Part shown: positions 1 to 64,000 of the stretch, piece by piece
Position numbering within the stretch: position 1 is the first letter of the stretch
Layout of the letters: the number at the start of each line of letters is the position of its first letter
Source: a virus
Taxonomy: Duplodnaviria > Caudoviricetes
Strand: one strand, 5' to 3'
IMG/VR virus record: IMGVR_UViG_3300037400_002699
Coordinates: 70,274-134,273 of that record
DNA: 64,000 bases
The notes under the pieces: generated by a model
What the model saw: only the letters and a program-made list of their open reading frames with translations
Database searches by the model: none
Told to the model about the DNA's origin: nothing
Program-made: the position numbers and the translations under genes

Positions 1-24
1 TATTTATATTAAAATAGGAAGATT

Positions 25-258
25 ATGAGCAAGATTGTAAATATATCAGAAGAGAAATTCAGAAAGGCACTTAGAAGTATTGTAAAGGAACAAGAAGACG
101 TATATAACAATTATGAAGTGTTTAATGACCAGGAAAATGCCATACCTAATCCAAATGACAGAACATTAGATAATCACGAGGAGAGTACCGCTGGGGTGAA
201 TAATATAGACCAAACTGTGTACGAGCCAGATGGTAACAAGGATATTGAAAATCCATAA
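25..258 (+). CDS. Small acidic hypothetical protein with a leader resembling the 'IRLTESDL' family
   Basis: 77-aa ORF preceded by TATTTATA and followed by a hairpin terminator; N-terminus MSKIVNISEEKFRKALRSIVKE. Confidence 0.7.
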   Translation: MSKIVNISEEKFRKALRSIVKEQEDVYNNYEVFNDQENAIPNPNDRTLDNHEESTAGVNNIDQTVYEPDGNKDIENP

Positions 259-263
259 AATAT

Positions 264-293
264 AAAAAGCGAGACGTTTGTCCCGCTTTTTTT
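264..293. terminator. Bidirectional intrinsic terminator
   Basis: AAAAAGCG-AGAC-GTTT-GTCC-CGCTTTTTTT hairpin between convergent genes. Confidence 0.75.
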
Positions 294-294
294 G

Positions 295-987
295 TTATGA
301 ATTTAATATACTTTTAATCTTGCTTATTTTCTCATTGACGATAGACTTTGTATCCTTTGTCGTGTTACTTTCAACATACTGCTGTAGGTCTTCAGCTTGT
401 CCTACCCAAGCACCTGGTGTTGACGGGTCTGATACAACGTCCCAGCATATAAGTTCGAAATCATCTCCTACTATATACTGTCCTAATTTCTGCTCTACTG
501 AGCCTACACCTCTTGAAGATACGCCAATCTTTATTCCATTAAGAAGAAGGTTAGCCATTTGGTCTCCACGTGTTGAGACTATTCCATACTTTCTGAAACC
601 GTATGATGTATTAATCATGCACTTTCCGACAAGTGTCCTACCTTCCCAGTGAAGCTCTGTAATGTTGATGGCTATTCTATCAAGGTCTATAGTTGACTCT
701 GCTGGGTGGTTAAGTTCACCTATTGCATTGCTTTCCTGTATTTTTTTCTGGTATATTTCAACTTGTCTCTTTAACACGTTTTCTGGATATATTCTGCCGT
801 TAGCATTTTTGATACCGAACTTCTGGAATACTGCGTCAACAATGAATGGGTGTGGCACATGCCATTCCCCGTCTATACCCTCAGTTATCTTCTGAGGGTT
901 CTTGAGAAACATGTATCCGTCCTTCTCTATTAGAATACCATGTCCCGTCTTACCTTCCTTTATTATTTCAAGTTCTTTTTTCATCAC
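295..987 (-). CDS. Prohead core protein protease (T4 gp21-like)
   Basis: Motifs KNANGRIYP, GELNHP (catalytic His), GVSSRGVGS (catalytic Ser), WDVVSDPSTPGAW. Confidence 0.95.
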   Translation of the reverse strand: MMKKELEIIKEGKTGHGILIEKDGYMFLKNPQKITEGIDGEWHVPHPFIVDAVFQKFGIKNANGRIYPENVLKRQVEIYQKKIQESNAIGELNHPAESTIDLDRIAINITELHWEGRTLVGKCMINTSYGFRKYGIVSTRGDQMANLLLNGIKIGVSSRGVGSVEQKLGQYIVGDDFELICWDVVSDPSTPGAWVGQAEDLQQYVESNTTKDTKSIVNEKISKIKSILNS

Positions 988-1118
988 TACATTTTTTTAA
1001 TATAAATATTTCGCAGTCTTTAAATATTTATATAATAGACTATTTAATCATGGATATGCGGAAATGGCTGTAAATCAACTTTTTTAAGGGATTTACAAAG
1101 TTTTTTTGTATTTGTGGT

Positions 1119-1127
1119 ATATTTATA
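1119..1127 (+). promoter_or_regulatory. Candidate phage late promoter ATATTTATA (representative copy)
   Basis: Same or near-same motif upstream of >15 genes on their coding strand, e.g. 2786, 5022, 6342, 23989, 25488, 30849, 35731, 36772, 58813 (+); 1001, 16326, 48750, 50778 (-). Confidence 0.7.
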
Positions 1128-1160
1128 TTTAAAAATAATAACGTATTTAAACTATTTTCT

Positions 1161-2765
1161 ATGAGCAAGATTAGAAGCAAAGTAGTAAGGGAATCTTTAT
1201 TGGATTACAATACACTCGCAAATTCTTTGAAGGAAAATACGGAGAGCGCAGTCAAGACTCTTCTTGATGAGGCTGTGCGTGATACATATGCCAAGTTATT
1301 GTCTGAAGACAATGACAAGGACTATGATGAAGAGGATGTAGAAGTGGATGATACTCAAGATTCTGATGCTATGCCAGATGACGCTGGAGAAGGCGGCGAA
1401 GAGTCTACAGATGATGTGGATGACGCTGACGCTGGTATGGACACTGACGATGTTGATGACACTGACGTTGATGGTGGTGACTCTTTCAAGGGTGGCGATG
1501 CTAATACTGAGGTTGATGAAACTGAAGACGGTGAAGGCGATGGATGGGCTGAGTTTGACAAGTACAAGGTATCGGACGACGAGTATGACTTCTCAAATGC
1601 GGAAGACGAGGAAATCGTAAAGGTTTACAAACTGATGAAAAATGATGACCAAATTCTCGTACATAAAGACGAGGACAAGGTTAAGATTCAAGACAATGAA
1701 ACTGGAGCTGAATACCTAATCGACCTTGGTGGTGATGAGGCAGCTGGCGTAGCTGCTACTGAACCAGGAGAAGACGAGGCAAATTTTGAACTTGAAATGG
1801 GTGATGATGATGCTGAGGACTTTGAAGGCGATGCTGAAGGCATCGATACTGAGGGAGACGAAGATATTGATTCTATGGTTGATAGTGAAGGTGAAGATGA
1901 TGATTTTAATAACATTGATGACGATATGAATGAATCAACAGAAAGAATGTTTGAGCTTGTATTGGAGTACGACTCAAACGTAGGATACACTGACAACTAT
2001 CAGAAAAAGGACGTAATGACCAACCCAGGCATGTCAGAGCCAGGCAAGAATGTAAACGACTGGGATGCAGGCGTACCAAAGGGCGATGCAAAGCCTTGGT
2101 CTGGATATCCAGGTAAGAAGAAGAAAGCAGACGCACCTTTCAATGCTGAAAAGGGCAAGCAGGTTGAGGAGAGTGTTGAGGAAATCAACGAGCTTAAGAC
2201 AAATGCTGAGCACGCTGCTAACAACGGTAGCACATCTAGGACTGATGGACCTAATAACCCACGTAGGCGTACTGGACGTAGTTTCCATACTGCACAGAGG
2301 GGACAGGAAAGCGGAACTGGAGACAATGCTTATTCACCAGGTGGTGATGCAAACAACGTGACGGTTGATGTTAAGGTTGAGAACATTATGAGGAGAGTTA
2401 ATAAGACCCTTAAGGAAAATAAGGAGTTAAAGGGTACTCTTACAAATGTGATGACATCTCTTAAGGAGGCTGCTGTAACCAACCACAATCTTGCACAGAT
2501 TATTAAGCTTATCTCTGAGAACTCTACCACACAGGATGAGAAGAAGGAGATAATCGGAAGGTTTGCTAAGGAGGCTAAGACCATCGATGCTTCAAAGAGG
2601 TTGTATGAGTCTATCAGCCAGGACTTGAAAAAGTTACATAAGATGAACATCACTGAGGGCACAAACCTTACAGTTGAGAGTTCAAAGAAAATCAATGAGA
2701 CTCCAATTTACAAGTCACAGGACATCATGGAATCTCTTGACCTTATGCACAGGATGATGAAATAA
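1161..2765 (+). CDS. Prohead scaffold/core protein (gp22-like position), very acidic
   Basis: D/E-rich body, C-terminal coiled coil, many L/I-x-E motifs typical of gp21 substrates; directly upstream of the MCP. Confidence 0.75.
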   Translation: MSKIRSKVVRESLLDYNTLANSLKENTESAVKTLLDEAVRDTYAKLLSEDNDKDYDEEDVEVDDTQDSDAMPDDAGEGGEESTDDVDDADAGMDTDDVDDTDVDGGDSFKGGDANTEVDETEDGEGDGWAEFDKYKVSDDEYDFSNAEDEEIVKVYKLMKNDDQILVHKDEDKVKIQDNETGAEYLIDLGGDEAAGVAATEPGEDEANFELEMGDDDAEDFEGDAEGIDTEGDEDIDSMVDSEGEDDDFNNIDDDMNESTERMFELVLEYDSNVGYTDNYQKKDVMTNPGMSEPGKNVNDWDAGVPKGDAKPWSGYPGKKKKADAPFNAEKGKQVEESVEEINELKTNAEHAANNGSTSRTDGPNNPRRRTGRSFHTAQRGQESGTGDNAYSPGGDANNVTVDVKVENIMRRVNKTLKENKELKGTLTNVMTSLKEAAVTNHNLAQIIKLISENSTTQDEKKEIIGRFAKEAKTIDASKRLYESISQDLKKLHKMNITEGTNLTVESSKKINETPIYKSQDIMESLDLMHRMMK

Positions 2766-2834
2766 GCATTTTTTGAATTTTGTGTATATTTATAATTAAA
2801 GAAAAATAACATAAGTTAAACTTCATTTATCTAT

Positions 2835-4871
2835 ATGAAAGAATTTTTATCTAGTGGCGTAGTTGGTAATATTGAGTACAACGCCCAGAAACAGATACGT
2901 GAGAGCATTCAGAACCGTTGGGACCAGCTCGGATTTACTGAGGGTCTTCCAGAGGGTATCAAGGAGAATGTTGCTACGTTGTATGAGAATGAGGCTAAGC
3001 ACTTGATTTATGAGGCTACAGCTTCTGACAATAGCGGTTCATTCGAGACTGTGGTATTCCCTATCATCCGTAGGGTATTCAGCAGACTTCTTGCTAATGA
3101 CATCGTTTCAGTACAGGCTATGAACCTTCCTGTAGGTAAGTTGTTCTTCATCCTCCCTGTTACTTCAGAGAGAGAGTGGGAGCTTCCAGCAGAGATGACT
3201 GGCGACACTGAGCCTGGCGATATTGTAGACGGAACAACTGGTCGTCACCTTGGTCTTATGGGTTATGACAGAGTTAACCGTAACAAGGAAGGACGTGTTG
3301 AGCCACGTTACTATCTCCCAGACGAGACAATCAATGAGCTTCAGAATGCATGGTACATCCCAGTTCTTAGCGACGAGGATACCTATGATACATTCGACGC
3401 TGCTAAGGAAGCTGCTATTGCAGCTGGTCTTAACCCAACAGCTATTCGTAGAGTAGGACCAGAGGTTACTCAGTACTTCCAGAAGAGTCTTTACGACTTG
3501 TTCTACAATGACTTCTTGTATGACAACTCAAAGGGTAAGGTTACTATTAAGGTTGGTGAGGCTATCCCAGTATTCTTGACCCCTGGTGGTGTTCGCCCAT
3601 TCGGTGCTGACAACTTGAATCAGTACTTCCAGAGTGGATTTGACGGAACTATCCGTAACGTCATCCTTGAGATTGATGGTTTCTCTTCATTCAACGCTTC
3701 TAAGTTGACTGGTCCTGACGGAAACGAAATGGACACTGAGGAGTTCCTTGCTTCATTGAAGGTTATCACACAGAAGGCTATTGCAGCTCAGAATGCTCCT
3801 GGTTCAGAGGACGTTAAGACTTCTGCTTTCAGAAAGTTTGAGTCTGTTCCATTCAGAGTAGTTACTCAGAAGTATGGTAAGGGTATCGTAGAGTACGGTG
3901 CTGCTTGCGACGCAGAGGGTAAGATGTATATCGAGCTTGACCTTGCTAAGCCAGTTATCCAGCAGGCTGGAACAATCGATGGTTACATCGGTGTTGCTGC
4001 TTCAGAGCTTGACGCTGCAATTGTTAAGAGTGGAAACACTATTGACTACGAGGCAACTAAGGAGAATATCAAGTCTTTGTTCAAGATTGCTTGGGCACAG
4101 TATGATTCTCTTGAGCTTGAGACTGAAATCGGTGAGGTTTCATTCAAGTTGGATTCAGTAACTGTATCAGTTGTAGAGAGAAAGCTTCGTGCTACCTGGT
4201 CTCCAGAGCTTGCACAGGACGTTTCTGCATTCCACAACATCGACGCAGAGGCTGAGTTGACAGCTATCCTTTCAGAGCAGATTGCTGCTGAGATTGACCG
4301 TGAGATTCTCCGTGACCTTAGAAAGGGAGCGCCTTGGCAGGCACGTTGGGATGTCAATGGTTGGAGGAGAATGGCTGCATTCTCTACAAACTACACCCAG
4401 AAGGACTGGAATCAAGAGTTGATGACTAAGATTAACCAGATTTCTGCACAGATTCACAAGTCTACACTTCGTGGTGGTGCTAACTTCATCGTTGTATCTT
4501 CAGAGATTTCTGCATTGTTCGATAACTTGGAGTTCTTCCACGTATCTGACGCTTCAGCAGAGAGCGACCAGTACAACATGGGTATCGAGAAGATTGGAGC
4601 ACTTAACGGACGTTACACCGTATATCGTGACCCATATTCTCCACACTGGTCAATCATCATTGGTCACAAGGGTAAGTCACTTCTTGACACTGGTTACATC
4701 TATGCACCATATGTGCCAATGCAGTTGACTCCTACAATGTACAACCCATTCAACTTCGCACCCGTAAAGGGGATAATGACGAGGTACGCTAAAAAGATGG
4801 TAAATAATCGTTACTATGGACATGTTCGTGTAGACGGTCTCGTACATTGGAGCATCAACGAATTCAGATAA
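2835..4871 (+). CDS. Major capsid protein (T4 gp23-like) with large internal insertion
   Basis: Motifs PIIRRVF, DIVSVQAM, RKLRATWSPELAQD, DAEAELTAILSEQIAAEIDREI, YAPYVPMQ, GIMTRY; strong codon bias. Confidence 0.97.
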   Translation: MKEFLSSGVVGNIEYNAQKQIRESIQNRWDQLGFTEGLPEGIKENVATLYENEAKHLIYEATASDNSGSFETVVFPIIRRVFSRLLANDIVSVQAMNLPVGKLFFILPVTSEREWELPAEMTGDTEPGDIVDGTTGRHLGLMGYDRVNRNKEGRVEPRYYLPDETINELQNAWYIPVLSDEDTYDTFDAAKEAAIAAGLNPTAIRRVGPEVTQYFQKSLYDLFYNDFLYDNSKGKVTIKVGEAIPVFLTPGGVRPFGADNLNQYFQSGFDGTIRNVILEIDGFSSFNASKLTGPDGNEMDTEEFLASLKVITQKAIAAQNAPGSEDVKTSAFRKFESVPFRVVTQKYGKGIVEYGAACDAEGKMYIELDLAKPVIQQAGTIDGYIGVAASELDAAIVKSGNTIDYEATKENIKSLFKIAWAQYDSLELETEIGEVSFKLDSVTVSVVERKLRATWSPELAQDVSAFHNIDAEAELTAILSEQIAAEIDREILRDLRKGAPWQARWDVNGWRRMAAFSTNYTQKDWNQELMTKINQISAQIHKSTLRGGANFIVVSSEISALFDNLEFFHVSDASAESDQYNMGIEKIGALNGRYTVYRDPYSPHWSIIIGHKGKSLLDTGYIYAPYVPMQLTPTMYNPFNFAPVKGIMTRYAKKMVNNRYYGHVRVDGLVHWSINEFR

Positions 4872-4897
4872 TAAATAACTGAAAATCAATAACTTAC

Positions 4898-4933
4898 AAA
4901 GGTTGCCAAGTCAATAGATTTGGCAACTTTTTT
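4898..4933 (+). terminator. Intrinsic terminator after MCP
   Basis: GTTGCCAA...TTGGCAAC stem followed by T-run. Confidence 0.8.
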
Positions 4934-5093
4934 GTTTTTTAATCCATTTTAACTTGAAAAAATATTATAAGTTAGAATGGATTATTTTTTATATAGGAAT
5001 GAAATTAAATGGATTATTTTGATATTTATATAAAAAAAGTTGGTTTAGAAAGAAACTAATGTTGTTTTTTAGAGATAAAACGTTATATTTTAT

Positions 5094-5480
5094 ATGCAGT
5101 ACTTTTATATTAAACAGGGCAGTACATTGCCAACACTTAGGATGGAGCTTATAGAGGATGGAAGACATGACTTCAACAAGTTCCATGAGTGCATACAGGC
5201 TGCTGACATAACTTTTACAATGACAAATATTGACACCAACGTTGTGAAGGTAGCAAAGAACAAGGCATACATCAAACTACGTGAGAACGATGATTGCACT
5301 GAACAGTATGTGATATGCTATGACTGGAAAGGTCATGATACCAAGGAGGCTGGCAGTTTTAAGGGTGTATTTGAAATAACATTCAGCGGAAATATAAAGA
5401 ATGATTCATATACCTACCCAAATGGCATACTAAACGCACCAATAAGGGAAGAGCTTATGGTCATAGTTCTTCCTAAATAA
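5094..5480 (+). CDS. Hypothetical virion protein, probable Ig-like/BppU-like beta-sandwich
   Basis: FYIKQGSTLP start, alternating beta-strand pattern, ATATTTATA at 5022. Confidence 0.55.
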   Translation: MQYFYIKQGSTLPTLRMELIEDGRHDFNKFHECIQAADITFTMTNIDTNVVKVAKNKAYIKLRENDDCTEQYVICYDWKGHDTKEAGSFKGVFEITFSGNIKNDSYTYPNGILNAPIREELMVIVLPK

Positions 5481-5500
5481 TTTGAATAAATTTTAATGTT

Positions 5501-5749
5501 ATGATTGAACCGAAATTTAATCCAGGTGATTATATTATAAACAGGACATCTGGAGATATGGCGATAGTTGACAAGGTTACTTCGAAGGGGTATTATCGTT
5601 TCAAGGCGTTTTATGGTAGCATGTTTAATGAATTCAAAGATGTGAAGGATAAAAATTTTGATTTGCAGATTAATTATCAGAAGTTTTATGACCTGTGTAA
5701 TGACGGTGAGAAGAAAAAACTCGATGAGTTAATAAAAGAGAAGGGATGA
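5501..5749 (+). CDS. Hypothetical protein
   Basis: 82-aa ORF starting PKFNPGDYI; ATGA overlap with next gene. Confidence 0.7.
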   Translation: MIEPKFNPGDYIINRTSGDMAIVDKVTSKGYYRFKAFYGSMFNEFKDVKDKNFDLQINYQKFYDLCNDGEKKKLDELIKEKG

Positions 5750-6276
5750 AAATAATAAGATTAACAGAGGGTGATTTACATAATATTGTTACAGAGGTTG
5801 TTGCGAACTTATGCGAATCATCAACCAGTGAAGTTGTCTTTCATTGTGGCGATGAACTAAACGAAAGGAGATTCAAGGATGTGATATGGTTTAGTTCTGA
5901 ACCTATTGGTTATTTCGGTTACCCACATAGATATGAGGTGACGATGAACAACCCACTTGTGATAAACGCATTTGGTGCTGGCTGGAATGACAAGTTATGG
6001 CGGGAGTGTTGTAAACCAACTGGTGAGCCAAAATGCCCTCCAGATGACCCAAGTCTTGTATCAAGAGCACCTGCCTTTATATGGAAAATGGTACAAGAGT
6101 CAGATGATGAGATAGAATATGGAGACATACCTTACATAGTTAAGCATATGCGTAATGAGGGTAAGGTAAATTATGATGGGGTTATAATAAAAGAAATTTA
6201 CGAAACGCCAACTTGTAATATTAAGACTGATGACTATGTTGTTTTCAGCATGAAACAAATAAAACTAGTAAAATAA
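5746..6276 (+). CDS. ADP-ribosyltransferase-fold (ART-PolyVal-like) protein with IRLTE leader
   Basis: VVFHCG...IWFS...MNNPLVI...YDGVII...YVVFSMKQIK pattern; N-terminus MKIIRLTEGDLHNIVTE. Confidence 0.55.
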   Translation: MKIIRLTEGDLHNIVTEVVANLCESSTSEVVFHCGDELNERRFKDVIWFSSEPIGYFGYPHRYEVTMNNPLVINAFGAGWNDKLWRECCKPTGEPKCPPDDPSLVSRAPAFIWKMVQESDDEIEYGDIPYIVKHMRNEGKVNYDGVIIKEIYETPTCNIKTDDYVVFSMKQIKLVK

Positions 6277-6305
6277 AAGGGTTAGCAGTTGCTAACCCCT
6301 TTTTT
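6275..6305 (+). terminator. Intrinsic terminator
   Basis: GGGTTAGCA-GT-TGCTAACCC followed by T-run. Confidence 0.8.
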
Positions 6306-6383
6306 GTTTATAAATATTACCTAACTTTTAATATGGGCTAAATATTTATAGTAAATTACGTAATTAAAAATATTTAGAGAATT

Positions 6384-8822
6384 ATGGCTAAAAAGCAATT
6401 TATAAGGCATCTAGAATACTATGGGTTTCCAGACCAGAACCAGTATACTAGTGAGTTTAATGGTGTTGACTTGTCAGATATCCGTCAAAAGAACAAGGAA
6501 CAGGACGAGGAAATAGGTGAACTTGAGACTGATAAAGCAGATAAGAAGAGCCTTAATGAACTTAGTGGTACTGTTGAAAATCTAATAGCAGCGCAATCTG
6601 AGGTCAATGAGGAGTTTGCAGAAGCAATCAGTGGTATTACATCTGATATTGGAAAATTAAAGGAAATTGATAATGAGTACGGAGAACAACTTAGTGCTCT
6701 TACCGACAGTCTTAATGATGTGATAGAGGATGTTAATGAGCTTGATGATAAGGTTGATGATATTAACGGTGACATTGAAGAGCTTAGCGGAAAAGTTGAG
6801 ACGTTGAGTGCTGAGACTGAAGAAAAGTTTAATGAGGTATCGGAAGAACTTGACAAAAAGCTTGATAAGTCTGAGGCTGAAGAGACTTATGCAAAGAAAG
6901 ATGAATGTGTCACAAGGGAATATCTTGATGAAAGGCTTGAGCCGTATGCCACGAAGGAATGGATTCAAGAGTCTGGTTATATGACGCAAGAACAGGCTGA
7001 TGATAGGTATGCCAAGAAAGAGACTGTTGATGCACTTTCTGACAGATTGAATGATGCAGTTACTGACCTTAACACGAAGATATATACGGTAAGTGGCGAT
7101 TTACAGTCATTCTCTTCAGTTACCAATAACAGAATGGGCGTTATTGAAACCAACTTCGAGACACTTAGGGGCGAGACTGACAGGAAAATCAACGCCATCA
7201 GTGCTGCTGTAGATACGTTTGATAGTAGGATAACACAGAATGAGGAGGATATAGAAGACCTTGAGGATGATTTGGCTAGGAAGGCTAACCAAGCTGACCT
7301 TGAGAACCTACAGTCAAAGGTTTCAAACCTTTCAGATGTGGTTGACGCAAAGGTTGGTAAACCAGAGTTCGAGGCATACAAGAGTTCTGTTGCAAACCAG
7401 TTCAATAATATGGACAACAAGAAGGCTGACAAGTCAGCTTTCACGCAAGCAATGGATGCCATTGAAGATGCCAATAACAGGCTTGACCAGGAGATTGAGA
7501 ATAGAATAGCTGGCGATGCAAACCTTCAGAATCAGATTGATGCCCTTGATGGTGAGGTAGACGCATTAAGCGAAGAAGTTGAAGGATTCGATGGCAGAAT
7601 AAGTGCCGTTGAGGATGGGCTTGCACAGGAAATCATAGATAGAAAACAAGCAGACCTAGACCTTATCGGAACTGAAGGCGATGACAAGGATGATGATACC
7701 ATTTGGGGTGCTAAGAATTATGCAAAATGGCAGAAGACAATTGCAACAAGAGAGGCAAATGCATATACAGATAGCAAGGTAACTGAGATAAACAGTAGAA
7801 TAGACCAGGAGCACGAATGGGCTGAGCAGAATTTCTCAAGTGCAGCATCAAAGGCTTATGTAGAGTCTATGATTAATGAAGCAGAGTCAGAACTTGAGAC
7901 TGAGATAACAAATGCAGTTAATGAAGAGTCAGATAGAGCTACCGCTGCTGAAGAAGACCTTCTTAGGAGAATTATTGAGGTTCTTAGGGCATTAGGTGAA
8001 AATGACAGGTTGCTAGACCTTCTTACAAATAGGGTCAATGCCATAACAGCTTGGGACGGAACAGACCCAGATGAATACGACAACACTGGAAACGGTGTAC
8101 TTGACGTTCTTCACAGGGAATTCCACGAGTTTGAAAAGACAGGTGGCTCAATCAAGGAGATACGTGTTGAAGGAGATAACCTAATCATTGCCTATTACAC
8201 TAAGGATGGCGAGAAGGAAACAGTAATCTCTATTGGAGAACTTATCGACCTTGATAACTATTACAATAAGCAAGAGACAGATGCATTGCTTGCTGAAAAA
8301 CTTGATGTGTCTGCATATACTGATATATCTGAGCAAGTGACTGCCAATACGCAGAACATAGCAATATTGAGCGGGGCTGTACAAGATGAAGCCGATAGGG
8401 CTTCTTCTGCTGAGACAGTACTTGATGAGAAAATAGATGCTGAAGTAGAAAGGGCAGTAAGTGCTGAGACTGAACTACAGAACACAATCAGCGAGACTGG
8501 CAGCGCCCTTGATGCATTGATTAACAAACTTGGCTATACTGATAATGATACGCTTGTAAGGAACGGAGACCATGAAGCAGCATTCGGACAGTATAATATA
8601 AGCAACACAAGTGAAGATGCATCTGGACGAACCCTATTCTCAATCGGTAACGGCACTGATGATGAGAACAGGAGCAATGCTCTTGAGGTGAAGGAGAACG
8701 GAGATGTCTATCTTTGGATTGAAGGTGAGTTTATGAACATTAATAAGCTACTTGGACAGATTGCACATGAAGTATATGACAATGATAGCACACATAACAG
8801 TCATTTCTTTGATGGAAACTAA
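6384..8822 (+). CDS. Long coiled-coil fibre protein
   Basis: Heptad-rich acidic body; C-terminal GQYN...LFSIGNG...NALEVKENGDVY motif shared with 25602..28709. Confidence 0.8.
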   Translation: MAKKQFIRHLEYYGFPDQNQYTSEFNGVDLSDIRQKNKEQDEEIGELETDKADKKSLNELSGTVENLIAAQSEVNEEFAEAISGITSDIGKLKEIDNEYGEQLSALTDSLNDVIEDVNELDDKVDDINGDIEELSGKVETLSAETEEKFNEVSEELDKKLDKSEAEETYAKKDECVTREYLDERLEPYATKEWIQESGYMTQEQADDRYAKKETVDALSDRLNDAVTDLNTKIYTVSGDLQSFSSVTNNRMGVIETNFETLRGETDRKINAISAAVDTFDSRITQNEEDIEDLEDDLARKANQADLENLQSKVSNLSDVVDAKVGKPEFEAYKSSVANQFNNMDNKKADKSAFTQAMDAIEDANNRLDQEIENRIAGDANLQNQIDALDGEVDALSEEVEGFDGRISAVEDGLAQEIIDRKQADLDLIGTEGDDKDDDTIWGAKNYAKWQKTIATREANAYTDSKVTEINSRIDQEHEWAEQNFSSAASKAYVESMINEAESELETEITNAVNEESDRATAAEEDLLRRIIEVLRALGENDRLLDLLTNRVNAITAWDGTDPDEYDNTGNGVLDVLHREFHEFEKTGGSIKEIRVEGDNLIIAYYTKDGEKETVISIGELIDLDNYYNKQETDALLAEKLDVSAYTDISEQVTANTQNIAILSGAVQDEADRASSAETVLDEKIDAEVERAVSAETELQNTISETGSALDALINKLGYTDNDTLVRNGDHEAAFGQYNISNTSEDASGRTLFSIGNGTDDENRSNALEVKENGDVYLWIEGEFMNINKLLGQIAHEVYDNDSTHNSHFFDGN

Positions 8823-8851
8823 AAATAAATTATAATAACAAATAGAATATT

Positions 8852-11068
8852 ATGCAGAAAAGAAGAACAAGAATGTACGAGCCTTGGGGATACAGGGAGG
8901 AGAATAACTACCAAAGTTCAGAAAACATACGTGAGGATGACTTAAGCAGTTTCTTCGCTGGCGTTGAATATAAGAGAAGCGACAATAAAATTCATTTCTC
9001 AAATAAAGATGGAGAAGAGGTTGGAACACTAAACGTAAACGACTTTATCAAATCAGACCAAATTGTTGAAAAGGCATGGTATGAAGATGGTAAAATCTAC
9101 GTCAAATTCACCAACGGAGATTTAATAACAGTAGATGTTAAAGAACTTCTTGATGAGAATGAATTCAAGGAAGGACTTCAAGTAGTCGATGGGATTGTAT
9201 CAGTACTTAAAGACCCTGCTAGCGAAAAATGGCTGACAATATCAGAGAACGGTGTGAAGGTTGATGGAATTCAAGCTGAGATTGACCGCCTTGATGGTAG
9301 AATCGATGACGAAACCTCAAGAGCTACATCAGAGGAATCTAGAATAGAGGCAAAGCTAGATGCTGAAATAACCAGGTCAACTGACGAAGATGCGAGACTT
9401 GACGGAAAGATTGATGATGAAACCACAAGGGCAAAAGAAGCTGAAGCTGGATTAAGCAGAAGAATAGATACACTTAATGACGAACTTGATAGAGAAGAAG
9501 CACGTGCCCAAGCAGCAGAGCAAGAACTTAGTACAAGATTAACAACTGAAATTGCTGATAGAAAAGCAGATGTTGATGAGGAAGAGGCTCGCGCCAAGGC
9601 AGCAGAAGAGGCTTTGCAAGAGGCTATTGACGATGAGACCGCAAGAGCAACTAGCGCTGAGACTGCATTACAGACTGCAATTGATAATGAGGCTGCAAGG
9701 GCAACAGCAGCAGAAGGAGTATTGCAGACAAATATTGATAATGAGGCTTCAAGAGCAACTAGTGCTGAAACTGATTTACAAGGTGCAATTAACGATGAAG
9801 CAACAAGAGCACAGGGAGTAGAAGATTCTCTTAACGATAAGATTGATGCGGCGGTAAGCAGTATTACTGATGCAGTTAGCGAAGAAGTTGCTGATAGAAA
9901 GGCTGAAGCCGTTGCAAGTGCTGCATACGATGAAAGCGCTAAGACAATTAATTTCCTTAATGCAAATGGCGCTGTGATTTCATCTGTTGATGCAACTGAT
10001 TTCATTAAGGACGGCATGATTGAAAGCGTTAAAATTGAAAACGGTAATCTTGTCATTACGTTTAACACAGAAAGCGGAAAAGAACCAATATCAATTCCAT
10101 TGAGCGATATATTCAATCCGAATAACTATTACACGAAGGATGAAATCAATGAGAAAGTCTCCACAATCAACGATAATATCTCTGATGAGGCATCAGCAAG
10201 GGAAAGCGGAGATACAGCCTTAGACGGAAAAATAGACGCATTAGAAGCCGTAGTAGACACAAAGGCTAATACGACTGATGTCAATGCAGCACTTGGTTTA
10301 AAGGCTGATAAGACAGAGATTCCTACCGATTTCTATACACAAGAAGAGGTCGATACAATGCTTGCAGAGAAACAAGCTGAAATTGACAAAATAATCTCTG
10401 ATTATAAAAAACTCAAGGAAATAGTAGGAGACCTTGGTGGTGATGTCGAGTACAGCGTTCCAGCTGATGGAAAACTCACTGATATGTTAAAGAAAAGTGG
10501 TATAATTAAGCTTACTGAAGACGTTGAGAGCAACACTTATACTGGTGGCATAACATCAAAGAATATCACCACTTTGAATCTTGGTGGTAAAACTATCACA
10601 ACAACTGCAAATACCACAACAAATCCATCAATCATGGCAAGGGGTACGCAGCAATTCACAATACAAGGTAGTGGAACATTAAATGCAAATGGTCATATCG
10701 CTATCGAGGCAAATGGTGAAAATGCAGTTATCACACTTGGTGGAACAGCATTCGGCAAACCTACATACGTTACCAATAGAGAGGGTGAGTTAATTTACTG
10801 TTATCTTGGAACAATTAACATCACCAATGGAGTCTTCAGAAATGACAATGATAATAAAGCATTCTTGTTAAACTGCTATGATGCAAACTATAAGAATGGT
10901 ACGGCAAAGATTGTTGTAACTGGTGGTAAGTTCTATGACTTCGACCCTGCAAACAATACTTCTGAAGGAGAAGGTACATCTTACGTTCCTGAAGGATATG
11001 TATCAGTCGAAAGCACTGAAACCATTGATGGCGTGGAGCATAAAGTCTACACGGTGAAAAAAGCATAA
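8852..11068 (+). CDS. Coiled-coil fibre protein with 18-aa repeats and C-terminal beta-helix-like domain
   Basis: Repeats of the type DETARATSAETALQTAID; C-terminal LNLGGKTIT/ITNGVF/VTGGKF pattern. Confidence 0.8.
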   Translation: MQKRRTRMYEPWGYREENNYQSSENIREDDLSSFFAGVEYKRSDNKIHFSNKDGEEVGTLNVNDFIKSDQIVEKAWYEDGKIYVKFTNGDLITVDVKELLDENEFKEGLQVVDGIVSVLKDPASEKWLTISENGVKVDGIQAEIDRLDGRIDDETSRATSEESRIEAKLDAEITRSTDEDARLDGKIDDETTRAKEAEAGLSRRIDTLNDELDREEARAQAAEQELSTRLTTEIADRKADVDEEEARAKAAEEALQEAIDDETARATSAETALQTAIDNEAARATAAEGVLQTNIDNEASRATSAETDLQGAINDEATRAQGVEDSLNDKIDAAVSSITDAVSEEVADRKAEAVASAAYDESAKTINFLNANGAVISSVDATDFIKDGMIESVKIENGNLVITFNTESGKEPISIPLSDIFNPNNYYTKDEINEKVSTINDNISDEASARESGDTALDGKIDALEAVVDTKANTTDVNAALGLKADKTEIPTDFYTQEEVDTMLAEKQAEIDKIISDYKKLKEIVGDLGGDVEYSVPADGKLTDMLKKSGIIKLTEDVESNTYTGGITSKNITTLNLGGKTITTTANTTTNPSIMARGTQQFTIQGSGTLNANGHIAIEANGENAVITLGGTAFGKPTYVTNREGELIYCYLGTINITNGVFRNDNDNKAFLLNCYDANYKNGTAKIVVTGGKFYDFDPANNTSEGEGTSYVPEGYVSVESTETIDGVEHKVYTVKKA
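9300..9840 (+). repeat. Imperfect 54-bp (18-aa) tandem coding repeats
   Basis: Recurrent GAT-GAR-RCN-NCA-AGR-GCA units encoding (D/N)E..RA..AE..L...ID; boundaries approximate. Confidence 0.75.
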
Positions 11069-11134
11069 AAACTAAATGGAACGATATACTTGTTGATTCC
11101 AAATTTATTTCTTACATAAATATACAAAAAGATA

Positions 11135-11164
11135 ATGAGGAATTGTTTAAATACAGTTCCTCAT
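11135..11164. terminator. Repeated hairpin A, copy 1 of 3 (also 16421-16450 and 23942-23971)
   Basis: ATGAGGAATTGTTTRARTACAGTTCCTCAT followed by T-run; near-identical in three places. Confidence 0.85.
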
Positions 11165-11182
11165 TTTTATATCAATTATGAA

Positions 11183-11380
11183 CTAGCAAAGTAATATTAT
11201 AATTCCATAAATAAACACTAATAGACTTATAATAAAGAATATTAGCCAATTCCTTTTTGTGGTTCTAACAGATTCAACATCCGCATGACAGTCTGGGTTG
11301 ATGAGTTTTTTCCTCATGACGAAGAATATAATGATTGACATAATCAAAAATATCCCTCCAAATACTATAAATGGATTCAT
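11183..11380 (-). CDS. Small two-TM membrane protein
   Basis: Two hydrophobic stretches in 65 aa. Confidence 0.65.
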   Translation of the reverse strand: MNPFIVFGGIFLIMSIIIFFVMRKKLINPDCHADVESVRTTKRNWLIFFIISLLVFIYGIIILLC

Positions 11381-11381
11381 A

Positions 11382-12149
11382 TTATGTATTATTCTTTTTT
11401 AACTCATTATATTTATTTTCAGTAACTATTACTGGATATGTTTTTATTTTTTTGAATTTATGCATCATAAACAGATTTGATAATCGTTCGGCGATATATC
11501 CTCCTATTCTATATTGGTATTCAACTGTATTATTTGGATAGAAAATTTTAATGTATTTTTCATAGTTGTCATATATTCTCTTATTGATGTCTGTTCCAAC
11601 AATTTTTAGGTATTCATCAAGTATTGAGAATATAAAGTCTATATATTCCTTGAAGTCTTCCCTTTTCATTATGAACATGTTATATGGAATCAATATATTT
11701 CCGTTAATGAAATTCTTCCATATATTTGTTTGTTCTGGATATTTCTCAGCAATGATTCCACCAATGATATACAAGTCTTCAATGTTATGACAAAATAAAT
11801 ATTGTGTTTTCACATTTGTCTTTAACACTTTTGGTTTTGAGCATATTGCATCATATTTAGAGAATATATCATCCATATCTGGAATATTATCAAGGAATGA
11901 GAAATATCTTCTGTTATGACAAAATCCAACATATTCTGGTAACTCTATATTTTTAGATACATAATATAGCATATATAATTCTGAATAGAACTTATCATCA
12001 AGTTTTAAATTATTTTTGCATTTTATAAGTTCAAGATTGGAATTATTTTCTATTTCATGATTTCCGACAATTATCTTATACACATCATTTTTAACAGCTG
12101 GTGTGAACGTTTTTTGAGTGCCTATAAAAATATTTAAATTATTGTTCAT
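11382..12149 (-). CDS. DUF4422-like polysaccharide biosynthesis/glycosyltransferase-associated protein
   Basis: YSELYMLY...YVGFCHNRRYF...YNMFIMK...RIGGYIAERL; ATG start chosen at 12149. Confidence 0.8.
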   Translation of the reverse strand: MNNNLNIFIGTQKTFTPAVKNDVYKIIVGNHEIENNSNLELIKCKNNLKLDDKFYSELYMLYYVSKNIELPEYVGFCHNRRYFSFLDNIPDMDDIFSKYDAICSKPKVLKTNVKTQYLFCHNIEDLYIIGGIIAEKYPEQTNIWKNFINGNILIPYNMFIMKREDFKEYIDFIFSILDEYLKIVGTDINKRIYDNYEKYIKIFYPNNTVEYQYRIGGYIAERLSNLFMMHKFKKIKTYPVIVTENKYNELKKNNT

Positions 12150-12150
12150 A

Positions 12151-12816
12151 TCATTTAAAGTTTCTGTCAATATATGTCCAAGTATCTGTACAGTTCATTT
12201 CTATTAGGACATCTGTAAAATCAATATCAGCCCATTTGTCAGATAATGTAAGGTTATTTCTATTATCAAAGTACCATATTTCTTTGAAAAAGCAAGATAA
12301 AAGAGGCACATCTGGTATTAATTGTGAATCTCCGCTTATGAATAATATTCTATCACTATTTATAGTTTTATTAATAAGCCTTGAGCATTCATGAGAATAC
12401 TTATAAAGCCTATGATAATCTGTAATGTCTTTGTTTGGCGAATCGTTACTTGTTATATTTTCAAATAATAGATTATCAAAATGCTCTCCCCTTGTATAGC
12501 CATATATTTCATATTCATATTTTTCCTTTGGCTTTAATAAAGATATATCAAAATTTCCACTATGTCTTTCGTCAACAAAGAAATCATCATCATTAAAATT
12601 TATATTAAGTATTTTGCACAATAATGGTATAGTATATTTCCTATGATACTGCGGAGTGTAATGGTTGTTGTTTTTCGCCCAACCGTCATACATCATACCT
12701 TTCTCTGGTAACGGAAGCTTATTTATTTCCTTATCAACTTTATATTCCTTATAAGTTGTGTATGAATATGGAAACTGTATATACACAGCCTTGTCAATTA
12801 AATCTTTCTTTGTCAT
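12151..12816 (-). CDS. Hypothetical protein (contains ILFISGDSQ, SGNH/AlgX-like motif)
   Basis: 221-aa AT-rich ORF with GDS motif. Confidence 0.6.
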   Translation of the reverse strand: MTKKDLIDKAVYIQFPYSYTTYKEYKVDKEINKLPLPEKGMMYDGWAKNNNHYTPQYHRKYTIPLLCKILNINFNDDDFFVDERHSGNFDISLLKPKEKYEYEIYGYTRGEHFDNLLFENITSNDSPNKDITDYHRLYKYSHECSRLINKTINSDRILFISGDSQLIPDVPLLSCFFKEIWYFDNRNNLTLSDKWADIDFTDVLIEMNCTDTWTYIDRNFK

Positions 12817-12971
12817 TCACATTAAACGAGTTTTTTGGTAATTCAAACATAGTTTTTAATTTATATATAAATAATAATATTTTATATTAATAAATAAACA
12901 AATTGAAATAGTAAAATATTTATTATATAAAAAGAAATAAAAAATAATTAATAAAATATTTTAAGAAAATT

Positions 12972-14906
12972 ATGGCTATAATTAACAACAATGTAGAGAA
13001 CGTTAAGTTCTTGAGAAACCAAAATCCTTTTGAGTCACGTGAAGCTGCACGTACCGCTTTGGAGAGCAATAAGGGACAAGCTGCTGATGGTACTGCCTTG
13101 CTTGCTCGTTACACCATAACTGACGGACAGACAACAGACGTTAAGACTCTTGTTGGTTTTGTTGCTGAGGTAAATTCAACAAAGTACGTCACAATATTTG
13201 ACGTTGAAGGTGGAAGTGAGGATGTTAATAATCTTCGTGAAGAGATTAATGCAAAACTTGGTACTACTTTCATTAGCTCAAGCAATACTGTAGAGTCAAA
13301 CCTTACTGCTTTAAGTGGTAATAACAGTTCAACAAGTGCTGAGACCTCTGTTGAAGGTGCTAAGAGATATGCTGATGAATTAAAGAATCAGATGGATTAC
13401 AGTGGTGTAACAACTGGAACTGGTGTTTATGTAACAAACGTAACACAGTCTGATGGTATTGTATCTGCAACAACTGCAACCCTTCCAACCGTAACTGGTG
13501 AGGTTGAGTCTAAGAAGGTTGTAATGAGTGTATCTGAGGACAAGGGAGAAATTGCTGTCACTAAGGGTACTATTGAATCTTCTGATAAGACTGTTGTAAT
13601 AGGTGACTTGGCTGAAGGTAATGGTGTTGACTTCAAGGTTAATATTGATGGTGAGACACTTGTTGCTGATACAAGTACTGGTGTGATTAGTGTCGCTTCT
13701 GCTGCTCTTACACAGTATGTTGGCGATGAAGACACCATACACATTTCTGCTGCTGATGCACAGAACAACAAGACTGTTAGTTCACTCCTTACAATTTCAG
13801 CAACAACTCCAAGTGAAGCTAATGTAAAGGAACAGTATAACCTTGTTGGCGCAAGTGGTAATACAATTGGTGCAACTATTAAAATTTATAAGGACAGTGC
13901 ATTGCTTTCAGTTGCATTGTTACACGCTGATACCACAGCAAACCCACAAGTATTGCCAACATATGACAAGGCAACAAATACTTGGACTGATATTGCAGAC
14001 CCAACAGACGAAAACCAAGCATTGTGCTATGCATATGAGGATGTAAGTGGAAACACTGTTGTTGCAGCAGTCCCAGTTGGTGCATTTATCAATGAGCAAG
14101 AGTTTGCAAGTGGTGTTACTTGGGATGCAACTGCAAATAAGGTTAAGGGTGTTGTTGACTCAACTTCAGAAAAGGATTCACAAGACACTCCAGTTGATTT
14201 CTTGACAGTTGGCGCTGATGGTTTCAAGATTAGTGGAATTAAGGATGAGATTGATAGACAACTTGACGCTGTGGTTGAAGACCTTGATGCAACCGTAACT
14301 GGTGAAACAGCAAACCAACATATCACAATTTCCATTGAAGAACTTGATGGTAAACTTGTTCAGAGTGGCTTGACAATCACTGAAAGCAACATTGCAAACG
14401 CTGATGACCTTGCAGAACTTAGTGGAAAGACAGTAACCGCATTGACGTCTACAAATGGTAGTATTACTGCACAGATAGATGATGCTGCTGGCTGCAAGAC
14501 ATATGACATCGAGACTGATGCTGACAAGATTAAGATGAGTGGTTTCACAAGCACTGACGCACTTAGTGGCATTACAGAGGCTGATTCAATCGCAACAGCG
14601 TTTGAGAAGGTGGATGCAGTTATCACAGAGAATGAGCAAGTTACTTCTGAGGCATTGAACGACCTTAACTCTAGAATCAACACAGTTAGTGGCGAGGTTG
14701 AAACTCTTACAACAGACTCACTCAGTGGAATCACAGTTAATGGTACTGCTGTAGCACCATCAAATCACGTTGCTCCATTGGTAATTGATTCTACTTCTGC
14801 TGCAACTGAATCCAGCGATGGTAAGGCAATTACTGTTCAGACTGATGCAAATGGTAACATTACACTTGGAATTTCCTCAATTGATTGTGGCTACTATAGT
14901 GAGTAA
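12972..14906 (+). CDS. Fibre/virion structural protein, paralog of 28913..30733
   Basis: Shared N-domain (LRN...DG...LARY...TLVGF...TIxDVEG); ends IDCGYYSE. Confidence 0.8.
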   Translation: MAIINNNVENVKFLRNQNPFESREAARTALESNKGQAADGTALLARYTITDGQTTDVKTLVGFVAEVNSTKYVTIFDVEGGSEDVNNLREEINAKLGTTFISSSNTVESNLTALSGNNSSTSAETSVEGAKRYADELKNQMDYSGVTTGTGVYVTNVTQSDGIVSATTATLPTVTGEVESKKVVMSVSEDKGEIAVTKGTIESSDKTVVIGDLAEGNGVDFKVNIDGETLVADTSTGVISVASAALTQYVGDEDTIHISAADAQNNKTVSSLLTISATTPSEANVKEQYNLVGASGNTIGATIKIYKDSALLSVALLHADTTANPQVLPTYDKATNTWTDIADPTDENQALCYAYEDVSGNTVVAAVPVGAFINEQEFASGVTWDATANKVKGVVDSTSEKDSQDTPVDFLTVGADGFKISGIKDEIDRQLDAVVEDLDATVTGETANQHITISIEELDGKLVQSGLTITESNIANADDLAELSGKTVTALTSTNGSITAQIDDAAGCKTYDIETDADKIKMSGFTSTDALSGITEADSIATAFEKVDAVITENEQVTSEALNDLNSRINTVSGEVETLTTDSLSGITVNGTAVAPSNHVAPLVIDSTSAATESSDGKAITVQTDANGNITLGISSIDCGYYSE

Positions 14907-16372
14907 TTACTTATGAATAAAAAAAAGTCTAGATAACCTTTATCTAGACTTTTTTATTTCTTTTAATAGTTTATTTTTATCAACAAATAGATTGTTTTTA
15001 TTATATATTTTATTAAAATACTTTGTATACCCTTTAACATTTGTATAATATAGTATTTTAATACCATTATCAACACACCCATTATATTTGATTACATCTT
15101 TTTCTATTCTGTTAACGTCTTTAAAAAATGGGCTTTTTTCAAAGTGTTGAATTCCTTGGCATTCAATCACAACATTATATTTTGGTAAATAAAAATCAAA
15201 TGGTAAAGGGTTTATATTTTTAACATTATTAAATTTTTTTTGCCTTATATTTTCAATAGTGTTTTCATTTAATAATAGATTAATTTCTTCCTCTAATTTA
15301 CTTTCATTACACAATGGGCAATTACTTTTACTTAGTATGTGGTTTGTTGGCATTTGCCAGAACTCTCCGTGCTTTGGACATATAATACAAACTGGTGTAT
15401 GGTTATTCACATATTCGACCTTTGAATAATCATATTTATCTCCATGTATTTCTTTTGCCTTTTTTATAAATTCTTCTGTGGTTGATTTTTTATTGTTGGA
15501 ACAAATTGGGCATCCACACCCTTGTAAATGGTGGTGATAATACTGTTCAAATTCACCGTGTTTTTTGCAGATTATTTTTATTTTTTTATTTTCTGAGATT
15601 TTATCAATTAAGCTATAATCGTATTCATCTCCATGAATTTTTTTTGCTTTTTCAATAAACTCATCAACGTTTATTTTATCTTTTTTGGCGCATTTTTGGC
15701 ATCCGCAACCTCTTAGATGGTTTTCTGGCATCTGATAGAATTCTCCATGTTCTGGACAAATTATACATACTTTTATTTTAGCTCCTTTATATTCAACTTT
15801 TGAGTAATCATATTTATCTCCATGTATTTTTTTTGCCTTGCTGATAAATTGTTTTGTTTGTTCTTTTATTTTATCCTCATCAATTATTTCTGGGTATTTT
15901 ATTCCTCGTCTACCTAAGAATGGCATACCTGTTTTAGATTTTAAATGAACGAATGGGTATTGCCAAAACTCCCCAGTAGGATTTTCTTCAGTAATTAATT
16001 CTTTGCACATTATGCAAACTTTTTCCCTTCTATTTGTATAAACGGTTTTTGAGTAGTCAAATTTATCACCAAATTTTTCAGTAGCATCTTTTATAAAATT
16101 TTCTGTTGTATAATTACGCCTTTTTCCAATGCATTTTGGACATCCTTGGCCACGTAAATGCGCATATACTACTTGTTCGAACTCACCGTGTATAGGACAT
16201 ATTATTTTCATTTTTTTTAATACTGATATATTACTAAATTTAGGGTAATCATATTTATTACCATGAACAATTTTTGCTCTTTTTACTATTTCATCATATT
16301 TCATATCGTTATGTAATTTCTTATTTATAAATATCTCTTAATAAGAAAAAAATTTTTGATTGTGGTTACTAT
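14881..16372 (-). mobile_element. Endonuclease cassette flanked by a 17-bp direct repeat of the host gene 3' end
   Basis: TTGATTGTGGCTACTAT at 14881-14897 and TTGATTGTGGTTACTAT at 16356-16372; internal terminator ~14920-14956 and promoter motif 16326-16334. Confidence 0.8.
14940..16304 (-). CDS. Free-standing homing-type endonuclease: repeated Cys/His zinc-binding units (DUF723-like) plus C-terminal Vsr/DUF559-like nuclease
   Basis: About five HGxKYDYSK...IICPxHGEF...GCPxC units; FDFYLPKYNVVIECQGIQH. Confidence 0.85.
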   Translation of the reverse strand: MKYDEIVKRAKIVHGNKYDYPKFSNISVLKKMKIICPIHGEFEQVVYAHLRGQGCPKCIGKRRNYTTENFIKDATEKFGDKFDYSKTVYTNRREKVCIMCKELITEENPTGEFWQYPFVHLKSKTGMPFLGRRGIKYPEIIDEDKIKEQTKQFISKAKKIHGDKYDYSKVEYKGAKIKVCIICPEHGEFYQMPENHLRGCGCQKCAKKDKINVDEFIEKAKKIHGDEYDYSLIDKISENKKIKIICKKHGEFEQYYHHHLQGCGCPICSNNKKSTTEEFIKKAKEIHGDKYDYSKVEYVNNHTPVCIICPKHGEFWQMPTNHILSKSNCPLCNESKLEEEINLLLNENTIENIRQKKFNNVKNINPLPFDFYLPKYNVVIECQGIQHFEKSPFFKDVNRIEKDVIKYNGCVDNGIKILYYTNVKGYTKYFNKIYNKNNLFVDKNKLLKEIKKSR

Positions 16373-16510
16373 GATGGTACACAAGGCTAAAAAAAAATAA
16401 TAAATTATAATATACAAAAGATGAGGAATTGTTTGAATACAGTTCCTCATTTTTTATTTCCCTACAAATATTTATTACTATATGATAACTTTAATAATAA
16501 TATAACAATT

Positions 16511-17707
16511 ATGGCAATCTATTTAAAGAAGTTTGAGAATCATACGCAGTATGATAATTACATCAATGGTAGTGGAGCAATACTACCAAATGTATCTATA
16601 TGTGTAACAGAAGGTGATGTGCATTATAATCCTTATGTGTCACCATATGCTGGTTTCTGTAAACTGGTATTAAGCAATGGTGAAACTGTAGAACTTGAAG
16701 GTAGTGGGCGATTAACAAGTGCGCATACAAGAGAATACAGTGCAACAACCGTAAATGCTGAAATTGGCACACAGTGTACAAGTATTGGTGAAAGGACTTT
16801 CTTTCAATGTACTAGTCTTACAAGTTGTACTATAGGAAGTGGCGTTACAAGTATTGGTACATATGCTTTCTATAAATGTAGCGGTCTTACAAATATAGTT
16901 GTGCCTAATAGTGTTACAACTATTGGTTATAATGCTTTCGATAGTTGTAGTAGTCTTACAAGTATAGATATACCAGATAGTGTTATAAGTATTGGCGATG
17001 CTGCTTTCGGTTATTGTACTAGTCTTACAAGTTGTACTATAGGTAGTGGTGTTACAACTATTGGTGATAGTATTTTCCAACGTTGTAGTGGTCTTACAAG
17101 AATGAACAGTGACATTGATGGTGTATTCAACATTCCAAGTGGTGTTACAAGTATTGACCATAATGCTTTCAATAATTGTAGAAGTCTTACAAGTATAGAA
17201 ATACCAAGTGGTGTTACAAGTATTGGCTATGGTGCTTTCTCTGATTGTACTAGTCTTACAAATATAGTTATACCTAATAGTGTTACAACTATTGGTCATT
17301 ATGCTTTCTCTCATTGTACTAGTCTTACAAATATAGTTGTGCCTAATAGTGTTACAACTATTGGTAATAATGCTTTCGGTAGTTGTAGTGGTCTTACAAG
17401 TTGTACCATAGGTAATGGTGTTACAAGTATTGGCGAGGAGGCTTTCACATATTGTAGTAGTCTTACAAGTTGTACCATAGGTAATGGTGTTACAAGTATT
17501 GGTACTTATGCTTTCAGAAAATGTAGTAGTCTTACAAGTATAGTATGTAATGCTACCACATCACCTACAATATCAAGTACTACATTCCGAGATGTCAAGA
17601 CAAGGGGCACATTAACAGTGCCAAGTGGTAGTAGTGGTTATGATGTATGGATGGGTACAGGAAATTATTATCTAGGAAAATATAATTGGACGAAGGTAGA
17701 ACAATAA
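16511..17707 (+). CDS. BspA-type (LRR_5) leucine-rich-repeat protein with shared N-terminal module
   Basis: 23-aa repeats TSIGxxAFxxCxSLTSxxIPxxV; true start is ATG 16511 because ATG 16421 lies inside hairpin A. Confidence 0.9.
   Translation: MAIYLKKFENHTQYDNYINGSGAILPNVSICVTEGDVHYNPYVSPYAGFCKLVLSNGETVELEGSGRLTSAHTREYSATTVNAEIGTQCTSIGERTFFQCTSLTSCTIGSGVTSIGTYAFYKCSGLTNIVVPNSVTTIGYNAFDSCSSLTSIDIPDSVISIGDAAFGYCTSLTSCTIGSGVTTIGDSIFQRCSGLTRMNSDIDGVFNIPSGVTSIDHNAFNNCRSLTSIEIPSGVTSIGYGAFSDCTSLTNIVIPNSVTTIGHYAFSHCTSLTNIVVPNSVTTIGNNAFGSCSGLTSCTIGNGVTSIGEEAFTYCSSLTSCTIGNGVTSIGTYAFRKCSSLTSIVCNATTSPTISSTTFRDVKTRGTLTVPSGSSGYDVWMGTGNYYLGKYNWTKVEQ
16777..17540 (+). repeat. 69-bp LRR tandem repeats (~11 units)
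   Basis: Framework GTTACAAGTATTGGT-NNNNNN-GCTTTC-NNNNNN-TGTAGTAGTCTTACAAGT. Confidence 0.9.
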
Positions 17708-17715
17708 TAATATAA

Positions 17716-17737
17716 GAGTAATCAGAAATGGTTGCTC
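17716..17737 (+). terminator. Repeated hairpin B (also 25448-25469)
   Basis: GAGTAATCAGAAATGGTTRCTC plus T-run after both LRR genes. Confidence 0.8.
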
Positions 17738-17768
17738 TTTTTTTATTTTTGGTTTGATATTTATGTAT

Positions 17769-17954
17769 ATGAAGGAAGATAACAATATAAATTGGGAACA
17801 GATAAGGATTGATGCTAGCATTAATATAATGAATGCCATATTGTCAAGTTCTATTATGGTATTCATATTTCAGTTTATATTCAAGAGGCAGATTGCAGAT
17901 ATTGCGGTTAGTTATGCCAATAAATTGATTGAGGAATTAAAGAAAAACAAATAA
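17769..17954 (+). CDS. Small protein, paralog of 31656..31853
   Basis: INWEQIRIDASINIMNAILSSSIMVFIFQF...AVSYANKLIEELKK. Confidence 0.8.
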   Translation: MKEDNNINWEQIRIDASINIMNAILSSSIMVFIFQFIFKRQIADIAVSYANKLIEELKKNK

Positions 17955-17957
17955 AAT

Positions 17958-20561
17958 ATGAAGTATTTTAGAATATTTAAAGACACTGAGGAATATATAG
18001 AGTATATGGCAAGTCCATACGCTATATTGCCAAATGTGGCGTATTGTAAGGATGGATATAGTTACATAGCAGGAGAAGTAACTCCTCCAACACCTGTGGA
18101 TGTAACTGGTGTAACAATTAATACAGTATCAACCACAATATATGTTGGCTCAACATATCAATTGGTTGCAACAGTATTGCCAATTAATGCAACTGATAAG
18201 GCTGTTACTTGGTCATCAAGTGATAGTACTATCGCTACAGTATCAAATAACGGTTTGGTAACAGCACTTACAACTGGTGCAACAACTATTACAGTAACAA
18301 CACATGATGGAAGCTATACAGCATCTTGCGCAGTAGCTGTAGAAGAGGCTACCGTTACAACATTGACAATTGTTGGAGCACCTTCTATTAGTGCAGAAAC
18401 TTGTAATTATGAGGCAATTGGAGACAATTCAGAAGATGTCACATCATCTGCAACTTGGAGTATTACTTCTGGTTCACAATATGCAACCATTAATCCTAAC
18501 AATGGTATCGTTACCATTTTGAATGGTGCAAATAAATCAAATGTAACAATACAAGCAGAATATGCTGGCTTAACGGCAACTACAAATGTGACGCTGACTT
18601 ATGTTAGTGGGGCTACATCTGAAACTGAAACAGAATCTACAACAGATATTGGTGGCAACACAACTACAGTCACAACAACTGTTACTACAAAACAAGATGG
18701 CTCAAAAGTAGAGGTAACAGAAACTGTTATTACTGATGCCAATGGCGACTTAATTGGTACTAGTAAGAGCAATAAAACTATTAATACTGATGGTTCTTAT
18801 AATGGTACTACAACCAATTATGATGCTGAAGGTAATCCAATGGACGGTAGCAATGTGACTGGTGATACTGAGGGTAATGTAAGCACTCAGACCATTGAAT
18901 ATGATGGTAGCGGTAATGCTACCGTAACTGGATACGATATTGATACAAGTGGTAGTGAAAGTGGTAAGACATTCAATAGTGGTGGTACAAATACAGAATA
19001 TTATGCATTTGACTTAACTCACGGATTTATACTTGACTTTGATTTCACAATTGACTTCAGTAATCAGCCATCTGGCCAAAGTGAAAATCACCATAATATA
19101 TTAACTGCTAAGAGAGCAAATCCAGAACCTTGGTATGGATTCCAAATAAGACAAACTAGTTCAAATAAGTATATACAACTTGGAACACAGTTTACGACTG
19201 GTAGTAATATCAATACAAATATAAATCCATCATCTATTACTGGTAATGTTGGAAGTTATAGTTTGAGAATAGTATATGACCCAAATTTAAGTGGAAATAA
19301 GTTTGTATGCACTAATATGGTAACTGGTAATGAAATTTATAGTAGTACTGGAACATTCCCAGATTTACCAGAGCTTAAATATCTTAGAATAACCATTGGT
19401 AATGCAACTGACGGTGACGGAAATCCTTTCAGATATTCAAACATTACCGTGTCTAAATTTGAATTGAAGAAACTTAAGTATGTTGCTAATCCAACAATGG
19501 CTTATGAGAATGGTACTGTTGTAATAAGTTGTAGTACAGTTGGTGCTAGCATATATTACAGATTGAATTTATCTGGTTCTTACAGTGCATATACAACGCC
19601 AATTACAATAACAGCAGATACTGTTGTCCAAGCATATGCTACATATAGTGGCGACACAAGTGATATAATTAGAGAAGACTTTAAGATAGTTGATGTAACT
19701 GGTGTTACTCTCAGTGACAACTCAATATCAATTATAGAGGGTAGAACATATACCTTATCTGCAACAGTTTTACCAAATAATGCGTTGAATAAAAATGTTA
19801 CTTGGTCATCAAGTGACAGCAATGTTGCCTCAGTAGACTCAAATGGTGTTGTGAGTGGTGTTTCATCTGGTAGTGCTACTATAACAGTAACAACTCACGA
19901 TGGTGGCTATACAGCACAATGTGCAGTTAGTGTATCAGCTTCACCATACACAGAACTTGAATATATTGAAAGTACAAGTGATGGCGGACAATATATTGAT
20001 TTGGATATAAAACTCTATGAAACGCTGAATACATGGTATGATGTTGCGACTAAGTTTATTGTAAAGGGACCTGGTTATGACAACCTCCAACCAACATTAT
20101 TTGGCTGTCAAACCACATCTAAACCTTGGCCTGGCACGTTCATCAGAATGAATTCTATTGATGCGAAAAATGTCATTGGAAGATATATAGGAGGTTCTAA
20201 TAAAGATAACACTTTAGGAAATATAAATGCTATACTAGAATTACCAGTTAGAACAGCACCAGATAAAAACGTGTATAACTTGAACAATAGTAATCAAACA
20301 CACCGTTGGGGTACGTCTTTATTCTGTACTTTTGAAAGCGAGGATAAAACATCAGTAAGTAGGTTTATTAATGCAAGGCTATATTATTTCAAGTTATTCT
20401 TAAAGGCAAGTGCTAGTAGTGAAGGAACATTGGTTAGAGACATGGTTCCTTGCAAGAGAAACTCAGATAATAAGGTAGGTTTACTTGATAAGGTTAATAA
20501 TGTATTCTATGTTTCTCCAAATGGTGCTGAATTTGTTGGAGGACCAGAAGCTAGTGTATAA
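17958..20561 (+). CDS. Multidomain adhesin: shared N-module, two Big_2 Ig-like domains, chitobiase/Fn3-associated-like domain, C-terminal ConA/LamG-like domain
   Basis: VTGVT...LxATVLPxNAxxKxVTWSSSD twice; IYYRLN...YTTPITI; LEYIEST...QYIDL...LVRDMVP. Confidence 0.85.
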   Translation: MKYFRIFKDTEEYIEYMASPYAILPNVAYCKDGYSYIAGEVTPPTPVDVTGVTINTVSTTIYVGSTYQLVATVLPINATDKAVTWSSSDSTIATVSNNGLVTALTTGATTITVTTHDGSYTASCAVAVEEATVTTLTIVGAPSISAETCNYEAIGDNSEDVTSSATWSITSGSQYATINPNNGIVTILNGANKSNVTIQAEYAGLTATTNVTLTYVSGATSETETESTTDIGGNTTTVTTTVTTKQDGSKVEVTETVITDANGDLIGTSKSNKTINTDGSYNGTTTNYDAEGNPMDGSNVTGDTEGNVSTQTIEYDGSGNATVTGYDIDTSGSESGKTFNSGGTNTEYYAFDLTHGFILDFDFTIDFSNQPSGQSENHHNILTAKRANPEPWYGFQIRQTSSNKYIQLGTQFTTGSNINTNINPSSITGNVGSYSLRIVYDPNLSGNKFVCTNMVTGNEIYSSTGTFPDLPELKYLRITIGNATDGDGNPFRYSNITVSKFELKKLKYVANPTMAYENGTVVISCSTVGASIYYRLNLSGSYSAYTTPITITADTVVQAYATYSGDTSDIIREDFKIVDVTGVTLSDNSISIIEGRTYTLSATVLPNNALNKNVTWSSSDSNVASVDSNGVVSGVSSGSATITVTTHDGGYTAQCAVSVSASPYTELEYIESTSDGGQYIDLDIKLYETLNTWYDVATKFIVKGPGYDNLQPTLFGCQTTSKPWPGTFIRMNSIDAKNVIGRYIGGSNKDNTLGNINAILELPVRTAPDKNVYNLNNSNQTHRWGTSLFCTFESEDKTSVSRFINARLYYFKLFLKASASSEGTLVRDMVPCKRNSDNKVGLLDKVNNVFYVSPNGAEFVGGPEASV

Positions 20562-20582
20562 CGTCATTTAATAATATAAAAT

Positions 20583-23500
20583 ATGAAATATACAAAATTA
20601 TTTAACAATCACAATGAATACGTGGCGTATACTGGTAGTACTGCATTTATACGCCCAAACGTATCATATTGCATATTAGAGGATGAACCTCACTGTACAC
20701 CTCAGCATTTCTGCCAGGAAGTTCATATATATGAGCTTATGGGAGAACCATCATACCCTTCAAGCGTTCCAGCAAGCGCAACATCATTTGATTTGTCGTT
20801 CAGTTATACTGATACATACACATCAACAACGTGCGACCAAGGAAGCTTTATGGATGGAGACACAGTGACAATACCAATTGAGGAAAACCCATCAATGTCA
20901 GCAAGGACAATAAGCGGAACTTATGTTTTCCACGATATAAACATACCTTATAGTTTTACACAAGAAGGTAGGGAAGAATTGCCATATAATCAGCAGTATC
21001 TTACATTTGAGATATTGACTGGTGGAACTATACTATGGAAGGCAGCAACTACTGCTGTGACTAGAACAATATCATACAGCGTGAACTATGGGGAATGGAC
21101 TGAAATAACCTCTTCAACTGATGGAGTTGCAATTAATGTAAGTGCTGGTGACAAAGTTAGATTTAAAGGAACTAACCAAGCATATGGAACAGCAAAAGAT
21201 ACTGTTTCCACATTTAGCGGAAGTACCGCATCATTTGATGCATATGGTAATGCAATGAGCCTTATCGGTGGTGATGATTTCAGTGGTTTAACATCATTTA
21301 CTACAGATTGGGCGTTCCACGATTTGCTCAACACAACCAATGTTGTATCAGCGAAGAATTTGATATTGCCAGTTACAACTCTTAGAAGTTATTGCTATCG
21401 TGCAATGTTCGCACACGCAAAACAGCTCGTAGAAGCGCCAGAGCTTCCTGCAACCACATTGGCTGCTAGTGGATATTGCTATATGTTCCAAGAATGTACA
21501 GCATTGCAGAAAGCACCAGACCTATTGGCTGAGAATATTGTTGGCGGCTGTTACATTGGTATGTTCAATAGCGCAAGCACGTTGAACTACATCAAATGTA
21601 CTGCAACTGGTGGTGTTACAACTGGAAACACCAAAGACTGGACAAAGACCGTATCAAATACTGGTACGTTTATAAGGGCATCTAATGTGAATTGGACAAG
21701 GGATGTAAATGGTGTTCCTGCTAGTTGGGAATTATATAATGATACAAACGTTGAAGCACCAACCATCTCATTTAATGGCTTTGAAACAATAACATTGTCT
21801 TGTGAAACTGAAGGTGCTGATATATTGTATAAACTAAATGATACAGGAGAATACAGTGCGTATACAACACCTATAATAATAAGCGAAGATACATTCATTG
21901 AAGCTTATGCTACATATAGCGGAGAGACAAGTAGACCAATAAGTCAGACTTGTGTATATGTGAGTGATGTTCCTATTGAATACTCAAACAGAGACCTTAA
22001 GAAATGGCAGTATGGAGGACAAGAGATTACAACCCCATATTCTGTTAACGCAATTGACGGACATTCTTCAAGTTATGCAAAGGGAACATTTACATTTGAA
22101 ACAAGTTTTGCGTTAAAGGAAGCAGAACCAACATATCTATGGTTTCAACACGCTGACCAATCAGCGGAGATATACATTGACAATACATTGGTTGAAAAGC
22201 ACTGGGGAGGATATGCTGCATTCACAAGCGATATATCAGAATATGTTCACGAAGGTATTAATAGCGTAAAAGTTGCAATCAAGAACAATGAAGGTAATAA
22301 CCTTGCGCCAGCAAGTGCTGACTTCAACTTCAATGCGACTCTTGGTAATGTAAGGTTGCTTACAAGTCCATATGTTCCAGCAATGGAATATGGATATGAC
22401 GGTTTCCATATCACTTCAACAGTGTCTGACGCAGAGGCAACTGTCAATATAAGGACAAGTGTTCCAACTGGTGCTACGTTGGTTTGTAAGATTGATGATG
22501 GTAATACCAATATATATTCTGCAACAAGCGCAAGTACTGGTGAGGAAATGACATTCACAAAGGTTATTGCAAACCCTCATCTATGGAATGGTAAATCAGA
22601 CCCATATATGTATACAGTTACACTTGAGATATATGAAGGCAATGACTTGTATCATAGGTTTGTAAGACCTTATGGATTGAGATACTATGAATATGTAATC
22701 AATGATACTGAAAAAGTCGGAACAGTAAGTGAACCATATACTGGTTTCTTGCTCAATGGCTCTCCATATCTTCTTAGAGGTTGTTGTATGCACGATGACA
22801 TAGATGGAAAGGCAAACGCATTGGATGAAACGGATTATGATAATACATTCGCTACCATACAAGAATTGGGGCTTAACTTCTTAAGGCTTGCTCACTATCC
22901 TCATCCGAAGGAGGTATATGACAGATGTGACAGACTTGGTATCGTAGTTCATACTGAAGGCCCTTGTGTTAATAAACTTCAGTCAACAATGCCAGCTGAT
23001 TATTATACACACTTGACTGGTCAGTATACAGATATGGTTAATCAGCATTACAATCACCCTTGTATTTTCTTCTGGGGTCTTAGCAATGAGACGCAAACTG
23101 ATGACAAGAACTTCGGTAAACAGAAGGTAGAGGAATACACAGCACTCATCAAGAGTCTTGACTCTGAGAGGATGGTAGGTTATGTACTTGCACAAGGAAA
23201 CGGTACAAGTCCAAGTGCATATTACAATGACCCATCCAACGTTGACTGGTTCGGATGCAACATATATGTGGGGTGGTACGACAGTCCAAATTCTAATACT
23301 CCTGTGTCTCAGATTAACACACGTCTTAACAATACCATCAATAGGGTTGGCAAACCAATGGCATACTCTGAGTATGGTTGTGGTGGTACTCCAACTTGTC
23401 ACTCAGATGATTACATGACAACTACTACAAGGGGTAACAAACCACGTCACGATATTGAATATATGATGTGGTTGCACGAAGGTCATATTGCAACTATAAA

Positions 23501-23936
23501 GCAATATCCTCAACTATTGTATACATCACAGTGGCAGTTGTTTGATATTGCAGTTGCAAGCAGAAATGAGGGATATACAGAATGTCTTGACGGTGTGAAT
23601 ACATCAACGAATGATGCTCTTAGGAGACTCAATGACAAGGGACTTGTGGAGAGAGACCACGTTACAAAGAAAGACCCATTCTATCTATATAAGGCTTGGT
23701 GGAATACGACACCGTTTGTGCATATATGTCAGAAAAACTATACAAAGATGACTGATAGGGTTATCAAGTGCTACACAAACCAGACAACTGAGTTTGCGTT
23801 AAAAGTAAACGGAACAACGGTTGAAACAAAGGCAGCAACTGATAACATTCTTACGTTTACAGGACATACATTCAGTAGTGGTGATGTAGTAACCGTTGAG
23901 AGTGGTAATATTAGTGATACATTTACATTTGAATAA
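20583..23936 (+). CDS. Glycoside hydrolase family 2 catalytic domain fused to shared N-module, BACON-like domain, short LRR-like repeats and Fn3-associated domain
   Basis: HWGGYAAF, FLLNG..Y.LRG, LRLAHYPH, YDRCDRLGI, NHPCIFFWGLSNE (acid/base), YSEYGCG (nucleophile), KGLV..D...KKDPFYLYKAWW. Confidence 0.9.
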   Translation: MKYTKLFNNHNEYVAYTGSTAFIRPNVSYCILEDEPHCTPQHFCQEVHIYELMGEPSYPSSVPASATSFDLSFSYTDTYTSTTCDQGSFMDGDTVTIPIEENPSMSARTISGTYVFHDINIPYSFTQEGREELPYNQQYLTFEILTGGTILWKAATTAVTRTISYSVNYGEWTEITSSTDGVAINVSAGDKVRFKGTNQAYGTAKDTVSTFSGSTASFDAYGNAMSLIGGDDFSGLTSFTTDWAFHDLLNTTNVVSAKNLILPVTTLRSYCYRAMFAHAKQLVEAPELPATTLAASGYCYMFQECTALQKAPDLLAENIVGGCYIGMFNSASTLNYIKCTATGGVTTGNTKDWTKTVSNTGTFIRASNVNWTRDVNGVPASWELYNDTNVEAPTISFNGFETITLSCETEGADILYKLNDTGEYSAYTTPIIISEDTFIEAYATYSGETSRPISQTCVYVSDVPIEYSNRDLKKWQYGGQEITTPYSVNAIDGHSSSYAKGTFTFETSFALKEAEPTYLWFQHADQSAEIYIDNTLVEKHWGGYAAFTSDISEYVHEGINSVKVAIKNNEGNNLAPASADFNFNATLGNVRLLTSPYVPAMEYGYDGFHITSTVSDAEATVNIRTSVPTGATLVCKIDDGNTNIYSATSASTGEEMTFTKVIANPHLWNGKSDPYMYTVTLEIYEGNDLYHRFVRPYGLRYYEYVINDTEKVGTVSEPYTGFLLNGSPYLLRGCCMHDDIDGKANALDETDYDNTFATIQELGLNFLRLAHYPHPKEVYDRCDRLGIVVHTEGPCVNKLQSTMPADYYTHLTGQYTDMVNQHYNHPCIFFWGLSNETQTDDKNFGKQKVEEYTALIKSLDSERMVGYVLAQGNGTSPSAYYNDPSNVDWFGCNIYVGWYDSPNSNTPVSQINTRLNNTINRVGKPMAYSEYGCGGTPTCHSDDYMTTTTRGNKPRHDIEYMMWLHEGHIATIKQYPQLLYTSQWQLFDIAVASRNEGYTECLDGVNTSTNDALRRLNDKGLVERDHVTKKDPFYLYKAWWNTTPFVHICQKNYTKMTDRVIKCYTNQTTEFALKVNGTTVETKAATDNILTFTGHTFSSGDVVTVESGNISDTFTFE

Positions 23937-24034
23937 TATTAATGAGGAATTGTTTGAGTACAGTTCCTCATTTTTTATTTTTCATCAAATATTTATATAG
24001 AAATGAATAATAAGTTTTAAACAATATAACTAAT

Positions 24035-25432
24035 ATGGCAATTTATTTAAAGAAATTCAGTACTCATCAAGAGTATGAGGCGTTCACAGCTACAACAGCA
24101 TTCATAAAACCTAACGTATCAATATGTACAACAGAAGGTGATGTGCATTACAACCCACTTAAATGCGAAGAGTCATCAACGTATGAACTCGTTGGCACTC
24201 CTTCATATCCATCAGAGGTGGATGGAGCAAACACATCATTCGATATGACATTCAATTATAAAAGGACTGACATAAATGAGAAATGTAAAGAGACGATTAC
24301 AGAAGGCAGTGACACTGTAACTGTAGAGATTGGCACAAATCCAAGCACAGCAAGTTCAAGGACAGTTGAAGGCACTTATGACTATCATGGATTGGAGATT
24401 GCATACAGCGTTACGCAGACCAAGTTTGAAGCTAAGATAACTGCAAAAGTTAATGTAACTGATACAAGCAGTCCAACGAGGATTGCAAGTGGTACAAGTA
24501 ATATCTCTGCTATTGAGATAGATGGTGTCAAGCAAGGCAGTGTAACGACTGGCTATACGTTTGATGCTGTTGGTGAACATACAGTTAAGTATACATTGAA
24601 AGACCAAACAAGTATTGGCCGATATGATTTTGCTGGTTGTAGTAGTCTTACAAGTATAGATATACCAAATAGTGTAACAAGTATTGATAGTAGTACTTTC
24701 GAACGTTGCAGTGGTCTTACAAGTTGTACCATAGGTAGTGGTGTTACAAGTATTGGTCAGAGTGCTTTCTCTTATTGTACTAGTCTTACAAGTATAGATA
24801 TACCAAGTGGTGTTACAAGTATTGGTCAGAGTGCTTTCAATGGTTGTAGTAGACTTACAAGTTGTACAATAGGTAATGGTGTTACAAGTATAGGTAATTA
24901 TGCTTTCGTTTCTTGTAGAAGTCTTACAAGTATAGATATACCAAGTGGTGTTACAAGTATTGGTCAGAGTGCTTTCCAAGATTGTAGTAGTCTTACAAGT
25001 ATAGATATACCAAGTGGTGTTACAAGTATTGGTCGGAGTGCTTTCGATTTTTGTAGTAGTCTTACAAGTATAAACATACCAAATGGTGTTACAAGTATTG
25101 GTCAGAGTGCTTTCTTGAATTGTAATAGTCTTACAAGTATAGATATACCAAGTGGTGTTACAAGTATTGGTAATAGTGCTTTCTCTTATTGTAGTAGTCT
25201 TACAAGCATAGAAATCCCAAGTGGTGTTACAAGTATTGGTGATGAAACTTTCAGATATTGTACTAGACTTACAAGTGTAACAATTAATGCAACCACACCT
25301 CCAACATTGGTAGCCAGCGCTTTTTATAACACTAACAATTGTCCGATATATGTTCCATCAGCGAGTGTTGAAACATATAAGTCTACAAGTGGTTGGAGTT
25401 CGTATGCAAGTAGAATACAAGCAATACCTTAA
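24035..25432 (+). CDS. BspA-type LRR protein with shared N-module and BACON-like domain
   Basis: ~10 LRR_5 units; C-cap TTPPTL...IYVPSASVETYK..GWS. Confidence 0.9.
   Translation: MAIYLKKFSTHQEYEAFTATTAFIKPNVSICTTEGDVHYNPLKCEESSTYELVGTPSYPSEVDGANTSFDMTFNYKRTDINEKCKETITEGSDTVTVEIGTNPSTASSRTVEGTYDYHGLEIAYSVTQTKFEAKITAKVNVTDTSSPTRIASGTSNISAIEIDGVKQGSVTTGYTFDAVGEHTVKYTLKDQTSIGRYDFAGCSSLTSIDIPNSVTSIDSSTFERCSGLTSCTIGSGVTSIGQSAFSYCTSLTSIDIPSGVTSIGQSAFNGCSRLTSCTIGNGVTSIGNYAFVSCRSLTSIDIPSGVTSIGQSAFQDCSSLTSIDIPSGVTSIGRSAFDFCSSLTSINIPNGVTSIGQSAFLNCNSLTSIDIPSGVTSIGNSAFSYCSSLTSIEIPSGVTSIGDETFRYCTRLTSVTINATTPPTLVASAFYNTNNCPIYVPSASVETYKSTSGWSSYASRIQAIP
24608..25280 (+). repeat. 69-bp LRR tandem repeats (~10 units)
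   Basis: Same nucleotide framework as 16777-17540. Confidence 0.9.
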
Positions 25433-25601
25433 ACGGTATATATTAAGGAGTAATCAGAAATGGTTACTCTTTTTTATTTGTTTTATGATATTTATATAGA
25501 AAGATATATTTTAATAGATTTTTAAACAAGCTGGTATTCTTACCAATTTTTGAAATCTATATTTCTAATAATAAAAACTATTAAAAAAATAATAAGAAAT
25601 T

Positions 25602-28600
25602 ATGACAAAAAATGCAAATTATGTCTCTCATAAGAAGAGCAAACAAATTGTTGACGGTAAGCCAAAACTACCGTTGGCATCTGCGTTGGTTGAAGGTGAG
25701 ATAGCCGTCAACTTCGGTAAAGATGTTGAAACATTGTCAATCAAGAATGAGAGCGGTGATGTCGTGACATTCTCATCTGACAACTATTACACTGAGAAGA
25801 AACTTGGTAGTGGATTTACTGGTGCAAACAGTGCAGTAACTGTAACAGATGTTATAGAAGAAAACGAGGAAATAATTGCTGCTGCTTTGACAGACCTCGA
25901 TGAAAGGAAACTAGATGCATCAGCATATACGGAACTTTGGGAAGCTGGCACTGGTGAAAATTCAGTTATTCTAAAGAATAGCAATAATGTTGCAAGTGGC
26001 ATTTCATCAGTTGCTGAAGGTAGTGGTACAACAGCAAGCGGTAATTATTCTCACGCAGAAGGTAATAATACAACAGCAAGTGGCTATTATTCTCACGTTG
26101 AAGGATATAACACAATAGCAAGCGGCTCACCTTCTCACGCTGAAGGTATATATACACAAGCAATCGCCAGCGCTTCTCACGCTGAAGGATATGGCACAAT
26201 AGCAAGTGGCTCACCTTCTCATGCTGAAGGATTTAATACAATGGCAATTGCTAACTATTCACACGCTGAGGGGTATCAAACAAGAGCATTTGGATATACA
26301 TCACATACTGAAGGATATTATACAACAGCAAGTGGTAATTCTTCTCACGCTGAAGGGTATTATACAACAGCAAGTGGTGATACTTCTCATGCTGAAGGAC
26401 ATTATACAACAGCAAGTGGTGATTATTCTCATGCTGAAGGACAAAGTACAAAAGCAATTGGAGGTCAATCTCATGCTGAAGGATATTATACAACAGCAAG
26501 TGGCTATTACTCACATACGGAAGGACAAAGAACAATAGCAAGCGGTAATTCTTCTCACGCAGAAGGACAAAGTACTAGTGCAACTAGTTATGCTTCTCAT
26601 GCTGAAGGTAGTAGTACAATAGCAAGTGGTGATTCTTCTCACGCTGAAGGAGCAAGTACAAGTGCGACAAGCCTATATTCTCACGCTGAAGGTTATCTAA
26701 CAAAAGCAAGTGGAAATCATGGCTCTCACGCAGAAGGACAAAGTACTAGTGCAACAAGTATATCTTCTCACGCTGAAGGTTATGGCACAATAGCAAGTGG
26801 TAACTATTCTCACGCTGAAGGACAAAACACAACAGCAAGTGGCAGCCGTTCTCACGCAGAAGGTAATAATACAGTAGCAAGTGATAATTCTTCTCACGCT
26901 GAAGGACAAAACACAACAGCAAGTGGTAATTCTTCTCACGCTGAAGGGTATTATGCAACAGCAAGTGGTAACTATTCTCACGCTGAAGGACAAAACACAA
27001 CAGCAAGTGGTGGCCGTTCTCACGCAGAAGGGCAAAGTACTAGTGCAACAAGTTATGCTTCTCATGCTGAAGGTAGTAGTACAATAGCAAGTGGTAATTA
27101 TTCTCACGCAGAAGGTAATAATACAACAGCAGGTGGTAATTATTCTCACGCCGAAGGATATAGTACGACGGCAAATAACGATTCAGAACATGCAAGTGGT
27201 CAGTATAATGTAAGTTATAGTGCCACAACCACATTTGGTGACAGCGGTAATACATTATTCTCAGTTGGTAATGGAAACTATAGCGCACCTCATAATGCGT
27301 TTGAAATAAGGCAGAATGGCGATATTTACATAACAAGTGGTGGTACAGTAACAAGTTCACCGATTAAGTTACAGGATTATATTGGTGGAGGAGGAAGTAT
27401 TACTGTTGACCAGGTATTGGATGACACCACATCAGCTTCAACAAACCCAGTATCAAGCAAGGCTGTATATAAGGCTGTAACTGACAATGAGCTTGTATGG
27501 ACAAATGCATATGTCACATTGAGTGGTACTGTAAGCGCACATACTGCGAATACTGAAATACACGTCACTGCTGCTGATAAGGAGAAATTACACACAATAA
27601 CTGGTTCTGTTGGTACAATGGCATATGAGAATGCTAACTCATATTCTAGTGCGACTGAGGTTAATACAGCATTGGGAAATAAGGCAAATACAGCAACAAC
27701 ACTTGCGGGGTATGGCATAACTGATGCATATACCAAGTCTGAGACAAGTGGAGCTACTGAGATTAGTAATGCATTAAGTGGAAAGGTTGACAGTGCAACA
27801 TATAATACGCATACTGGTGATACAACAATACACTTCACCACTGGAGCAGTACAGACACAGATTGATAATTCAATTAGTGGAAAAGTTAATACAAGTGACA
27901 TTATCAGTGCAATTACATCTTCAAACAGTGGCTCAACAGCACCAATTGCAACAAAGGTTGTCGCTGAGAATGAATTGACTGTATCAAATGCGTTGAATGA
28001 TTTGAATACAACAATCACAGCACATACAGCAGATACAAGTATACACGTGACACAAGCATTGCTTGATAGGATTGCTTACCTTGAAAGTAAGGTAATATAC
28101 AATGGCCACGATTATGTTGAGATTGGTGGTCTTAAGTGGGCAACAATGAACATTGGTGCTTCGCAGCCAAGTGATTATGGCTTATACTTTGCTTGGGGTG
28201 ACACACAAGGCTACACTGCTGAACAAGTAGGTAGTGGTGAAGGACAGAAATACTTTGGTTGGGCAGACTATAAGTACGGTAATGGTACAAGCTCACCAGG
28301 TGCTACAGGAATGACCAAGTATAATGCCACCGATGGCTTAACAACACTTGAGGCTGTTGATGATGCTGCTGTTGCTAATTGGGGTGGCAGTTGGCGTATG
28401 CCAACAACTGCTGAATTCCAAGCTCTTGGTGCTGCCGTAAACACTGCATGGACTCAAGTTAACAATGTATATGGTATATTATGCACAGATAAAACAGATA
28501 GTTCCAAGACATTATTCTTCCCTGCTGCTGGCTTCTGTTACAATGGCAGTGTCAGGAACGTAGGCAATGACGGTGACTATTGGTCTAGTTCTCTTATCAC

Positions 28601-28709
28601 TAATAATAGGCAGCTCGCCTACGTCTTGGCCTTTTACAGTAACGATGCTCGCTGGGGTAACAGCAACTACCGCTCCTGCGGCTGCGCAGTTCGCCCTGTG
28701 GTTGGTTGA
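25602..28709 (+). CDS. Trimeric receptor-binding fibre: Mtd_N-like N-terminus, YadA/Hep_Hag-like SHAEG repeats, stalk, C-terminal CLec-fold DGR-target domain
   Basis: LVEGEIAVN; ~28 14-aa SHAEGxxTxASGxx units; KWATMNIGA...GLYFAWG...WRMPT...FFPAAG...YWSSS...AVRPV. Confidence 0.88.
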   Translation: MTKNANYVSHKKSKQIVDGKPKLPLASALVEGEIAVNFGKDVETLSIKNESGDVVTFSSDNYYTEKKLGSGFTGANSAVTVTDVIEENEEIIAAALTDLDERKLDASAYTELWEAGTGENSVILKNSNNVASGISSVAEGSGTTASGNYSHAEGNNTTASGYYSHVEGYNTIASGSPSHAEGIYTQAIASASHAEGYGTIASGSPSHAEGFNTMAIANYSHAEGYQTRAFGYTSHTEGYYTTASGNSSHAEGYYTTASGDTSHAEGHYTTASGDYSHAEGQSTKAIGGQSHAEGYYTTASGYYSHTEGQRTIASGNSSHAEGQSTSATSYASHAEGSSTIASGDSSHAEGASTSATSLYSHAEGYLTKASGNHGSHAEGQSTSATSISSHAEGYGTIASGNYSHAEGQNTTASGSRSHAEGNNTVASDNSSHAEGQNTTASGNSSHAEGYYATASGNYSHAEGQNTTASGGRSHAEGQSTSATSYASHAEGSSTIASGNYSHAEGNNTTAGGNYSHAEGYSTTANNDSEHASGQYNVSYSATTTFGDSGNTLFSVGNGNYSAPHNAFEIRQNGDIYITSGGTVTSSPIKLQDYIGGGGSITVDQVLDDTTSASTNPVSSKAVYKAVTDNELVWTNAYVTLSGTVSAHTANTEIHVTAADKEKLHTITGSVGTMAYENANSYSSATEVNTALGNKANTATTLAGYGITDAYTKSETSGATEISNALSGKVDSATYNTHTGDTTIHFTTGAVQTQIDNSISGKVNTSDIISAITSSNSGSTAPIATKVVAENELTVSNALNDLNTTITAHTADTSIHVTQALLDRIAYLESKVIYNGHDYVEIGGLKWATMNIGASQPSDYGLYFAWGDTQGYTAEQVGSGEGQKYFGWADYKYGNGTSSPGATGMTKYNATDGLTTLEAVDDAAVANWGGSWRMPTTAEFQALGAAVNTAWTQVNNVYGILCTDKTDSSKTLFFPAAGFCYNGSVRNVGNDGDYWSSSLITNNRQLAYVLAFYSNDARWGNSNYRSCGCAVRPVVG
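26006..27190 (+). repeat. 42-bp (14-aa) tandem repeats, ~28 units
   Basis: TCTCAYGCWGAAGG-N7-ACAACAGCAAGTGG framework. Confidence 0.92.
28521..28709 (+). other. Putative DGR variable region VR1
   Basis: Abrupt shift to NNC/NNT codons at the positions that are AAY in Bacteroidota DGR templates. Confidence 0.75.
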
Positions 28710-28912
28710 CGAATCAAAACTGACGTTTGTTTCAACACAGCTATAGCTGTATGGTAATTCATCATACAACCATATGATTTGGATAATAGATTTCAATTCT
28801 GTTAGAAATATTATTTATTTGCATAATATTTTTATATTTGAATTTGATATTTATTATTAAATGTAACAATTAACAAAAATAGATAATAAATTAATAAAAT
28901 ATTTTAAAAATT

Positions 28913-30733
28913 ATGATTAAGAATCTTTATTCACTAGGGCTTTTACGTAACGGTAAGGTCTATTCTAACAAGGAATTGGCAGCTCAAGGCTTGAAACAAT
29001 CAGCAACAAACGATGGTGTTGCAAAGTTGGCTCGTTATTTAGCCCCTGTTGCTGGTGGAGACACAATCATCCGTACATTGGTAGGCTTCTATGCAAATGC
29101 TGATGAAATGGAGGACAATGGCGGTGGTAAATCATACTACACCATTCTTGACGTTGAAGGAAGTGCAGCAGATGTTGAGGAAATCAAAGAAGAAGTCGCT
29201 AAAATCAATGAGTTAATTGGTGATGGAATTAGTGGCACTACTCTTACAGACGCAATCAACGACATCAATGACAGAATCGGTAGTGGTTTCTCTGAGGACT
29301 TTACAGTAGCAGATGCATTGGTAGCACTTGCTGATGAGTTGGAAGACAAACTAACAGTTTCTCTTGATGTTGCAGGAGAACCTGCAAGCGGTTTTCTTAA
29401 GACTTATATCCTTTCACAAGGAACTGGTACTGGCAAGACTGAGATTGGACGCATTGACATTCCAAAAGACCTTGTGGTAACTGAAGGTAAACTAGTACAC
29501 GGTACTTGGAGTGGCGATACGTTTACAGAGGATGAGGAAGGTCCTGATACCGCTATCAAACTTGTGATTGCAAACCAAGAAGACCCTGTATACATCAACA
29601 CCAAAGACCTTGTTGATTATTACACGGCAGGAAATGGTATTGATATTGACAATACACATAATACCATTTCAATCAAGTATAATACCCACAGTGAGAGATT
29701 CCTTGTTGTAGACGAGGATGGTATTAGGGTTGAGGGCATACAAGCAGCAATCGACAAGAAGGCTGACGAAGAGAGACTTGAGGCAAGTGATGGCATTTCA
29801 ATCGCTTCAAACAAGGTTAAGGCTGTTGCAGCAGGATATTCAGCTCCAGCAATAAAGAACCCAATCACAGTTGATAAGGACGGTATCAAGTTTGCAAACA
29901 TACTTGATTGTGGATTCTTCGATGACGAAACTGAGATTGTTTCTACAGCAGAGGATATTAACGCAATCGCAGACCCACAGAATACTGATGTGTTCATCAA
30001 CGGTGACGGAGCATTGAATGCACTTACAGATAAGAAGACATTCAAGAACATTGAAGTTAGTGACGTTGACGCAAATCAGCAGATTTACCTTTATGCGGCA
30101 GAGTCAATCAACGTTGATGGTATGGAAGTAACTGGAACAAAGGGTTCAACAAACGGATATGTTAACTATAGCGCACCTGTAATTAACATTTCTAATCTTT
30201 CAATTGCAAATGGTTCAACAGCATATAACATATTTGAGGGAGACCAAGCAAATCAGAACCTTGATGAATTAAATGCGCAGTATGTAACAGTTGACAACCC
30301 ATCACTTACGCACAACGTGTTCAATGTTTATAAGCCAAAAGATAATGCTGTAATCAATATTTCTGACTCTAAGTTTAATTTGACTGCTGAAAATTCCAAC
30401 ATTTTGAGAGTAAGCAACTATGCTAATGCTACAAATGTTACAGTTAACTTCGAAAACGTAGATTGGACATATGAGAATGGACTAACGAAAGATAATTGGC
30501 GTTGGGCAGGATTAGTTATCTATCAACCAGCAGGCGGTGATGCAGGACTTAGTGGCAATTTGGATGCAATGAAGACCTGGAAGTTCAACTTCATTAACTG
30601 CAAATACAATGGTGTTAAGGTGACTGCAAATAACTTCGGTGAACATAACCAGGTATTCTACATGTACAATGTAGGTGGAGACGGAAGCATAAAAGACCCA
30701 GTTGAAAATGGTTTGATATTGAGCTTCGAATAA
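28913..30733 (+). CDS. Fibre/virion structural protein, paralog of 12972..14906, with extra C-terminal beta-rich domain
   Basis: Shared N-domain; internal ILDCGFF motif followed by an Asn-rich beta-helix-like domain. Confidence 0.8.
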   Translation: MIKNLYSLGLLRNGKVYSNKELAAQGLKQSATNDGVAKLARYLAPVAGGDTIIRTLVGFYANADEMEDNGGGKSYYTILDVEGSAADVEEIKEEVAKINELIGDGISGTTLTDAINDINDRIGSGFSEDFTVADALVALADELEDKLTVSLDVAGEPASGFLKTYILSQGTGTGKTEIGRIDIPKDLVVTEGKLVHGTWSGDTFTEDEEGPDTAIKLVIANQEDPVYINTKDLVDYYTAGNGIDIDNTHNTISIKYNTHSERFLVVDEDGIRVEGIQAAIDKKADEERLEASDGISIASNKVKAVAAGYSAPAIKNPITVDKDGIKFANILDCGFFDDETEIVSTAEDINAIADPQNTDVFINGDGALNALTDKKTFKNIEVSDVDANQQIYLYAAESINVDGMEVTGTKGSTNGYVNYSAPVINISNLSIANGSTAYNIFEGDQANQNLDELNAQYVTVDNPSLTHNVFNVYKPKDNAVINISDSKFNLTAENSNILRVSNYANATNVTVNFENVDWTYENGLTKDNWRWAGLVIYQPAGGDAGLSGNLDAMKTWKFNFINCKYNGVKVTANNFGEHNQVFYMYNVGGDGSIKDPVENGLILSFE

Positions 30734-30757
30734 GCGAAATAATATCTTATTAATAAT

Positions 30758-30794
30758 AAAAGGATAACCCAAGCGTTATGGGTTATCCTTTTTT
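30758..30794 (+). terminator. Intrinsic terminator
   Basis: AAAAGGATAACCCA...TGGGTTATCCTTTTTT. Confidence 0.85.
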
Positions 30795-30874
30795 ATTGGG
30801 AACGATATACCTGTTGATACAAAACTCAAATAAAACAAACACTTCGTAATATTTATATAGAAAGAAATAATATT

Positions 30875-31633
30875 ATGAAATATCTAAAGAAATTTGAGAA
30901 TTATGCTTCTTATGAGGAAGCTAGACAAAATTTAATTTTGCCTAATGTAAGTTTCTGTGAGCAAGAGAATGAGGTATATTATAATCCTTATGTTGACCCT
31001 TATAACGGTCATGCATATGTTGACCTTGGTTTGCCAAGCGGCACGAAATGGGCAACGATGAATGTCGGAGCAACGAAACCAGAGGAATATGGACTGTATT
31101 TCGCTTGGGGAGATACACAAGGTTATACAGCAAGTCAAGTTGGTAGTGGTGAAGGACAGAAGGCATTCGCTTGGGCTGATTATAAGTGGAGCGAAGATGG
31201 TGGTACAACCATGTCCAAGTACAATGCAACAGATGGTAAGACCATATTAGACATTGAGGATGATGCTGTGGCAGTTGCTTGGGGCGGCAGTTGGAAGACA
31301 CCTACTGCGGAGCAGTTCCAAGAGTTGATTGATAATACCGAAAAAAGGTGGACAAGTCGTACTGTTGAAAACACTACGGTAAACGGTTATGAGTTTGCTA
31401 AGTCTGGAGACGCAACCTTTAGTGGAGATACACTCTTCATTCCTGCCGCTGGTGACGCTGACCGTGGCGGTATATACAATGTAGGTAAATTAGGCGGCAT
31501 CTGGAGTAGTTCTCTCTACAGTTCTAGTGATGGGTTCGGTCTCAGCTTGTACTTCAGTAGTGGCTATGGTGCTAGCGTGTACAATCTCAGCGTCCGTTGC
31601 AACGGATACTCTGTTCGTGGCGTGGTTGGTTAA
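30875..31633 (+). CDS. Shared N-module fused to a CLec-fold DGR-target domain
   Basis: MKYLKKFEN...LPNVSFC; YVDLGLPSGTKWATMNVGA...FIPAAG...WSSSL...GYSVRGV. Confidence 0.88.
   Translation: MKYLKKFENYASYEEARQNLILPNVSFCEQENEVYYNPYVDPYNGHAYVDLGLPSGTKWATMNVGATKPEEYGLYFAWGDTQGYTASQVGSGEGQKAFAWADYKWSEDGGTTMSKYNATDGKTILDIEDDAVAVAWGGSWKTPTAEQFQELIDNTEKRWTSRTVENTTVNGYEFAKSGDATFSGDTLFIPAAGDADRGGIYNVGKLGGIWSSSLYSSSDGFGLSLYFSSGYGASVYNLSVRCNGYSVRGVVG
31442..31633 (+). other. Putative DGR variable region VR2
   Basis: NNC/NNT-rich, locally GC-elevated 3' end with the same protein framework as VR1. Confidence 0.7.
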
Positions 31634-31655
31634 GGACTGAAATTAATTTTAAATT

Positions 31656-31853
31656 ATGTCTAAGAATTCAAATATTAATTGGGAACAAGTTAGGGTTGAT
31701 GCTGCGATAAACGTGATGAATGCCATATTGTCTAGTTCAATAATGGTATTCCTCTTTCAGTTTGTATTCAAGAAGCAAATATCTGATATTGCTGTCAGTT
31801 ATGCTGATAAACTAGTTGAAGAATTAAAGAAAGAAAAAACGCTCAAGGATTAG
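31656..31853 (+). CDS. Small protein, paralog of 17769..17954
   Basis: INWEQVRVDAAINVMNAILSSSIMVFLFQF...AVSYADKLVEELKK. Confidence 0.8.
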   Translation: MSKNSNINWEQVRVDAAINVMNAILSSSIMVFLFQFVFKKQISDIAVSYADKLVEELKKEKTLKD

Positions 31854-31931
31854 TACCTTGGGCGTTATTTTGTTGCTGCTGTTGTTATTGGTTCTCTAGT
31901 CTTCCTATTGCACATAACGCTACTTTCATGA

Positions 31932-32369
31932 TTAATTAATCATTAAAATATTGCACATTGCTAATTTATTTTCTACTTGGCTCAAAGTTTCACCAAACCT
32001 GAAGAAGAGTCTACCCCTTTCATCTGGGTATTCGTCATAGTCATCAACGTTTTCCCAGGCTAACGCTATGATACCATCATAGCAATCACTTATTGAGAAG
32101 CAACAGTTATCTTGTATTAAGTCAAGCTTTATTTTCATCTTTACTATATGGACTTCAGATATATATTTATCATCAACCATTAAGTCATTAACTAGGCACG
32201 CTGGCTTTATATTGAAGTCTTCCCCCCACACCTCGTCAACATTCTCAGTAAATATGAACTCATATCTGTAATACCCATCAGACTCTTCACCTATAAGCTT
32301 TATAAAACCAAGTCTAACCTCTTCTTCATCCTCATTATTTAAGTTCAGTGATTGGTCTAATTCTTCCAT
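31932..32369 (-). CDS. Hypothetical acidic protein
   Basis: 145-aa ORF in a tightly packed minus-strand operon. Confidence 0.75.
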   Translation of the reverse strand: MEELDQSLNLNNEDEEEVRLGFIKLIGEESDGYYRYEFIFTENVDEVWGEDFNIKPACLVNDLMVDDKYISEVHIVKMKIKLDLIQDNCCFSISDCYDGIIALAWENVDDYDEYPDERGRLFFRFGETLSQVENKLAMCNILMIN

Positions 32370-33156
32370 AATTCAACGTATCTTTAACTTTCTTAGAAGC
32401 CTCGAACTTAGTTCCCTTTGACTTCATAAGGTTTTTATATTCCCCAATCTTCTTCAAGAAGTTCTCGCTGTCAGCAAGCTTATCGATTGGAGTCTCCGAA
32501 ATAATATCAAGTATTTGCTGTTCCTTTTCAGTTACACCATCCTGGAACTCTATATCTTTATCTCTCTTACCACCATAGGTAACAATCTCCTGGTTGTTTT
32601 TAAGGATGTCTCCAATAGTCTCATTTACAGGCTCTTTCTTGTCTTTCCAAGCCTCTTCAAAGTCTTTCTCTGCCTCTTCCTTGAGTTCTTCCATCAAGTT
32701 CATAGTGTTGCCGTCCTCTTTGAAAGTAACAGGGTTTGACTTGAACTCTTCTGACTCAAGAACATCCATTATCTTCTTTGCCTCTGGCTTGATAACAATA
32801 TCCTCCATCTTTTTCTTTGCTTCCTCAAGCTTCTTCTCATATTCTTTCTGAGCAGTTGCAATGCTTTCCTTGATTTCTTCTCCAACTGAGTTTGCAGAAC
32901 CGCTTCCATTACAACTACGAATTTCCTTAATCTTCTGGGCGATTCCATATGATTTATCAATAAGTTCTCTGTCAATTTCAGCCTGTTTCTTCCTATCAAG
33001 AACACTAGCACCTTCAATGTATGTCTTAGGCTCTTTCTTTGATATAACCTCAGTATCAGTTACCTCTCCGTTTTTTAGACTAAGAGAAATGTAATTATCC
33101 TTATCCGCATCGATGATAATCTTCACGATTTTGGACTCATCAAAATTAATATTCAT
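32335..33156 (-). CDS. Hypothetical K/E-rich protein
   Basis: 273-aa ORF with phage-like codon usage. Confidence 0.75.
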   Translation of the reverse strand: MNINFDESKIVKIIIDADKDNYISLSLKNGEVTDTEVISKKEPKTYIEGASVLDRKKQAEIDRELIDKSYGIAQKIKEIRSCNGSGSANSVGEEIKESIATAQKEYEKKLEEAKKKMEDIVIKPEAKKIMDVLESEEFKSNPVTFKEDGNTMNLMEELKEEAEKDFEEAWKDKKEPVNETIGDILKNNQEIVTYGGKRDKDIEFQDGVTEKEQQILDIISETPIDKLADSENFLKKIGEYKNLMKSKGTKFEASKKVKDTLNYGRIRPITELK

Positions 33157-33184
33157 AATCTTTCTGTTTCTTTATTTAAATTAT

Positions 33185-33685
33185 TTAGCAAGTACCCCTA
33201 TAGACCCATTCTTTTCTATCCATATTGTACTGCATATTATAATATTGTTTCTCAGCCTCACGGTATCTCTTTCTGTCCTCAGACCATAGTTTTCTCAAGT
33301 TCCAGTAGAGTGAAATTACACCCCACAGTCTTTTAGGATTGAGATAAAATATAAATCTGTTCAACTTGCTCTTGAAGCTCATCTTCTCAGTGCCTTTAGA
33401 TGGGTCGTACCCATAAATTGCCTGCCTATTGCTGATTTTATCGACGTATCTACAGTTATACTTATTCATCCCATATGTAGCTCTCAATAGAACCTGTAGC
33501 ATTCTTCTCTCCTGCTTCAGCCTGGACATAGGTTTATGGGTATCCTGCTTAATACGGTTCTTTGTATCCGTTGCTTCCTTGAACATAGCCTTGAACACCT
33601 CATAGTCTCTTGGTAGATTCTCTATTTCCAAATAGCTAAGCATACCATTGATACCGTTATTATAAATTGCCTTGTCTATTGCCAT
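33185..33685 (-). CDS. Hypothetical protein
   Basis: ORF with ATG at 33685 directly after the helicase stop. Confidence 0.7.
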   Translation of the reverse strand: MAIDKAIYNNGINGMLSYLEIENLPRDYEVFKAMFKEATDTKNRIKQDTHKPMSRLKQERRMLQVLLRATYGMNKYNCRYVDKISNRQAIYGYDPSKGTEKMSFKSKLNRFIFYLNPKRLWGVISLYWNLRKLWSEDRKRYREAEKQYYNMQYNMDRKEWVYRGTC

Positions 33686-33686
33686 A

Positions 33687-35645
33687 TTATTTATTCTTTT
33701 CGCTAACAATTATATTGTCGATTATTTCCTGTTTTCCACGAACCTTATCGAACATCTCCTTATAAAATGTATTGGAAAACACTTGATAATAAATAGTTAC
33801 TGGCTTTTTTTGCCCAATTCTATGTATTCTGTCCTCTGCCTGTTGATTATCAATACTTAGCCAAGAAAACGAATTAAATATCATTACGTCGCTAGAAATA
33901 AGTGTCAACCCGACTGATGCGCTTTGTATGTTGCCTATAAATACTTTTATTTTTGGGTTATCCTGGAATTCAGCAACAGACTTGTCTTTCCTCTTTGCAA
34001 GCATTTTTCCGTTATGTACAACACAGATGTCCTTAAATGCTTCCTTGATGGTGTTAAGTTCCTCATCGAATGAACAGAATATAACGACCTTATGACCAAG
34101 GTCAACACATTTTTTTGCAAGGTCAATTGTCTTATCAACCATAGTCTTAGATAGCCACATCCTAAGCATTGTACCTTCAATTATTTTTTTATATTTTTCA
34201 AGGTCAGATGGGTCTTTTTCGTTTTGTGCCTCTACATATTCTTCCCATACTTTATTATAACTCTTCTCCTCATCTGGTGTGAGGCTGTAGTTAAGAACTT
34301 TAACTCTTTTCTTTGGTAACTCAAGGTCATTTTTATCCCTTCTTAAATAACAGGTCTTAACAACTTCCTGTAATTCTTCGAGATTTGACGCACCATTGGT
34401 AACCCATATTTTCTTACATTTCTTATCAAGAATTTCATTAAGCTCTTTCTTCTCCTCATCATCAAGCTCAAACCAACTCTTTTTACCCACCTTTTTGCAG
34501 TAGATAAGTGTGTGCGCGTCACGCTCCTTTTTGTTATAGAAGAACCTACCATCACAATATCTCTCAACATAGTATTTCCAATCATCAGCAACTGGTGCTC
34601 CTATGATTTTAAGAATGTTATAAAAGTTTATAATCCTATTAGAAATAGGTGTGCCAGTAAGTTCATATATTCCCTTAGGGTTAAGCCTCTTAACGAGGTC
34701 TGACATTATTTTATAGAAACCACTAGTAGTATTAGATAGTCTATGTGCTTCATCTATTATTAGAAGGTCAAATTCTGATTGGTATAGCTGACTATTCTCC
34801 ATTGCTTCGGCAATGACAGCCTTCTTCCTTGATATCCTCTCCTTCTCCTTTGTCACCTTAGTTATGGTATCACCATCCAGTTCCAATGAGGTCTGCTTAA
34901 CAGTCTCCATTGGAATCTCGTAGAAGTTCTTTAAAATATCATAGTTAATGATGGTGAATCTGTTCTCTTTCCATTTACTACCTTCCACTATTGTTATATC
35001 GTCCTCATCGACATACTGCATCAGTTCCTTCTTCCAATTAAGCTTCAATGATGCTGGGCAAACTATCAATATTTTCTGATATTTGTCCTCAAGTGCAGCA
35101 ACTATGGCTGAAGACGTTTTACCAAAGCCAGGAGAATCAGCGAGAATAGCCTTCTTTTTGCTTGTAAGGAACTTAACAGCATCCTCCTGGTGAGGATAAA
35201 GGATACGACCCGAACGCTCGTTGTAGGGCTTAAAATCAATTTCTTTCTTAGTCCAGTCTTCTGAAGTGAAATCTGTCAATATCCCTCTTTTGGATGCAAA
35301 CAGCTCCATAGCTCTTTCCTGGGACTGCCTGTAGATGCAGAAGAAATGATAATATGTCTCAGTCTCTCCAAGAAACCAAGTAATCTTGAGCTTCCTTGGC
35401 GAGAAGTCAAGTCCAAGTTCTTCTTTCTTCTTATCACCCCACCAGTCAGCTACCTTTACTATCTTGTTCAAAAGCACAGGCTCTCTGTTGTAGTTGGCAA
35501 GGATATACTCAACTTCAATATCGTTTAACGACTTGGAGTTGTATACGAAAACACTATTCTTCAACTTGATGATGTATGGGTTATCACCAGAATAGTCCTT
35601 CAATAGTTTATATGCCCTGTCAATATTTTCTAATGATTGCGCCAT
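33687..35645 (-). CDS. SNF2-family (HARP/SMARCAL1-like) helicase
   Basis: LADSPGFGKT, IVCPASLKLNW, IIDEAH, LTGTPI, KVVIFC, SVGLTL, QAEDRIHRIGQ. Confidence 0.95.
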   Translation of the reverse strand: MAQSLENIDRAYKLLKDYSGDNPYIIKLKNSVFVYNSKSLNDIEVEYILANYNREPVLLNKIVKVADWWGDKKKEELGLDFSPRKLKITWFLGETETYYHFFCIYRQSQERAMELFASKRGILTDFTSEDWTKKEIDFKPYNERSGRILYPHQEDAVKFLTSKKKAILADSPGFGKTSSAIVAALEDKYQKILIVCPASLKLNWKKELMQYVDEDDITIVEGSKWKENRFTIINYDILKNFYEIPMETVKQTSLELDGDTITKVTKEKERISRKKAVIAEAMENSQLYQSEFDLLIIDEAHRLSNTTSGFYKIMSDLVKRLNPKGIYELTGTPISNRIINFYNILKIIGAPVADDWKYYVERYCDGRFFYNKKERDAHTLIYCKKVGKKSWFELDDEEKKELNEILDKKCKKIWVTNGASNLEELQEVVKTCYLRRDKNDLELPKKRVKVLNYSLTPDEEKSYNKVWEEYVEAQNEKDPSDLEKYKKIIEGTMLRMWLSKTMVDKTIDLAKKCVDLGHKVVIFCSFDEELNTIKEAFKDICVVHNGKMLAKRKDKSVAEFQDNPKIKVFIGNIQSASVGLTLISSDVMIFNSFSWLSIDNQQAEDRIHRIGQKKPVTIYYQVFSNTFYKEMFDKVRGKQEIIDNIIVSEKNK

Positions 35646-35758
35646 ATGTTATATTTTATACCAGTATAAAATATAACATAATTTTTGAAAAAAACAAGTG
35701 TTTTGGAAGATTTTTTTACTAAATAACCAAATATTTATATTTATAAAGAAAATTGTAT

Positions 35759-36721
35759 ATGAAACAGATAATTAGATTGACAGAAAGCGATTTACATAGG
35801 CTTGTTAAGGAATCTGTAAAAATGGTACTTAACGAAGGACTGACTCCTGTGTTTAAAAGGATTGCAAAAAGGCATGGTGGTGTAAAATGGGTTGACAAGA
35901 GATACCAGTTTGACAAACTAGAATTTCCTAATTATGGATGGGATTATTTTTTTGAGGCAAAAACTGATGACATCCCATATAGACTTCTTCAATTTGCGGA
36001 CAGAGTTATGGAATTTAACGATGGTAAAACATTATATGCGATAAAACCACAATACCATAACAATGAACAGATAAAGCAGATGCTTAAGTCTAGTGAAGAA
36101 CTTGCTGATTTGAGAACAGCTGAAGGTGGATTTAAAGCTGGAACTGTGACAGACTATGCACACCGTGATGATTGGGGAGACCCAACAAAAAAGAAGCTGA
36201 CGGCAGATGGCATGAGACAATGGCAGCACAAAAAGGGTAGAGGAAAAATACCAGCAGAGCCATCAAGAATTAACAAAGAATTTAGAGATGAACACGACAT
36301 ATCACAAACTGGTGACTACGATGAATATGTTAAGAACTTCCTCTGCGATAAATTCAATGGATTATATGTGGACTACCATATAGCAGTACCAGCACCAAAA
36401 GATGGCAGATGGGGAGAAGAAGCAAGTAAAATAATAGACGTATTCAAGAAATATGGATACGGATGGGATGAAAGCTTCGGCAATAAAGATATTGAATATG
36501 CACTTGATTGGGCTGATGAAAGAACAAAAGATAGATTTAACCCAGATATAAACTATATGGGATTCGAGAAAGGAAAATCAAGAGCATATATGGAATGGGA
36601 CGACCCAGGAGCTTTCGGCTATAGTGCATCCAATCCTTATGGAACATATAGCTCACATAATATGCCAGAATCACCAAAGATAGGTACTAGCGAATTTATG
36701 AAGCAGAACGGACAGCAGTAA
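35759..36721 (+). CDS. Hypothetical protein with IRLTESDL leader (candidate internal head protein)
   Basis: MKQIIRLTESDLHRLVKESVKMVLNE; doubled ATATTTATA upstream; own terminator. Confidence 0.8.
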   Translation: MKQIIRLTESDLHRLVKESVKMVLNEGLTPVFKRIAKRHGGVKWVDKRYQFDKLEFPNYGWDYFFEAKTDDIPYRLLQFADRVMEFNDGKTLYAIKPQYHNNEQIKQMLKSSEELADLRTAEGGFKAGTVTDYAHRDDWGDPTKKKLTADGMRQWQHKKGRGKIPAEPSRINKEFRDEHDISQTGDYDEYVKNFLCDKFNGLYVDYHIAVPAPKDGRWGEEASKIIDVFKKYGYGWDESFGNKDIEYALDWADERTKDRFNPDINYMGFEKGKSRAYMEWDDPGAFGYSASNPYGTYSSHNMPESPKIGTSEFMKQNGQQ

Positions 36722-36800
36722 CATTAATGAGTGAATCGACAGGTTCACTCATTTTTATTTGTCATTATCTGATATTTATAAGAAATAATAGTGTTAACTA

Positions 36801-37577
36801 ATGAAGACCATAAAGATAAACGAGTCACAGAAGATTAAGTTGTTCGAAGATACTGGATTTTCCGTTGAAACTCTCAAGATGATAGGTGACAGTGCTTTCT
36901 ACGATGAAAACACTGGAAAGGCTCAGTATCAGTACTGTAGGAAATATCTTGGAGAGCCAATAGGTGTCGGTAGTGGAAGAATTGTTTTTCAACTTAATGA
37001 AAACATGGTGATAAAGCTTGCTCGTGAATCTTCATGGGAATTGGGTAGAGAATGTAATAAATATGAGGTTCAAATGTTTCAGAGCATAGATTCTCCCCTA
37101 TTAACGAGGATATACTATTATGATGACAGAAGGTTTACATTTCTTGTAAGTGAACAGGTTCTTCCAGTACGCCCATCAGATTTCGAGAAACTTGTTGGGT
37201 TGACATTCTTTGGTACTTATCAGCAACAGTCATCACCAGAGAAGAGTAAGACTTCCAGACATGGTGGAGACCTTGAAATAGGGTTTGATAAGTATTTTGA
37301 CAACATTAAGCCCGCTGGAACAAAAGCAGATAATCTTTCTGTTAGTCAAATAGTTTCATATCTTGAAAACAGGAAAATAGAGTGGACTGAGGAAGATGAT
37401 GAGGAATATGAGGCTGTGATAAGAAATAATAAGTGGTTAACTGAAATTAAAAAGCTAATCAATGCAACGGAAACTGGAATTGGTGACCTAGGCGGTAATA
37501 TAAACAATTTCGGAATGGTCAACAGGGACGGAAAACCATTGATAGTTGTATTGGATAGTGGTTTTAGTTTGTGGTAA
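36801..37577 (+). CDS. Protein-kinase-like fold protein with INES leader
   Basis: IGVGSGRIVF (Gly loop), VIKLA, CNKYE, GDL..NINNFG, VVLDSG. Confidence 0.7.
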   Translation: MKTIKINESQKIKLFEDTGFSVETLKMIGDSAFYDENTGKAQYQYCRKYLGEPIGVGSGRIVFQLNENMVIKLARESSWELGRECNKYEVQMFQSIDSPLLTRIYYYDDRRFTFLVSEQVLPVRPSDFEKLVGLTFFGTYQQQSSPEKSKTSRHGGDLEIGFDKYFDNIKPAGTKADNLSVSQIVSYLENRKIEWTEEDDEEYEAVIRNNKWLTEIKKLINATETGIGDLGGNINNFGMVNRDGKPLIVVLDSGFSLW

Positions 37578-37594
37578 AATAAAACGTATAAGAT

Positions 37595-38134
37595 ATGGCA
37601 GAGATAACATTTACTGGTAGTAAGACCAGGCGTGTACCAATAAACAGAAACAGCTTATTCTATGATGCAGAGTCATTTGCTGTTGAGAGGGACATCGGAA
37701 AAAACTACATTGAACAGGACATGGGACAGGCTGTTGTGCTGTACCAGGTTGATGCACAGGAAACTCAGAGTGATGCTGTGTATGGCGAGACAGAGCCAGG
37801 TGCGGTGAAGTACAAAGCTCCTGTGGAGATACCTTGTGTGTACAAGATTGAAGCACCAGAGCTGAAGTCCTATGACAAGAGTAAGAATCTTGGAACATAT
37901 AACAAGATTGGAAAGCTGACATTCAGTTATTATAAGGAAACCATTGACGAACTTGGTGTGCAGATTAAGAAAGGTGATTACGTAGGGGTGCAGATAACCC
38001 CAGAACTTATGCTCTATTATGTCATAAATAACGTAAATCCGAACTACGATAACGGTCATACACTGTGGGGTACAATTCCCTTGTATTTTACGTGTATCTG
38101 TTCAAGCGTGGACTCTTCAGAATTTACAGCGTAA
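37595..38134 (+). CDS. Putative head-closure/neck protein (gp14-like)
   Basis: G..VVLY..D...DAVYGE, Y.APVEIP, IKKGDYV pattern. Confidence 0.5.
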   Translation: MAEITFTGSKTRRVPINRNSLFYDAESFAVERDIGKNYIEQDMGQAVVLYQVDAQETQSDAVYGETEPGAVKYKAPVEIPCVYKIEAPELKSYDKSKNLGTYNKIGKLTFSYYKETIDELGVQIKKGDYVGVQITPELMLYYVINNVNPNYDNGHTLWGTIPLYFTCICSSVDSSEFTA

Positions 38135-38146
38135 AATATTGTTTTT

Positions 38147-38395
38147 ATGAAATATAAAGAAGGTGATAATGTTATAATAAGGGGTAACGATGGCAAAGTT
38201 AAAAATGGTGTAATACGCGCTATTTTGCCTAATGCCGAAATGTTGATGACACCAGAACTCAATTGGGAGGGAGAGGTGTACATTGTAGATTGTAATGAGA
38301 AAGCAAGTAATGGTATCAGATACAATAATACCATTCCACTTGAAAATATAATAAGTGAGTTATGTACAAACCAAATTACGGAGAGCCAAACCTAG
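38147..38395 (+). CDS. Hypothetical protein (SH3/KOW-like start)
   Basis: MKYKEGDNVII. Confidence 0.6.
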   Translation: MKYKEGDNVIIRGNDGKVKNGVIRAILPNAEMLMTPELNWEGEVYIVDCNEKASNGIRYNNTIPLENIISELCTNQITESQT

Positions 38396-38832
38396 GGAAA
38401 AACGTACAGATAATAGGAGGTGCTAACTTTGGTTCAGAACCTTATCTTGTTACGATAGGCGACAATACCACAGTATCATTTGACTGTGCATTTGTTACAC
38501 ACGATGCTGCTACAAGAGTCATAAGAAACCTTCCAGGGCATAATAAGGAAACGGTAATCTATGGGCCTATAACCGTTGGTAAGAACTGTTTCATAGGATG
38601 CAGAACTGTTATACTTCCCAATGTGAAAATTGGCGACAATTGCATTATAGGTGCTGGAAGCATTGTGAATAAGGACATACCAGACAATACAGTGGCTGCT
38701 GGGACTCCTTGCAAACCTATATGCACTCTTGAAGGGTATATAAACAAACATAAGGATGACTTTATGTATATTGTATCAAAACCTTTTGAGGAGAAGAAGA
38801 AAATATTGTTAGATAAATTTAAGGAAAAATAA
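38362..38832 (+). CDS. Hexapeptide-repeat (LbH) acyl/acetyltransferase
   Basis: PYLVTIGDN, FVTHD, ITVGKNCFIG, VKIGDNCIIGAGSIV, AAGTPCK. Confidence 0.9.
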   Translation: MYKPNYGEPNLGKNVQIIGGANFGSEPYLVTIGDNTTVSFDCAFVTHDAATRVIRNLPGHNKETVIYGPITVGKNCFIGCRTVILPNVKIGDNCIIGAGSIVNKDIPDNTVAAGTPCKPICTLEGYINKHKDDFMYIVSKPFEEKKKILLDKFKEK

Positions 38833-38837
38833 CTATT

Positions 38838-40331
38838 ATGGTATATAAAACATACATAAGCAAATTCGATACAATAATATCTGGTTCTAAGATGAATACA
38901 GGACTAAACCCTATAGCTGAACTAGTATATGGTCGTAATACAATTGTGTCAAGAGTTTTGATGTACTTTGACCACAACAAGGTTAAACAGTTGATGGATG
39001 AAGGTGTGATGGTAAACATGGATAAGATGAAGCACACACTCCATATCACCAACGCTGGTTCTATCGATTTTACCCAACTTCATGATTGTGAGACAAGTTC
39101 CATCAATTTCAATAAGAAGATTAGAGCAACTTCTTTTGACATTATATTCTTCCTTGTCCCTAAGTTGTGGGACAGGGGCAAGGGTTTTGACTATTCAAAG
39201 AACTTCCTCAATACCGACTTCTATTCAAGGACAGTAGTAGACCCTAAGAGACTTTACTCTGAGGATGGTTGCAACTGGTTTCAAAGTAGAAACGGATATC
39301 CTTGGGATGAAGAAGGTGTTTATTCAAACGATACCCTTGCAAAGGAGTATGATAAGTTTGCTGCTGGAGAGGAATCTATTGTAATTGGAAGACAACACTT
39401 TGATGTTGGAAATGAGAATATCAATCTTGATATAACTGATACATTCAACAAGTTCCTGGATGGAGGTCTTGAGAACTATGGTATTGGTATGGCATTCTCT
39501 CCATTACTTGAGACGACTGATAGTGAGTACGAGAACTATATTGGTTGGCTTACGGATAAAACAAATACGTTCTTCGAGCCATTCGTTGAGACAAGATATG
39601 AGGATGTGGTAATGGACGATAGGTCTAACTTCGTATTGAGCAAGAAAAACAGGTTGTACCTTTATTGCACAATTGGAGACCATCTTGAGGACTTATCATT
39701 GAATCCTACCGTAACTATTAGGAACGGTGATGGTGAAATAATAAGGGATTCATCTGGAAGGGAAATGACGTGGATTATGTCCAAGAGACAGTCTAAAGGT
39801 ATATACTACATCGATTTAAAGCTCTCTAAGAACGATTTTGAAGCCGATACAATGCTTTATGACACCTGGACCAATATACAGTACCAGGGAACAGTTTTAG
39901 ACGACGTAGAGCTTGATTTCGTGGTTAGGGCTACGCCTAACTATTTCAACATAGGAAACTCTCTTGTTTCATCAAATGCGACCTTCTCTCCAACGATTGC
40001 TGGAATCAAGGAGAAGGAGCAGATTAAGCGTGGTGACATTAGGAAGCTTGTCATAAGTCCAAAACCAAGCTATACAACCAATACCGTGCAGTTACTTGAT
40101 TCAATAGACATCAGAGTGTACGTAAAGGATGGTACAAGGGAGATTGACGTAATAGAGTGGGATAAGGTCAATAAGGCGTTTGTAGAGAACTTCTACATGA
40201 TTGATACCAACATACTTATTCCTCAGAGATATTTCGTTGACATAAGAATTAAGTATGGAATGAATTCAATAATTCATCATGATGTTCTATCATTCGACAT
40301 TGTGGATGACTTAAATAACAAATACGCATAA
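38838..40331 (+). CDS. Probable virion structural protein (DNRLRE-like N-domain, Ig-like C-domains)
   Basis: SRVLMYFD, WDRGKG, LDITD, NYGIGM motifs. Confidence 0.55.
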   Translation: MVYKTYISKFDTIISGSKMNTGLNPIAELVYGRNTIVSRVLMYFDHNKVKQLMDEGVMVNMDKMKHTLHITNAGSIDFTQLHDCETSSINFNKKIRATSFDIIFFLVPKLWDRGKGFDYSKNFLNTDFYSRTVVDPKRLYSEDGCNWFQSRNGYPWDEEGVYSNDTLAKEYDKFAAGEESIVIGRQHFDVGNENINLDITDTFNKFLDGGLENYGIGMAFSPLLETTDSEYENYIGWLTDKTNTFFEPFVETRYEDVVMDDRSNFVLSKKNRLYLYCTIGDHLEDLSLNPTVTIRNGDGEIIRDSSGREMTWIMSKRQSKGIYYIDLKLSKNDFEADTMLYDTWTNIQYQGTVLDDVELDFVVRATPNYFNIGNSLVSSNATFSPTIAGIKEKEQIKRGDIRKLVISPKPSYTTNTVQLLDSIDIRVYVKDGTREIDVIEWDKVNKAFVENFYMIDTNILIPQRYFVDIRIKYGMNSIIHHDVLSFDIVDDLNNKYA

Positions 40332-40354
40332 AAGGTGGGAAACTCCCACCTTTT

Positions 40355-40930
40355 TTATGGATAATAGTAAAGATTACCGAAATTGAATTTCTCCAGCCTG
40401 TTAGGAGAGTGAACCAATGCCTCCATCATAGATGGTACTTGGTCTAGCTCAAATGTCTCCATGCAGTATGCAAGAGAACCAGCGAAATCCATATTGTACA
40501 TTTCAATCTCCTTCTGGGTAAACTCCTCAATTCCATAGGAATGAGCCTCGTCAAGGTCTGATATAATCATGCCACTGAACAGTCCGTGAAGACCATATCT
40601 TTCAGCAAACAGGTTGGCGTAGCACCATATACCTATACAGGTTCTCTCCCTTAGGAATTGAACCAGTGATGGATTGATGATTTTCCTGTAGAATGGATTA
40701 ACCTCAGTATCATTCTTCTGGGGGGCGAACATACCTCCATCATAACCATGACCAAGCATCATGACATTTCTATCCTTCAAAGCGTTTGCGGTAAGAACCT
40801 GCCTAATCTTTGCGTTACTGGCGGTCTCGTCTACCACAAGCGAATTGAATAGTGTATGACGGTCATACAAAGTTTCAAGGAACTTCGTTGACGGGTCATT
40901 CGGATGTATGACAAGCAATTTATTGTTCAT
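40355..40930 (-). CDS. Hypothetical protein
   Basis: LVIHPNDPST...MLGHG...IWCYA; start chosen at MNNKLL. Confidence 0.75.
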   Translation of the reverse strand: MNNKLLVIHPNDPSTKFLETLYDRHTLFNSLVVDETASNAKIRQVLTANALKDRNVMMLGHGYDGGMFAPQKNDTEVNPFYRKIINPSLVQFLRERTCIGIWCYANLFAERYGLHGLFSGMIISDLDEAHSYGIEEFTQKEIEMYNMDFAGSLAYCMETFELDQVPSMMEALVHSPNRLEKFNFGNLYYYP

Positions 40931-41090
40931 GATTCGATGCGTTATAGTTCTTAGTGTGTGGCGATTCAATCTTAAAAGCACCATCTACCTTACGACCAAA
41001 TGCATTCCATTTGTCACGGCAGAAAATCATAAATGGAAAACCAATTACACACATAATGGCAACCACAATAAAATATACAATTTTTTTCAT
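40920..41090 (-). CDS. Small membrane-anchored protein (56 aa, absent from ORF track)
   Basis: MKKIVYFIVVAIMCVIGFPFMIFCRDK...; fills the gap between neighbours. Confidence 0.55.
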   Translation of the reverse strand: MKKIVYFIVVAIMCVIGFPFMIFCRDKWNAFGRKVDGAFKIESPHTKNYNASNHEQ

Positions 41091-41314
41091 CAAAAATAAA
41101 GTTTTCTATTATTAGTATCGTATCTGACAACACCATAATATGTTTCGTACTCTCCTAGCATTTTCCTTAATGTCTCTGTCCATTCTCTAAGATTTTCCCA
41201 GAGTTGGGCATCAACTATTAATTCCTCTCCAGTAACCAAACATATTACAATTCGGTTATTATTTTCATCCACCTTAAAGTGGGATAGACTTTTTTTGCTG
41301 AAATATATGTCCAT
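41090..41314 (-). CDS. Hypothetical protein
   Basis: MDIYFSKKSL... ORF coupled to the downstream ATG. Confidence 0.55.
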   Translation of the reverse strand: MDIYFSKKSLSHFKVDENNNRIVICLVTGEELIVDAQLWENLREWTETLRKMLGEYETYYGVVRYDTNNRKLYF

Positions 41315-41522
41315 GTCCTGCTTCTTTTGATAATTCACTGATTTTAAACTTCTCACATGGCGTGAATGAATTTGTCTTCGCAATCTTCATCACGATATTA
41401 CCTTTTTGCTGTTCCGTCAAGTCCATTGCATTAGGAACTGCGTAAGACCCAGCAGTAGCAACGCCACTGTCAAGTCTGAAACCATTGCAGAGAACTCCTG
41501 CTGCTAAAAATATCTTTTTCAT
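41274..41522 (-). CDS. Hypothetical protein
   Basis: First ORF after promoter 41545-41576. Confidence 0.55.
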   Translation of the reverse strand: MKKIFLAAGVLCNGFRLDSGVATAGSYAVPNAMDLTEQQKGNIVMKIAKTNSFTPCEKFKISELSKEAGHGHIFQQKKSIPL

Positions 41523-41544
41523 ACTTCACTATTTTTCCCTGCTG

Positions 41545-41576
41545 CAAAGATAAATAAAAAAATCGAGATAACCAAA
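41545..41576 (-). promoter_or_regulatory. Bacteroidota housekeeping-sigma promoter
   Basis: TTTG-N20-TATCTTTG on the minus strand. Confidence 0.85.
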
Positions 41577-41629
41577 TATTACCTCGATTTTTTATTTTCT
41601 TTTAACAGATTATTATAGCATTTTTACTT

Positions 41630-42910
41630 TTACCATTTAAAATTGTTCATCTTTTCAATGGTTTGCATCAACATGTTGAGTCCAACAGTCTGCATTGGGT
41701 CAGAGCCATTTCCATTATTGCCATTAACCATAATTTTTGGGACCCATTCTATTTTAGAATTAGCAAGCTCACGAGCAATACCAATCATAGTCTCCTTTTT
41801 CATCTGAAGTAACTGGTCTGGTGTTGCTCCAGCGGAAACCAATGCACGGTTAGCAGCAGCCTTTGCTTCACCCTCGGCACGTACCTTTCGAGCAACCTCC
41901 TCAGCCTTAGCAGCCTCAAGCTTTGCAACCTCGAACTCCTGTTGAGCCTTTGTCACAGCTATAGCCTTCTCCTTCTCCTGCTCCCACTTTGCCTTCTCTG
42001 CGTCAGCCTTACCCTGTTCTGTAATCAGCACGGTCTTCTGGATAGCCTCAAGGGATTTGGTCTTTGCTGTCACAACTGCAAGGTTAGCTTGCTTCTGAGC
42101 GTCAATCTGGTCTTGAGTTGCCTTATCATACTTAATGTCGGTGATTGATACAAGATTACATGTAATACCGTACTGTTGGAACGGACACAGGTCAACCTCT
42201 TCCTTGCCATCCTTTGTCTTGATGATACGACCAGTACCTTCCTGTCTCATGTAGTTACCATTACGGTCAACAAGAATCTCTGCTTTTGAAATGGTTTCAG
42301 TATCACCTGTAAGTTCATTAACAGCCTTGATTTTCTCAACCCTCGTCTTGTACACACCGTTGTTAAGCTGGTCGGTAATATACTGGATAAGGTCGGTACG
42401 AGTCTCAGATACTGACTCAAGCGACGACATAAGCGGACCGCAGGATGTTACAACCTTATACAATGTAGGCTTAATCAATGTGCTAATAAGAGCCTCCTCA
42501 GAACCAAACTCCTGCTGAATCTTTGTCATGTGTGCAAAGTCACGGGGAAGGATAACACGGAGTGAACCGATGATGAATCCACGACCTCGGTCATTGAACG
42601 TAACGGCTGCGCCAGGGTTACTGCCAGAGGCGACATAGCCTTCCTCGTTCTTCTCTACGCCTGTGAACTCCACCTGGGTTGTCTTGTTGTACTCATATAC
42701 GTTGCCCCACCACTGGAACTGAGCACCACCCTCAGTCCATACCTCGTACTTACCAGTTATAGGATACTGGCACACATAGTTCTTGGACTTGTCACAGTCT
42801 TCCATGACACCGCCAACGACGAACAACACTACAAACAGGGCGATGATAGACACAAAACCCCAAAGTACCTTCTTGGGTACATTCACTGCTTTACTTTCGA
42901 AATTTTTCAT
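41630..42910 (-). CDS. SPFH/band-7 family membrane protein
   Basis: N-terminal TM, SPFH-like core, A/E/K-rich coiled coil, WVPKIM C-terminus. Confidence 0.8.
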   Translation of the reverse strand: MKNFESKAVNVPKKVLWGFVSIIALFVVLFVVGGVMEDCDKSKNYVCQYPITGKYEVWTEGGAQFQWWGNVYEYNKTTQVEFTGVEKNEEGYVASGSNPGAAVTFNDRGRGFIIGSLRVILPRDFAHMTKIQQEFGSEEALISTLIKPTLYKVVTSCGPLMSSLESVSETRTDLIQYITDQLNNGVYKTRVEKIKAVNELTGDTETISKAEILVDRNGNYMRQEGTGRIIKTKDGKEEVDLCPFQQYGITCNLVSITDIKYDKATQDQIDAQKQANLAVVTAKTKSLEAIQKTVLITEQGKADAEKAKWEQEKEKAIAVTKAQQEFEVAKLEAAKAEEVARKVRAEGEAKAAANRALVSAGATPDQLLQMKKETMIGIARELANSKIEWVPKIMVNGNNGNGSDPMQTVGLNMLMQTIEKMNNFKW

Positions 42911-42931
42911 TGCTTAAAATATTTAAAATGT

Positions 42932-43264
42932 TTAACTTAATTTGCTTTTCAGCGTTGCGAAGAACTTCTCACGTGCGGTCTTATTAAGGCCAGTATCAGC
43001 TAGCCAACCTTTTACATCATCCTCGTCATAATCACTCATGTCAGACCACCCATAATCGTCAAGGAAGTCATCAACAGCCTCTTCAATCTCATCATCATCC
43101 AAGTTGGATGGAATGTTGATTTTTAACTCATTAATTAGCTCCTCAATACTCTCTGAGTCGAAATACTCACAGATGTGTTCAGCACTGCCTTGCTCTTCAG
43201 ACAGCACGATGTCGTACAGCTTCAGCAGGACGGTTGCTACTTTTTTCTCTTGTTTCTTGTTCAT
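42932..43264 (-). CDS. Hypothetical acidic protein
   Basis: 110-aa ORF. Confidence 0.7.
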   Translation of the reverse strand: MNKKQEKKVATVLLKLYDIVLSEEQGSAEHICEYFDSESIEELINELKINIPSNLDDDEIEEAVDDFLDDYGWSDMSDYDEDDVKGWLADTGLNKTAREKFFATLKSKLS

Positions 43265-43281
43265 TGTTTAAATTGTTTTGA

Positions 43282-43440
43282 TTACACGAAAAAATAATAG
43301 AATGGGATGAGAACCTTCGGAAAACTTACCTCTTCCTTGGAGAACTTGAGCACCCCAAAACACTGTAACGTAAGCAGCGTGTAATATATTACCGCTACAA
43401 TGGCAAATACTATGCCTAATACGATTGCATACCTTAACAT
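43282..43440 (-). CDS. Small membrane protein (52 aa, absent from ORF track)
   Basis: MLRYAIVLGIVFAIVAVIYYTLLTLQCFGVLKFSKEEVSFPKVLIPFYYFFV. Confidence 0.65.
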   Translation of the reverse strand: MLRYAIVLGIVFAIVAVIYYTLLTLQCFGVLKFSKEEVSFPKVLIPFYYFFV

Positions 43441-43465
43441 ACTATCTTAATTTTAAAATCTATTG

Positions 43466-43548
43466 TAGGACAATGTGGACTCGAACCACAGACCCCCAAT
43501 ACTAATGTTTCCACGTTCCTGGTGCTCTACCAACTGAGCTATCGTCCT
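43466..43548 (-). tRNA. tRNA-like RNA with aberrant 27-nt anticodon arm; no assignable anticodon
   Basis: AGGACGA/TTGTCCT acceptor, GCTC-AGTTGGTA-GAGC D arm, TGTGG-TTCGAGT-CCACA T arm. Confidence 0.8.
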
Positions 43549-43624
43549 TAAGGCATACCTTCATGCGGCTAGCGTTTCCTTCTTCCGCACTCATCTAAGT
43601 GGCAGCTCTGTCTCTTTCACGCTG

Positions 43625-43656
43625 CAAAATTAGATAAAATTTCTGAGACTACCAAA
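43625..43656 (-). promoter_or_regulatory. Bacteroidota housekeeping-sigma promoter driving the tRNA-like/SPFH operon
   Basis: TTTG-N20-TAATTTTG on the minus strand. Confidence 0.85.
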
Positions 43657-43811
43657 TATTAGTTCAAATTTTAACACTGTTTAACAACTGACCAGATATT
43701 TATAGTAAATGGGATTAACATATGGAATTGGAATACATTACATATATTACATAATAAAGAGCGCAGTACCTTCGCATAGGCTACTGCGCTCTTTTCTTAA
43801 ATAACTAATTT

Positions 43812-44618
43812 ATGGGCAAAAAAAAGAATTTGAAAGACCTCGATATGCTGGAGATGGAATTTATCGAGGAAAAGATGAAAAAAGACAGTGCTCTTAACTA
43901 TCTTACGTCTTGCGGGTACGCAACTCACCTAAAGGCTTTAAGTTTTAAACTTGATATCAAGTGTAAGAACGAAAAGCAGAAAGAGTTCCTAAATGTTCTG
44001 AAAAACCAAAATAACCAGATATGTTTTGGCATCGGTGCTCCTGGTACTGGAAAGTCCTACATATCACTGGCTTACGCCCTAAGAGAGTTGAAGGAGGGTA
44101 GATACTCAAACATAATTATGATTGTGCCTACAGCACCAGCAGGAGGAATAGACCTCAATCTTGGATACTTAAAAGGAGACTTCGAGGACAAAACTAGACC
44201 GTTCAAGGAATGTGACCAGGAAACCATATCCAAGATATTGAAGAACAGTGGAAATGTTGACTCCACAATCATTGCTGGAAACCTTATCAACAGCGGTTAC
44301 ATAAGGTACGAATTTATTAATTATGTCCTTGGTAAGACATTTGATGACTCACTTATACTTGTGAATGAGGCTGAGCAATACACGAAAGACAACATGAAGC
44401 TGTTGCTCACCAGGATAGGAGAAAACAGTAAGGTTGTAATCACTGGAGACTGTGAACAGGTCAATAGACGTGATATTGTAGCAAAGAAAGCTGTGTGCGG
44501 TCTGGAATATGCCACAGAAAGGCTTAAAGGACTTGATGAAGTCGGCATCACAGAGTTTACAAGAAATGACATTGTAAGGAATCCATTAATAACGAAGATA
44601 CTTGATAATTGGGAATAA
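43812..44618 (+). CDS. phoH: PhoH-family ATPase
   Basis: GAPGTGKS, LGYLKGD, LGKTFDD, VNEAEQ, LLTRIG, ITGD..Q, DIVRNPLI. Confidence 0.93.
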   Translation: MGKKKNLKDLDMLEMEFIEEKMKKDSALNYLTSCGYATHLKALSFKLDIKCKNEKQKEFLNVLKNQNNQICFGIGAPGTGKSYISLAYALRELKEGRYSNIIMIVPTAPAGGIDLNLGYLKGDFEDKTRPFKECDQETISKILKNSGNVDSTIIAGNLINSGYIRYEFINYVLGKTFDDSLILVNEAEQYTKDNMKLLLTRIGENSKVVITGDCEQVNRRDIVAKKAVCGLEYATERLKGLDEVGITEFTRNDIVRNPLITKILDNWE

Positions 44619-44646
44619 AAAATGCAGTCAGAGATGACTGCATTTT

Positions 44647-45555
44647 TTATGATATTCTAACAAAGTCTGAAAGTATCGATTCTATATCATAACCTTCAAG
44701 TTTTTTTATACTTCCACCCCAGTCGCCACACTGTTCCATTCCAGCCCAAGGGTGTACGTGGTGCATAATAGAATCCTTCATTATTTTAAGTAGTTCTACA
44801 AGCTTATCTCCCTTTGGTACTTGATGCAGTTTGTCCATTGTCTCATCAAACTTGGCTTCATTAACCAGAGTTTCCCTATCATGTATATTGTCTGAAACAT
44901 TATAGTCATAGTTACTCATAATGTTAATGTAGTCAGCAACAACGTTAACAGCACTGCAACATGGGTGTTTCTGTCCAGTTGCAAGTGCATTCTTGTATTT
45001 GAGCTGTATATAGGCTGGGTCTGCCCCATTAAAGATAATATTACCTACAAGCTGTGGGTTGTCGTTGAACATGTATGGACTACGTATACCAGCCCTTAGG
45101 TCAAGTTCACTTGCTTCTGATTTAGGGTTGTATCTAAGTATAACGTCTTCCCTTCCTCTGCCAACTAATGCGACATCTTCAGCATGAGGGAAAGAACCTT
45201 TGGTTGTAGGCTCTTTTGATATTCTCTCAAGTGGCAGGTTACTTGATGCCTGTAGGAGTGATGTTGCGCCGCTAGCAAGACAAAAATCCTGATATTGTGG
45301 TTGCGAGATAAGAGGTCCTATGTAATACCTCTGTCCCTCAGAAAACTCATCAATAGCGTCAGCGATAAGCAATACAGCCTCCCCTTCCTTAGGTACGCTC
45401 TGTATGGTCTTAGGAAGCAAAGGAAACGCCCAAGGGACTTTATCAAAACTCTCCTCAGCAAGTTTCGCACGAACTCTCAAACCGTCTGCGCTTCCAGATG
45501 AAGCATCATCTTCAACCTCTATGACAGTACCGATTTTAATTAAAACTTTACCCAT
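44647..45555 (-). CDS. Baseplate hub/central spike protein (gp5/VgrG OB-fold-like)
   Basis: LRVRAK...WAFPLLPK...PKEGEAV...RYYIGP; C-terminal HHVHP metal-binding tip motif. Confidence 0.65.
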   Translation of the reverse strand: MGKVLIKIGTVIEVEDDASSGSADGLRVRAKLAEESFDKVPWAFPLLPKTIQSVPKEGEAVLLIADAIDEFSEGQRYYIGPLISQPQYQDFCLASGATSLLQASSNLPLERISKEPTTKGSFPHAEDVALVGRGREDVILRYNPKSEASELDLRAGIRSPYMFNDNPQLVGNIIFNGADPAYIQLKYKNALATGQKHPCCSAVNVVADYINIMSNYDYNVSDNIHDRETLVNEAKFDETMDKLHQVPKGDKLVELLKIMKDSIMHHVHPWAGMEQCGDWGGSIKKLEGYDIESILSDFVRIS

Positions 45556-45736
45556 CGTTTAACACTCCTCTTTTTTTAAGTTCATTATTAGCCTCTATAT
45601 ACAGCGCATCAAGTTCTTGAAGCTCTGCTATCATGGCAAGTATTTTTCCTTTCTTGACGTTGTATTCATTGTCATAACCCATAATCTTTAGATTAATCTC
45701 AGCGTTTGACAATTTCGAAAAATCTACCTTATTCAT
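45548..45736 (-). CDS. Small hypothetical protein
   Basis: 62-aa ORF coupled to neighbours. Confidence 0.65.
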   Translation of the reverse strand: MNKVDFSKLSNAEINLKIMGYDNEYNVKKGKILAMIAELQELDALYIEANNELKKRGVLNDG

Positions 45737-45745
45737 AACAAATAA

Positions 45746-46114
45746 TTAATAAGCACCACCAAATCCCATTCCAGGAGTAGCATTAGTACCAGCACCAGGT
45801 CCTGTCACAATGTTGAGTGTTCCTGGCTGTATTCCAACCTGTATCGACATGTCCTTCCTTATAGCCCTATATGTCTCCTTTGTGGACGTAAACGCAAATC
45901 CTATCGTTAGGTTAGGGCTACCATCTGGCATTGCACCAGTTGGTATTCCAAGCCTGTTTAAGTCCTTAACAATGTTGGATACTGAGTTAATGACTGACAG
46001 TCCAGGTCTTTTCTTCATGGAGCACACAAGAAGAATTCTTGGTATCTGAGGAAAAGGAACTCTTACGTTCTCGAAATAGTTCTTAATTGTCTGACAAATC
46101 TGTGATATACCCAT
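45746..46114 (-). CDS. Hypothetical protein, probably baseplate-associated
   Basis: Gly-rich C-terminus; lies next to the spike gene. Confidence 0.6.
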   Translation of the reverse strand: MGISQICQTIKNYFENVRVPFPQIPRILLVCSMKKRPGLSVINSVSNIVKDLNRLGIPTGAMPDGSPNLTIGFAFTSTKETYRAIRKDMSIQVGIQPGTLNIVTGPGAGTNATPGMGFGGAY

Positions 46115-46119
46115 AGTAA

Positions 46120-48339
46120 TTAACAGTTATTAGTTGAAGGTTTTTCTCCCTCCTTATTGCCGCTGACATCGATGTCAGCATAATCAACAGTATCAAGCTT
46201 AGCTTCCTCATACTGATTACCGAACTTAAACCAGAAGAACGGACAGTTACGTATAGCCTCCTGCATAGCCTCTGCAAGGTCTTCAAGCCTCTCTCTTACA
46301 ATAGCTGATGAGAATGTCATGAACAGCGGTCCAAGCTCATCTAGTGTAAATTTTAGAAGCTCTTGTAATATCAAGTCCCTAACCTCTTTTACAAGGGCAT
46401 CTATGATACTACGGAAAGCAGTTATAACGTCTCTGAATGTTAGAGGTTCCCATGAGCCTCCCATAAGCTGCTGGTTTACCTCAAGTAGCATCATAACCTT
46501 AGGGCTAAGAAGAGCATCCACAATAGCTGTTACAAGATTCTCTATAAGGTCATAGACAAAATCCACCTCTATCTCGTTTGATTCTTCTGGGTCGCTTCCA
46601 GTGGTTAAGATTGAAGCAGTCTCTCTTACAGCCCTGTGTAATATTTGTTCTTTTGCGTCAATATCTTTTGGGTCTGTTATGGCATCATATTCAGCAAGAA
46701 TCTCGCTTACCGAATTGAACGCACCTGTTTCCTTCGATGTGTTGCCGAATTTATGCTGCCTTGCCTTTCTTTCCTGTGCCTTCTGCAATAGGGCATCATA
46801 CTTACTGTTATCAAATGTATGGTAGCAGTTGTTTATGACAGAATCATCCGTCATAACAAGTTTCTTAACAGCCTCTCTAATCTCGTCTGAAAAGTCCTTA
46901 TGTCTTGTATCCATCTTGATATTGACACCAACTCTTATATTGATAAGCAAATCAACAATAGCAGTAAACAGGGATTTTGCGTCGAAAAGCCTCATACCCA
47001 TTACATAGTCATAGTTGAACTCATATACGGTTAATCCTGGATAACACTCTATAAGCTGTGGTATCAATTGAGCTGGGTTCGTGGTTACTTTACCACTTAG
47101 CATGTCTATTGTAACAGCACCGTTAGCATATGTGTTTGAATTACTGTCTTGTGCAACTATCGTGTATTTCCCGTTAGGGTCATATTCACCCTGTGCGTTG
47201 AACAACATTCTCTTAAATCTCCAAGGTGGTTCTCCCTGTGATACATCTGGTATATGTATAAGGGGCTTTGGCAGGATGGTAAATCTTATCTTGTTGTTTA
47301 CCAATCCAGTTATAGGTGAATCGTCAACCATACCCATATACTGAAGGTTGCAAATAGCCCTTTCCTTTGAGAAGTCTCTTGGCCTCTTTTCAGTACCGTC
47401 TTTATTAAGTTTTCCACTCATGGTCTTGGACTTGGTTCTGCCATAGCTCCATTGCCATCCCCATCCAAGGTTTTTACCCAACTGGTCGGCTCTTCTTATA
47501 TACCAGTTAACACTAGACCTATCATCGGATACAGGTACTAGTGTATTACTCACTATTTCATTCTTCTCATTACGCTGTGCATCTATACACATTGACAATA
47601 CACGTGGTTTGTTTTCACTCTCTTCATATCCAAATGTATTACCAGGAAGTATTTTTGAACTACCGTTTGATGGTTTTGTTATTTGAAGTGCTGACAACAA
47701 TGTGCCATTTTTTGGGGTTACTGTTGCCTGCTCTATTCCATGCAGCCTATCAATAAATGTGTTGTCATTTATTTTTATTTTTGCTGGGTTAGGGAATTTA
47801 CCTTTATGTATAACAAACCAAAGGAAAGCATCAAAGTCATCAGCTCTTGCGAACTTATATACATCCTGTACACCTTCAAGTCCAAAATACCAGTTTTTTC
47901 CAGCGTCAGACAATGGATTTATTGATAGCTTATCGAACATATCGATAGACTCTATATTAATGTCAATACCATATCTGTTAACTGTGTTGTAATCAGTTGC
48001 TGTACTGTGGATTTTTCTGAACTTCTCTGGTATTCTTGGGTCTATAGAACATGAAATCATCTTCTTAAGATTCGTAAGTAGTATTGCCTTAGCACTTATC
48101 TCAAGTGCTGGCATTACCCATATAAGCATGTTTATGAAAAACTCCTCAAGCTTCTCACTCTTAACACCTATGCTCTTAAGTATCTGGAAAAGGAAACCAA
48201 TTGGATTCGTCGAAAAGTTAAGTGCTAGAGAAGGCTCGTCAATCATTATAGTAAGGATTGCTAGAACCTTGTCTGCTAACGCTTTGGCGGTATCAATGGT
48301 CGCCATTGTCTCTGATTGTATGTTCTGTAGACTAGCCAT
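46120..48339 (-). CDS. Large hypothetical protein, probably virion
   Basis: 739-aa ORF in an operon with the spike gene. Confidence 0.75.
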   Translation of the reverse strand: MASLQNIQSETMATIDTAKALADKVLAILTIMIDEPSLALNFSTNPIGFLFQILKSIGVKSEKLEEFFINMLIWVMPALEISAKAILLTNLKKMISCSIDPRIPEKFRKIHSTATDYNTVNRYGIDINIESIDMFDKLSINPLSDAGKNWYFGLEGVQDVYKFARADDFDAFLWFVIHKGKFPNPAKIKINDNTFIDRLHGIEQATVTPKNGTLLSALQITKPSNGSSKILPGNTFGYEESENKPRVLSMCIDAQRNEKNEIVSNTLVPVSDDRSSVNWYIRRADQLGKNLGWGWQWSYGRTKSKTMSGKLNKDGTEKRPRDFSKERAICNLQYMGMVDDSPITGLVNNKIRFTILPKPLIHIPDVSQGEPPWRFKRMLFNAQGEYDPNGKYTIVAQDSNSNTYANGAVTIDMLSGKVTTNPAQLIPQLIECYPGLTVYEFNYDYVMGMRLFDAKSLFTAIVDLLINIRVGVNIKMDTRHKDFSDEIREAVKKLVMTDDSVINNCYHTFDNSKYDALLQKAQERKARQHKFGNTSKETGAFNSVSEILAEYDAITDPKDIDAKEQILHRAVRETASILTTGSDPEESNEIEVDFVYDLIENLVTAIVDALLSPKVMMLLEVNQQLMGGSWEPLTFRDVITAFRSIIDALVKEVRDLILQELLKFTLDELGPLFMTFSSAIVRERLEDLAEAMQEAIRNCPFFWFKFGNQYEEAKLDTVDYADIDVSGNKEGEKPSTNNC

Positions 48340-48740
48340 TACTTCTTATTAAGCTGTATTTTCTTAGTTTGTTCCTGTTCATTCAGCGAGTCATCCACAA
48401 TCTTTCTAATGTCTTCAAAATTGAATGACACGTTCTTTACTGCCTCTCCGTTTTCGAGGGCACTCTTGACATCACCATTATGGTGTAGAATATCTGTAAG
48501 CAGTTTAGCTATATCAAGCTTCTTTGCTATAGCCTTGTCCTTTATACCCATATAGTCGTTGATTGCCTTGGCATATTTTGCCTTGGCCTCCATCGGTTCT
48601 TCCTGTAGATTTGTTGCAGTAGACAACTTGTTAATCTCGTTCTGAGACTGTATAATCTGTTCATCAGCGAGTCTGTATGTCTCCTGCAACAGGTCCCTAA
48701 TATTCTGTATGTCGTTTAATTCTATCTTTAATTTAGGCAT
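48339..48740 (-). CDS. Hypothetical helical protein
   Basis: 133 aa; ATATTTATA motif at 48750-48758. Confidence 0.75.
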   Translation of the reverse strand: MPKLKIELNDIQNIRDLLQETYRLADEQIIQSQNEINKLSTATNLQEEPMEAKAKYAKAINDYMGIKDKAIAKKLDIAKLLTDILHHNGDVKSALENGEAVKNVSFNFEDIRKIVDDSLNEQEQTKKIQLNKK

Positions 48741-48769
48741 TGTTTTTGTTATAAATATTACTGTTCGGA

Positions 48770-49543
48770 TTATTCATTGATAAGATTCCATTTAACATCA
48801 TAGTATTTTTTCTTATATACCCTAATGGCATCCCTTATCTCCTTCGTATTGAGCATGGTGGTCTCCTTAAGGTACAACAAGATGGAACTCTTGTTGAACT
48901 TGTTGCTACCCATCTGTGCAAACAACTCCTCCCAGTTTGTCATAAGCTGGATGAGTGCGAGACCTACCTTCTTCTCATTTGCATTGAGTCTAAGCCTATC
49001 AGCATCGTCAAGAATCTTCCTAATGCTTTCAACCGTGTTTCCAGTCAGTTCTGACATAAAGGTTTTCGCAGTGTCATAGTCATTATAGGAATACCTTATA
49101 TCGTCATTGAAGCCACCCTGGGAACTGTCAAACGGATTGTCGTATGACGTGTTTCTCTTTTGGTTCTTCGTAAACTGGTTAATCTTATAGATGAGATAGT
49201 TCTTGCATATTGTACCACAGTATGAATATGCCTTATAATTGGTGGTAGGGTCAAAGCATGAAAGCTTTGTCATAAGGAATGAAATGGTGTCGTCGAAAGT
49301 CTCCTGGAACTCTTCGTCTGGTGGGTAGAGGTTATATCTTCTGATGATTGATTCTATCATCTTCGTGAAGGCTGGCTTCAAGATGGTATTGAAAATCTGG
49401 TTTCTCTCCCTCTCATTATCACTTGAGATGTAGTCAACTACAGCCTGCTCTTCACGCTCATAGAAGTAGCCTTTTCTTTCCTTGGATGGCTTTCTGCCTC
49501 TCTTTTTCTTAACTTTTTCTTCAGTTGCACAAATTTCTGGCAT
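48770..49543 (-). CDS. Phage sigma factor, T4 gp55-like (late transcription)
   Basis: Sigma region-2-like FQETFDDTISFLMTKLSCFDP...KAYSYCGTICKNYL. Confidence 0.7.
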   Translation of the reverse strand: MPEICATEEKVKKKRGRKPSKERKGYFYEREEQAVVDYISSDNERERNQIFNTILKPAFTKMIESIIRRYNLYPPDEEFQETFDDTISFLMTKLSCFDPTTNYKAYSYCGTICKNYLIYKINQFTKNQKRNTSYDNPFDSSQGGFNDDIRYSYNDYDTAKTFMSELTGNTVESIRKILDDADRLRLNANEKKVGLALIQLMTNWEELFAQMGSNKFNKSSILLYLKETTMLNTKEIRDAIRVYKKKYYDVKWNLINE

Positions 49544-49764
49544 GTCTGGTGATATTTATAATTGTAGAGATTTGCTTTCTCCACTTATTTTATATTACTA
49601 AATATTCCATCAAAGGCAAATCTGTGCAATTCCAACACACTTTCTTTCACATTTTCTCACATAAAAATCTTCGTGTGCCTTTTTGATGTGTAAAAAATGG
49701 CATTAACCATCATGAATTAATGCCATTGAAACTAACAAAATATAAATACAACTATTACTAAATC

Positions 49765-50766
49765 TTACTCCTTAGCTCCTATTTCTGAGTTAGGAGCATA
49801 TTCTTCGTCACTTCCTGGTATCTCTGGCTTATATTCCTTCTTACGGTCTTCCTTTATACGTTCTAAAAGTTCAATGGCTGTTTTGATTGTTTTCTCACCT
49901 AAAAATGAATCATATTTTTCGTGCGTAAAATATAACACTCCAATGTTATGTTCTTCACAAAGTGTTTTTTTATCCTTATCACGTTTTTTTCGGTACGAGA
50001 ATCCTTCAGTGCCACCAAACCACTCTACGTTCCTAAAGTGTTGGCCACCTTGGCATTCTATAGCCAAGCTATAGTCTGGTAAATAAAAGTCAATTCTTTT
50101 AGAGCCAAGCCAGTTAAACATCTTTTCTTGTTCATATTCTATTGAATGACTTTCTAATATGTCTTTCACTTCTTTTTCCAGTTTACTTTGTTTACATATA
50201 GGACATGTATGGCCTCTCAAGAAATTATTTGGACTAACAAAAAATTCTCCGTGTTTTGGACATATAATACATACTTTTGTTTTACTACCAGTATAATTTA
50301 CTCTTGAATAATCGTATTCATTGCCATATATTTCTATAGATTTTTTTACGAAAGAATCTGTATTATACACGATATCATTGCATAATCTACACCCAAACCC
50401 TTGTAAGTGAGAATATGGTCTTTGCCAGAACTCACCGTGTTCTGGACATATGATACATACTTTTGTTCTATTGTTTATATATTTTACTTTAGAATAATCG
50501 TATTTATTTCCGTGAACTTCTCTTGCCCTTTTTATAAATTCATTTTGGCTATCTCTAAAAACGTTTCCCCTAGATATATTAGCACATTTTGGACAATTTT
50601 GACCTTTAAAGTGATTATCTGGTGTTTGCCAAAATTCACCGTGTTCTGGACAAATGATACATACTTTTGTATTTTTGTTAATATATTCTACTTTCGAGTA
50701 GTCATAAATATTCCCGTGAATTTTACGAGCTTTTTCTATAAATTGTTCTTTAGTTAATCGTTTCAT
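49765..50766 (-). CDS. Free-standing homing-type endonuclease (3 DUF723-like zinc units + Vsr/DUF559-like nuclease), fused to a displaced host-gene tail
   Basis: HGNxYDYSKV...VCIICPEHGEFWQ x3; IDFYLPDYSLAIECQGGQH; C-terminal KEDRKKEY... Confidence 0.85.
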   Translation of the reverse strand: MKRLTKEQFIEKARKIHGNIYDYSKVEYINKNTKVCIICPEHGEFWQTPDNHFKGQNCPKCANISRGNVFRDSQNEFIKRAREVHGNKYDYSKVKYINNRTKVCIICPEHGEFWQRPYSHLQGFGCRLCNDIVYNTDSFVKKSIEIYGNEYDYSRVNYTGSKTKVCIICPKHGEFFVSPNNFLRGHTCPICKQSKLEKEVKDILESHSIEYEQEKMFNWLGSKRIDFYLPDYSLAIECQGGQHFRNVEWFGGTEGFSYRKKRDKDKKTLCEEHNIGVLYFTHEKYDSFLGEKTIKTAIELLERIKEDRKKEYKPEIPGSDEEYAPNSEIGAKE

Positions 50767-50822
50767 ATTTCTTTTATTATAAATATTTCAATAAACTAAT
50801 TTTGCAAAGAAAAACGCTATAT

Positions 50823-51620
50823 TTATTCACTATTTTCATTATTTTTTAAGTACTCTTCATATGTTTTATTTCTATCGTCTTTATAATACATTTCACGCTT
50901 AGCCAGGTCGAACCACCACTGGGACTCCTCCTTGCTGACGGTGCTCTTGTATGTGTCTACAAGTGAACCCTTCCTACCAAGTGTGTGGTTATATCCAACC
51001 TTAGGTATGACGAATACCTTCTTACTCTTATTCGTTGCACGAAGCAGCCACTCATACCAGAATGTAATCTTGATGGAAGGTTTTAAACCGCCAACCTCAT
51101 TCCAGTCAGCCTTATTGAATACACTTCCTGTGAGATAGAAGTCGAAGTAGTTCTGCAAACAGTCTGCATCAAGGAAACCAAGCTCATTTGAGAATGCAGA
51201 AGCCCATGCGGCCTCATTACCGAAACCAATATACTTTCCTGTACCGAACTCTGTGATATCCTCAAGACACATAAATACACTAACGTCTGGCATAAAGTCA
51301 ATATATTTCTTTACGTTTGCAAGCCAGATTGGTGTATATGTATCATCAATTTCAAGGATTGAAAACCACTTCACGTCCTCGTTGTTATTAAAAGCTCCTA
51401 CACCGTTATTAACAAGGTCAGCAAACGTTGTACCATCATCCTCTGAGATAACACGTGGCACACTGCTTGGAATGTTCTTAATCTTAGCCTCTGAAGTACC
51501 CTTTGGCACTGAAAGACAGATTGGTGTATCCTTTGGAATTGACTCAATTGCCTTATTAACAAGCTCTATATTTTCCTTACCGAACTCATGCATCGGTATG
51601 ATTATTCCTAGTTCTTTCAT
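50823..51620 (-). CDS. Glycosyltransferase, GT-A fold (GT2-like)
   Basis: GIIIPMH, VNNGV, FSILEIDD, VGGLKP. Confidence 0.7.
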   Translation of the reverse strand: MKELGIIIPMHEFGKENIELVNKAIESIPKDTPICLSVPKGTSEAKIKNIPSSVPRVISEDDGTTFADLVNNGVGAFNNNEDVKWFSILEIDDTYTPIWLANVKKYIDFMPDVSVFMCLEDITEFGTGKYIGFGNEAAWASAFSNELGFLDADCLQNYFDFYLTGSVFNKADWNEVGGLKPSIKITFWYEWLLRATNKSKKVFVIPKVGYNHTLGRKGSLVDTYKSTVSKEESQWWFDLAKREMYYKDDRNKTYEEYLKNNENSE

Positions 51621-52702
51621 TACTTTTCCTCCTGCTTTTTAACTTGTCTTATTAACTCTTCCATTTCAGCCTTTCTCTTATCGAGTACACCGTGAAGATA
51701 TGAAATAAACTCTCTCTCAGTTTCCTCATATGAGAACTTTGAAAGAATCTTCTTACTCTCTTCCTCAAGTACACCAGGTATCTTATCTGTTATCCATGAG
51801 CGAACAACACTTGCAAGCTGCTTGTGAAGTGTGTCATAGTCATTGAACCATACACAACAGTTTGGAAGTTCTTCGCCATCTGCCCAGTCAAGGGATGTGT
51901 TAGGGACTTTTACCATAGTGATACTTCCACTCTTCATTGCCTCAAGTGCGGAATACATAACACTGGCTGAATCGTCAACAACGATGGTGATAGCACCCTC
52001 ACGAAGTGCTGCTGCAAAGTCCTCCTTGGACAGATTTCTAAGTTCCTTGAATGATACCCACTTGAAGTACGGATATTTCCAGTAGAATGGCTTAACAATT
52101 CTTTTGATGTCAGACTGGTCTTTTGCGATAACATTGATTACCATCTTCTTAGGTGTAATGGTATTACCGAATATCTTTGAGATATAAGGATTAACCTTTG
52201 TAAGCTTAACGTAAGGGAAAGCCTCAGTAAGCTCAGCAGCCTGGTAGTTTGAGTTGGTTATACCCTCCATAATGCCGAAGTCGCCCCACTGCGCTGCGTA
52301 TGGCATCTGCTCAACAACGTAGTCATAGTTCTGGAGAATAACGACTCTCTTACATGGAAGATTTTTAGTCTGATTCATAACCTGGGAATAAATCTCTGGA
52401 ATAAACAGCACGTCAGAAGGTGACGTACCAACCTCTCCTTTATTAACATTGTAGTGTGGCAGGTTAGTGTATTCCTCACCAAGCCAAGCACCAACACCTA
52501 CAAATTCCTCCTCAGTGTGGAGCATGCTAACGTCGTATCCGTCTTCCTTTGCTATCAATGCAAGGTTGTAAATATACTCAAGGCTTCCACTTGGTACTCC
52601 CTTTGTATCGATTACGAAGAAGAATACCCTATTTTTCTTCTTGTCTATCTTAGCAATCTCTTTGTTAATGTTCTCGATTACTATCTTGTTCTTATCACTC
52701 AT
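51620..52702 (-). CDS. Glycosyltransferase-like protein, GT-B fold
   Basis: PSGSLEYIY, DVLFIPE, ALEAMKSG. Confidence 0.65.
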   Translation of the reverse strand: MSDKNKIVIENINKEIAKIDKKKNRVFFFVIDTKGVPSGSLEYIYNLALIAKEDGYDVSMLHTEEEFVGVGAWLGEEYTNLPHYNVNKGEVGTSPSDVLFIPEIYSQVMNQTKNLPCKRVVILQNYDYVVEQMPYAAQWGDFGIMEGITNSNYQAAELTEAFPYVKLTKVNPYISKIFGNTITPKKMVINVIAKDQSDIKRIVKPFYWKYPYFKWVSFKELRNLSKEDFAAALREGAITIVVDDSASVMYSALEAMKSGSITMVKVPNTSLDWADGEELPNCCVWFNDYDTLHKQLASVVRSWITDKIPGVLEEESKKILSKFSYEETEREFISYLHGVLDKRKAEMEELIRQVKKQEEK

Positions 52703-53036
52703 CGTTATCTTGTTTTAGCTCTTTTATTAGTTCGTATGCCTCCATTGTGTTGATTGTAACCTCCTGTCCCAGTGTAAGGGATGTAAGGTCTTCAACGGAG
52801 TCCATAATGTCAATGAACATCTTAATCATGTCATACTTGATTGAGAACTTGCTTACGTCGTCCTTGACTTTTACTTCCTTCACCTCCTTGGTATTAGGAA
52901 TCATTTTATCATCTTTCTTGTCGTAGATGAAGTTTTCTGTAATCTCTACCTCGCTTGTTCTCTTGTCAGCGTCCCCGAAGACGAACTCACTGATTTTGTT
53001 AATGTCAAATATAAGATTGGTCTCCCCTTTCTTCAT
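52695..53036 (-). CDS. Hypothetical protein
   Basis: 113-aa operonic ORF. Confidence 0.7.
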   Translation of the reverse strand: MKKGETNLIFDINKISEFVFGDADKRTSEVEITENFIYDKKDDKMIPNTKEVKEVKVKDDVSKFSIKYDMIKMFIDIMDSVEDLTSLTLGQEVTINTMEAYELIKELKQDNDE

Positions 53037-53631
53037 AATAAAATTGTTTTAAAAAATTATCATCATCAATTATTTCACTCAGATTATTATAATTTGACAT
53101 CGCCTTGTCTTTGTTTTTCTCGTTGAACTCCCTGTTGATAAGGACAATGTGCTTACCCTCTGGTATCTCTTCCTCGAACATCTGGTTGTTTGCTGTGATT
53201 ACCACGTCGCACTCATCCCAGACCTCTGATACTTTCTTTGGAAAAAATACCTTTCTAACCCTTGCTCCTATCTTACTTAAGAAGAAGAATGTAGACTGAA
53301 TTGTAAGTGCCTCCTCATTCAAGCTGTAGAACACTATCCTAATGTCCTCCTCCTCTATGTTCGTGATGTCAGCAAGCCAGTTTGTAATCTTCACTGCCAG
53401 TTTCTTCTCAGCTGTACCAGCGCATCCGAATATCTCATAAGGATAATCTATGTAGATGAAATTGTTCTTTTCTTTCTTACTCTTGAACTTGCAATACTTC
53501 TCAATAACATCTACCCTGTCATCCAATTCGTCCCAGTCCATTGATGGGTCAAATTCTTTCGCATAATATTTTAGAATCTGCTTATTAATATTCCTAACAA
53601 CATGATTCAGTTCTATTCCTATTGTAATCAT
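53005..53631 (-). CDS. HAD-fold 5'(3')-nucleotidase-like protein with degenerate motif I
   Basis: ITIGIELNHVVRN (vs IxIDxDGV), CDVVIT, INREFN. Confidence 0.5.
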   Translation of the reverse strand: MITIGIELNHVVRNINKQILKYYAKEFDPSMDWDELDDRVDVIEKYCKFKSKKEKNNFIYIDYPYEIFGCAGTAEKKLAVKITNWLADITNIEEEDIRIVFYSLNEEALTIQSTFFFLSKIGARVRKVFFPKKVSEVWDECDVVITANNQMFEEEIPEGKHIVLINREFNEKNKDKAMSNYNNLSEIIDDDNFLKQFYYEERGDQSYI

Positions 53632-53650
53632 ATATAAAAAATAACACTTT

Positions 53651-54646
53651 TTATTTATTATTCAAGGCTTTTTCCAAACATTCTTTACAAATAACCTGTT
53701 CTCCGTCTGCTGACAAAATGTCAGCATCATAGACTGACATTTCCTTACCGCATATTGAACAGTACGCCTTCCTCTCACTGTTGACCATTTCAACAGGGGT
53801 ATCCTTCCTCTCCTTCTTCTCGTACTTCTCAGCCATTTCCTTTGAATAATACTTTGATTCCAGGTCAAGTGGAAGTCTCATATAGCCGTCCCATGAGAAT
53901 GTTACCAAGAACTCTTGTCCATTGTCTTCAAATTTCTCAAACTTAGGATTCTCCACGAAGCTATAGTTGACAAAATCATTTTCTCCCTTAGCCTTATATG
54001 TGGTGAATGACAGAGTTACAAGCGATGAGGTTATCTCATGCCTTGCCGCATCATGCTCATTCCTAATATCCTTCAGTTTCTCCAACTCATTTATGAACGG
54101 CTTAGACTTTGCATTATATGGGTTAGGTTGTTTCTCGAAGTGAAGGGTTGTCTGAATGGTAGCTGGTCTCTCTGTCAGCCTGGTGTCGATGAACACATCT
54201 ATCACAGTAGCAAACTGTTCAAGCTTGAACTTAACAGTAGAATTATACATTACCTCAAGTCTGTACTTGTCAATTCCATAGTCATTCACACGCTTTAACT
54301 CGTCAAGTACTGAAGAACATATGATGCCGTTCTCCTGTGAAAACTTTATCTTACCTATTTCCATCTTCTCTGGCTCGTCCTTCTTAACAGCCACGCCATT
54401 ACCCAGATATTCGTACTTTTCAGCCTCACCAGCGACCTTATAAGTCCTGTACCTTAGTTCCTCTACCTCCTGTGTCACTTCACCCTTTAGGAGGTGTTTT
54501 CCTACCCTCTGGTCTTTGACTTCCTGGGATATGGTAACATCATTACCGTCTGAAGTGCCAGCACCAAGAATCTCGTTACCAGCAGCCTTCATTCCGAATG
54601 GCAGTCCATACCAAAGGTTAAGAAGATATTTCTTTACTTTATTCAT
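53651..54646 (-). CDS. Hypothetical protein with C-terminal zinc ribbon
   Basis: CSICGK...CKEC. Confidence 0.75.
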   Translation of the reverse strand: MNKVKKYLLNLWYGLPFGMKAAGNEILGAGTSDGNDVTISQEVKDQRVGKHLLKGEVTQEVEELRYRTYKVAGEAEKYEYLGNGVAVKKDEPEKMEIGKIKFSQENGIICSSVLDELKRVNDYGIDKYRLEVMYNSTVKFKLEQFATVIDVFIDTRLTERPATIQTTLHFEKQPNPYNAKSKPFINELEKLKDIRNEHDAARHEITSSLVTLSFTTYKAKGENDFVNYSFVENPKFEKFEDNGQEFLVTFSWDGYMRLPLDLESKYYSKEMAEKYEKKERKDTPVEMVNSERKAYCSICGKEMSVYDADILSADGEQVICKECLEKALNNK

Positions 54647-54890
54647 ATTCGATTTCGGTTAACAATCTTTTCTTTAATTCATTGGTTATTCTGTCTTTTA
54701 TTGCAAAATACTGCTGTCTTTCATTGATTGTATTTTGCACATCAGAAGGTATTCTGTTAGATGCATCAAGTACGTTATCTCCAGTTGCAAGGATATAACC
54801 ATCTGTCATCCTTGAATATTCTCTACAAATATCAGTTGCCACATTATACATCGATGCCAACTGTTCAAAGCTCATTTCACTTAATTTCAT
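54639..54890 (-). CDS. Hypothetical protein
   Basis: 83-aa operonic ORF. Confidence 0.7.
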   Translation of the reverse strand: MKLSEMSFEQLASMYNVATDICREYSRMTDGYILATGDNVLDASNRIPSDVQNTINERQQYFAIKDRITNELKKRLLTEIEYE

Positions 54891-54911
54891 ACATGCAAAA
54901 ATCGTACCAAA

Positions 54912-55601
54912 TTATTTTAAAATATCAATTGGAAACCTATCTCCGTATAATTTATTGATAATTTCCCTGTTTTTATACCATGAATCCTTCAACTTACCTA
55001 TTGAATTATGTGCAAGCCTTATATTGGTTGTCACACCAATCTTGCACTTACCAGCGAAGTGGTTAGCAAGGCAGAAAGCAATGTCATAGAAGTCAAAACC
55101 TTCAAGGTCTCTATTGAAATTCTCTGATATTCTCTCCTTGTGTACGGCCATGAAAAGACCGTCTATTACAACAACATCCTGTAAGTCCTTAGTAAGCAGT
55201 GGCGAGAAGGTCGTAAGCCATGTTTTTCCTTCGGCTCTGTGAAGAACCTGTCCGAATTTTTTCTCATAGTTCCACCATGCACCGCCCTCATCGAACTGTG
55301 CAGAACCAGCAACACCAATAATACCGTAATCCTGGTGTTCATTAAATTGTCTCAACACTTCAGCACCCCATCCCTTCCTAAGAAACTCTATGTCATCATG
55401 TATGAATACGATGACCTTCTCTACTATGTCCTTGGATACAGCCATGTCAGCATATATCCTAGACAGGCTAACTCCCTCTGGGTTGTGGATAAAATAGACA
55501 TGGGCATCACAGCCACAGGTTTCCTTGATGTGTTCTATAAATGGTTTAATCTCGTCGTTTGTTTTCTTGGAACAAAGAACTATTGCAATATTATTTTCCA
55601 T
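54912..55601 (-). CDS. Glycosyltransferase-like family protein (GT-A)
   Basis: VFIHDDIEF, GIIGVAG, VVIDGLFMAV, GFDFYD..FC, LAHNSIG. Confidence 0.85.
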   Translation of the reverse strand: MENNIAIVLCSKKTNDEIKPFIEHIKETCGCDAHVYFIHNPEGVSLSRIYADMAVSKDIVEKVIVFIHDDIEFLRKGWGAEVLRQFNEHQDYGIIGVAGSAQFDEGGAWWNYEKKFGQVLHRAEGKTWLTTFSPLLTKDLQDVVVIDGLFMAVHKERISENFNRDLEGFDFYDIAFCLANHFAGKCKIGVTTNIRLAHNSIGKLKDSWYKNREIINKLYGDRFPIDILK

Positions 55602-55664
55602 ATAAACGTTTTATATAAAAGATAAAAAAAAAATGGTCAAAAACAAAGTTTTGACCACCTTTTT

Positions 55665-56792
55665 TTACTTATTTACTACAGAAATAGCATTCTGTGAGTT
55701 TACTATCAATACAGCTAACGTTCTAAACTGTCTCAGATTCTTTGCTCCAACATAGGACATTGCTGAACGCAAGTAATCCTTAAAGTTCTCAACCCATCCA
55801 GCCATAGTATATTTAATTGGTATGACTTTACTTATGCCCTCGCTGGTCTTTGTTTTAGAACCGTTCATGGCAATTTGCCCTTCCCTGGATGCCATACCGT
55901 AGAATACTGCTGAAACATCGCCTAAGAAATAGTCATCACCCCTATCATTCTTAAGATGCCATGCATTATTTTTAAAGTATATCTTGTCATAGTCAACCAA
56001 TGGTCTTGAATAGCCACTGTTGCAGTGTTTAGGTGCTGCTGACTCCAGCATACTTGCAAAAACGCTACCAACCATCACATAGTCAGCACCAAGTGCAAGT
56101 GCCTTTATAATATCTGAATAATTTCTTATGCCTCCATCAGCGACAATCTTAGGAACTGATTTATATGCATTTGGTATTTTTTCAAGCCATCCTTTAACTT
56201 TCTTTTTTGCTTCTGCTACCTTGTCTATAAGTGATGCCATCGGCATGTGTACGCCAGTGTTACTTGTTGAAAGACAACCGAATCCACTTCCAATACCACA
56301 TCTTATGTAGTCAACTCCAGCAGCGGCATATGAGTAATATGCCTCTGGATTAGCAATGTTACCAGCCATGATTTCAATTCTGTCACCATATTTATCCTTT
56401 GCTATTTTTACTAGCTTTAGTATTCTTTCCATATGACCGTTAGCAACATCTATCAGTACTTTCACTGTATGCTTCTCAAATGTTTTTTTCTCAGATTTGC
56501 AAAAGATATCTTCAAATTCATTGAGTGAGAAAGCCGTCCAGCTACCATCAAATGCGTATTTTATTCTAACCTCTACATCTTCAGTTCTTGGTAGTATTGG
56601 TATGATACCATTATCCTTGAACCTACAGAAATTAGCAGGGCTTACAACTGTGTCCATAGGAGCAGTGAACAGAGGGAGCATTCCGTCTGGGTTGAATGGG
56701 TCACACTCTGCTCTATGCTCTATGAGACTCTTAGTACAAGGGAGTATTGTCACATCCCTGTAAGTATAATGAACTTCTTTAATCAATGCCAT
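55665..56792 (-). CDS. IMP dehydrogenase / GMP reductase family protein (no CBS domains)
   Basis: TAPMDTV, IDVANGH, MAGNIA, GIGSGFGCLS, IVADGGI, KALALGADYVMVG, FYGMAS, TSEG, LRSAMSYVG. Confidence 0.92.
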   Translation of the reverse strand: MALIKEVHYTYRDVTILPCTKSLIEHRAECDPFNPDGMLPLFTAPMDTVVSPANFCRFKDNGIIPILPRTEDVEVRIKYAFDGSWTAFSLNEFEDIFCKSEKKTFEKHTVKVLIDVANGHMERILKLVKIAKDKYGDRIEIMAGNIANPEAYYSYAAAGVDYIRCGIGSGFGCLSTSNTGVHMPMASLIDKVAEAKKKVKGWLEKIPNAYKSVPKIVADGGIRNYSDIIKALALGADYVMVGSVFASMLESAAPKHCNSGYSRPLVDYDKIYFKNNAWHLKNDRGDDYFLGDVSAVFYGMASREGQIAMNGSKTKTSEGISKVIPIKYTMAGWVENFKDYLRSAMSYVGAKNLRQFRTLAVLIVNSQNAISVVNK

Positions 56793-57297
56793 AAGTTTTC
56801 CTCTTCCATTTTATATAGAAATCCAGCTCGTATGGCTCTCCGTTGAGCTTCTTTATTCTATCAACGTTATAGTAGAACGTTCTTCCGCTATCACTCTTCA
56901 CTTGTAGAGAACGATATCCATCATAGAATTTTAAGAACTTATAATCTTCTTCACGATTATTATACGCCAAAAGAGTGAGCTTGTCACCTTCCTTAGGTGC
57001 ATTCTTCAGAAATATGTTTCTGTTTACGAAGCCAGTCCACAATCTTAAAGCCTTATTGTAATCCTGGTTTATTTGAGAACAATCGTGACCAAAGAAATAA
57101 TACTCTAGTTCTGAGAACAGACCATAGAACCCATTGTGGTATGTGAATTCATTTGCAAAGGTCTTGAAATCCTTAAATACCATATCCCATGAATGCCAGT
57201 CTGGTACTTGTATTACCTTACCACGTTCCCTTGCTTTAATGAATGGTATTATACCTCTAATCTTGGCATATTTAATAAAAACTTCTATTGGTTTCAT
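56779..57297 (-). CDS. Hypothetical protein
   Basis: 172-aa operonic ORF. Confidence 0.7.
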   Translation of the reverse strand: MKPIEVFIKYAKIRGIIPFIKARERGKVIQVPDWHSWDMVFKDFKTFANEFTYHNGFYGLFSELEYYFFGHDCSQINQDYNKALRLWTGFVNRNIFLKNAPKEGDKLTLLAYNNREEDYKFLKFYDGYRSLQVKSDSGRTFYYNVDRIKKLNGEPYELDFYIKWKRKTYGID

Positions 57298-57299
57298 AA

Positions 57300-57959
57300 T
57301 TAACTTCCTGTTGAACCGAAACCGCCAGAGCCTCTGTCTGTTTCTGAAAGCTCTGCCCTTTCGGAAAGTACTACATCTGGATATGGTAGAACAACCATCT
57401 GTGCTACCCTATCCCCTACCTTATATGGTGCAAAATTTAATGGATTGCCGTAAATCCAGTCAGCACTACCCATTGCATTCTGTACAGCATTTGGCCATGT
57501 AAACTCTATTACGTTTCCGTTTGTAATTGTAAATGAGTTGTACAATATGCTATTGAAGAATGACCTTGACTTTTCCATTTCAGCCCTAACATCAAGTGAT
57601 GTCCTGTTCTTATAGCACACCATTATCTCACCCCTGTATACGGCTGAGTCAACAATTCCCACATGATTACACATGTATGCGTCAGTCTTCCTATTTGAAC
57701 TTCTTGGGAATAGGAATATGCCATAGTGTTTGTCTGACTCGAATGCCAATCCTGTGTGATAGATGTACATATCATTCTCACGGTCATACTCTACTGATGT
57801 AGCGGTTAAGTCCATTCCTACATCACCCTCATGTGCATATGTGGGTATTACAGCCTCCTTTGACAGTTTTTTGAACTTTATCTCAAGCTTTGTCTGTCCT
57901 ATAGCTTCTTTAGTAAGCGTTAAGAGGTCTTTTCTGTCATCATCAAATACTTCATCCAT
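57300..57959 (-). CDS. dut: Trimeric dUTPase with internal insertion
   Basis: GMDL, PRSS, GIVDSAVYRGEI, GDRVAQ, RGSGGFGSTG. Confidence 0.95.
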   Translation of the reverse strand: MDEVFDDDRKDLLTLTKEAIGQTKLEIKFKKLSKEAVIPTYAHEGDVGMDLTATSVEYDRENDMYIYHTGLAFESDKHYGIFLFPRSSNRKTDAYMCNHVGIVDSAVYRGEIMVCYKNRTSLDVRAEMEKSRSFFNSILYNSFTITNGNVIEFTWPNAVQNAMGSADWIYGNPLNFAPYKVGDRVAQMVVLPYPDVVLSERAELSETDRGSGGFGSTGS

Positions 57960-58521
57960 TGTTTTTCCTGTTTATTTGAGTATAAGTCATTTCATTTGCC
58001 ATCCTAACGATTGTAGCCATAACGCTTGAGTGCCACCTAGCCTGGTCATCGGTGAGGTCTCTATCATTCACTGTCATAACCTCTGCCTCTTCTGGTGTGA
58101 ACGTTACACCAGCCTGCTGCGCAAGAATCAATGAATGAAGACCAGTTCTTATTGAAGGCTGATTGTCAGAATATTTGTAAGTCAATAGTCTCTTCTCAAT
58201 TTCCCACTGATTATCGTTTGGAACTAGTCTCACAGCCTTTGCGATGTGGTGCAGTAAGCACACTTTCACCAAGGTGTTTTTATCGACCCTCATGCCCTCT
58301 GGAAGAAGCTCATTCAACTTTACCGCATAAGGTGTAAGAACCTTCAGTACAATCTCCACGAGAGAACCTGGGTATGCATTTCCATACTCGTTTGAATTTG
58401 TAAAACTTGCATCTTTCAGTGCTAGCATAAAAGCATCTAGCGAACTCAAATCAACTCCTACTTGCTTTAATTTCTTGTTGTAAAGCTCAAAATTTTTGTT
58501 TTTCTGCTCTTGCGTAATCAT
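57952..58521 (-). CDS. HD-superfamily-like hydrolase (HH variant)
   Basis: NAYPGSLV, VCLLHHIAK, EAEVM, VRMANE. Confidence 0.6.
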   Translation of the reverse strand: MITQEQKNKNFELYNKKLKQVGVDLSSLDAFMLALKDASFTNSNEYGNAYPGSLVEIVLKVLTPYAVKLNELLPEGMRVDKNTLVKVCLLHHIAKAVRLVPNDNQWEIEKRLLTYKYSDNQPSIRTGLHSLILAQQAGVTFTPEEAEVMTVNDRDLTDDQARWHSSVMATIVRMANEMTYTQINRKNNG

Positions 58522-58615
58522 ATTAATACTCTTGATTTTAATTGTTTGACATTTAACCTTAGTAATGTTTAAGTAATTTTAACTTTATTTTTACTAAAAT
58601 TTAGATTTCACAATG

Positions 58616-58647
58616 CAAAGATATATAAAAAATATTAAAAAAACAAG
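58616..58647 (-). promoter_or_regulatory. Bacteroidota housekeeping-sigma promoter for the nucleotide/glycosylation operon
   Basis: CTTG-N20-TATCTTTG on the minus strand. Confidence 0.75.
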
Positions 58648-58840
58648 TTTCTACTAACATTTTTTAATAGATTGATATTTAATATAATTTTATAATATTA
58701 TATAATATATTAATATATCTAGTATTATCTATTATAATATTATATTGTATTCATGATTTGTAAATTCTAACGAACACCAGGGTTTAAAAACGTTAAAAAT
58801 GGCAATAAACATATATTTATAAAGAAATATATTTTGTATT

Positions 58841-59417
58841 ATGAAGAAAATTGTAAGACTTACAGAATCAGAACTTAAAAACATAGTAGAGACTTCAGTT
58901 AAGAGAACTATAAACGAAGGACTCATCACTGAGGAAATACTAAATGAAAGTTCATTTGCAAAGAAATTGGCTTTATATCTTGGTTTACCAGTTGCAACTG
59001 TTGCAGGTGCATTGTATGCAATAGGTACTGATAATCCAGTATCAACAGGCTCAACAGAATAGTCAAGCTTTTCCAGAGGATACAGAAGAGAGGCAGAAAA
59101 ATACTGATATAAATTCATTTTATAAGGATTTAAAAGATGACGGTGTAGACACTACAAATATAAAGTTTTCAGAGTCTCGTATCAGACGTGCTGTGATGGA
59201 ATCAATCATGAACTTGATGAATGAAGGAAAACCAGCTGATACACAAATTGGCAGGCATAAGTTCAAAGCAATAAGACGTGATAAGAACGGAAACCCAGTT
59301 TATACACATGAGGGTGGTACGCTTTCAGATGATGATTTGAAAGCACAGGGATGGAAGTATTCGAAAAAGCACGGACTTTATGGACAGATATCTGACCCAA
59401 CAAAACTTCCAAAATAA
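58841..59417 (+). pseudogene. Frameshifted gene with IRLTES leader (58841..59062 plus +1 frame 59025..59417)
   Basis: The second frame is open from 59025 and reads QYQQAQQNSQAFPED...FSESRIRRAVMESIMNLMNE. Confidence 0.65.
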
Positions 59418-59458
59418 AACAATAAAGGAGATAGAAACCAATCTATCTCCTTATTTTT

Positions 59459-60676
59459 TTATTCTTTATTTACAAGACTCTTGTAGAACTCAACTCTCTG
59501 CTTACAAATTGTCTCAAGTGAGTATCTGTCCTTCACAAAGTTGTAAAGGTTGTCCTGGAGCTTCTTAAGCATGTCCCTGTCGTTTGCAAGCTTATTGATG
59601 TACTTAGCCCAGTCCTTATGGTTCTTTCGTGAGTCTACAAGCAATGCAGTACCTTCCTCGTTAATCTTTCCACCTTTCTCAATCATAGGAATCAAGTTGA
59701 TAGTATAAGCACCGAAGTTTTGTGCAATAAACGCAGTGTGCGTGAATCCGCACTCAATTTCCTTCAACTCTGATTTAACACTATTGAAATCATTCTCCTT
59801 CAGTGGAGCAATAAGCACGTCCACGTTAGCGTAGTGGGTAGCATAGTTATTGATGTCCCTAGTCCACATCCTGCGGTATGGCTCGTTGGTGAATGGGTCA
59901 TCAACATTTGCAATGTACTTCATAAGGAACTCCTTATGCTCTGGTGATACTGTCTTATAATCATCTGTAAAGATTTTTTCATAATCACACCATACACTCT
60001 CCTGTGGAAGAATTGGTCTGGTCGTCTTTTCTCCAGTATCCTGGTTGTAGATGGTTCTGTTACCCCTGGTGTCGAAGCCACAGAGTACAAACTGTACCTT
60101 TGACTTATCAACCTGCTTTGCAATACCATTCAGCAGCTGAAGGTCTTTCAAGTGTGAAGAACCGCAAATGATGCCAACTCTCAGCCTGCCATCGCCCTCT
60201 GCCTTTGGAACAGCGTACTGTGGCTCTTCTGGGTTGATTGCATTAGGGAATACCTTCACATTTGGGTTATACTTTTTGATGACGTTTGCGAAAATGTCTG
60301 TGGTAGTAGTAACATAGTCAGCCTTCTTAAGGTGCTCTATGATTGGCTCGTGCCACCTCTCCTTTTTAGCCGTGAGTGACATTGGGTGGTCGTCACCAAG
60401 CTTAAAGTGGTCATCAATGTCTATAATGACTGGTATACCAAGGAACTTAATCATATCCATAATCTTGCACTGCCTATCTAGTTGCTTATGGATGTGTATC
60501 AAGTCATATTGTCTTAGAAATGCCTCCAGGTCTCCGTTAGGCATGCTGTAGACAACGTCCACATCGAACTCATCATTGTAATGTTCTCCGATATAAACAT
60601 GTGGGTCTACTGAACGAAACTTTCCGACACCAGTTCTGTCGGAAGGAATCACTAACATTTTGATTTTCTTATCCAT
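59459..60676 (-). CDS. Glycosyltransferase, GT-B fold (GT4-like)
   Basis: GVGKFRS..PH, IDIDD, ADYVTTTT, VFPNAI, GSSHLKDL, IAPL..NDFNSVKSELKEIE. Confidence 0.85.
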   Translation of the reverse strand: MDKKIKMLVIPSDRTGVGKFRSVDPHVYIGEHYNDEFDVDVVYSMPNGDLEAFLRQYDLIHIHKQLDRQCKIMDMIKFLGIPVIIDIDDHFKLGDDHPMSLTAKKERWHEPIIEHLKKADYVTTTTDIFANVIKKYNPNVKVFPNAINPEEPQYAVPKAEGDGRLRVGIICGSSHLKDLQLLNGIAKQVDKSKVQFVLCGFDTRGNRTIYNQDTGEKTTRPILPQESVWCDYEKIFTDDYKTVSPEHKEFLMKYIANVDDPFTNEPYRRMWTRDINNYATHYANVDVLIAPLKENDFNSVKSELKEIECGFTHTAFIAQNFGAYTINLIPMIEKGGKINEEGTALLVDSRKNHKDWAKYINKLANDRDMLKKLQDNLYNFVKDRYSLETICKQRVEFYKSLVNKE

Positions 60677-60758
60677 TTTTAATATATTAAAAAATTATTG
60701 TCTTGTTTAAAGAATAATGAAAAATGGATAGAAACAAATACAAAAACAGAAAAGAGTG

Positions 60759-61385
60759 TTACTCAACACTCTTTTTCTTGTTTATATTACCAACTTTTCT
60801 CATTGTACACTCAAAAATATCCCCGTTGTTTGCAAGGAATTTGAATGATTTGCCAAGGCTTATTGTATTGATTTCACTACCCTTACCTTCATTTACCATC
60901 TTCTTACTGAGTGATGATGTATATTTTCTTACAATTTCCTCTACGATTGTTCTAATCATAGGGTAGTCAATCTGTGATGGATACTGTTGTACTACCTGCT
61001 GTGGCTGTTGCACAGTCTCAGTAATAACCTGTTGTGGATTTTGTCTTTCCTGGAGTAAGTCACCGAACATACCATCAAGTACTGAGCTGGTTACTTCCTG
61101 CTGTGCGAGAGGTGGCTGTGACTGGAATGACTCCCTAATAATTGAAGGTACGTTTCCTGCTGCTACACTCATTTTTCCAGATGCTATGTTTGCAGCCATA
61201 TTTTGCCTTGGTGCTTGCATCATGTCGGTAGGTATCATTTCAGCATCAGTGAATGATTCGTTTATCTTATCTTTCTTACCCTCAGCAATCTTGTCAAGTG
61301 TACCGTTTGCGTCCATCTGCATCAGTCTGAGGGACTTATTTCTTGCAGCCTTAATCTTTGCTGCTCTTTCTTCCTGGATTGTCAT
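60759..61385 (-). CDS. Hypothetical protein with Q-rich linker
   Basis: 208-aa operonic ORF. Confidence 0.75.
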   Translation of the reverse strand: MTIQEERAAKIKAARNKSLRLMQMDANGTLDKIAEGKKDKINESFTDAEMIPTDMMQAPRQNMAANIASGKMSVAAGNVPSIIRESFQSQPPLAQQEVTSSVLDGMFGDLLQERQNPQQVITETVQQPQQVVQQYPSQIDYPMIRTIVEEIVRKYTSSLSKKMVNEGKGSEINTISLGKSFKFLANNGDIFECTMRKVGNINKKKSVE

Positions 61386-61394
61386 ATTAAATGA

Positions 61395-62231
61395 TTATCT
61401 GTTTTTTTTATTATTTATATTATTTTCGTAACCTTCCATATCATTTTGGTTAACAGGTCCAGAATTGTTGGTCGGGGGATTTGGTGCTTCTGTCTGTTTT
61501 AACTGCTCTTCTCTCTCTCTTTCAGCCTTGTCATAGTCAGCCCATCTTTGTTGTCTAGCTAATCCTTGATTCTGTTTCTCGAAATCCTCAAGATTCTTAC
61601 GTGTTCCTCTGAAGTCATAGCTTAGCGGCTTCTTTGATGTAATTGGCCTAAGATTCTGTAATGAATTCAATCCACCCTTATTTGTAGGCTTAATATCCAC
61701 ACCAGCTTCTTTATTCTTGATTGCGCCTGCCTTTGTTGGGCGTATATCAGCAATATCTTGAGTAATTTTCTGCTGCTTTTCTAGTGGACTTTGATTTTTT
61801 TCCTTCATACCAATCATATTGATTATCTCATCCATATGTGCATCACCTTCTGGATTAGCTAGTGCTGGAATTTCTGGAATGTGCATATTGTTATACACTC
61901 TAACGTTGCTCATTCTATCAAGATACATAAACTTCCACTTGAAAGGACCTTTCTTTGTGTGTACTTTCCAAGCGTGAAAACACCTTAATGCAAGCCTTCC
62001 GTTTCTTTTACCAAGGCAATAAGGAATCATCCTACGGAATCCTCTTGGGTTTCCGTAGGCTGCTTTTTTTCCTTTATCACCTTTACCATCGTCATAATTC
62101 AATGATATCATCAAGTTATTATCAATGGCATAGTTAATCTTATCCTTATTATCCCTAAAGTCCTTGAGATTTGAATCCTCATTAATCATGGATTCTAGGA
62201 TAGTGGATAAGGACAGGCTAATGTGTTTCAT
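61395..62231 (-). CDS. WYL-like domain protein
   Basis: AIDNN..ISLNY...RRMIPYCLG...LRCF...WKFMYLDRMSNV. Confidence 0.6.
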   Translation of the reverse strand: MKHISLSLSTILESMINEDSNLKDFRDNKDKINYAIDNNLMISLNYDDGKGDKGKKAAYGNPRGFRRMIPYCLGKRNGRLALRCFHAWKVHTKKGPFKWKFMYLDRMSNVRVYNNMHIPEIPALANPEGDAHMDEIINMIGMKEKNQSPLEKQQKITQDIADIRPTKAGAIKNKEAGVDIKPTNKGGLNSLQNLRPITSKKPLSYDFRGTRKNLEDFEKQNQGLARQQRWADYDKAEREREEQLKQTEAPNPPTNNSGPVNQNDMEGYENNINNKKNR

Positions 62232-62243
62232 CGGCTAGTTCTA

Positions 62244-62672
62244 TTATCCGCAGTTTGAATTAGGGCTACCGAGCTGCTGTCCAACATAGTACTGTCCGTC
62301 AGCTACGTTTGCACTTGTATCTACAAGGTTAGCACCATACTGTGTATCCTTGTTGTACATTGATATTGCAAGTGCTCTCTCACGTCCACTGATACCGTTT
62401 CTACCCTTGATATCATAGCAGCCACCACCGTTTTCAGTGTCGAAGTTGCTGTAGTTAATCATGTTGGTTGGCTTCGTGCAGTCTGGGAGGAAGTGGGTGT
62501 GTCCACCGTGTCCTGTACCCTTACCCTGCGCGTCACCGTCGCTGGTAGCGTCCTTATGTGTTGCACCATACTGATTCTCGATGTTATAGTCACTACGAGT
62601 AATCTCCTGGTGTCTCTCCTCCATACCTCTCTTCTCAAGACATGTCTGTCCGTTTGGAATCGTATTTGCCAT
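62244..62672 (-). CDS. Gly-rich hypothetical protein, single-unit paralog of 62730..64000
   Basis: NQYGATHKDATSDGDAQGKGTG...NYSNF..GGGCYD. Confidence 0.75.
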   Translation of the reverse strand: MANTIPNGQTCLEKRGMEERHQEITRSDYNIENQYGATHKDATSDGDAQGKGTGHGGHTHFLPDCTKPTNMINYSNFDTENGGGCYDIKGRNGISGRERALAISMYNKDTQYGANLVDTSANVADGQYYVGQQLGSPNSNCG

Positions 62673-62729
62673 AATTCTCTATAAATTTTAAATATTTTAT
62701 TTTAATAATAAATAGTTATCATCTGTTTT

Positions 62730-64000
62730 TTACACCCTACCGAAACCATGCATAAATATTTCATTTCCTATGCTAGTGTGATTCTGCTTAGCCTGCGAGT
62801 TTGCCACTTGAGTAAGTGCCTGCTTCTCTGACTGTACGGTGGTTTCAGTAGGTGCATTATATCCTCCCATTCCACCTGGCTGTGATTTTGATGGAACACC
62901 AGCTGCTGTATTCTGTTTCTTGGCATCCTTCTTTGCTTTTTTGTCAGCTTTCCTTCCAGCCTTCTCTTGCGCCTTAATAGATTTGTTAAGCTCTTTCAAC
63001 GAAGCTGCCTGCATGCTCTCTGCTATTCTGTCATCAAGGGTTGACACCTTAAACTCAGTCTGTATCGTGTATTCAGCAAGTACAAGCTGTCTGGTATACT
63101 GGATATCTTCTCTCCATTCGTTTCTCTTCAGATGGTATCCTCTGGCCTCAACATCGTATCCACCACCACCAGAAAGTGTATCCAAATATAAACCAGTTCC
63201 TTTTCCTACAATGTTACCGTCACTAAGGGCATCCTGGTTCTTATCAGAGTACTCATTTACATCATAGTTGTATCTTCTCTTGAGAGCAAGCTTTTTCCTC
63301 ATATCGACATCGGCTTTGTTTCCGATGGTAGATGATTTATCATCTGTGAACGTTATGAAGTTGCTGTAGTTCATCTCATTAGGATTCTCCTTAGGCTTAC
63401 CGTAGTATCCCATGTAATCAAGATGTCCTCCAGTTCCACTGCCTTTACCCTTCATACTTGAAGAACCAGGCGCATAAGGAGTACTCTGTGCGTTTACGTG
63501 CTCATCTGAATATTCATTGTTTTTATCTCTACCGTTATAGAAGTTTAACTGGATTTGTTCCTTTCTTGCTGCTATGTCATACGCACCACCACCGTTTGTT
63601 GTGTCAAGTGGTATTCCAGTACCTTTTCCAATAACAGAATCCCTGTCGCTTAATGCATCTTCGTGCGTAGCTGAATATTCATGGTCTTTGTCAAGCCCGT
63701 CATATGTACTCATTAGAGAAAGTTTATCCCTCATACATATGTCGTACTTTCCTCCTACGGTTAATCCTTGTTTTGACTCCGTTATGAAGTTGCTGTAATC
63801 AATTCTATTAGGGTTTGACTTTGGTCTCTTTGTGTCCTCGTATGGCTTCCAGTGAAGGTGTCCAGCACCATTCCTACCTTTACCCTTGACGGAATCTGGT
63901 TCACTGGTAGCATTCTCATGACTTGAAGAATACTCATTCCCTTTGTCTTTACCGTTATACAGGTTCTGTTGCAGCAACTCGTGCCTCTTTTCCATACCTC
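62730..64000 (-). CDS. Repeat protein (four YSxxHxxAxS...GKGxG units), probably 5'-truncated by the window edge
   Basis: Repeated NEYSxxHxxAxS..GKGxG...GGxYD; upstream GGT-ATG matches the internal RGME of its paralog. Confidence 0.75.
   Translation of the reverse strand, partial: GMEKRHELLQQNLYNGKDKGNEYSSSHENATSEPDSVKGKGRNGAGHLHWKPYEDTKRPKSNPNRIDYSNFITESKQGLTVGGKYDICMRDKLSLMSTYDGLDKDHEYSATHEDALSDRDSVIGKGTGIPLDTTNGGGAYDIAARKEQIQLNFYNGRDKNNEYSDEHVNAQSTPYAPGSSSMKGKGSGTGGHLDYMGYYGKPKENPNEMNYSNFITFTDDKSSTIGNKADVDMRKKLALKRRYNYDVNEYSDKNQDALSDGNIVGKGTGLYLDTLSGGGGYDVEARGYHLKRNEWREDIQYTRQLVLAEYTIQTEFKVSTLDDRIAESMQAASLKELNKSIKAQEKAGRKADKKAKKDAKKQNTAAGVPSKSQPGGMGGYNAPTETTVQSEKQALTQVANSQAKQNHTSIGNEIFMHGFGRV

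Follow-up and report, generated by a model that had tools for sequence, protein, structure and literature searches.

A conserved N-terminal module on interchangeable adhesins and enzymes of ~400-kb T4-type myoviruses: a candidate virion-attachment domain

Introduction

Five genes of one phage begin with the same short module and then continue as entirely different proteins, which raises the question of what this common beginning does. The genes lie in a 64,000-nucleotide stretch of viral DNA, referred to below as the window (IMGVR_UViG_3300037400_002699:70274-134273), within a 134-kb record that is 45% complete. A first, sequence-only reading proposed that the module is a dockerin-like tag that attaches adhesins and enzymes to the virion. 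Here, we describe the module, its spread and its genomic surroundings, and weigh this proposal against other explanations.

Results and Discussion

Five genes share an N-terminal module

The same module of ~40 amino acids is found from residue 1 onwards in the following genes, exactly those in which it had first been noticed.

16511..17707, plus strand: gene 1, module at 16511-16633 (41 aa) followed by BspA-type LRR_5 (HMM E 4e-25, LRR_5 E 1e-92)
17958..20561, plus strand: gene 2, divergent module at 17958-~18074 followed by two Big_2 domains and further domains without assignment (HMM E 4e-18)
20583..23936, plus strand: gene 3, module at 20583-20702 followed by a ~90-aa domain in common with gene 4, CHB_HEX_C_1 and GH2
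24035..25432, plus strand: gene 4, module at 24035-24157 followed by the ~90-aa domain and LRR_5
30875..31633, plus strand: gene 5, module at 30875-30988 (38 aa) followed by a payload of C-type-lectin fold

An HMM built from the five modules was searched against a six-frame translation of the 134-kb record. It returned exactly these five genes (E 4e-18 to 3e-25) and no sixth copy below E 0.9, which rules out chance. All five modules have an invariant P-N-V-x-x-C core, and the residues Y4, F8, Y14, I24, P26, N27, V28 and C31 (gene 1 numbering) are identical throughout. As the DNA encoding them differs at many synonymous sites, the module is conserved as a protein and not by recent DNA copying. 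The divergent module of gene 2 is without HYNP and has P-N-V-A in place of P-N-V-S; this 'MKYFRIF' subtype also occurs in L005, L007, L008 and L020. A longer ORF from 16421 was rejected as the start of gene 1 because its first codons overlap a terminator hairpin, of which a second copy stands upstream of gene 4. The fibre gene at 6384 has an N-terminus (F-x-x-H-x-E-Y-x-x-F) similar to the module's first half; it was not scored by the HMM, and the similarity was taken as chance.

The module is not hydrophobic, as the first reading had also stated (GRAVY -0.2 to -0.8; best 12-residue window at most 1.5), and none of the five proteins has a signal peptide, a hydrophobic stretch or an h-region. 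The absence of a signal peptide fits particle assembly in the cytoplasm. A Sec/lipoprotein or surface-export signal, for which the Cys with acidic residues behind it was considered, was rejected, as there is no h-region and the Cys is missing in divergent members. A metal or disulfide site composed of C31, H11 and H38 was rejected too and is not essential, as the His residues are singly replaced in several members without covariation and divergent members have no Cys. About 12 of the 40 residues are conserved hydrophobic or aromatic, more than the core of a 40-residue monomer should need, which points to an interface.

The initial assignment of the payloads stood for the BspA-type LRR_5 repeats (genes 1 and 4), the two Big_2 domains (gene 2), the GH2 enzyme (gene 3) and the C-type-lectin fold (gene 5), but not for a supposed lectin part of gene 2, which matches nothing. 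The GH2 enzyme comprises sugar-binding, Ig-like and TIM barrel parts and has NE at 835-836 and SEYG at 929-932. A BACON domain had been read in gene 4; residues 42-195 of this protein have no Pfam match at E<=1, BACON models included, and the region of the ~90-aa domain is 47% identical to gene 3 over 130 aa. The gene 5 payload resembles Mtd and Lcl_C in fold (VIA-align Z 7.0, rmsd 4.0, 134 aligned) and is 51% identical to the C-terminal tip of the fibre gene 25602-28709, so that one type of lectin tip is found on two carriers, a long fibre and the module itself. Its description as DGR-type is unsupported: the 45% complete record contains no reverse transcriptase (RVT_1) and no template repeat, with neither 3' end occurring a second time.

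Module and payload are uncoupled across a large family

The first reading had itself proposed to search catalogues with a profile of the five modules and list the fused domains. In rumen and gut metagenomes, this profile matched 1,932 protein clusters at E<=1e-3 and 502 at E<=1e-10 (clustered at 50% identity), with the module beginning at residue 1-3 in nearly all of them. The payloads are of surface-binding types, including LRR_5 (52 of 150 matches), Big_2, Lcl_C and GH2. Complete relatives of 412 kb and 401 kb, with capsid proteins that share 91% and 83% identity with that of this phage, carry at least 7 and at least 14 module copies, respectively. A tblastn search of GenBank phages with two module queries yielded nothing real and no cultured carrier. 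One protein-based scan of bacterial genomes found no module; a pattern scan found it on 11 contigs, all from MAGs, among them one MAG with phage capsid contigs, one true insertion in a Prevotella chromosome and one truncated remnant.

Module and payload are uncoupled in this family. Among 973 protein pairs whose modules are at least 90% identical, 553 (57%) have payloads without homology by blastp, and the sequences diverge directly after HYNP. The idea of one N-terminal module with interchangeable adhesins and enzymes thus holds well beyond this phage.

The module lies outside named families

AlphaFold2 models the module, with moderate confidence, as a small strand-helix-hairpin unit that folds apart from and ahead of the lectin domain (pLDDT 72-77, versus 97 for the lectin). 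It had not been recognised as a named family, and the searches agree: nothing matched the module in Pfam (E<=10), PHROGs (E<=1) or NCBIfam (searched with whole proteins), a profile search of PDB sequences gave a best E of 0.46, and comparison with PDB folds gave a best E of 2 with Foldseek and a best Z of 2.4 in a wide VIA-align search. The ESM Atlas provided weak leads only, namely a cluster of 37 aa with Phage_tail_C in 39% of its members, and DUF1737 at TM 0.52. Local Foldseek matches were obtained with the full P0005 model (3hsh and 3n3f, probability 0.98-0.99, 35-36 columns). Kinship with the multiplexin (collagen XV/XVIII) trimerisation domain was rejected, as the matches of the full model were lost with the module-only model. 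Co-folding of a module homotrimer (3 x 48 aa, alignment A6), run without controls, gave a score of 0.01 and a mark of 0.42, which speaks neither for nor against oligomerisation.

Module genes lie among capsid and fibre genes

The module genes share the window with structural genes and recurrent regulatory elements.

295-987, minus strand: prohead protease, gp21-type (Peptidase_S77), just upstream of the capsid gene
2835..4871, plus strand: major capsid protein, T4 gp23-type
6384..14906, plus strand: fibre genes 6384, 8852 and 12972, all long and with N-termini of other types
11382-12816, minus strand: glycosyltransferase-like genes that interrupt the fibre genes (DUF4422 at 11382-12170)
16468..16475, plus strand: promoter-like motif ATATTTAT, 43 nt before gene 1
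17714..17739, plus strand: terminator-like hairpin after gene 1
25602..30733, plus strand: two further fibre genes without the module (25602, 28913)

The portal and large terminase genes also lie just upstream of the capsid gene. The module genes follow the terminase, portal, prohead protease and capsid genes in the same orientation and are interleaved with the fibre genes, of which the one at 25602 combines YadA-head-like repeats with the lectin tip. The same layout is seen in L035, L005 and G002. The promoter-like motif recurs at 23989 (gene 4), 30849 (gene 5), 2786 (capsid gene) and 1119, 6342, 12916 and 28847 (fibre genes). It precedes the capsid and fibre genes, like module genes 1, 4 and 5, by 26-66 nt. 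Hairpins similar to the one after gene 1 are located at 23941-23972, 25445-25472 and 31838-31866. Such terminator-like hairpins after the genes indicate that the module genes are separate cassettes.

This structural context is not universal. G002 also has several module copies amid non-structural genes (methylases, a sigma-like gene and an amidase), which counts against a virion anchor, and in G001 a distance of 50 kb separates the module cluster from the capsid gene, and one of 220 kb from the gp25 baseplate gene. Proteins of 61-65 aa with a hydrophobic helix (17769, 31656) were rejected as a general partner of the module, as they occur beside some module genes only. A subtractive comparison with the distant carrier G003, in which 25 of the 263 G000 ORFs are common to both (among them module genes, lectins and fibre parts), gave no convincing candidate for a socket.

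IS1595 transposons carry module genes

One end of a mobile element is found close to gene 5.

30798..30822, plus strand: end of an IS1595-family transposon (solo terminal inverted repeat), 53 nt ahead of gene 5

This repeat differs at 2 positions from the end (25 bp) of the L032 element, with 0 matches in 100 shuffles, and the window contains neither an IS1595 transposase nor a second end. In related loci, a module-LRR gene is located between terminal inverted repeats of 25-35 bp together with a DDE_Tnp_IS1595 transposase, as in IS1595 transposons with passenger genes, from which this window differs by its solo end. These IS1595-borne genes occur in differing flanks, including one Prevotella chromosome in which an intact module-LRR gene is the passenger. 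Module-LRR cassettes as IS1595 passengers are new here; most module genes have no adjoining IS. A virion anchor in a Prevotella chromosome has no obvious use unless a phage infects, and this counts against the anchor reading.

Comparison with known attachment systems

For phage receptor-binding proteins, it is established that a conserved N-terminal anchor or docking peptide can be joined to distal parts that are exchanged (PMC6872550), so the principle of conserved attachment and swappable distal parts is already known. Branched systems of this type have been described for the Klebsiella KP32/KP34/Menlow/PhiK64-1 groups, K1-5/SP6, G7C and CBA120 (Latka et al. 2019, PMC6872550), and jumbo phages with hyperbranched or capsid-borne fibres are also known (PMC9700779; PMC13282480). 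As in branched systems, a short N-terminal stretch is conserved here among proteins that are otherwise unrelated and exchange their other parts horizontally, a genome encodes several of them, with most in jumbo phages, and the genes lie in the structural region. Unlike the docking peptides, the candidate tag is a predicted mini-domain of 40 residues without sequence relation to them, it carries LRR, Ig, lectin and GH2 payloads instead of trimeric beta-helix depolymerases, and it is present in up to 14 copies per genome. That the payloads differ from the trimeric fibres and spikes typical of docked receptor-binding proteins counts against an anchor. So does the failure to find a T4 gp9/gp10-type domain, the known socket of branched systems, in four related records: PF07880 (T4_gp9_10_N, a model of the N-domain only) had no match in G000-G003, of which G000 is 45% complete.

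The capsid decoration proteins T5 pb10 and T4 Hoc consist of a small capsid-binding domain and an exposed Ig-like domain. The module proteins likewise join a small putative attachment domain to adhesin-like domains, have no signal peptide and are encoded beside head genes, and a large capsid, with its many equivalent sites, would account for many paralogues with one tag. However, no sequence or fold similarity was detected in the PDB searches described above, and pb10 and Hoc are single genes, whereas the module genes form families of 5-14 with swapped payloads. Dockerins, which are duplicated calcium-binding segments of ~70 residues, usually C-terminal and on secreted proteins, share with the module the concept of one small unit on many enzymes and binders. 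The term 'dockerin-like' does not fit the sequence: the module has no dockerin features and no Pfam match at E<=10, the Dockerin_1 repeat included. The annotated neighbours include no evident scaffoldin-like protein with a series of sockets, so 'cellulosome-like' serves as an analogy only.

A probable attachment module and its alternatives

Given the established features of the module, namely its N-terminal position, spread, uncoupling from the payload and structural-gene context, we lean towards the explanation that it is the common virion-attachment piece for interchangeable adhesins and enzymes of ~400-kb T4-type myoviruses, and infer that it binds the virion. The hosts of this phage family are probably Prevotella or other Bacteroidales of the rumen and gut. 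The module would be a small self-folding N-terminal domain (strand, helix, beta-hairpin), and each phage would make 5-14 proteins that share this head piece, with unrelated BspA-type LRR, Big_2 Ig-like, C-type-lectin-fold, GH2 glycosidase and several unassigned payloads behind it that may bind ligands or cut glycans. The proteins would be synthesised in the cytoplasm without a signal peptide, probably alongside capsid and fibre proteins, and the module would dock all payloads at a single type of particle site, be it on the capsid, neck, fibres or baseplate. Payloads could then be swapped by recombination at the end of the module, with attachment left untouched.

The alternative that we take most seriously, although we consider it unlikely, places these proteins outside the virion, as soluble adhesins and enzymes that are released at lysis or act in the infected cell, with a module that binds a host or phage factor, or stabilises or regulates the payload. 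The non-structural neighbours in G002, the intact IS1595-borne copy in the Prevotella chromosome, the absence of a module partner from our searches and the monomeric appearance of the payloads are all in its favour. However, strict N-terminal position, very strong conservation and payload exchange at a fixed junction are hallmarks of attachment modules, and the clustering with capsid and fibre genes in four genomes and the lectin tip common to a module protein and a true fibre also argue for the particle. Somewhat less likely still is a module that chiefly acts as an oligomerisation or folding nucleus joining payload chains, docking or not. Small trimerisation units are common in phage fibre proteins, such as the foldon of T4 fibritin, and a 40-residue domain so rich in conserved hydrophobics would hardly be stable alone; yet LRR, Big_2 and GH2 payloads do not need trimerisation, and the collagen XV/XVIII match was not repeated with the module alone.

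Glycosyltransferase-like genes within or beside module clusters in three lineages suggest another role, that of a recognition or acceptor tag, either for an assembly chaperone or for a modification (for instance glycosylation) that the phage encodes. These are the DUF4422 gene of this phage, DUF4422 with GT2/GT92-like and radical SAM genes in L035, and glycosyltransferase-like genes with an epimerase-like gene in G003 (labels read from N-termini, with no family search). In addition, P-N-V-S in the core includes the sequon N-x-S, and N-V-T directly follows the module in many members of LRR type. We nevertheless regard this role as very unlikely, as P-N-V-A of gene 2 is no sequon, the entire 40-residue fold is conserved beyond the sequon and nothing ties these enzymes to protein substrates. 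Finally, unrelated internal proteins of T4 carry a common short N-terminal targeting sequence. With a gp21-type protease and a gp23-type capsid protein encoded by this phage, the module might by this precedent be a propeptide that directs proteins into the prohead and is then cut by the T4-type protease. This is barely credible: the (L/I)-x-E site shows no conservation, with T, I, V, E, K or A at the third residue before the conserved Glu (just after the Cys), and lectins, LRR adhesins, Ig domains and a glycosidase would be senseless inside a capsid.

A bolder form of the attachment reading, to which we assign little probability, makes the module the plug of a multivalent display. The capsid or head-proximal fibres would offer one kind of repeated socket, for which up to 14 different adhesins and enzymes would be in competition, and each particle would have a mixed surface. 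The cassettes would move between phage and Prevotella on IS1595 and keep their phage-type promoter motif, so that an infecting phage could switch on host-borne adhesins and load them.

With ~1,900 clusters, the module ranks with the largest domain families that are linked to surface proteins of phages and have no annotation. Should it be an anchor, it would identify accessory adhesins and enzymes in a group of uncultured ~400-kb Bacteroidales phages, and would provide both a simple sequence handle to list the binding range of these phages and a compact natural tag to load foreign domains onto particles. The IS1595-borne copies tie these phages to Prevotella and reveal one route by which adhesin cassettes move.

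An N-terminal module in five phage genes

Translation bears out a sequence-only reading in which five plus-strand genes of the window (16511, 17958, 20583, 24035 and 30875) share an N-terminal module of about 40 residues that lacks any hydrophobic stretch. In the alignment of these five modules, Y4, F8, Y14, I24, P26, N27, V28 and C31 are invariant. As many synonymous positions differ between the module DNAs of the five genes, selection acts on the protein. When a hidden Markov model built from the five was run on the six-frame translation of the 134-kb record, it found only these copies (E values of 4e-18 to 3e-25), and the next-best match had an E value of 0.9. Terminator-like hairpins stand between the module genes. 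The first gene starts at the ATG at 16511, as the longer ORF from 16421 crosses a terminator hairpin of which a duplicate lies upstream of 24035.

The window is the final 64 kb of a linear IMG/VR record. Genes for a T4-type large terminase, a gp20-type portal, a gp21-type prohead protease and a gp23-type capsid protein lie upstream of or at its start. The capsid proteins of two complete relatives, of 412 kb (G001) and 401 kb (G002), are 91% and 83% identical to that of the record; both relatives contain gp25-type baseplate genes and one contains a sheath-like gene. The phage and its complete relatives are jumbo myoviruses. The nearest capsid proteins from cultured phages are less than 42% identical and belong to phages of Flavobacterium and Microcystis. 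Rumen and faecal samples are the source of the contigs that carry the module, and binning often places these contigs with Prevotellaceae or Bacteroidales MAGs.

A large domain family

An exhaustive search of 1.84 billion cluster representatives with the five-module profile yielded 1,932 proteins at E ≤ 1e-3 and 502 at E ≤ 1e-10. The match begins at residue 1–3 in nearly all of the best 150, and the proteins are 38 to 1,582 aa long. Across 253 aligned members, a set skewed to high scorers, F, Y, P-N and C are invariant, whereas V-S and K5, H10, V36, H37, Y38 and P40 (profile numbering) are nearly so; in divergent members the Cys and the HYNP end are replaced. The complete 412-kb and 401-kb relatives contain at least 7 and at least 14 copies, respectively. 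No Pfam family covers the module itself in the best 150 family matches, and nothing matched when the module alone was run against Pfam (E ≤ 10), PHROGs (E ≤ 1) and PDB sequences; tblastn with two module queries found no copy in GenBank phages. The module is a new, very large and undescribed N-terminal domain family. One decayed copy was seen in the 412-kb relative (locus L007, 2129-2227), where a 33-codon ORF with only the first 27 module residues sits between two intact 254-aa module genes.

In an AlphaFold2 model of the 252-aa protein encoded by 30875, the module precedes the lectin domain and is predicted to form a strand (4-7), a helix (10-19) and a hairpin (24-28/33-37), with a pLDDT of 72–77. 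The helix and hairpin are kept when the module is folded by itself from 74 sequences (pLDDT 77). This fold has no meaningful match in Foldseek (best E value 2) or in an exhaustive VIA-align search (best Z 2.4).

Payloads and their exchange

The remainder of each protein, its payload, differs between the five genes. Pfam confirms the BspA-type LRR_5 payload of 16511 and 24035, and finds a full GH2 set in 20583. The nearest NCBIfam models of this GH2 part are beta-glucuronidase/beta-galactosidase, with scores below their cut-offs; its NE (residues 835-836) and SEYG (929-932) motifs presumably stand where GH2 enzymes have their two catalytic glutamates. Of the Ig/lectin assignment proposed for 17958, Pfam confirms two Big_2 domains. 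BACON, proposed for 24035, was not recovered: 20583 and 24035 have in common a domain of about 90 residues behind the module (47% identity over 130 residues), and a search at E ≤ 1 did not identify this domain as BACON.

Pfam has no match for the payload of 30875. Structures that align with its AlphaFold2 model (pLDDT 97; best VIA-align Z 7.0) are those of the DGR target Mtd, Legionella Lcl-C, formylglycine-generating enzymes and C-type lectins. In sequence, the payload and the C-terminal tip encoded by the long fibre gene 25602 are 51% identical. The DGR label once given to this gene is unsupported, as the 45%-complete record contains neither a reverse transcriptase nor a second copy of either lectin 3' end. 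In the best 150 family members, payload domains comprise LRR_5 (52), Big_2 (7), Lcl_C (6), GH2 (3) and hexapeptide-repeat (1), and many payloads have no known domain.

To relate modules to payloads, we took 210 family members in which the module is complete and the payload spans 100 residues or more, and compared them in all pairs. Module identity is at least 90% in 973 pairs, and in 553 of these (57%) the payloads lacked blastp similarity. How often payloads are homologous hardly depends on module identity: the share is 0.43 for modules at least 90% identical and 0.33 for those below 60%. Sequences diverge directly behind HYNP.

Transposon-borne module genes

Some module-LRR genes travel in IS1595-type units. 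In the related locus L032, perfect 25-bp inverted repeats enclose a unit of 2,243 bp (9841-12083) with a module-LRR gene and a DDE_Tnp_IS1595 transposase, and this unit recurs in two further contigs with other flanks. The inverted repeats that bound such units are 25–35 bp long. Further features of this type are:

L038 (a module-carrying locus), 8965-11979: IS1595-family transposon with a module-LRR passenger gene, bounded by inverted repeats
Window, 30798-30822: solo IS1595-type repeat, two mismatches from the L032 repeat, 53 nt upstream of gene 30875

No match such as that at 30798-30822 is expected by chance. As the window contains neither a transposase nor a second repeat end, this repeat is a solo remnant. 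A related unit of about 3 kb lies in a Prevotella chromosome, between the serine dehydratase and isocitrate dehydrogenase/aconitase genes, and is present in two independent assemblies; the promoter-like motif ATATTTAT is kept 5' of its gene. Another Prevotellaceae contig contains only a truncated module remnant.

Genomic context of the module genes

ATATTTAT lies 26–66 nt 5' of the first, fourth and fifth module genes, the capsid gene and the fibre genes. It also precedes module genes of other genomes, including those inside IS units. In its extended form the motif is a candidate promoter element of the phage, perhaps a late one:

Window, 1119, 2786, 6342, 12916, 16468, 23989, 28847, 30849 and others: (A/G)ATATTTAT(A/T)

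The same block, with fibres, interleaved module genes and minus-strand glycosyltransferase-like genes, is found in rumen contigs of 327 kb and 279 kb, where the fibres (coiled-coil and others) have three or four distinct N-terminal types. In the 401-kb relative, fibres and two module genes come after the capsid gene, and further copies lie among non-structural genes; in the 412-kb relative the module cluster is distant from capsid and baseplate genes alike. A distant carrier lineage (G003), which has only 25 of the 263 record ORFs in common, contains four Cys-less modules adjoining a fibre gene and glycosyltransferase-/epimerase-like genes, labels read from N-termini only.

Three lineages have glycosyltransferase-like genes in or beside fibre/module clusters (Pfam: DUF4422, GT2/GT92-like), and virion glycosylation is possible:

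Window, 11382-12816, minus strand: glycosyltransferase-like genes (Pfam DUF4422)
L035 (a related locus), 10854-13011: glycosyltransferase-like genes (Pfam DUF4422 and GT2/GT92-like) and a radical SAM gene
G003, 187646-190772: glycosyltransferase-/epimerase-like genes (N-terminus reading only)

The fibre genes of the window (6384, 8852, 12972, 25602 and 28913) have N-termini of several other classes, which are found again in other genomes; examples are that of 12972/28913 and the 25602 type with 'GEIAVNF...SIKN'. These classes are a second layer of shared N-termini. The C-terminal half of fibre 8852-11068 (residues 425-738) is 56% identical to a gene of the distant lineage. As only about 10% of ORFs are in common with that lineage, at 30–45% identity, this suggests that a fibre tip was exchanged horizontally. 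Two paralogous proteins of 61–65 aa, each with a single hydrophobic helix and about 76% identical to one another, are encoded beside module genes (17769-17954, 31656-31853); their homologues sit 5' of a 'MKYFRIF'-type gene in two related loci (L005, L008), and they are perhaps holin-like. An HNH/homing-endonuclease gene (14940-16304, minus strand) is an insertion that separates fibre gene 12972 from the first module gene; at similar positions, related loci contain GIY-YIG, T5orf172 and IS elements.

Function of the module

The module has a strict N-terminal position, is under strong purifying selection and has a fixed junction with freely exchanged, surface-binding payloads; its proteins lack export signals and their genes are placed among head and fibre genes. 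Such features are well documented for attachment modules of receptor-binding proteins (PMC6872550), including those of jumbo phages with hyperbranched fibres (PMC9700779, PMC10253068). Bacteroidota jumbo phages with capsid-borne fibres are known too (PMC13282480). As the features of the module form the signature of phage attachment modules, we lean slightly towards the module being a virion anchor. The same proteins could instead be soluble and stand outside the virion, or the module could be an oligomerisation unit, a modification or chaperone tag, or a capsid-targeting propeptide.

The sequence-only reading was right about the shared module, and its dockerin-like tag that attaches interchangeable adhesins and enzymes to one virion site is supported in part. 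A search with an N-domain model found no T4 gp9/gp10-type domain in the record (45% complete), the complete relatives or the distant lineage. Of the candidate sites for a virion anchor, one on the capsid or neck that offers many equivalent positions would fit no worse than a baseplate socket, given that paralogues are many, payloads look monomer-like and head genes are adjacent. Most probably, the module family acts in the way that known phage anchor modules do.

Follow-up and report, generated by a model that had tools for sequence, protein, structure and literature searches.

The starting point of DGR surveys is an RT and a repeat close to it (Roux et al., bioRxiv version), and variable repeats (VRs) in genomes that carry no RT are therefore invisible to them. 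Among the described DGRs, category 'd' of Wu et al. (2018) has the VR over DUF1566/Lcl_C/Fib_succ_major motifs, with the Legionella DGR target LdtA as an example. Remote targets, as in Treponema denticola and Legionella, lie away from the RT and the template repeat (TR) but share a genome with the cassette, and phage DGRs are expected to be without such targets (Wu et al., 2018). For the hairpin of DGR targets, a 7–10-bp GC-rich stem, a 4-nt GRNA loop and a distance of 4–34 bp from the VR have been laid down as rules (Guo et al., 2011, PMC3240598). Our reading of the literature, which covers it incompletely, brought up no account of VRs in phage genomes that lack an RT. Here we analyze a phage fibre gene ending in what is probably a genuine VR, its cassette being absent from the phage itself.

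The locus resembles CLec2-type DGRs in that the VR forms the C-terminal ~63 codons of a predicted lectin-fold domain with weak Lcl_C/FISUMP matches, and in its AAY-rich template, adenine-specific mismatches and TR-then-RT core. It departs from them in that the present record holds neither RT, TR nor accessory gene, the cognate template being found in other phages; in having as its target a phage fibre that bears a YadA-head stalk; and in that the cassettes of two related contigs, L051 and L052, have a 186–197-aa ORF and no Avd seen between target and RT. With the BPP-1 DGR (mtd-avd-TR-brt) it shares a phage receptor-binding protein with a predicted C-terminal lectin-fold VR, a TR/VR homology that stops at the stop codon and an inverted repeat 27 nt beyond it. 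Unlike in BPP-1, there is no sequence match to Mtd, the stem of the inverted repeat measures 5 bp and its loop reads TATA, and the cassette is absent. Like the remote targets of Treponema denticola and Legionella (Wu et al., 2018), the VR lies away from RT and TR and keeps the A-to-N imprint, whereas its template came to light only in the genomes of other phages.

The fibre gene belongs to a jumbo phage and lies in record IMGVR_UViG_3300037400_002699, which comprises 134 kb, or ~45% of a genome; the 64,000-nt stretch from position 70,274 to 134,273 of this record is referred to as the window (Table 1). The anchor of the encoded protein shares 58% identity with the 1176-aa fibre of L051 and 80–82% with the fibres of G010 and G011 (tblastn), and this N-terminus is also present on the 1099-aa DGR1 target of the related genome G002. 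A repeat search resolved the stalk into 21 copies of one repeat family (D1) at 42-nt spacing, and YadA_head (PF05658) matched P0001 well above the Pfam cut-off (65.6 bits vs 25, 4.4e-18). We sought near-identical fibre copies with other VRs and obtained no close full-length homologue of P0001. The downstream 606-aa gene, for which there is no entry on record, shares 72% and 64% amino-acid identity with the genes directly 3' of the RT in L051 and L052, respectively, and 71–73% nucleotide identity with its counterparts in L050 and G002.

Table 1. Features of the fibre locus and the matching template repeat; positions refer to the window unless a contig is named.
Feature	Position	Strand	Remarks
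Fibre gene P0001, 1035 aa	25602..28709	+	Anchor, YadA-head stalk, linker and predicted C-type-lectin tip with the VR at its end; from ORF list and translation
N-terminal anchor	25602..25950	+	Common to relatives' fibres that are DGR targets or adjoin DGR cassettes
Stalk, YadA-head-like	25965..27233	+	Tandem repeats of 42 nt (14 aa)
Mosaic tip module	28098..28772	+	Predicted lectin domain, VR and ~60 nt of 3' flank
DGR variable repeat (VR), type A, 190 nt	28518..28707	+	Gapless TR alignment; codon-position and entropy signatures
Spacer, 203 nt	28710..28912	.	Stands where relatives have hairpin, accessory ORF, TR and RT; cassette absent
Palindrome ACAGCTATAGCTGT, 14 nt, perfect	28737..28750	.	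5-bp stem ACAGC/GCTGT, 4-nt loop; within a 45-nt 3'-flank element
606-aa gene	28913..30733	+	In relatives, the conserved neighbour downstream of the DGR cassette
P0246, second small Lcl_C-type gene, 252 aa	30875..31633	+	C-terminus VR-like; template type unmatched
Type-A template repeat (TR)	L050:11037-11226	-	190-nt non-coding repeat directly upstream of RT, on a related jumbo-phage contig

The initial annotation had drawn attention to a switch from A/T-ending to NNC/NNT codons in the last ~63 codons of the gene, and the codon counts bear this out. At the third position of the 63 VR codons, C accounts for 46%, C and T together for 86% and A for 3% (GC content 52%), compared to 13%, 57% and 34%, respectively, in the remaining 972 codons (GC content 41%); among all 63-codon windows of the fibre gene, the peak in third-position C falls on the VR. 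The limits originally proposed, 28521-28750, were close but are better drawn as in Table 1. Comparing six orthologous modules, we counted 24, 29 and 9 variable VR columns at codon positions 1, 2 and 3, whereas the 417 nt upstream of the VR showed 29, 25 and 49. Three to four alleles segregate in 32 of the 62 variable VR columns, and A is among the alleles in 53 of the 62. Among 121 proteins, entropy reaches ~3 bits at AAY-derived codons and is near 0 at scaffold residues, and TAC-derived codons encode only Y, C, F or S; the tip module as a whole is represented by 2337 protein clusters. The hypervariability, which was measured between genomes and not inside one population, is confined to TR-adenine positions, that is, codon positions 1 and 2 of AAY.

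Resetting the variable codons to AAY had been proposed to restore an Asn-rich template. We derived a search pattern from the TR predicted in this way from the VR and scanned 241 million metagenome records, of which one contig, L050, matched. Its repeat reads as the predicted sequence and aligns to the window VR without gaps and with 26 mismatches, 23 of which fall at TR adenines; 23 of the 57 TR adenines are altered in the VR, as opposed to 3 of the 133 other sites. The near-copy of ~190 bp beside an RT that was to be looked for thus exists in a related phage contig, with mismatches mainly at adenines. Two of the three non-adenine mismatches are changes private to the L050 TR, since variation of the VR population at these sites resembles that at adenines, and the third (CGC) is shared by another type-A TR fragment, L069:1-30. 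With all three accounted for, the VR is pristine relative to the inferred template, carrying no real non-adenine mismatch. The cis TR/VR pairs of L051 and L052 show the adenine pattern likewise, with 0 non-adenine mismatches. Judged by these alignments, the window repeat qualifies as a DGR VR, differing from its TR almost only at TR adenines, with the TR located in another phage's contig. Type-A VR and type-A TR were never seen together on one contig, and their pairing is one of sequence fit. An in-frame TAG interrupts both copies of the type-A RT, one of which additionally has a frameshift.

Other potential sources of the template were considered as well. Predicted-TR probes, one 30-mer and two 24-mers, gave 0 matches in IMG/VR, and the matches of an 18-mer probe were all VRs, apart from one DGR that is unrelated (L037). 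No template was detected in ~185,000 bacterial and archaeal GTDB species genomes with two 24-mer probes (0 and 1 match), the sole hit, L082, being an unrelated bacterial CLec2 TR that is ~70% identical. Among phage sequences, a second copy in L004 and a match in L025 proved to be coding paralogues, L009:250-555 is a truncated copy bearing a VR, and the TRs of the two G002 DGRs pair with their own adjacent VRs and show no match to the window VR.

In relatives, an accessory ORF, a TR and an RT stand between the target gene and a 598–606-aa gene. L051 and L052 have a hairpin, the accessory ORF, the TR and a 392-aa RT, and in relatives the RT (RVT_1, 5e-16) lies directly 3' of the TR; the accessory ORF had no family match in Pfam, PHROGs or PDB sequences. 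In the window, the fibre gene abuts the 606-aa gene. The initial observation that neither RT nor template repeat occurs in the 64 kb was borne out and extends to all 134 kb of the record, where DNA and profile searches yielded no RVT_1 and no TR, no homologue of the 392-aa RT, the G002 RTs or the accessory ORF, and no match to the real TR once it was in hand. RT and TR were accordingly not found together with the VR, in a record that is ~45% complete. Cassettes of this RT family occupied the fibre/606-aa-gene locus in every case seen (L050, L051, L052, L063, L069 and G002). The same locus bears deletion scars: in L057, residues 1–128 of the accessory ORF and the last 29 residues of the RT remain, and in L008/L059 an RT 3' remnant is left. 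In G010 and G011, contigs of 412 kb with a completeness of 100% as estimated by CheckV, the locus is internal to the contig, and the 606-aa gene directly adjoins a fibre gene with a lectin tip, as in the window; G010 has the window's 3' flank too, and neither contains an RT or a type-A TR. The orphan argument rests on these two genomes, because the contig of a further RT-less relative, G001, stops ~10 kb before the stretch that corresponds by synteny to the DGR locus of G002. These comparisons show that, in this clade, the cassette was lost repeatedly from one conserved locus.

The VR is predicted to lie at the C-terminus of a C-type-lectin-fold domain. An AF2 model of the tip (pLDDT 75) aligned best, at middling Z values, to the Lcl C-terminal domain (VIA-align, Z 7.0, rmsd 3.0, 103 aligned residues), followed by TaqVP (6.7), TvpA (6.3), Mtd (6.2) and then many CTLDs, while Foldseek returned no significant match for the tip in the PDB. 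In Pfam/NCBIfam searches, P0001 matched only YadA_head, Lcl_C (24.9 bits vs a cut-off of 34.9, 2.6e-5) and FISUMP (18.8 bits vs 41.65, 0.002), the latter two below cut-off; most homologues of the module have precomputed PF07603 matches. The earlier description of the fibre as Mtd-like therefore holds at the fold level (13% identity) but not in sequence, and the tip is closer to Lcl_C/DUF1566 CLec2 domains.

Modules found in unrelated contexts share 87–90% identity with the tip module, compared to only ~73% between the fibre body and its nearest relative. Matches in L004–L008 start at 28098–28107 and end at 28685–28772 (blastn), and synteny with L054 also supports these limits. Such a similarity pattern suggests that tip, VR and 3' flank arrived together as a recombinant insert grafted onto this fibre. 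Within the clade, the comparisons show that lectin tips have moved between proteins together with their VR. Part of the module is the palindrome, which is present as first described, 27 nt past the stop, and is the sole candidate for a DGR target hairpin. It departs from the published rules (Guo et al., 2011) in its 5-bp stem with three GC pairs and its TATA loop, although the rules of this DGR lineage may differ. L005, L008 and L054 retain the stem, with TAAC, TATC and TAAC loops compared to TATA in the window. Perfect 14-nt palindromes are not rare here (10 in the window vs 5.6 ± 2.4 in shuffles), and folding of the local sequence does not stand out (z = -1.6). The conserved-loop hairpin motif that follows cassette-linked targets is absent from the window.

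The mismatch pattern points to a VR written by an RT that would copy the type-A TR to cDNA and misread its adenines, the cDNA then replacing the VR, which encodes the predicted ligand-binding face at the tip of the long fibre protein. Such a pattern could in principle be mimicked by recombination and diversifying selection acting on the lectin binding face, given that phage-fibre binding faces evolve fast and the tip module has clearly been exchanged through recombination. However, the variation is limited to the adenines of a real template beside an RT, third codon positions are fixed and the TAC-derived codons keep to their four residues, making an origin without a DGR highly improbable. A type-A cassette might also reside in the ~55% of the genome outside the record, turning the VR into an ordinary remote target of the kind known from cellular DGRs (PMC5758913). 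The incomplete record leaves room for it, but we regard it as unlikely: every cassette of this RT family that was seen sits at the very locus that is intact and empty here, and no RT occurs anywhere in the closest complete relatives in which the two genes likewise abut.

Returning to a genuine VR stranded without its cassette, we consider the most likely present state, at about even odds, to be a static repeat, which would be a recently written snapshot with one receptor specificity fixed. The L008-type stranded VR protein, from a relative with the layout of the window, recurs unchanged on three contigs that come from at least two samples, and stranded tips span 0 to 27% non-adenine mismatches, a range that suggests decay after loss. 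The initial annotation had gone further and proposed an orphan VR diversified in trans; the orphan part stands, with no RT or TR in the record and the template beside an RT in relatives, and the trans part is tentative. Rewriting of this kind, with a co-infecting related jumbo phage that has a type-A accessory-TR-RT cassette supplying cDNA that homes into the VR, is a proposal that we favour less. It would account for a VR that is pristine against the inferred template and for the divergence among six genomes without a type-A TR, where non-adenine VR sites differ by 1–3%, compared to 6–11% in the 417 nt upstream and 10–17% at third positions of the adjoining domain; both observations count against a static repeat. 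The cognate TR, moreover, turned up solely in phages of other lineages, whose neighbouring gene shares 71% identity, and the BPP-1 cassette functions when given in trans (PMC5758913; PMC3240598). Yet the low non-adenine divergence could also have arisen if each genome once had a cis cassette of its own, with the TR conserved among them, and lost it recently, and the identical L008-type proteins, the mismatch range of stranded tips and the missing conserved-loop hairpin all speak against rewriting.

For some VRs of this clade, then, the sole matching template lies in a different phage. Static stranded VRs would be snapshots of receptor specificity that can be dated, and the number of non-adenine mismatches would allow DGR loss to be traced. 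Rewriting in trans would instead make the evolution of host range in these phages dependent on co-infection. It is conceivable, though we doubt it, that a cassette-bearing minority of co-circulating jumbo phages rewrites compatible VRs in cassette-less relatives on co-infection, which would make the mutator a shared good of the phage community. Such fibre tips can be recognized from sequence alone, and their template was predictable enough to be retrieved from the metagenome records. Beyond the 606-aa gene, the C-terminus of P0246 differs from its best template type by 22.7% non-adenine mismatches, and relatives of P0246 vary in this VR-like stretch.

The window forms the right-hand end (64 kb) of a 134,273-bp virus record with an estimated completeness of 45%, and relatives of the window phage are phages of about 400-412 kb. 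The product of its fibre gene P0001 comprises an N-terminal anchor common to the long fibre genes of relatives, a 42-nt repeat in 21 copies (YadA_head match, 4.4e-18), a linker, and a C-terminal domain whose Lcl_C and FISUMP matches stay below threshold. When the tip was modelled with AlphaFold (pLDDT 75), its best structural alignments were to C-type-lectin folds. The highest score went to the Lcl C-terminal domain of Legionella (Z 7.0), followed by three solved variable proteins of DGRs (mutagenic retroelements with a template repeat, TR, and a reverse transcriptase, RT), namely TaqVP (6.7), TvpA (6.3) and Mtd (6.2). These Z values are middling; the match list nonetheless consists almost wholly of lectin folds. 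A Foldseek search with the model gave no significant match. The initial annotation had called the fibre Mtd-like, a likeness that holds only at the level of the modelled fold; the other three proteins score higher than Mtd.

The codon switch described there over the last ~63 codons is clear-cut: third-position C reaches 46% and A falls to 3%, as compared to 13% and 34% in the remainder of P0001, making this the most extreme 63-codon stretch of the gene. The same tip domain is encoded at thirteen IMG/VR loci. In the 417 nt upstream of the variable repeat (VR), where the window and the five closest loci share 89-94% identity, variable sites number 29, 25 and 49 at codon positions 1, 2 and 3, the third being commonest; from 28533 onward, the VR has 24, 29 and 9. 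Half of the variable VR columns carry three or four alleles among six sequences, and A is present in 53 of 62. A protein search with the tip yielded 2337 clusters, mainly singletons of about 246 aa. Among 121 cluster proteins, predicted AAY codons showed an entropy of about 3 bits and scaffold residues one near zero, while predicted TAC codons were limited to Y, C, F and S. This pattern bears the stamp of adenine mutagenesis rather than that of ordinary selection. The window VR belongs with the CLec2 ('category d') DGR targets of Wu et al. 2018 (PMC5758913), its carrier being a phage fibre.

Probes of a predicted TR, made by changing variable VR positions to A, had no matches in IMG/VR or in GTDB species genomes. 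One 24-mer from this prediction matched a single JGI-collection contig, NFZD01001081.1 (L050), in which an ORF of the 186-aa type is followed at its 3' end by a TR and then directly by an RT gene. It reads as the Asn-rich template written out beforehand from the window, and the anticipated near-copy differing at adenines next to an RT was thereby located in a related phage. This type-A TR aligns with the window VR gaplessly with 26 mismatches, 23 of them at TR adenines (A to G 12, A to T 8, A to C 3). At two of the other three the L050 TR has T or G, yet every VR varies there in an adenine-like manner, so the cognate TR should have A at both; at the third (CGC vs CGT), CGC is found in another type-A TR fragment, with which contig L069 begins. 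Against the cognate template so deduced, about 25 of 59 adenine sites are changed and nothing else differs. The cis TR/VR pairs of contigs L051 and L052 have 31 and 19 of 54 adenines changed, respectively, with no non-A changes. Neither TR1 nor TR2 of the relative G002 fits the window VR.

Coordinates of the features discussed (window positions unless preceded by a contig or genome handle)
Feature	Position	Strand	Remark
Fibre gene P0001	25602-28709	+	1035-aa product, four parts
VR of P0001	28518-28707		
Palindrome ACAGCTATAGCTGT	28737-28750		inside 45-nt element common to L005, L008, G010
606-aa gene	28913-30733		
P0246	30875-31633	+	shared N-terminal module, VR-like C-terminus
~40-aa N-terminal module	16496, 24020, 30857 and neighbours		repeat families D9, D14
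Type-A TR	L050:11037-11226	-	non-coding 190-nt repeat, Asn-rich reading
Type-A RT copy	L050:9775-10941	-	in-frame TAG; frameshift in A-run
Type-A RT copy	L069:103-1281		in-frame TAG; otherwise open
ACAAGCGNNAGCCCAA-loop hairpin	L004:10640-10680		
ACAAGCGNNAGCCCAA-loop hairpin	L004:20140-20180	-	
ACAAGCGNNAGCCCAA-loop hairpin	L005:10790-10830; L051:8995-9040; L052:500-545		
ACAAGCGNNAGCCCAA-loop hairpin	L054/L058, about 7900		inverted
181-197-aa ORF	L051:9074-9634; L052:544-1137; L047:18147-18692; L063:7401-7922		
Two complete DGRs of G002 (L046/L047)	G002:1-3638; 404,600-412,435		
Tip-module copy	L009:250-555		101-aa ORF
Unrelated DGR	L037:148-2300		two VRs, TR, RT; phage contig
Unrelated DGR	L082:2400-2700	-	CLec2 TR beside RT; bacterial MAG contig

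Intact homologues of the 392-aa RT are common, with 98% identity to the L050 copy. In L051, a long fibre with a P0001-type N-terminus is followed by a 611-aa RT-domain protein, two small genes, a 219-aa Lcl_C target with VR, a conserved-loop hairpin, a 186-aa ORF, TR, RT and a 598-aa gene, to which the window's 606-aa gene product is 72% identical; L052 has target, 197-aa ORF, TR, RT and a 599-aa gene. G002, a closed 412-kb genome, holds two complete adjacent DGRs, ordered fibre target 1, Avd-like ORF, TR1, RT1 and two genes, then target 2, Avd, TR2, RT2 and the same downstream gene. Its contig ends share a 137-nt overlap within VR2 with one A/C mismatch, so a polymorphic VR is where the assembly was interrupted. 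The conserved 181-197-aa ORF lies between target and TR or, in G002 and L063, elsewhere in the locus; it had no matches in Pfam, PHROGs or PDB sequences, and L051 and L052 showed no Avd between target and RT. The ORF could encode a new accessory protein or be just a resident neighbour. Both type-A RT copies were assembled independently, and both have an in-frame TAG where the intact L051 RT has CAG (Gln), which could reflect TAG-to-Gln recoding in that lineage or pseudogenes; the two tRNAs of the window phage's record include no suppressor.

In the window, 203 nt separate the VR-gene stop codon from the start of the 606-aa gene. The reported lack of an RT or template repeat extends further: the whole record has no TR, and neither the RTs nor the 186-aa ORF has a homologue in it. 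Remnants in relatives show a route to this abutting layout, with accessory-ORF residues 1-128 fused to the final 29 RT codons in L057, and the RT 3' end plus a piece of an RT1-type gene retained in L008/L059. This departs from described DGR targets in that the cassette is missing and the matching template resides in other phages' genomes; VRs in RT-less phage genomes with such a template were not described in the literature searched, coverage of which is incomplete.

The palindrome ACAGCTATAGCTGT past the stop codon had been noted at the place where DGR target hairpins usually sit. It is present, but statistically unremarkable, and its 5-bp stem and 4-nt TATA loop depart from the published criteria, which call for a GC-rich stem of 7-10 bp and a GRNA loop (PMC3240598); across copies of the 45-nt element the stem is constant and the loop variable. 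A second hairpin type, with covarying 7-12 bp stems, a conserved ~16-nt loop ACAAGCGNNAGCCCAA and a T-run, occurs 3' of many Lcl_C target genes in either orientation and is possibly a terminator or recognition element. The window has no match to it with up to two mismatches allowed.

Is the window VR still rewritten? We compared non-A mismatches of each tip with its best-fitting template type. The window and L004 tips have no real non-A mismatches, those of L005, L007 and L008 have 1-2, and the L006 tip, in G002, has 8 of 120, and its 3' end has been replaced; the RT-less G010 and G011 fibre tips and P0246 show 16-27%, being decayed or of unknown template types. This range suggests decay following cassette loss, and we consider it an even bet that the window VR is now static. 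In line with this, the L008-type VR protein, likewise stranded from a cassette, is identical across three contigs from at least two samples, and the window lacks the conserved-loop hairpin seen 3' of cassette-linked targets. Rewriting in trans is a tentative alternative, consistent with the pristine state of the window VR relative to the template and with between-genome differences of 1-3% at VR non-A sites vs 6-11% in the adjacent domain; the BPP-1 cassette does act in trans in experiments (PMC5758913; PMC3240598).

That the window phage has its own cassette in the unseen part of its genome is improbable. The nearest complete relative, G010 (412,753 bp; 75-84% nucleotide identity to the window phage), has the same fibre, VR 3' flank with small hairpin and abutting gene layout, a layout also found in G011 (412,514 bp). 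In both, the locus is well internal to the contig, and neither contains an RVT_1 gene, a homologue of the 392-aa RT or a type-A TR. A further relative, G001 (401 kb), showed no RT, but its contig ends about 10 kb before the locus, so that this absence is not safe.

Close DNA matches to the window tip all begin at 28098-28107 and finish at 28685-28772, whereas the fibre body is only about 73% identical to that of G010, whose tip is of a different type. Lectin domain and VR thus appear to have moved together onto the window fibre, along with roughly 60 nt of flank. In hundreds of proteins the same tip domain stands behind LRR, Big_2, collagen, FN3 or glycosidase parts. In L009 a truncated copy, preceded by stop codons, retains only the final third of the lectin domain and a type-A VR in diversified form. 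Several neighbouring window genes start with a shared ~40-aa module, also present on most of the 246-aa proteins that bear the tip module, and differ in their payloads (BspA LRR, Ig-like or Lcl_C domains). In one of them, P0246, a second small Lcl_C-type gene, non-A mismatches to the nearest template type reach 22.7%, and the stretch concerned is also variable among its relatives, which are about 60% identical; its end could be a VR stranded long ago or a member of an unknown template type. Shared short motifs also led to an unrelated DGR in L037, and another, in L082, has one 24-mer identical to the type-A TR.

Follow-up and report, generated by a model that had tools for sequence, protein, structure and literature searches.

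Introduction

Endonuclease ORFs of mitochondria typically encode GIY-YIG or LAGLIDADG enzymes. In fungal mitochondria, mORF gene hybrids have been described, namely, for atp6 of Allomyces macrogynus and for atp6, atp9, cox2, and nad3 of Glomus sp. (PMC3630166, where Paquin et al., 1994 is cited for mORF hybrids). Vsr-like, or EDxHD, homing endonucleases have been reported as well (Dassa et al., 2009, PMC2677866), among them I-Bth0305I (Taylor et al., 2011, PMC3239194). Finally, homing endonuclease genes of the T5orf172 type, whose products bear CapR/DUF723 zinc fingers as repeated DNA-binding modules, occur in ICP1 and other phages (PMC10448857).

Here, we analyze a locus within a stretch of DNA of 64,000 nucleotides (hereinafter, the window) from a jumbo phage whose related phages are roughly 410 kb long. 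The minus strand of the window, from 50891 to 49855, within the last codons of a glycosyltransferase-like (GT-like) gene, very probably carries a free-standing homing endonuclease gene cassette of ~1.04 kb. The cassette consists of a replacement end of the GT-like gene with its own stop codon, a 56-nt spacer with a phage promoter-like motif, and a nuclease gene missing its own last codons and stop codon. The ends of GT orthologues fall into three tail classes, A, B, and C. The features of the locus are listed below; the two ORFs with their ends, and the AT-rich tail of the GT-like gene, are as given in the preliminary description of this DNA.

50823..51620, minus strand: ORF of the GT-A-fold glycosyltransferase-like host gene (predicted), 265 aa
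50823..50891, minus strand: imported replacement tail, class B, codons 244–265 and stop codon, left end of the cassette
50767..50822, minus strand: spacer of the cassette, 56 nt, with the promoter-like motif ATATTTATAA at 50777–50786
49765..50766, minus strand: nuclease ORF, 333 aa
49855..50766, minus strand: nuclease body, residues 1–304, three zinc modules and the putative Vsr-like domain
49765..49854, minus strand: displaced native class A tail of the GT-like gene, nuclease residues 305–333, in frame, with the old GT stop codon
49690..49727, minus strand: original terminator of the GT-like gene, now that of the nuclease, a 13-bp stem followed by a T run

By analogy, the architecture of the cassette matches that of the fungal mitochondrial mORF gene hybrids. 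In both cases, the endonuclease ORF lies near the 3′ end of the host gene, which is restored by a foreign in-phase C-terminus; the native C-terminus is kept downstream and is closest to that of an element-free relative, and the inserted C-terminus groups with another lineage (PMC3630166). The systems differ in their hosts, a jumbo phage in our case and organelles in the other, and in the nuclease, which is Vsr-like here, with arrays of zinc modules. Besides, the mORF of Glomus atp6 and nad3 is in phase with the inserted end (PMC3630166), whereas the nuclease in the window shares its reading frame with the displaced native end, the imported tail and the nuclease being set apart, unlike in the Glomus hybrids, by a stop codon (50823–50825) and the promoter-bearing 56-nt spacer.

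The EDxHD homing endonucleases share with the nuclease of the window the C-terminal Vsr fold, the presence of an N-terminal DNA-binding region, and their location in phages; they also occur as free-standing genes, with control elements arriving together with the endonuclease gene (PMC2677866, PMC3239194). Their N-terminus differs, being of the NUMOD/HTH type (PMC3239194), not three to six CapR/DUF723/DUF4379-type zinc modules as in the family studied here. The published EDxHD cases are found in introns, between the halves of split inteins, and in fractured genes, none of them with a duplicated gene end (PMC2677866, PMC3239194). The T5orf172 genes resemble the nuclease family in having related zinc modules in variable number, and resemble the cassette in lying at boundaries of exchange between related phages and varying among near-identical genomes (PMC10448857), the catalytic domain being Vsr-like in our case; a term search of that paper retrieved no duplication of a host-gene end. 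Nor did a literature search for homing endonucleases with duplications in phages, run over a limited collection, yield this layout other than in mitochondrial, plastid, or unrelated papers. The mechanism is known from fungal mitochondria, and no description of it from phages was found in this limited search.

Free-standing homing endonucleases of the T4 type (Seg and Mob, e.g., SegF) spread by intronless homing, their genes adjoining conserved genes or lying between them. Such an enzyme cuts the nuclease-less allele of the neighboring gene, and the nuclease gene is copied in with adjacent sequence of the donor (co-conversion); an allele that already has the nuclease escapes cleavage, as its target differs in sequence. 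To our knowledge, the flanks are exchanged there by two homologous crossovers, and a duplicated gene end is not left. In contrast, one junction in the window appears to be illegitimate, with the displaced tail left fused to the nuclease.

Results

The host gene and its tails

The product of the host gene is predicted to be a GT-A-fold glycosyltransferase-like protein. The only Pfam match, to GNT-I, is weak and below the threshold, but the AlphaFold model (pLDDT 76) matches GT-A glycosyltransferases in Foldseek (E 6e-8, probability 1.0, TM ~0.53), the top matches being GT-A enzymes throughout (E 6e-8 to 1e-5), and residues D92-D93, forming a DxD-type acidic motif, are invariant. With 265 aa versus 254–275 aa in its orthologues, the protein is of full length. 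Among its 1007 homologues, the last invariant residues are K241-R242-E243. The class A tail, contiguous with the gene, is the commonest state (52 out of 120 orthologues), contiguous class A tails being also present in L004–L006, L011, L012, and L016. The class B tail is native in nuclease-free orthologues from other lineages of lower GC content (L008–L010, L101–L103, and many P entries). All compared sequences are metagenome assemblies. No relative of the phage was found in the phage GenBank collection, where tblastn with the GT-like protein yielded no match, and distant blastn with the 4.1-kb region matched only nuclease repeat modules in unrelated phages.

The present tail of the GT-like gene (22 codons) has GC content of 0.19 and GC3 of 0.17, compared to 0.43 and 0.46, respectively, in the core of the gene; in this it resembles the spacer and the nuclease, and not the host gene. 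Its closest relative is the tail of P0057, and native class B tails, including those of L008 and L010, are near. The preliminary description considered 50823–50882 to be a recoded replacement brought in by the element. The tail indeed came with the element, as follows from the block transfer described below, but it is a natural class B allele rather than a recoded sequence, hence "imported allele." Nuclease-free orthologues with a tail of the present type, a possibility raised earlier against the replacement, do exist in the form of class B, but not in the backbone of the window.

The motif ATATTTATAA of the spacer occurs nine times in the window, with 0.83 occurrences expected; it is found 11–21 nt upstream of the start codons of both nucleases and precedes the major-head gene, among others, as well. 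The spacers of L003, L098, L100, and L107 contain a near-identical motif, and that of L109, its variant.

The last 29 codons of the nuclease gene have GC content of 0.41 versus 0.31 in the nuclease body. They coincide with the tail of the GT-like gene in nuclease-free L001/L002 at 28 out of 28 amino acids and 85 out of 90 nt, and there this tail is contiguous with the gene, which bears out the earlier assignment of 49765–49854 as the original GT tail. The same segment is identical to its counterpart in L098 (90 out of 90 nt) and matches that of L003 at 80 out of 90 nt; thus, the displaced tail follows the backbone and not the cassette. In the structure model of the nuclease, it is predicted to be disordered (pLDDT 30–43). 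As comparison with the relatives shows, the native tail is displaced, not lost: the nuclease frame continues through it, adding a disordered extension of 29 residues to the protein, and the displaced tail and the DNA downstream apparently provide the nuclease with its stop codon and terminator. The terminator folds at −13.8 kcal/mol (z −3.8), a stability not reached by any of 200 shuffles, and the hairpin is conserved 3′ of the GT-like gene or of the nuclease in L001, L003, L013, L017, L100, L101, and L107. It was missed by a consensus terminator scan due to the loop rule of the scan, and was revealed by direct folding.

The alignment of the two tails proposed initially, K-D/E-D-R-N/K-K-x-Y, is real but not significant by itself: the local alignment score of 38 is at the ~94th percentile of mismatched flank pairs from 79 loci (median 30, 95th percentile 39, maximum 57). 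The internal similarity of the tails was discarded as evidence, being insufficient against these controls; the proof comes from the orthologues.

The nuclease

The nuclease contains three zinc modules of ~60 aa (residues ~1–190) and a putative Vsr-like catalytic domain (residues ~193–312). Its N-terminal region matches DUF4379 (1.4e-8), DUF723, and CapR in Pfam; these modules take the place of the NUMOD/HTH region, which is absent. The protein matches PHROG 559/681/9084, annotated as endonuclease or homing endonuclease. Aligned by VIA-align, its structure model (pLDDT 84) gives Z 10.8 with Vsr (1cw0; 105 aligned, rmsd 2.5) and Z 9.4 with I-Bth0305I (3r3p; 96/97 aligned), and the Foldseek probability of the Vsr fold is 1.0; phmmer against PDB sequences found no match to Vsr or I-Bth0305I at E ≤ 1. 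The ORF is intact, and residues D226, E237, H243, and D263, invariant in an alignment of 15 sequences, are, from this alignment, candidates for a composite E-D-x-H-D motif. We thus consider the nuclease to be a free-standing homing-type enzyme with a putative Vsr-like catalytic domain.

The family is matched by 336 stretches in IMG/VR, often several per genome. Its native members stop at most about 8 residues past the last helix, and the nuclease of the window runs 27 residues further. In line with the earlier attribution of this end to the host gene, none of 79 nucleases at other loci ends in the displaced tail, save the orthologous cassette of L018 (same contig as L003).

Empty sites, transfer, and borders

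The presence of the nuclease varies at one exact site: it is carried by the window and L098 and lacking in L001/L002, which have the class A tail contiguous with the GT-like gene, their flanks being mostly 93–100% identical to the window at the DNA level, and ~97–99% overall. Comparison of occupied sites shows that flanks and cassettes have different histories. The window and L098 are 93–100% identical in the flanks and only 66–88% in the cassette, whereas L098 and L003 are 95–99% identical in the cassette and mostly 74–91% in the flanks. The GT core of L099 is 75% identical to that of L098/L003, but the 96 nt of the tail and spacer are 99–100% identical, so that one tail and spacer allele (99–100% identity) resides in three backbones with GT cores differing by 19–25%. 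The identity between the window and L098 falls from 98–100% to ~72% exactly after codon E243, and that between L099 and L098 rises from 75 to 100% at the same point, right after the codons AKRE. These patterns indicate that the tail, the spacer, and the nuclease move between backbones as one block, that the cassette spreads horizontally among related phages, and that one cassette allele is substituted for another on a given backbone, as in the window versus L098.

The borders of the cassette are sharp, lying after the codons AKRE on one side and at KE/DR on the other, and the window, L098, and L003 share the same right-junction sequence. L007 contains an independent type of cassette, with a new tail of class C, a stop codon of its own, and a foreign spacer of 115 nt. 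It departs from the nuclease-free backbone L102 at codon 241/242, and the identity returns at D249/R250, the class B remnant being identical to the tail of L102. Due to nearly the same borders of the window-type and L007 cassettes (codons 241–243 and 249/250), cleavage is predicted to occur in codons ~244–248 of the empty allele, though the sharpness of the left border may be due to selection favoring functional chimeras or to limited homology, and not to where the break lies.

The old tails match the recipient lineage; for example, the nuclease of L107 ends exactly as the native class A tail of P0038/P0094. The KNDR/KDDR tails always precede a nuclease where the downstream DNA is readable (the window, L003, L098, L100, L107/L108, and L109). 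The junction of L100/L107 (IK/EYKK) possibly arose in an event of its own or from the window-type junction by slippage with a deletion of 15 nt. None of the compared sequences had the donor arrangement, in which this nuclease, ending in its own stop codon, follows a native class B tail; the best candidate, P0057, is known without its DNA.

Other loci

The window contains another cassette (cassette 1) with a paralogous nuclease:

12972..14906, plus strand: host gene of cassette 1, fiber-like, 644 aa
14940..16304, minus strand: paralogous nuclease, 454 aa, ~45% identical, inverted relative to the host gene
16356..16390, plus strand: probable displaced end of the 644-aa gene beyond cassette 1, a repeat of 14881–14897 followed by five more codons and a stop codon

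Cassette 1 is bracketed by a 17-nt direct repeat with 16 matches out of 17. The remnant reads in frame to the stop codon and is followed by its own hairpin and T run. L097, the sole (and distant) relative found for the 644-aa gene, ends in the same short motif as the remnant. From the 17-nt repeat and the position, cassette 1 is probably flanked by a displaced end of its host gene.

Paralogues at other sites adjoin conserved genes or sit inside them, often with duplications of host-gene ends. A survey of flanks at 79 other loci of the family, which misses diverged pairs such as that of the window itself, revealed significant duplications of host-gene ends, both tails and heads, at seven loci, and in L104/L105 an unrelated host gene has the same layout. 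The general mobility strategy proposed in the preliminary description is thus upheld by the repeat and remnant of cassette 1, the second cassette type in L007, the layout in L104/L105, and the surveyed loci.

Discussion

The observed arrangement probably emerged as follows. The nuclease would cut the empty allele within codons ~244–248 of the GT-like gene, the target being deduced from the borders; the left end of the break would invade a cassette-bearing relative at the conserved codons just upstream (WWFDLAKRE) and copy the donor tail, the spacer, and the nuclease. When the cassette was founded, an illegitimate join would have attached the right end, which starts at KE/DR, to the nuclease gene at its 3′ end, yielding both the duplication and the fusion, and from then on ordinary homing would use the displaced tail with the downstream DNA as its right homology arm. 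An occupied allele would be immune, its target being split and its functional copy belonging to a diverged allele. The imported tail would render the insertion phenotypically silent, the role played by an intron or intein for other homing endonuclease genes.

It is hardly credible that the cassette is ancestral and that nuclease-free genomes such as L001 arose by a precise deletion rejoining the GT core to the downstream tail. Although the tail copies share a short KEDR-type stretch that could in principle mediate a deletion, and L101, having a cassette-like "YHK" tail and no nuclease, could be a loss, the repeats share only 25 out of 36 nt, contiguous class A tails prevail across diverse orthologues, the composition of the cassette is foreign, and near-identical cassettes are scattered over backbones (L003, L098, L099), the same allele residing in backbones 15–25% apart, as gain by transfer predicts. 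A local tandem duplication of the tail with divergence in situ and an unrelated later insertion of the nuclease, nothing being imported, is extremely improbable: the new tail, despite the homology of the two tails at their starts, is nearest to native class B tails of other lineages (P0057, L008, L010), its GC content fits the spacer and nuclease and not the host gene, and it is co-transferred with both as a block with a sharp border after AKRE. These two scenarios were rejected.

Two other explanations concern the nuclease itself. It might be not a homing enzyme but, e.g., a defense, anti-defense, or repair moron, its block moved passively by general recombination during co-infection; the Vsr fold is used by repair enzymes too, and phage genomes are mosaic anyway. 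We regard this as quite improbable, since the presence of the nuclease varies at one exact site where two cassette types have nearly identical borders, many paralogues lie by or inside conserved genes at other sites, often with end duplications, the structure is close to that of the proven homing enzyme I-Bth0305I, and the CapR/DUF723-like zinc arrays are like those reported for the T5orf172 homing endonuclease genes of ICP1 (PMC10448857). It is also unlikely that the fusion was selected because the 29 residues of the former GT tail are of use to the nuclease, e.g., for contacting a partner or controlling stability. At least five backbones retain the fusion (the window, L098, L003, L100, L107), and between the window and L003 the old tails show seven synonymous and two non-synonymous codon differences, but such a bias is expected if the old tails are the recipients' own formerly selected GT tails, as L107 indicates. 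Moreover, the extension is predicted to be disordered, sister cassettes do without it (L007 with its own stop codon, and L017, whose nuclease reads into the terminator hairpin), and an in-frame join arises by chance in one case out of three.

Class B has overwritten class A in the window, class C has overwritten class B in L007, and alleles have been swapped between the window and L098. It is possible, though doubtful, that tail classes A, B, and C are largely footprints of serial invasions by rival nucleases overwriting the same site, each tail being immune to its own nuclease and perhaps sensitive to a rival one. If so, homing endonuclease genes would drive the diversification of the C-terminus of a host protein, and the cassette would be a natural "cleave-and-rescue" drive with the rescue copy as the immunity determinant.

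A spare copy of the displaced end is a third harmless route for a homing endonuclease gene into a coding region, beside the intron and the intein, and it is backed by evidence from empty sites, occupied sites, and transfer in natural genomes. The gene-end duplication signature is recurrent in a large family of phage nucleases. Its borders mark the probable cleavage site to ~15 nt from sequence, offering a general way to read homing endonuclease targets from metagenomes. For annotation, odd C-terminal extensions of phage nucleases and compositionally odd ends of neighboring genes should be read as one event. Engineered home-and-rescue gene drives have a natural counterpart in the cassette.

Glycosyltransferase locus and its neighborhood

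A linear virus record of 134 kb, with an estimated completeness of 45%, ends with the 64 kb of the window; since related contigs have ~410–426 kb, the source is a jumbo phage, whose products include glycosyltransferases, a helicase, and a major head protein. The locus studied here comprises four genes, listed in gene order.

51620–52702, minus strand, 360-aa gene
50823–51620, minus strand, 265-aa glycosyltransferase-like (GT) gene
49765–50766, minus strand, 333-aa nuclease (cassette 2)
48770–49543, minus strand, 257-aa gene

The 265-aa gene has no significant match in Pfam or PHROG. Given that its AlphaFold model (pLDDT 76) resembles GT-A glycosyltransferases (Foldseek E 6e-8, probability 1.0) and that D92-D93 and K241-R242-E243, the latter being the final invariant residues, are invariant among homologues, the predicted fold makes the label “glycosyltransferase-like” reasonable. 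The nuclease contains three zinc modules of ~60 aa each and matches Pfam DUF4379, DUF723, and CapR; its PHROG families bear the annotation endonuclease or homing endonuclease. Modelling (pLDDT 84) gave residues 193–312 a fold that aligns with Vsr at Z 10.8 (rmsd 2.5, 105 aligned) and with the catalytic domain of I-Bth0305I, a homing enzyme, at Z 9.4 (96/97 aligned), and residues 312–333 are predicted to be disordered. In IMG/VR, 336 stretches match the family, a single genome often having several of them, and a 45%-identical paralogue (cassette 1) lies in the same window at 14940–16304.

The GT neighborhood is a hot spot for elements of this family. A shorter nuclease (241–242 aa) is wedged between a 108–112-aa gene and the 360-aa gene in some relatives (L011:2078–2806 and L102:1090–1815). 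A 193–212-aa gene separates the 360-aa gene from GT in many relatives, namely L001 (3442–4035), L007, L013, L017, L100, and L102. It is missing in the window, L003, L098, L010, and L015, so that there the 360-aa gene and GT are direct neighbors, which makes a further presence/absence polymorphism near GT. A 132–142-aa ORF overlaps the end of some GT genes (those with class-B tails, see below: L010:4761–5159, L102:4288–4686, L007:6103–6531); in L007 the displaced tail, read in another frame, is the start region of this ORF, which is longer by ~10 codons.

Origin of the two tails

According to the preliminary description, the GT tail was displaced to the end of the nuclease ORF, and a recoded replacement was brought in by the nuclease element. 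The sequences and the tail pattern behind this reading are all present. The last 22 GT codons have GC 0.19 and GC3 0.17 (0.43/0.46 in the GT core); for the nuclease, GC is 0.31 in the body and 0.41 over the final 29 codons of the ORF. The K(D/E)DR-type alignment of the two tails exists as well, but its score of 38 is below the 95th percentile (39) of mismatched pairs (median 30, maximum 57), and hence this short similarity is not significant by itself.

Using GT as the query, we fetched 17 related loci. Two of them, L001 and L002, lack the nuclease; their flanks mostly have 93–100% DNA identity to the window, and their 275-aa GT ends with the very peptide that closes the window’s nuclease (28/28 aa, 85/90 nt). 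In 79 nuclease family members from other loci, the native protein ends no more than ~8 residues past the last helix, and the +27 extension is seen only in L018, an orthologous cassette from the same contig as L003. Due to this match with nuclease-free relatives and the absence of the extension from the family at other loci, 49765–49854 is the original GT tail, as had been proposed. It still uses the original GT stop codon and the original terminator (hairpin at 49690–49727; RNA folding, −13.8 kcal/mol, z −3.8).

Natural GT tails, drawn from 120 homologues, form three classes.

Classes of C-terminal tails among 120 GT homologues
Class A, KEDRKKEY type, 52/120
Class B, DRNKTYE type, 22/120 strict cases and many near variants
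Class C, HP...RD...KF type, 11/120

The present tail of the window’s GT belongs to class B. Nuclease-free GT genes with class-B tails do exist, but in other, lower-GC lineages (L008–10, L101, L102/103); therefore, the present tail is an imported natural allele with no special recoding. Thus, of the proposed recoded replacement, arrival with the element stands, as the comparisons of L098 and L099 below show, and “recoded” gives way to an imported allele of another tail class.

Movement of the cassette

The ENA contig L098 is 93–100% identical to the window in both flanks and only 66–88% identical over 50891–49920, where it is 95–99% identical to L003, the flanks of these two being mostly only 74–91% identical. 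The crossover points lie at the AKRE codons of GT and, in the nuclease body, 65 nt short of its end. The cassette alleles of the window and L098 (49920–50891) are only ~75% identical in protein, on backbones that are 98–100% identical. This pattern is evidence that one allele replaced another where a cassette was already present. The L099 GT core shares 75% identity with those of L098 and L003, yet its tail and spacer (96 nt) are 99–100% identical to theirs, with the switch exactly after the AKRE codons. Based on the L098 and L099 patterns, tail, spacer, and nuclease travel together as a unit, whose left border (50892|50891) is sharp. The window, L098, and L003 share an identical nuclease/old-tail junction, and the old tails track the backbone (window vs. 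L098, 90/90 nt; vs. L003, 80/90 nt). The L107 nuclease terminates in a peptide that exactly matches how the native class-A tail ends in homologues P0038/P0094, and KNDR-/KDDR-type tails have a nuclease downstream in every case with readable downstream DNA.

The same GT site has received other cassettes in independent events. Up to codon 241/242, L007 shares 97–100% identity with nuclease-free L102; next come a class-C tail, a nuclease of 377 aa that has its own stop, and ~115 nt of foreign DNA. Identity to L102 then resumes at D249|R250, so that a class-B remnant is left behind. A third layout is observed in L017:4785–5753 (IMGVR_UViG_3300032007_000003): the class-C tail and the nuclease overlap, one piece of DNA encoding in two frames both the end of the tail and the start of the nuclease, and the nuclease, without a stop of its own, terminates inside the GT terminator hairpin. 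As two cassette types replace the same ~8 codons, these may be the footprint of a break in codons ~244–248 of the empty allele.

Other loci of the nuclease family

The suggestion that this is a general pattern in the family is borne out by a survey of its flanks: in seven out of 79 loci, host-gene peptides are duplicated on both sides of the nuclease and score higher than any of 600 mismatched controls. The duplicated part is the tail in L059 and L078 and the head in L060, L056, L028, L066, and L051; L077 is borderline. In the gene of L059/L104, the tail of nuclease-free orthologues (L105, L106) matches the nuclease-fused copy in 44/60 DNA positions and the gene’s current end in 39/60. In the five mirror-image cases (~2830–2950 and ~3910–4180 in each), the gene 3′ of the nuclease (a thioredoxin-like one in L028 and L066) has its first ~12–30 codons repeated as a dead remnant 5′ of the nuclease, hence the replacement occurred at the gene’s head.

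Cassette 1 (14940–16304, minus strand) has an inverted 454-aa nuclease and is flanked by a 16/17-nt direct repeat (14881–14897 and 16356–16372). The 644-aa fibre-like gene there keeps its DCGYY motif and ends with two new codons; past the nuclease lies a putative remnant (to 16390), which has five different codons and a stop and is followed by a hairpin of its own. Separately, L040/L054 and L062 contain adjacent tandem nuclease copies, the C-terminal coding region of one being just upstream of the next.

The motif ATATTTATAA occurs nine times in the window (2786, 16325, 35737, 36772, 48749, 50777, and three more) vs. 0.83 expected, mostly 10–50 nt upstream of gene starts, including the major-head gene and others, and precedes the start codons of both nucleases by 11–21 nt. 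This makes it a candidate phage promoter element; given its placement and excess, the cassette carries a phage-type promoter-like motif. Other free-standing endonucleases also carry promoter-type signals (PMC2677866).

Known systems and possible mechanism

The literature searched yielded no phage paper describing the end-duplication layout. The same layout is known from fungal mitochondrial mORF hybrids, with an in-phase foreign C-terminus, an endonuclease ORF, and, downstream, the native C-terminus, closest to the element-free relative (PMC3630166); the phage cassette has a different host and a nuclease of a different family, and it is the other tail that its nuclease is in phase with. By its catalytic domain, the enzyme stands next to the Vsr-like/EDxHD family (PMC2677866, PMC3239194), but no sequence-level match to solved members was found, and the DNA-binding region is a zinc-module array, resembling those reported for ICP1 in its T5orf172 homing endonuclease genes (PMC10448857).

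From the borders and these precedents, we infer that the nuclease would cut the empty allele in GT codons ~244–248, and that the founding event would combine one homologous and one illegitimate junction. After founding, the cassette may have spread by ordinary homing, the displaced tail serving as the right arm.
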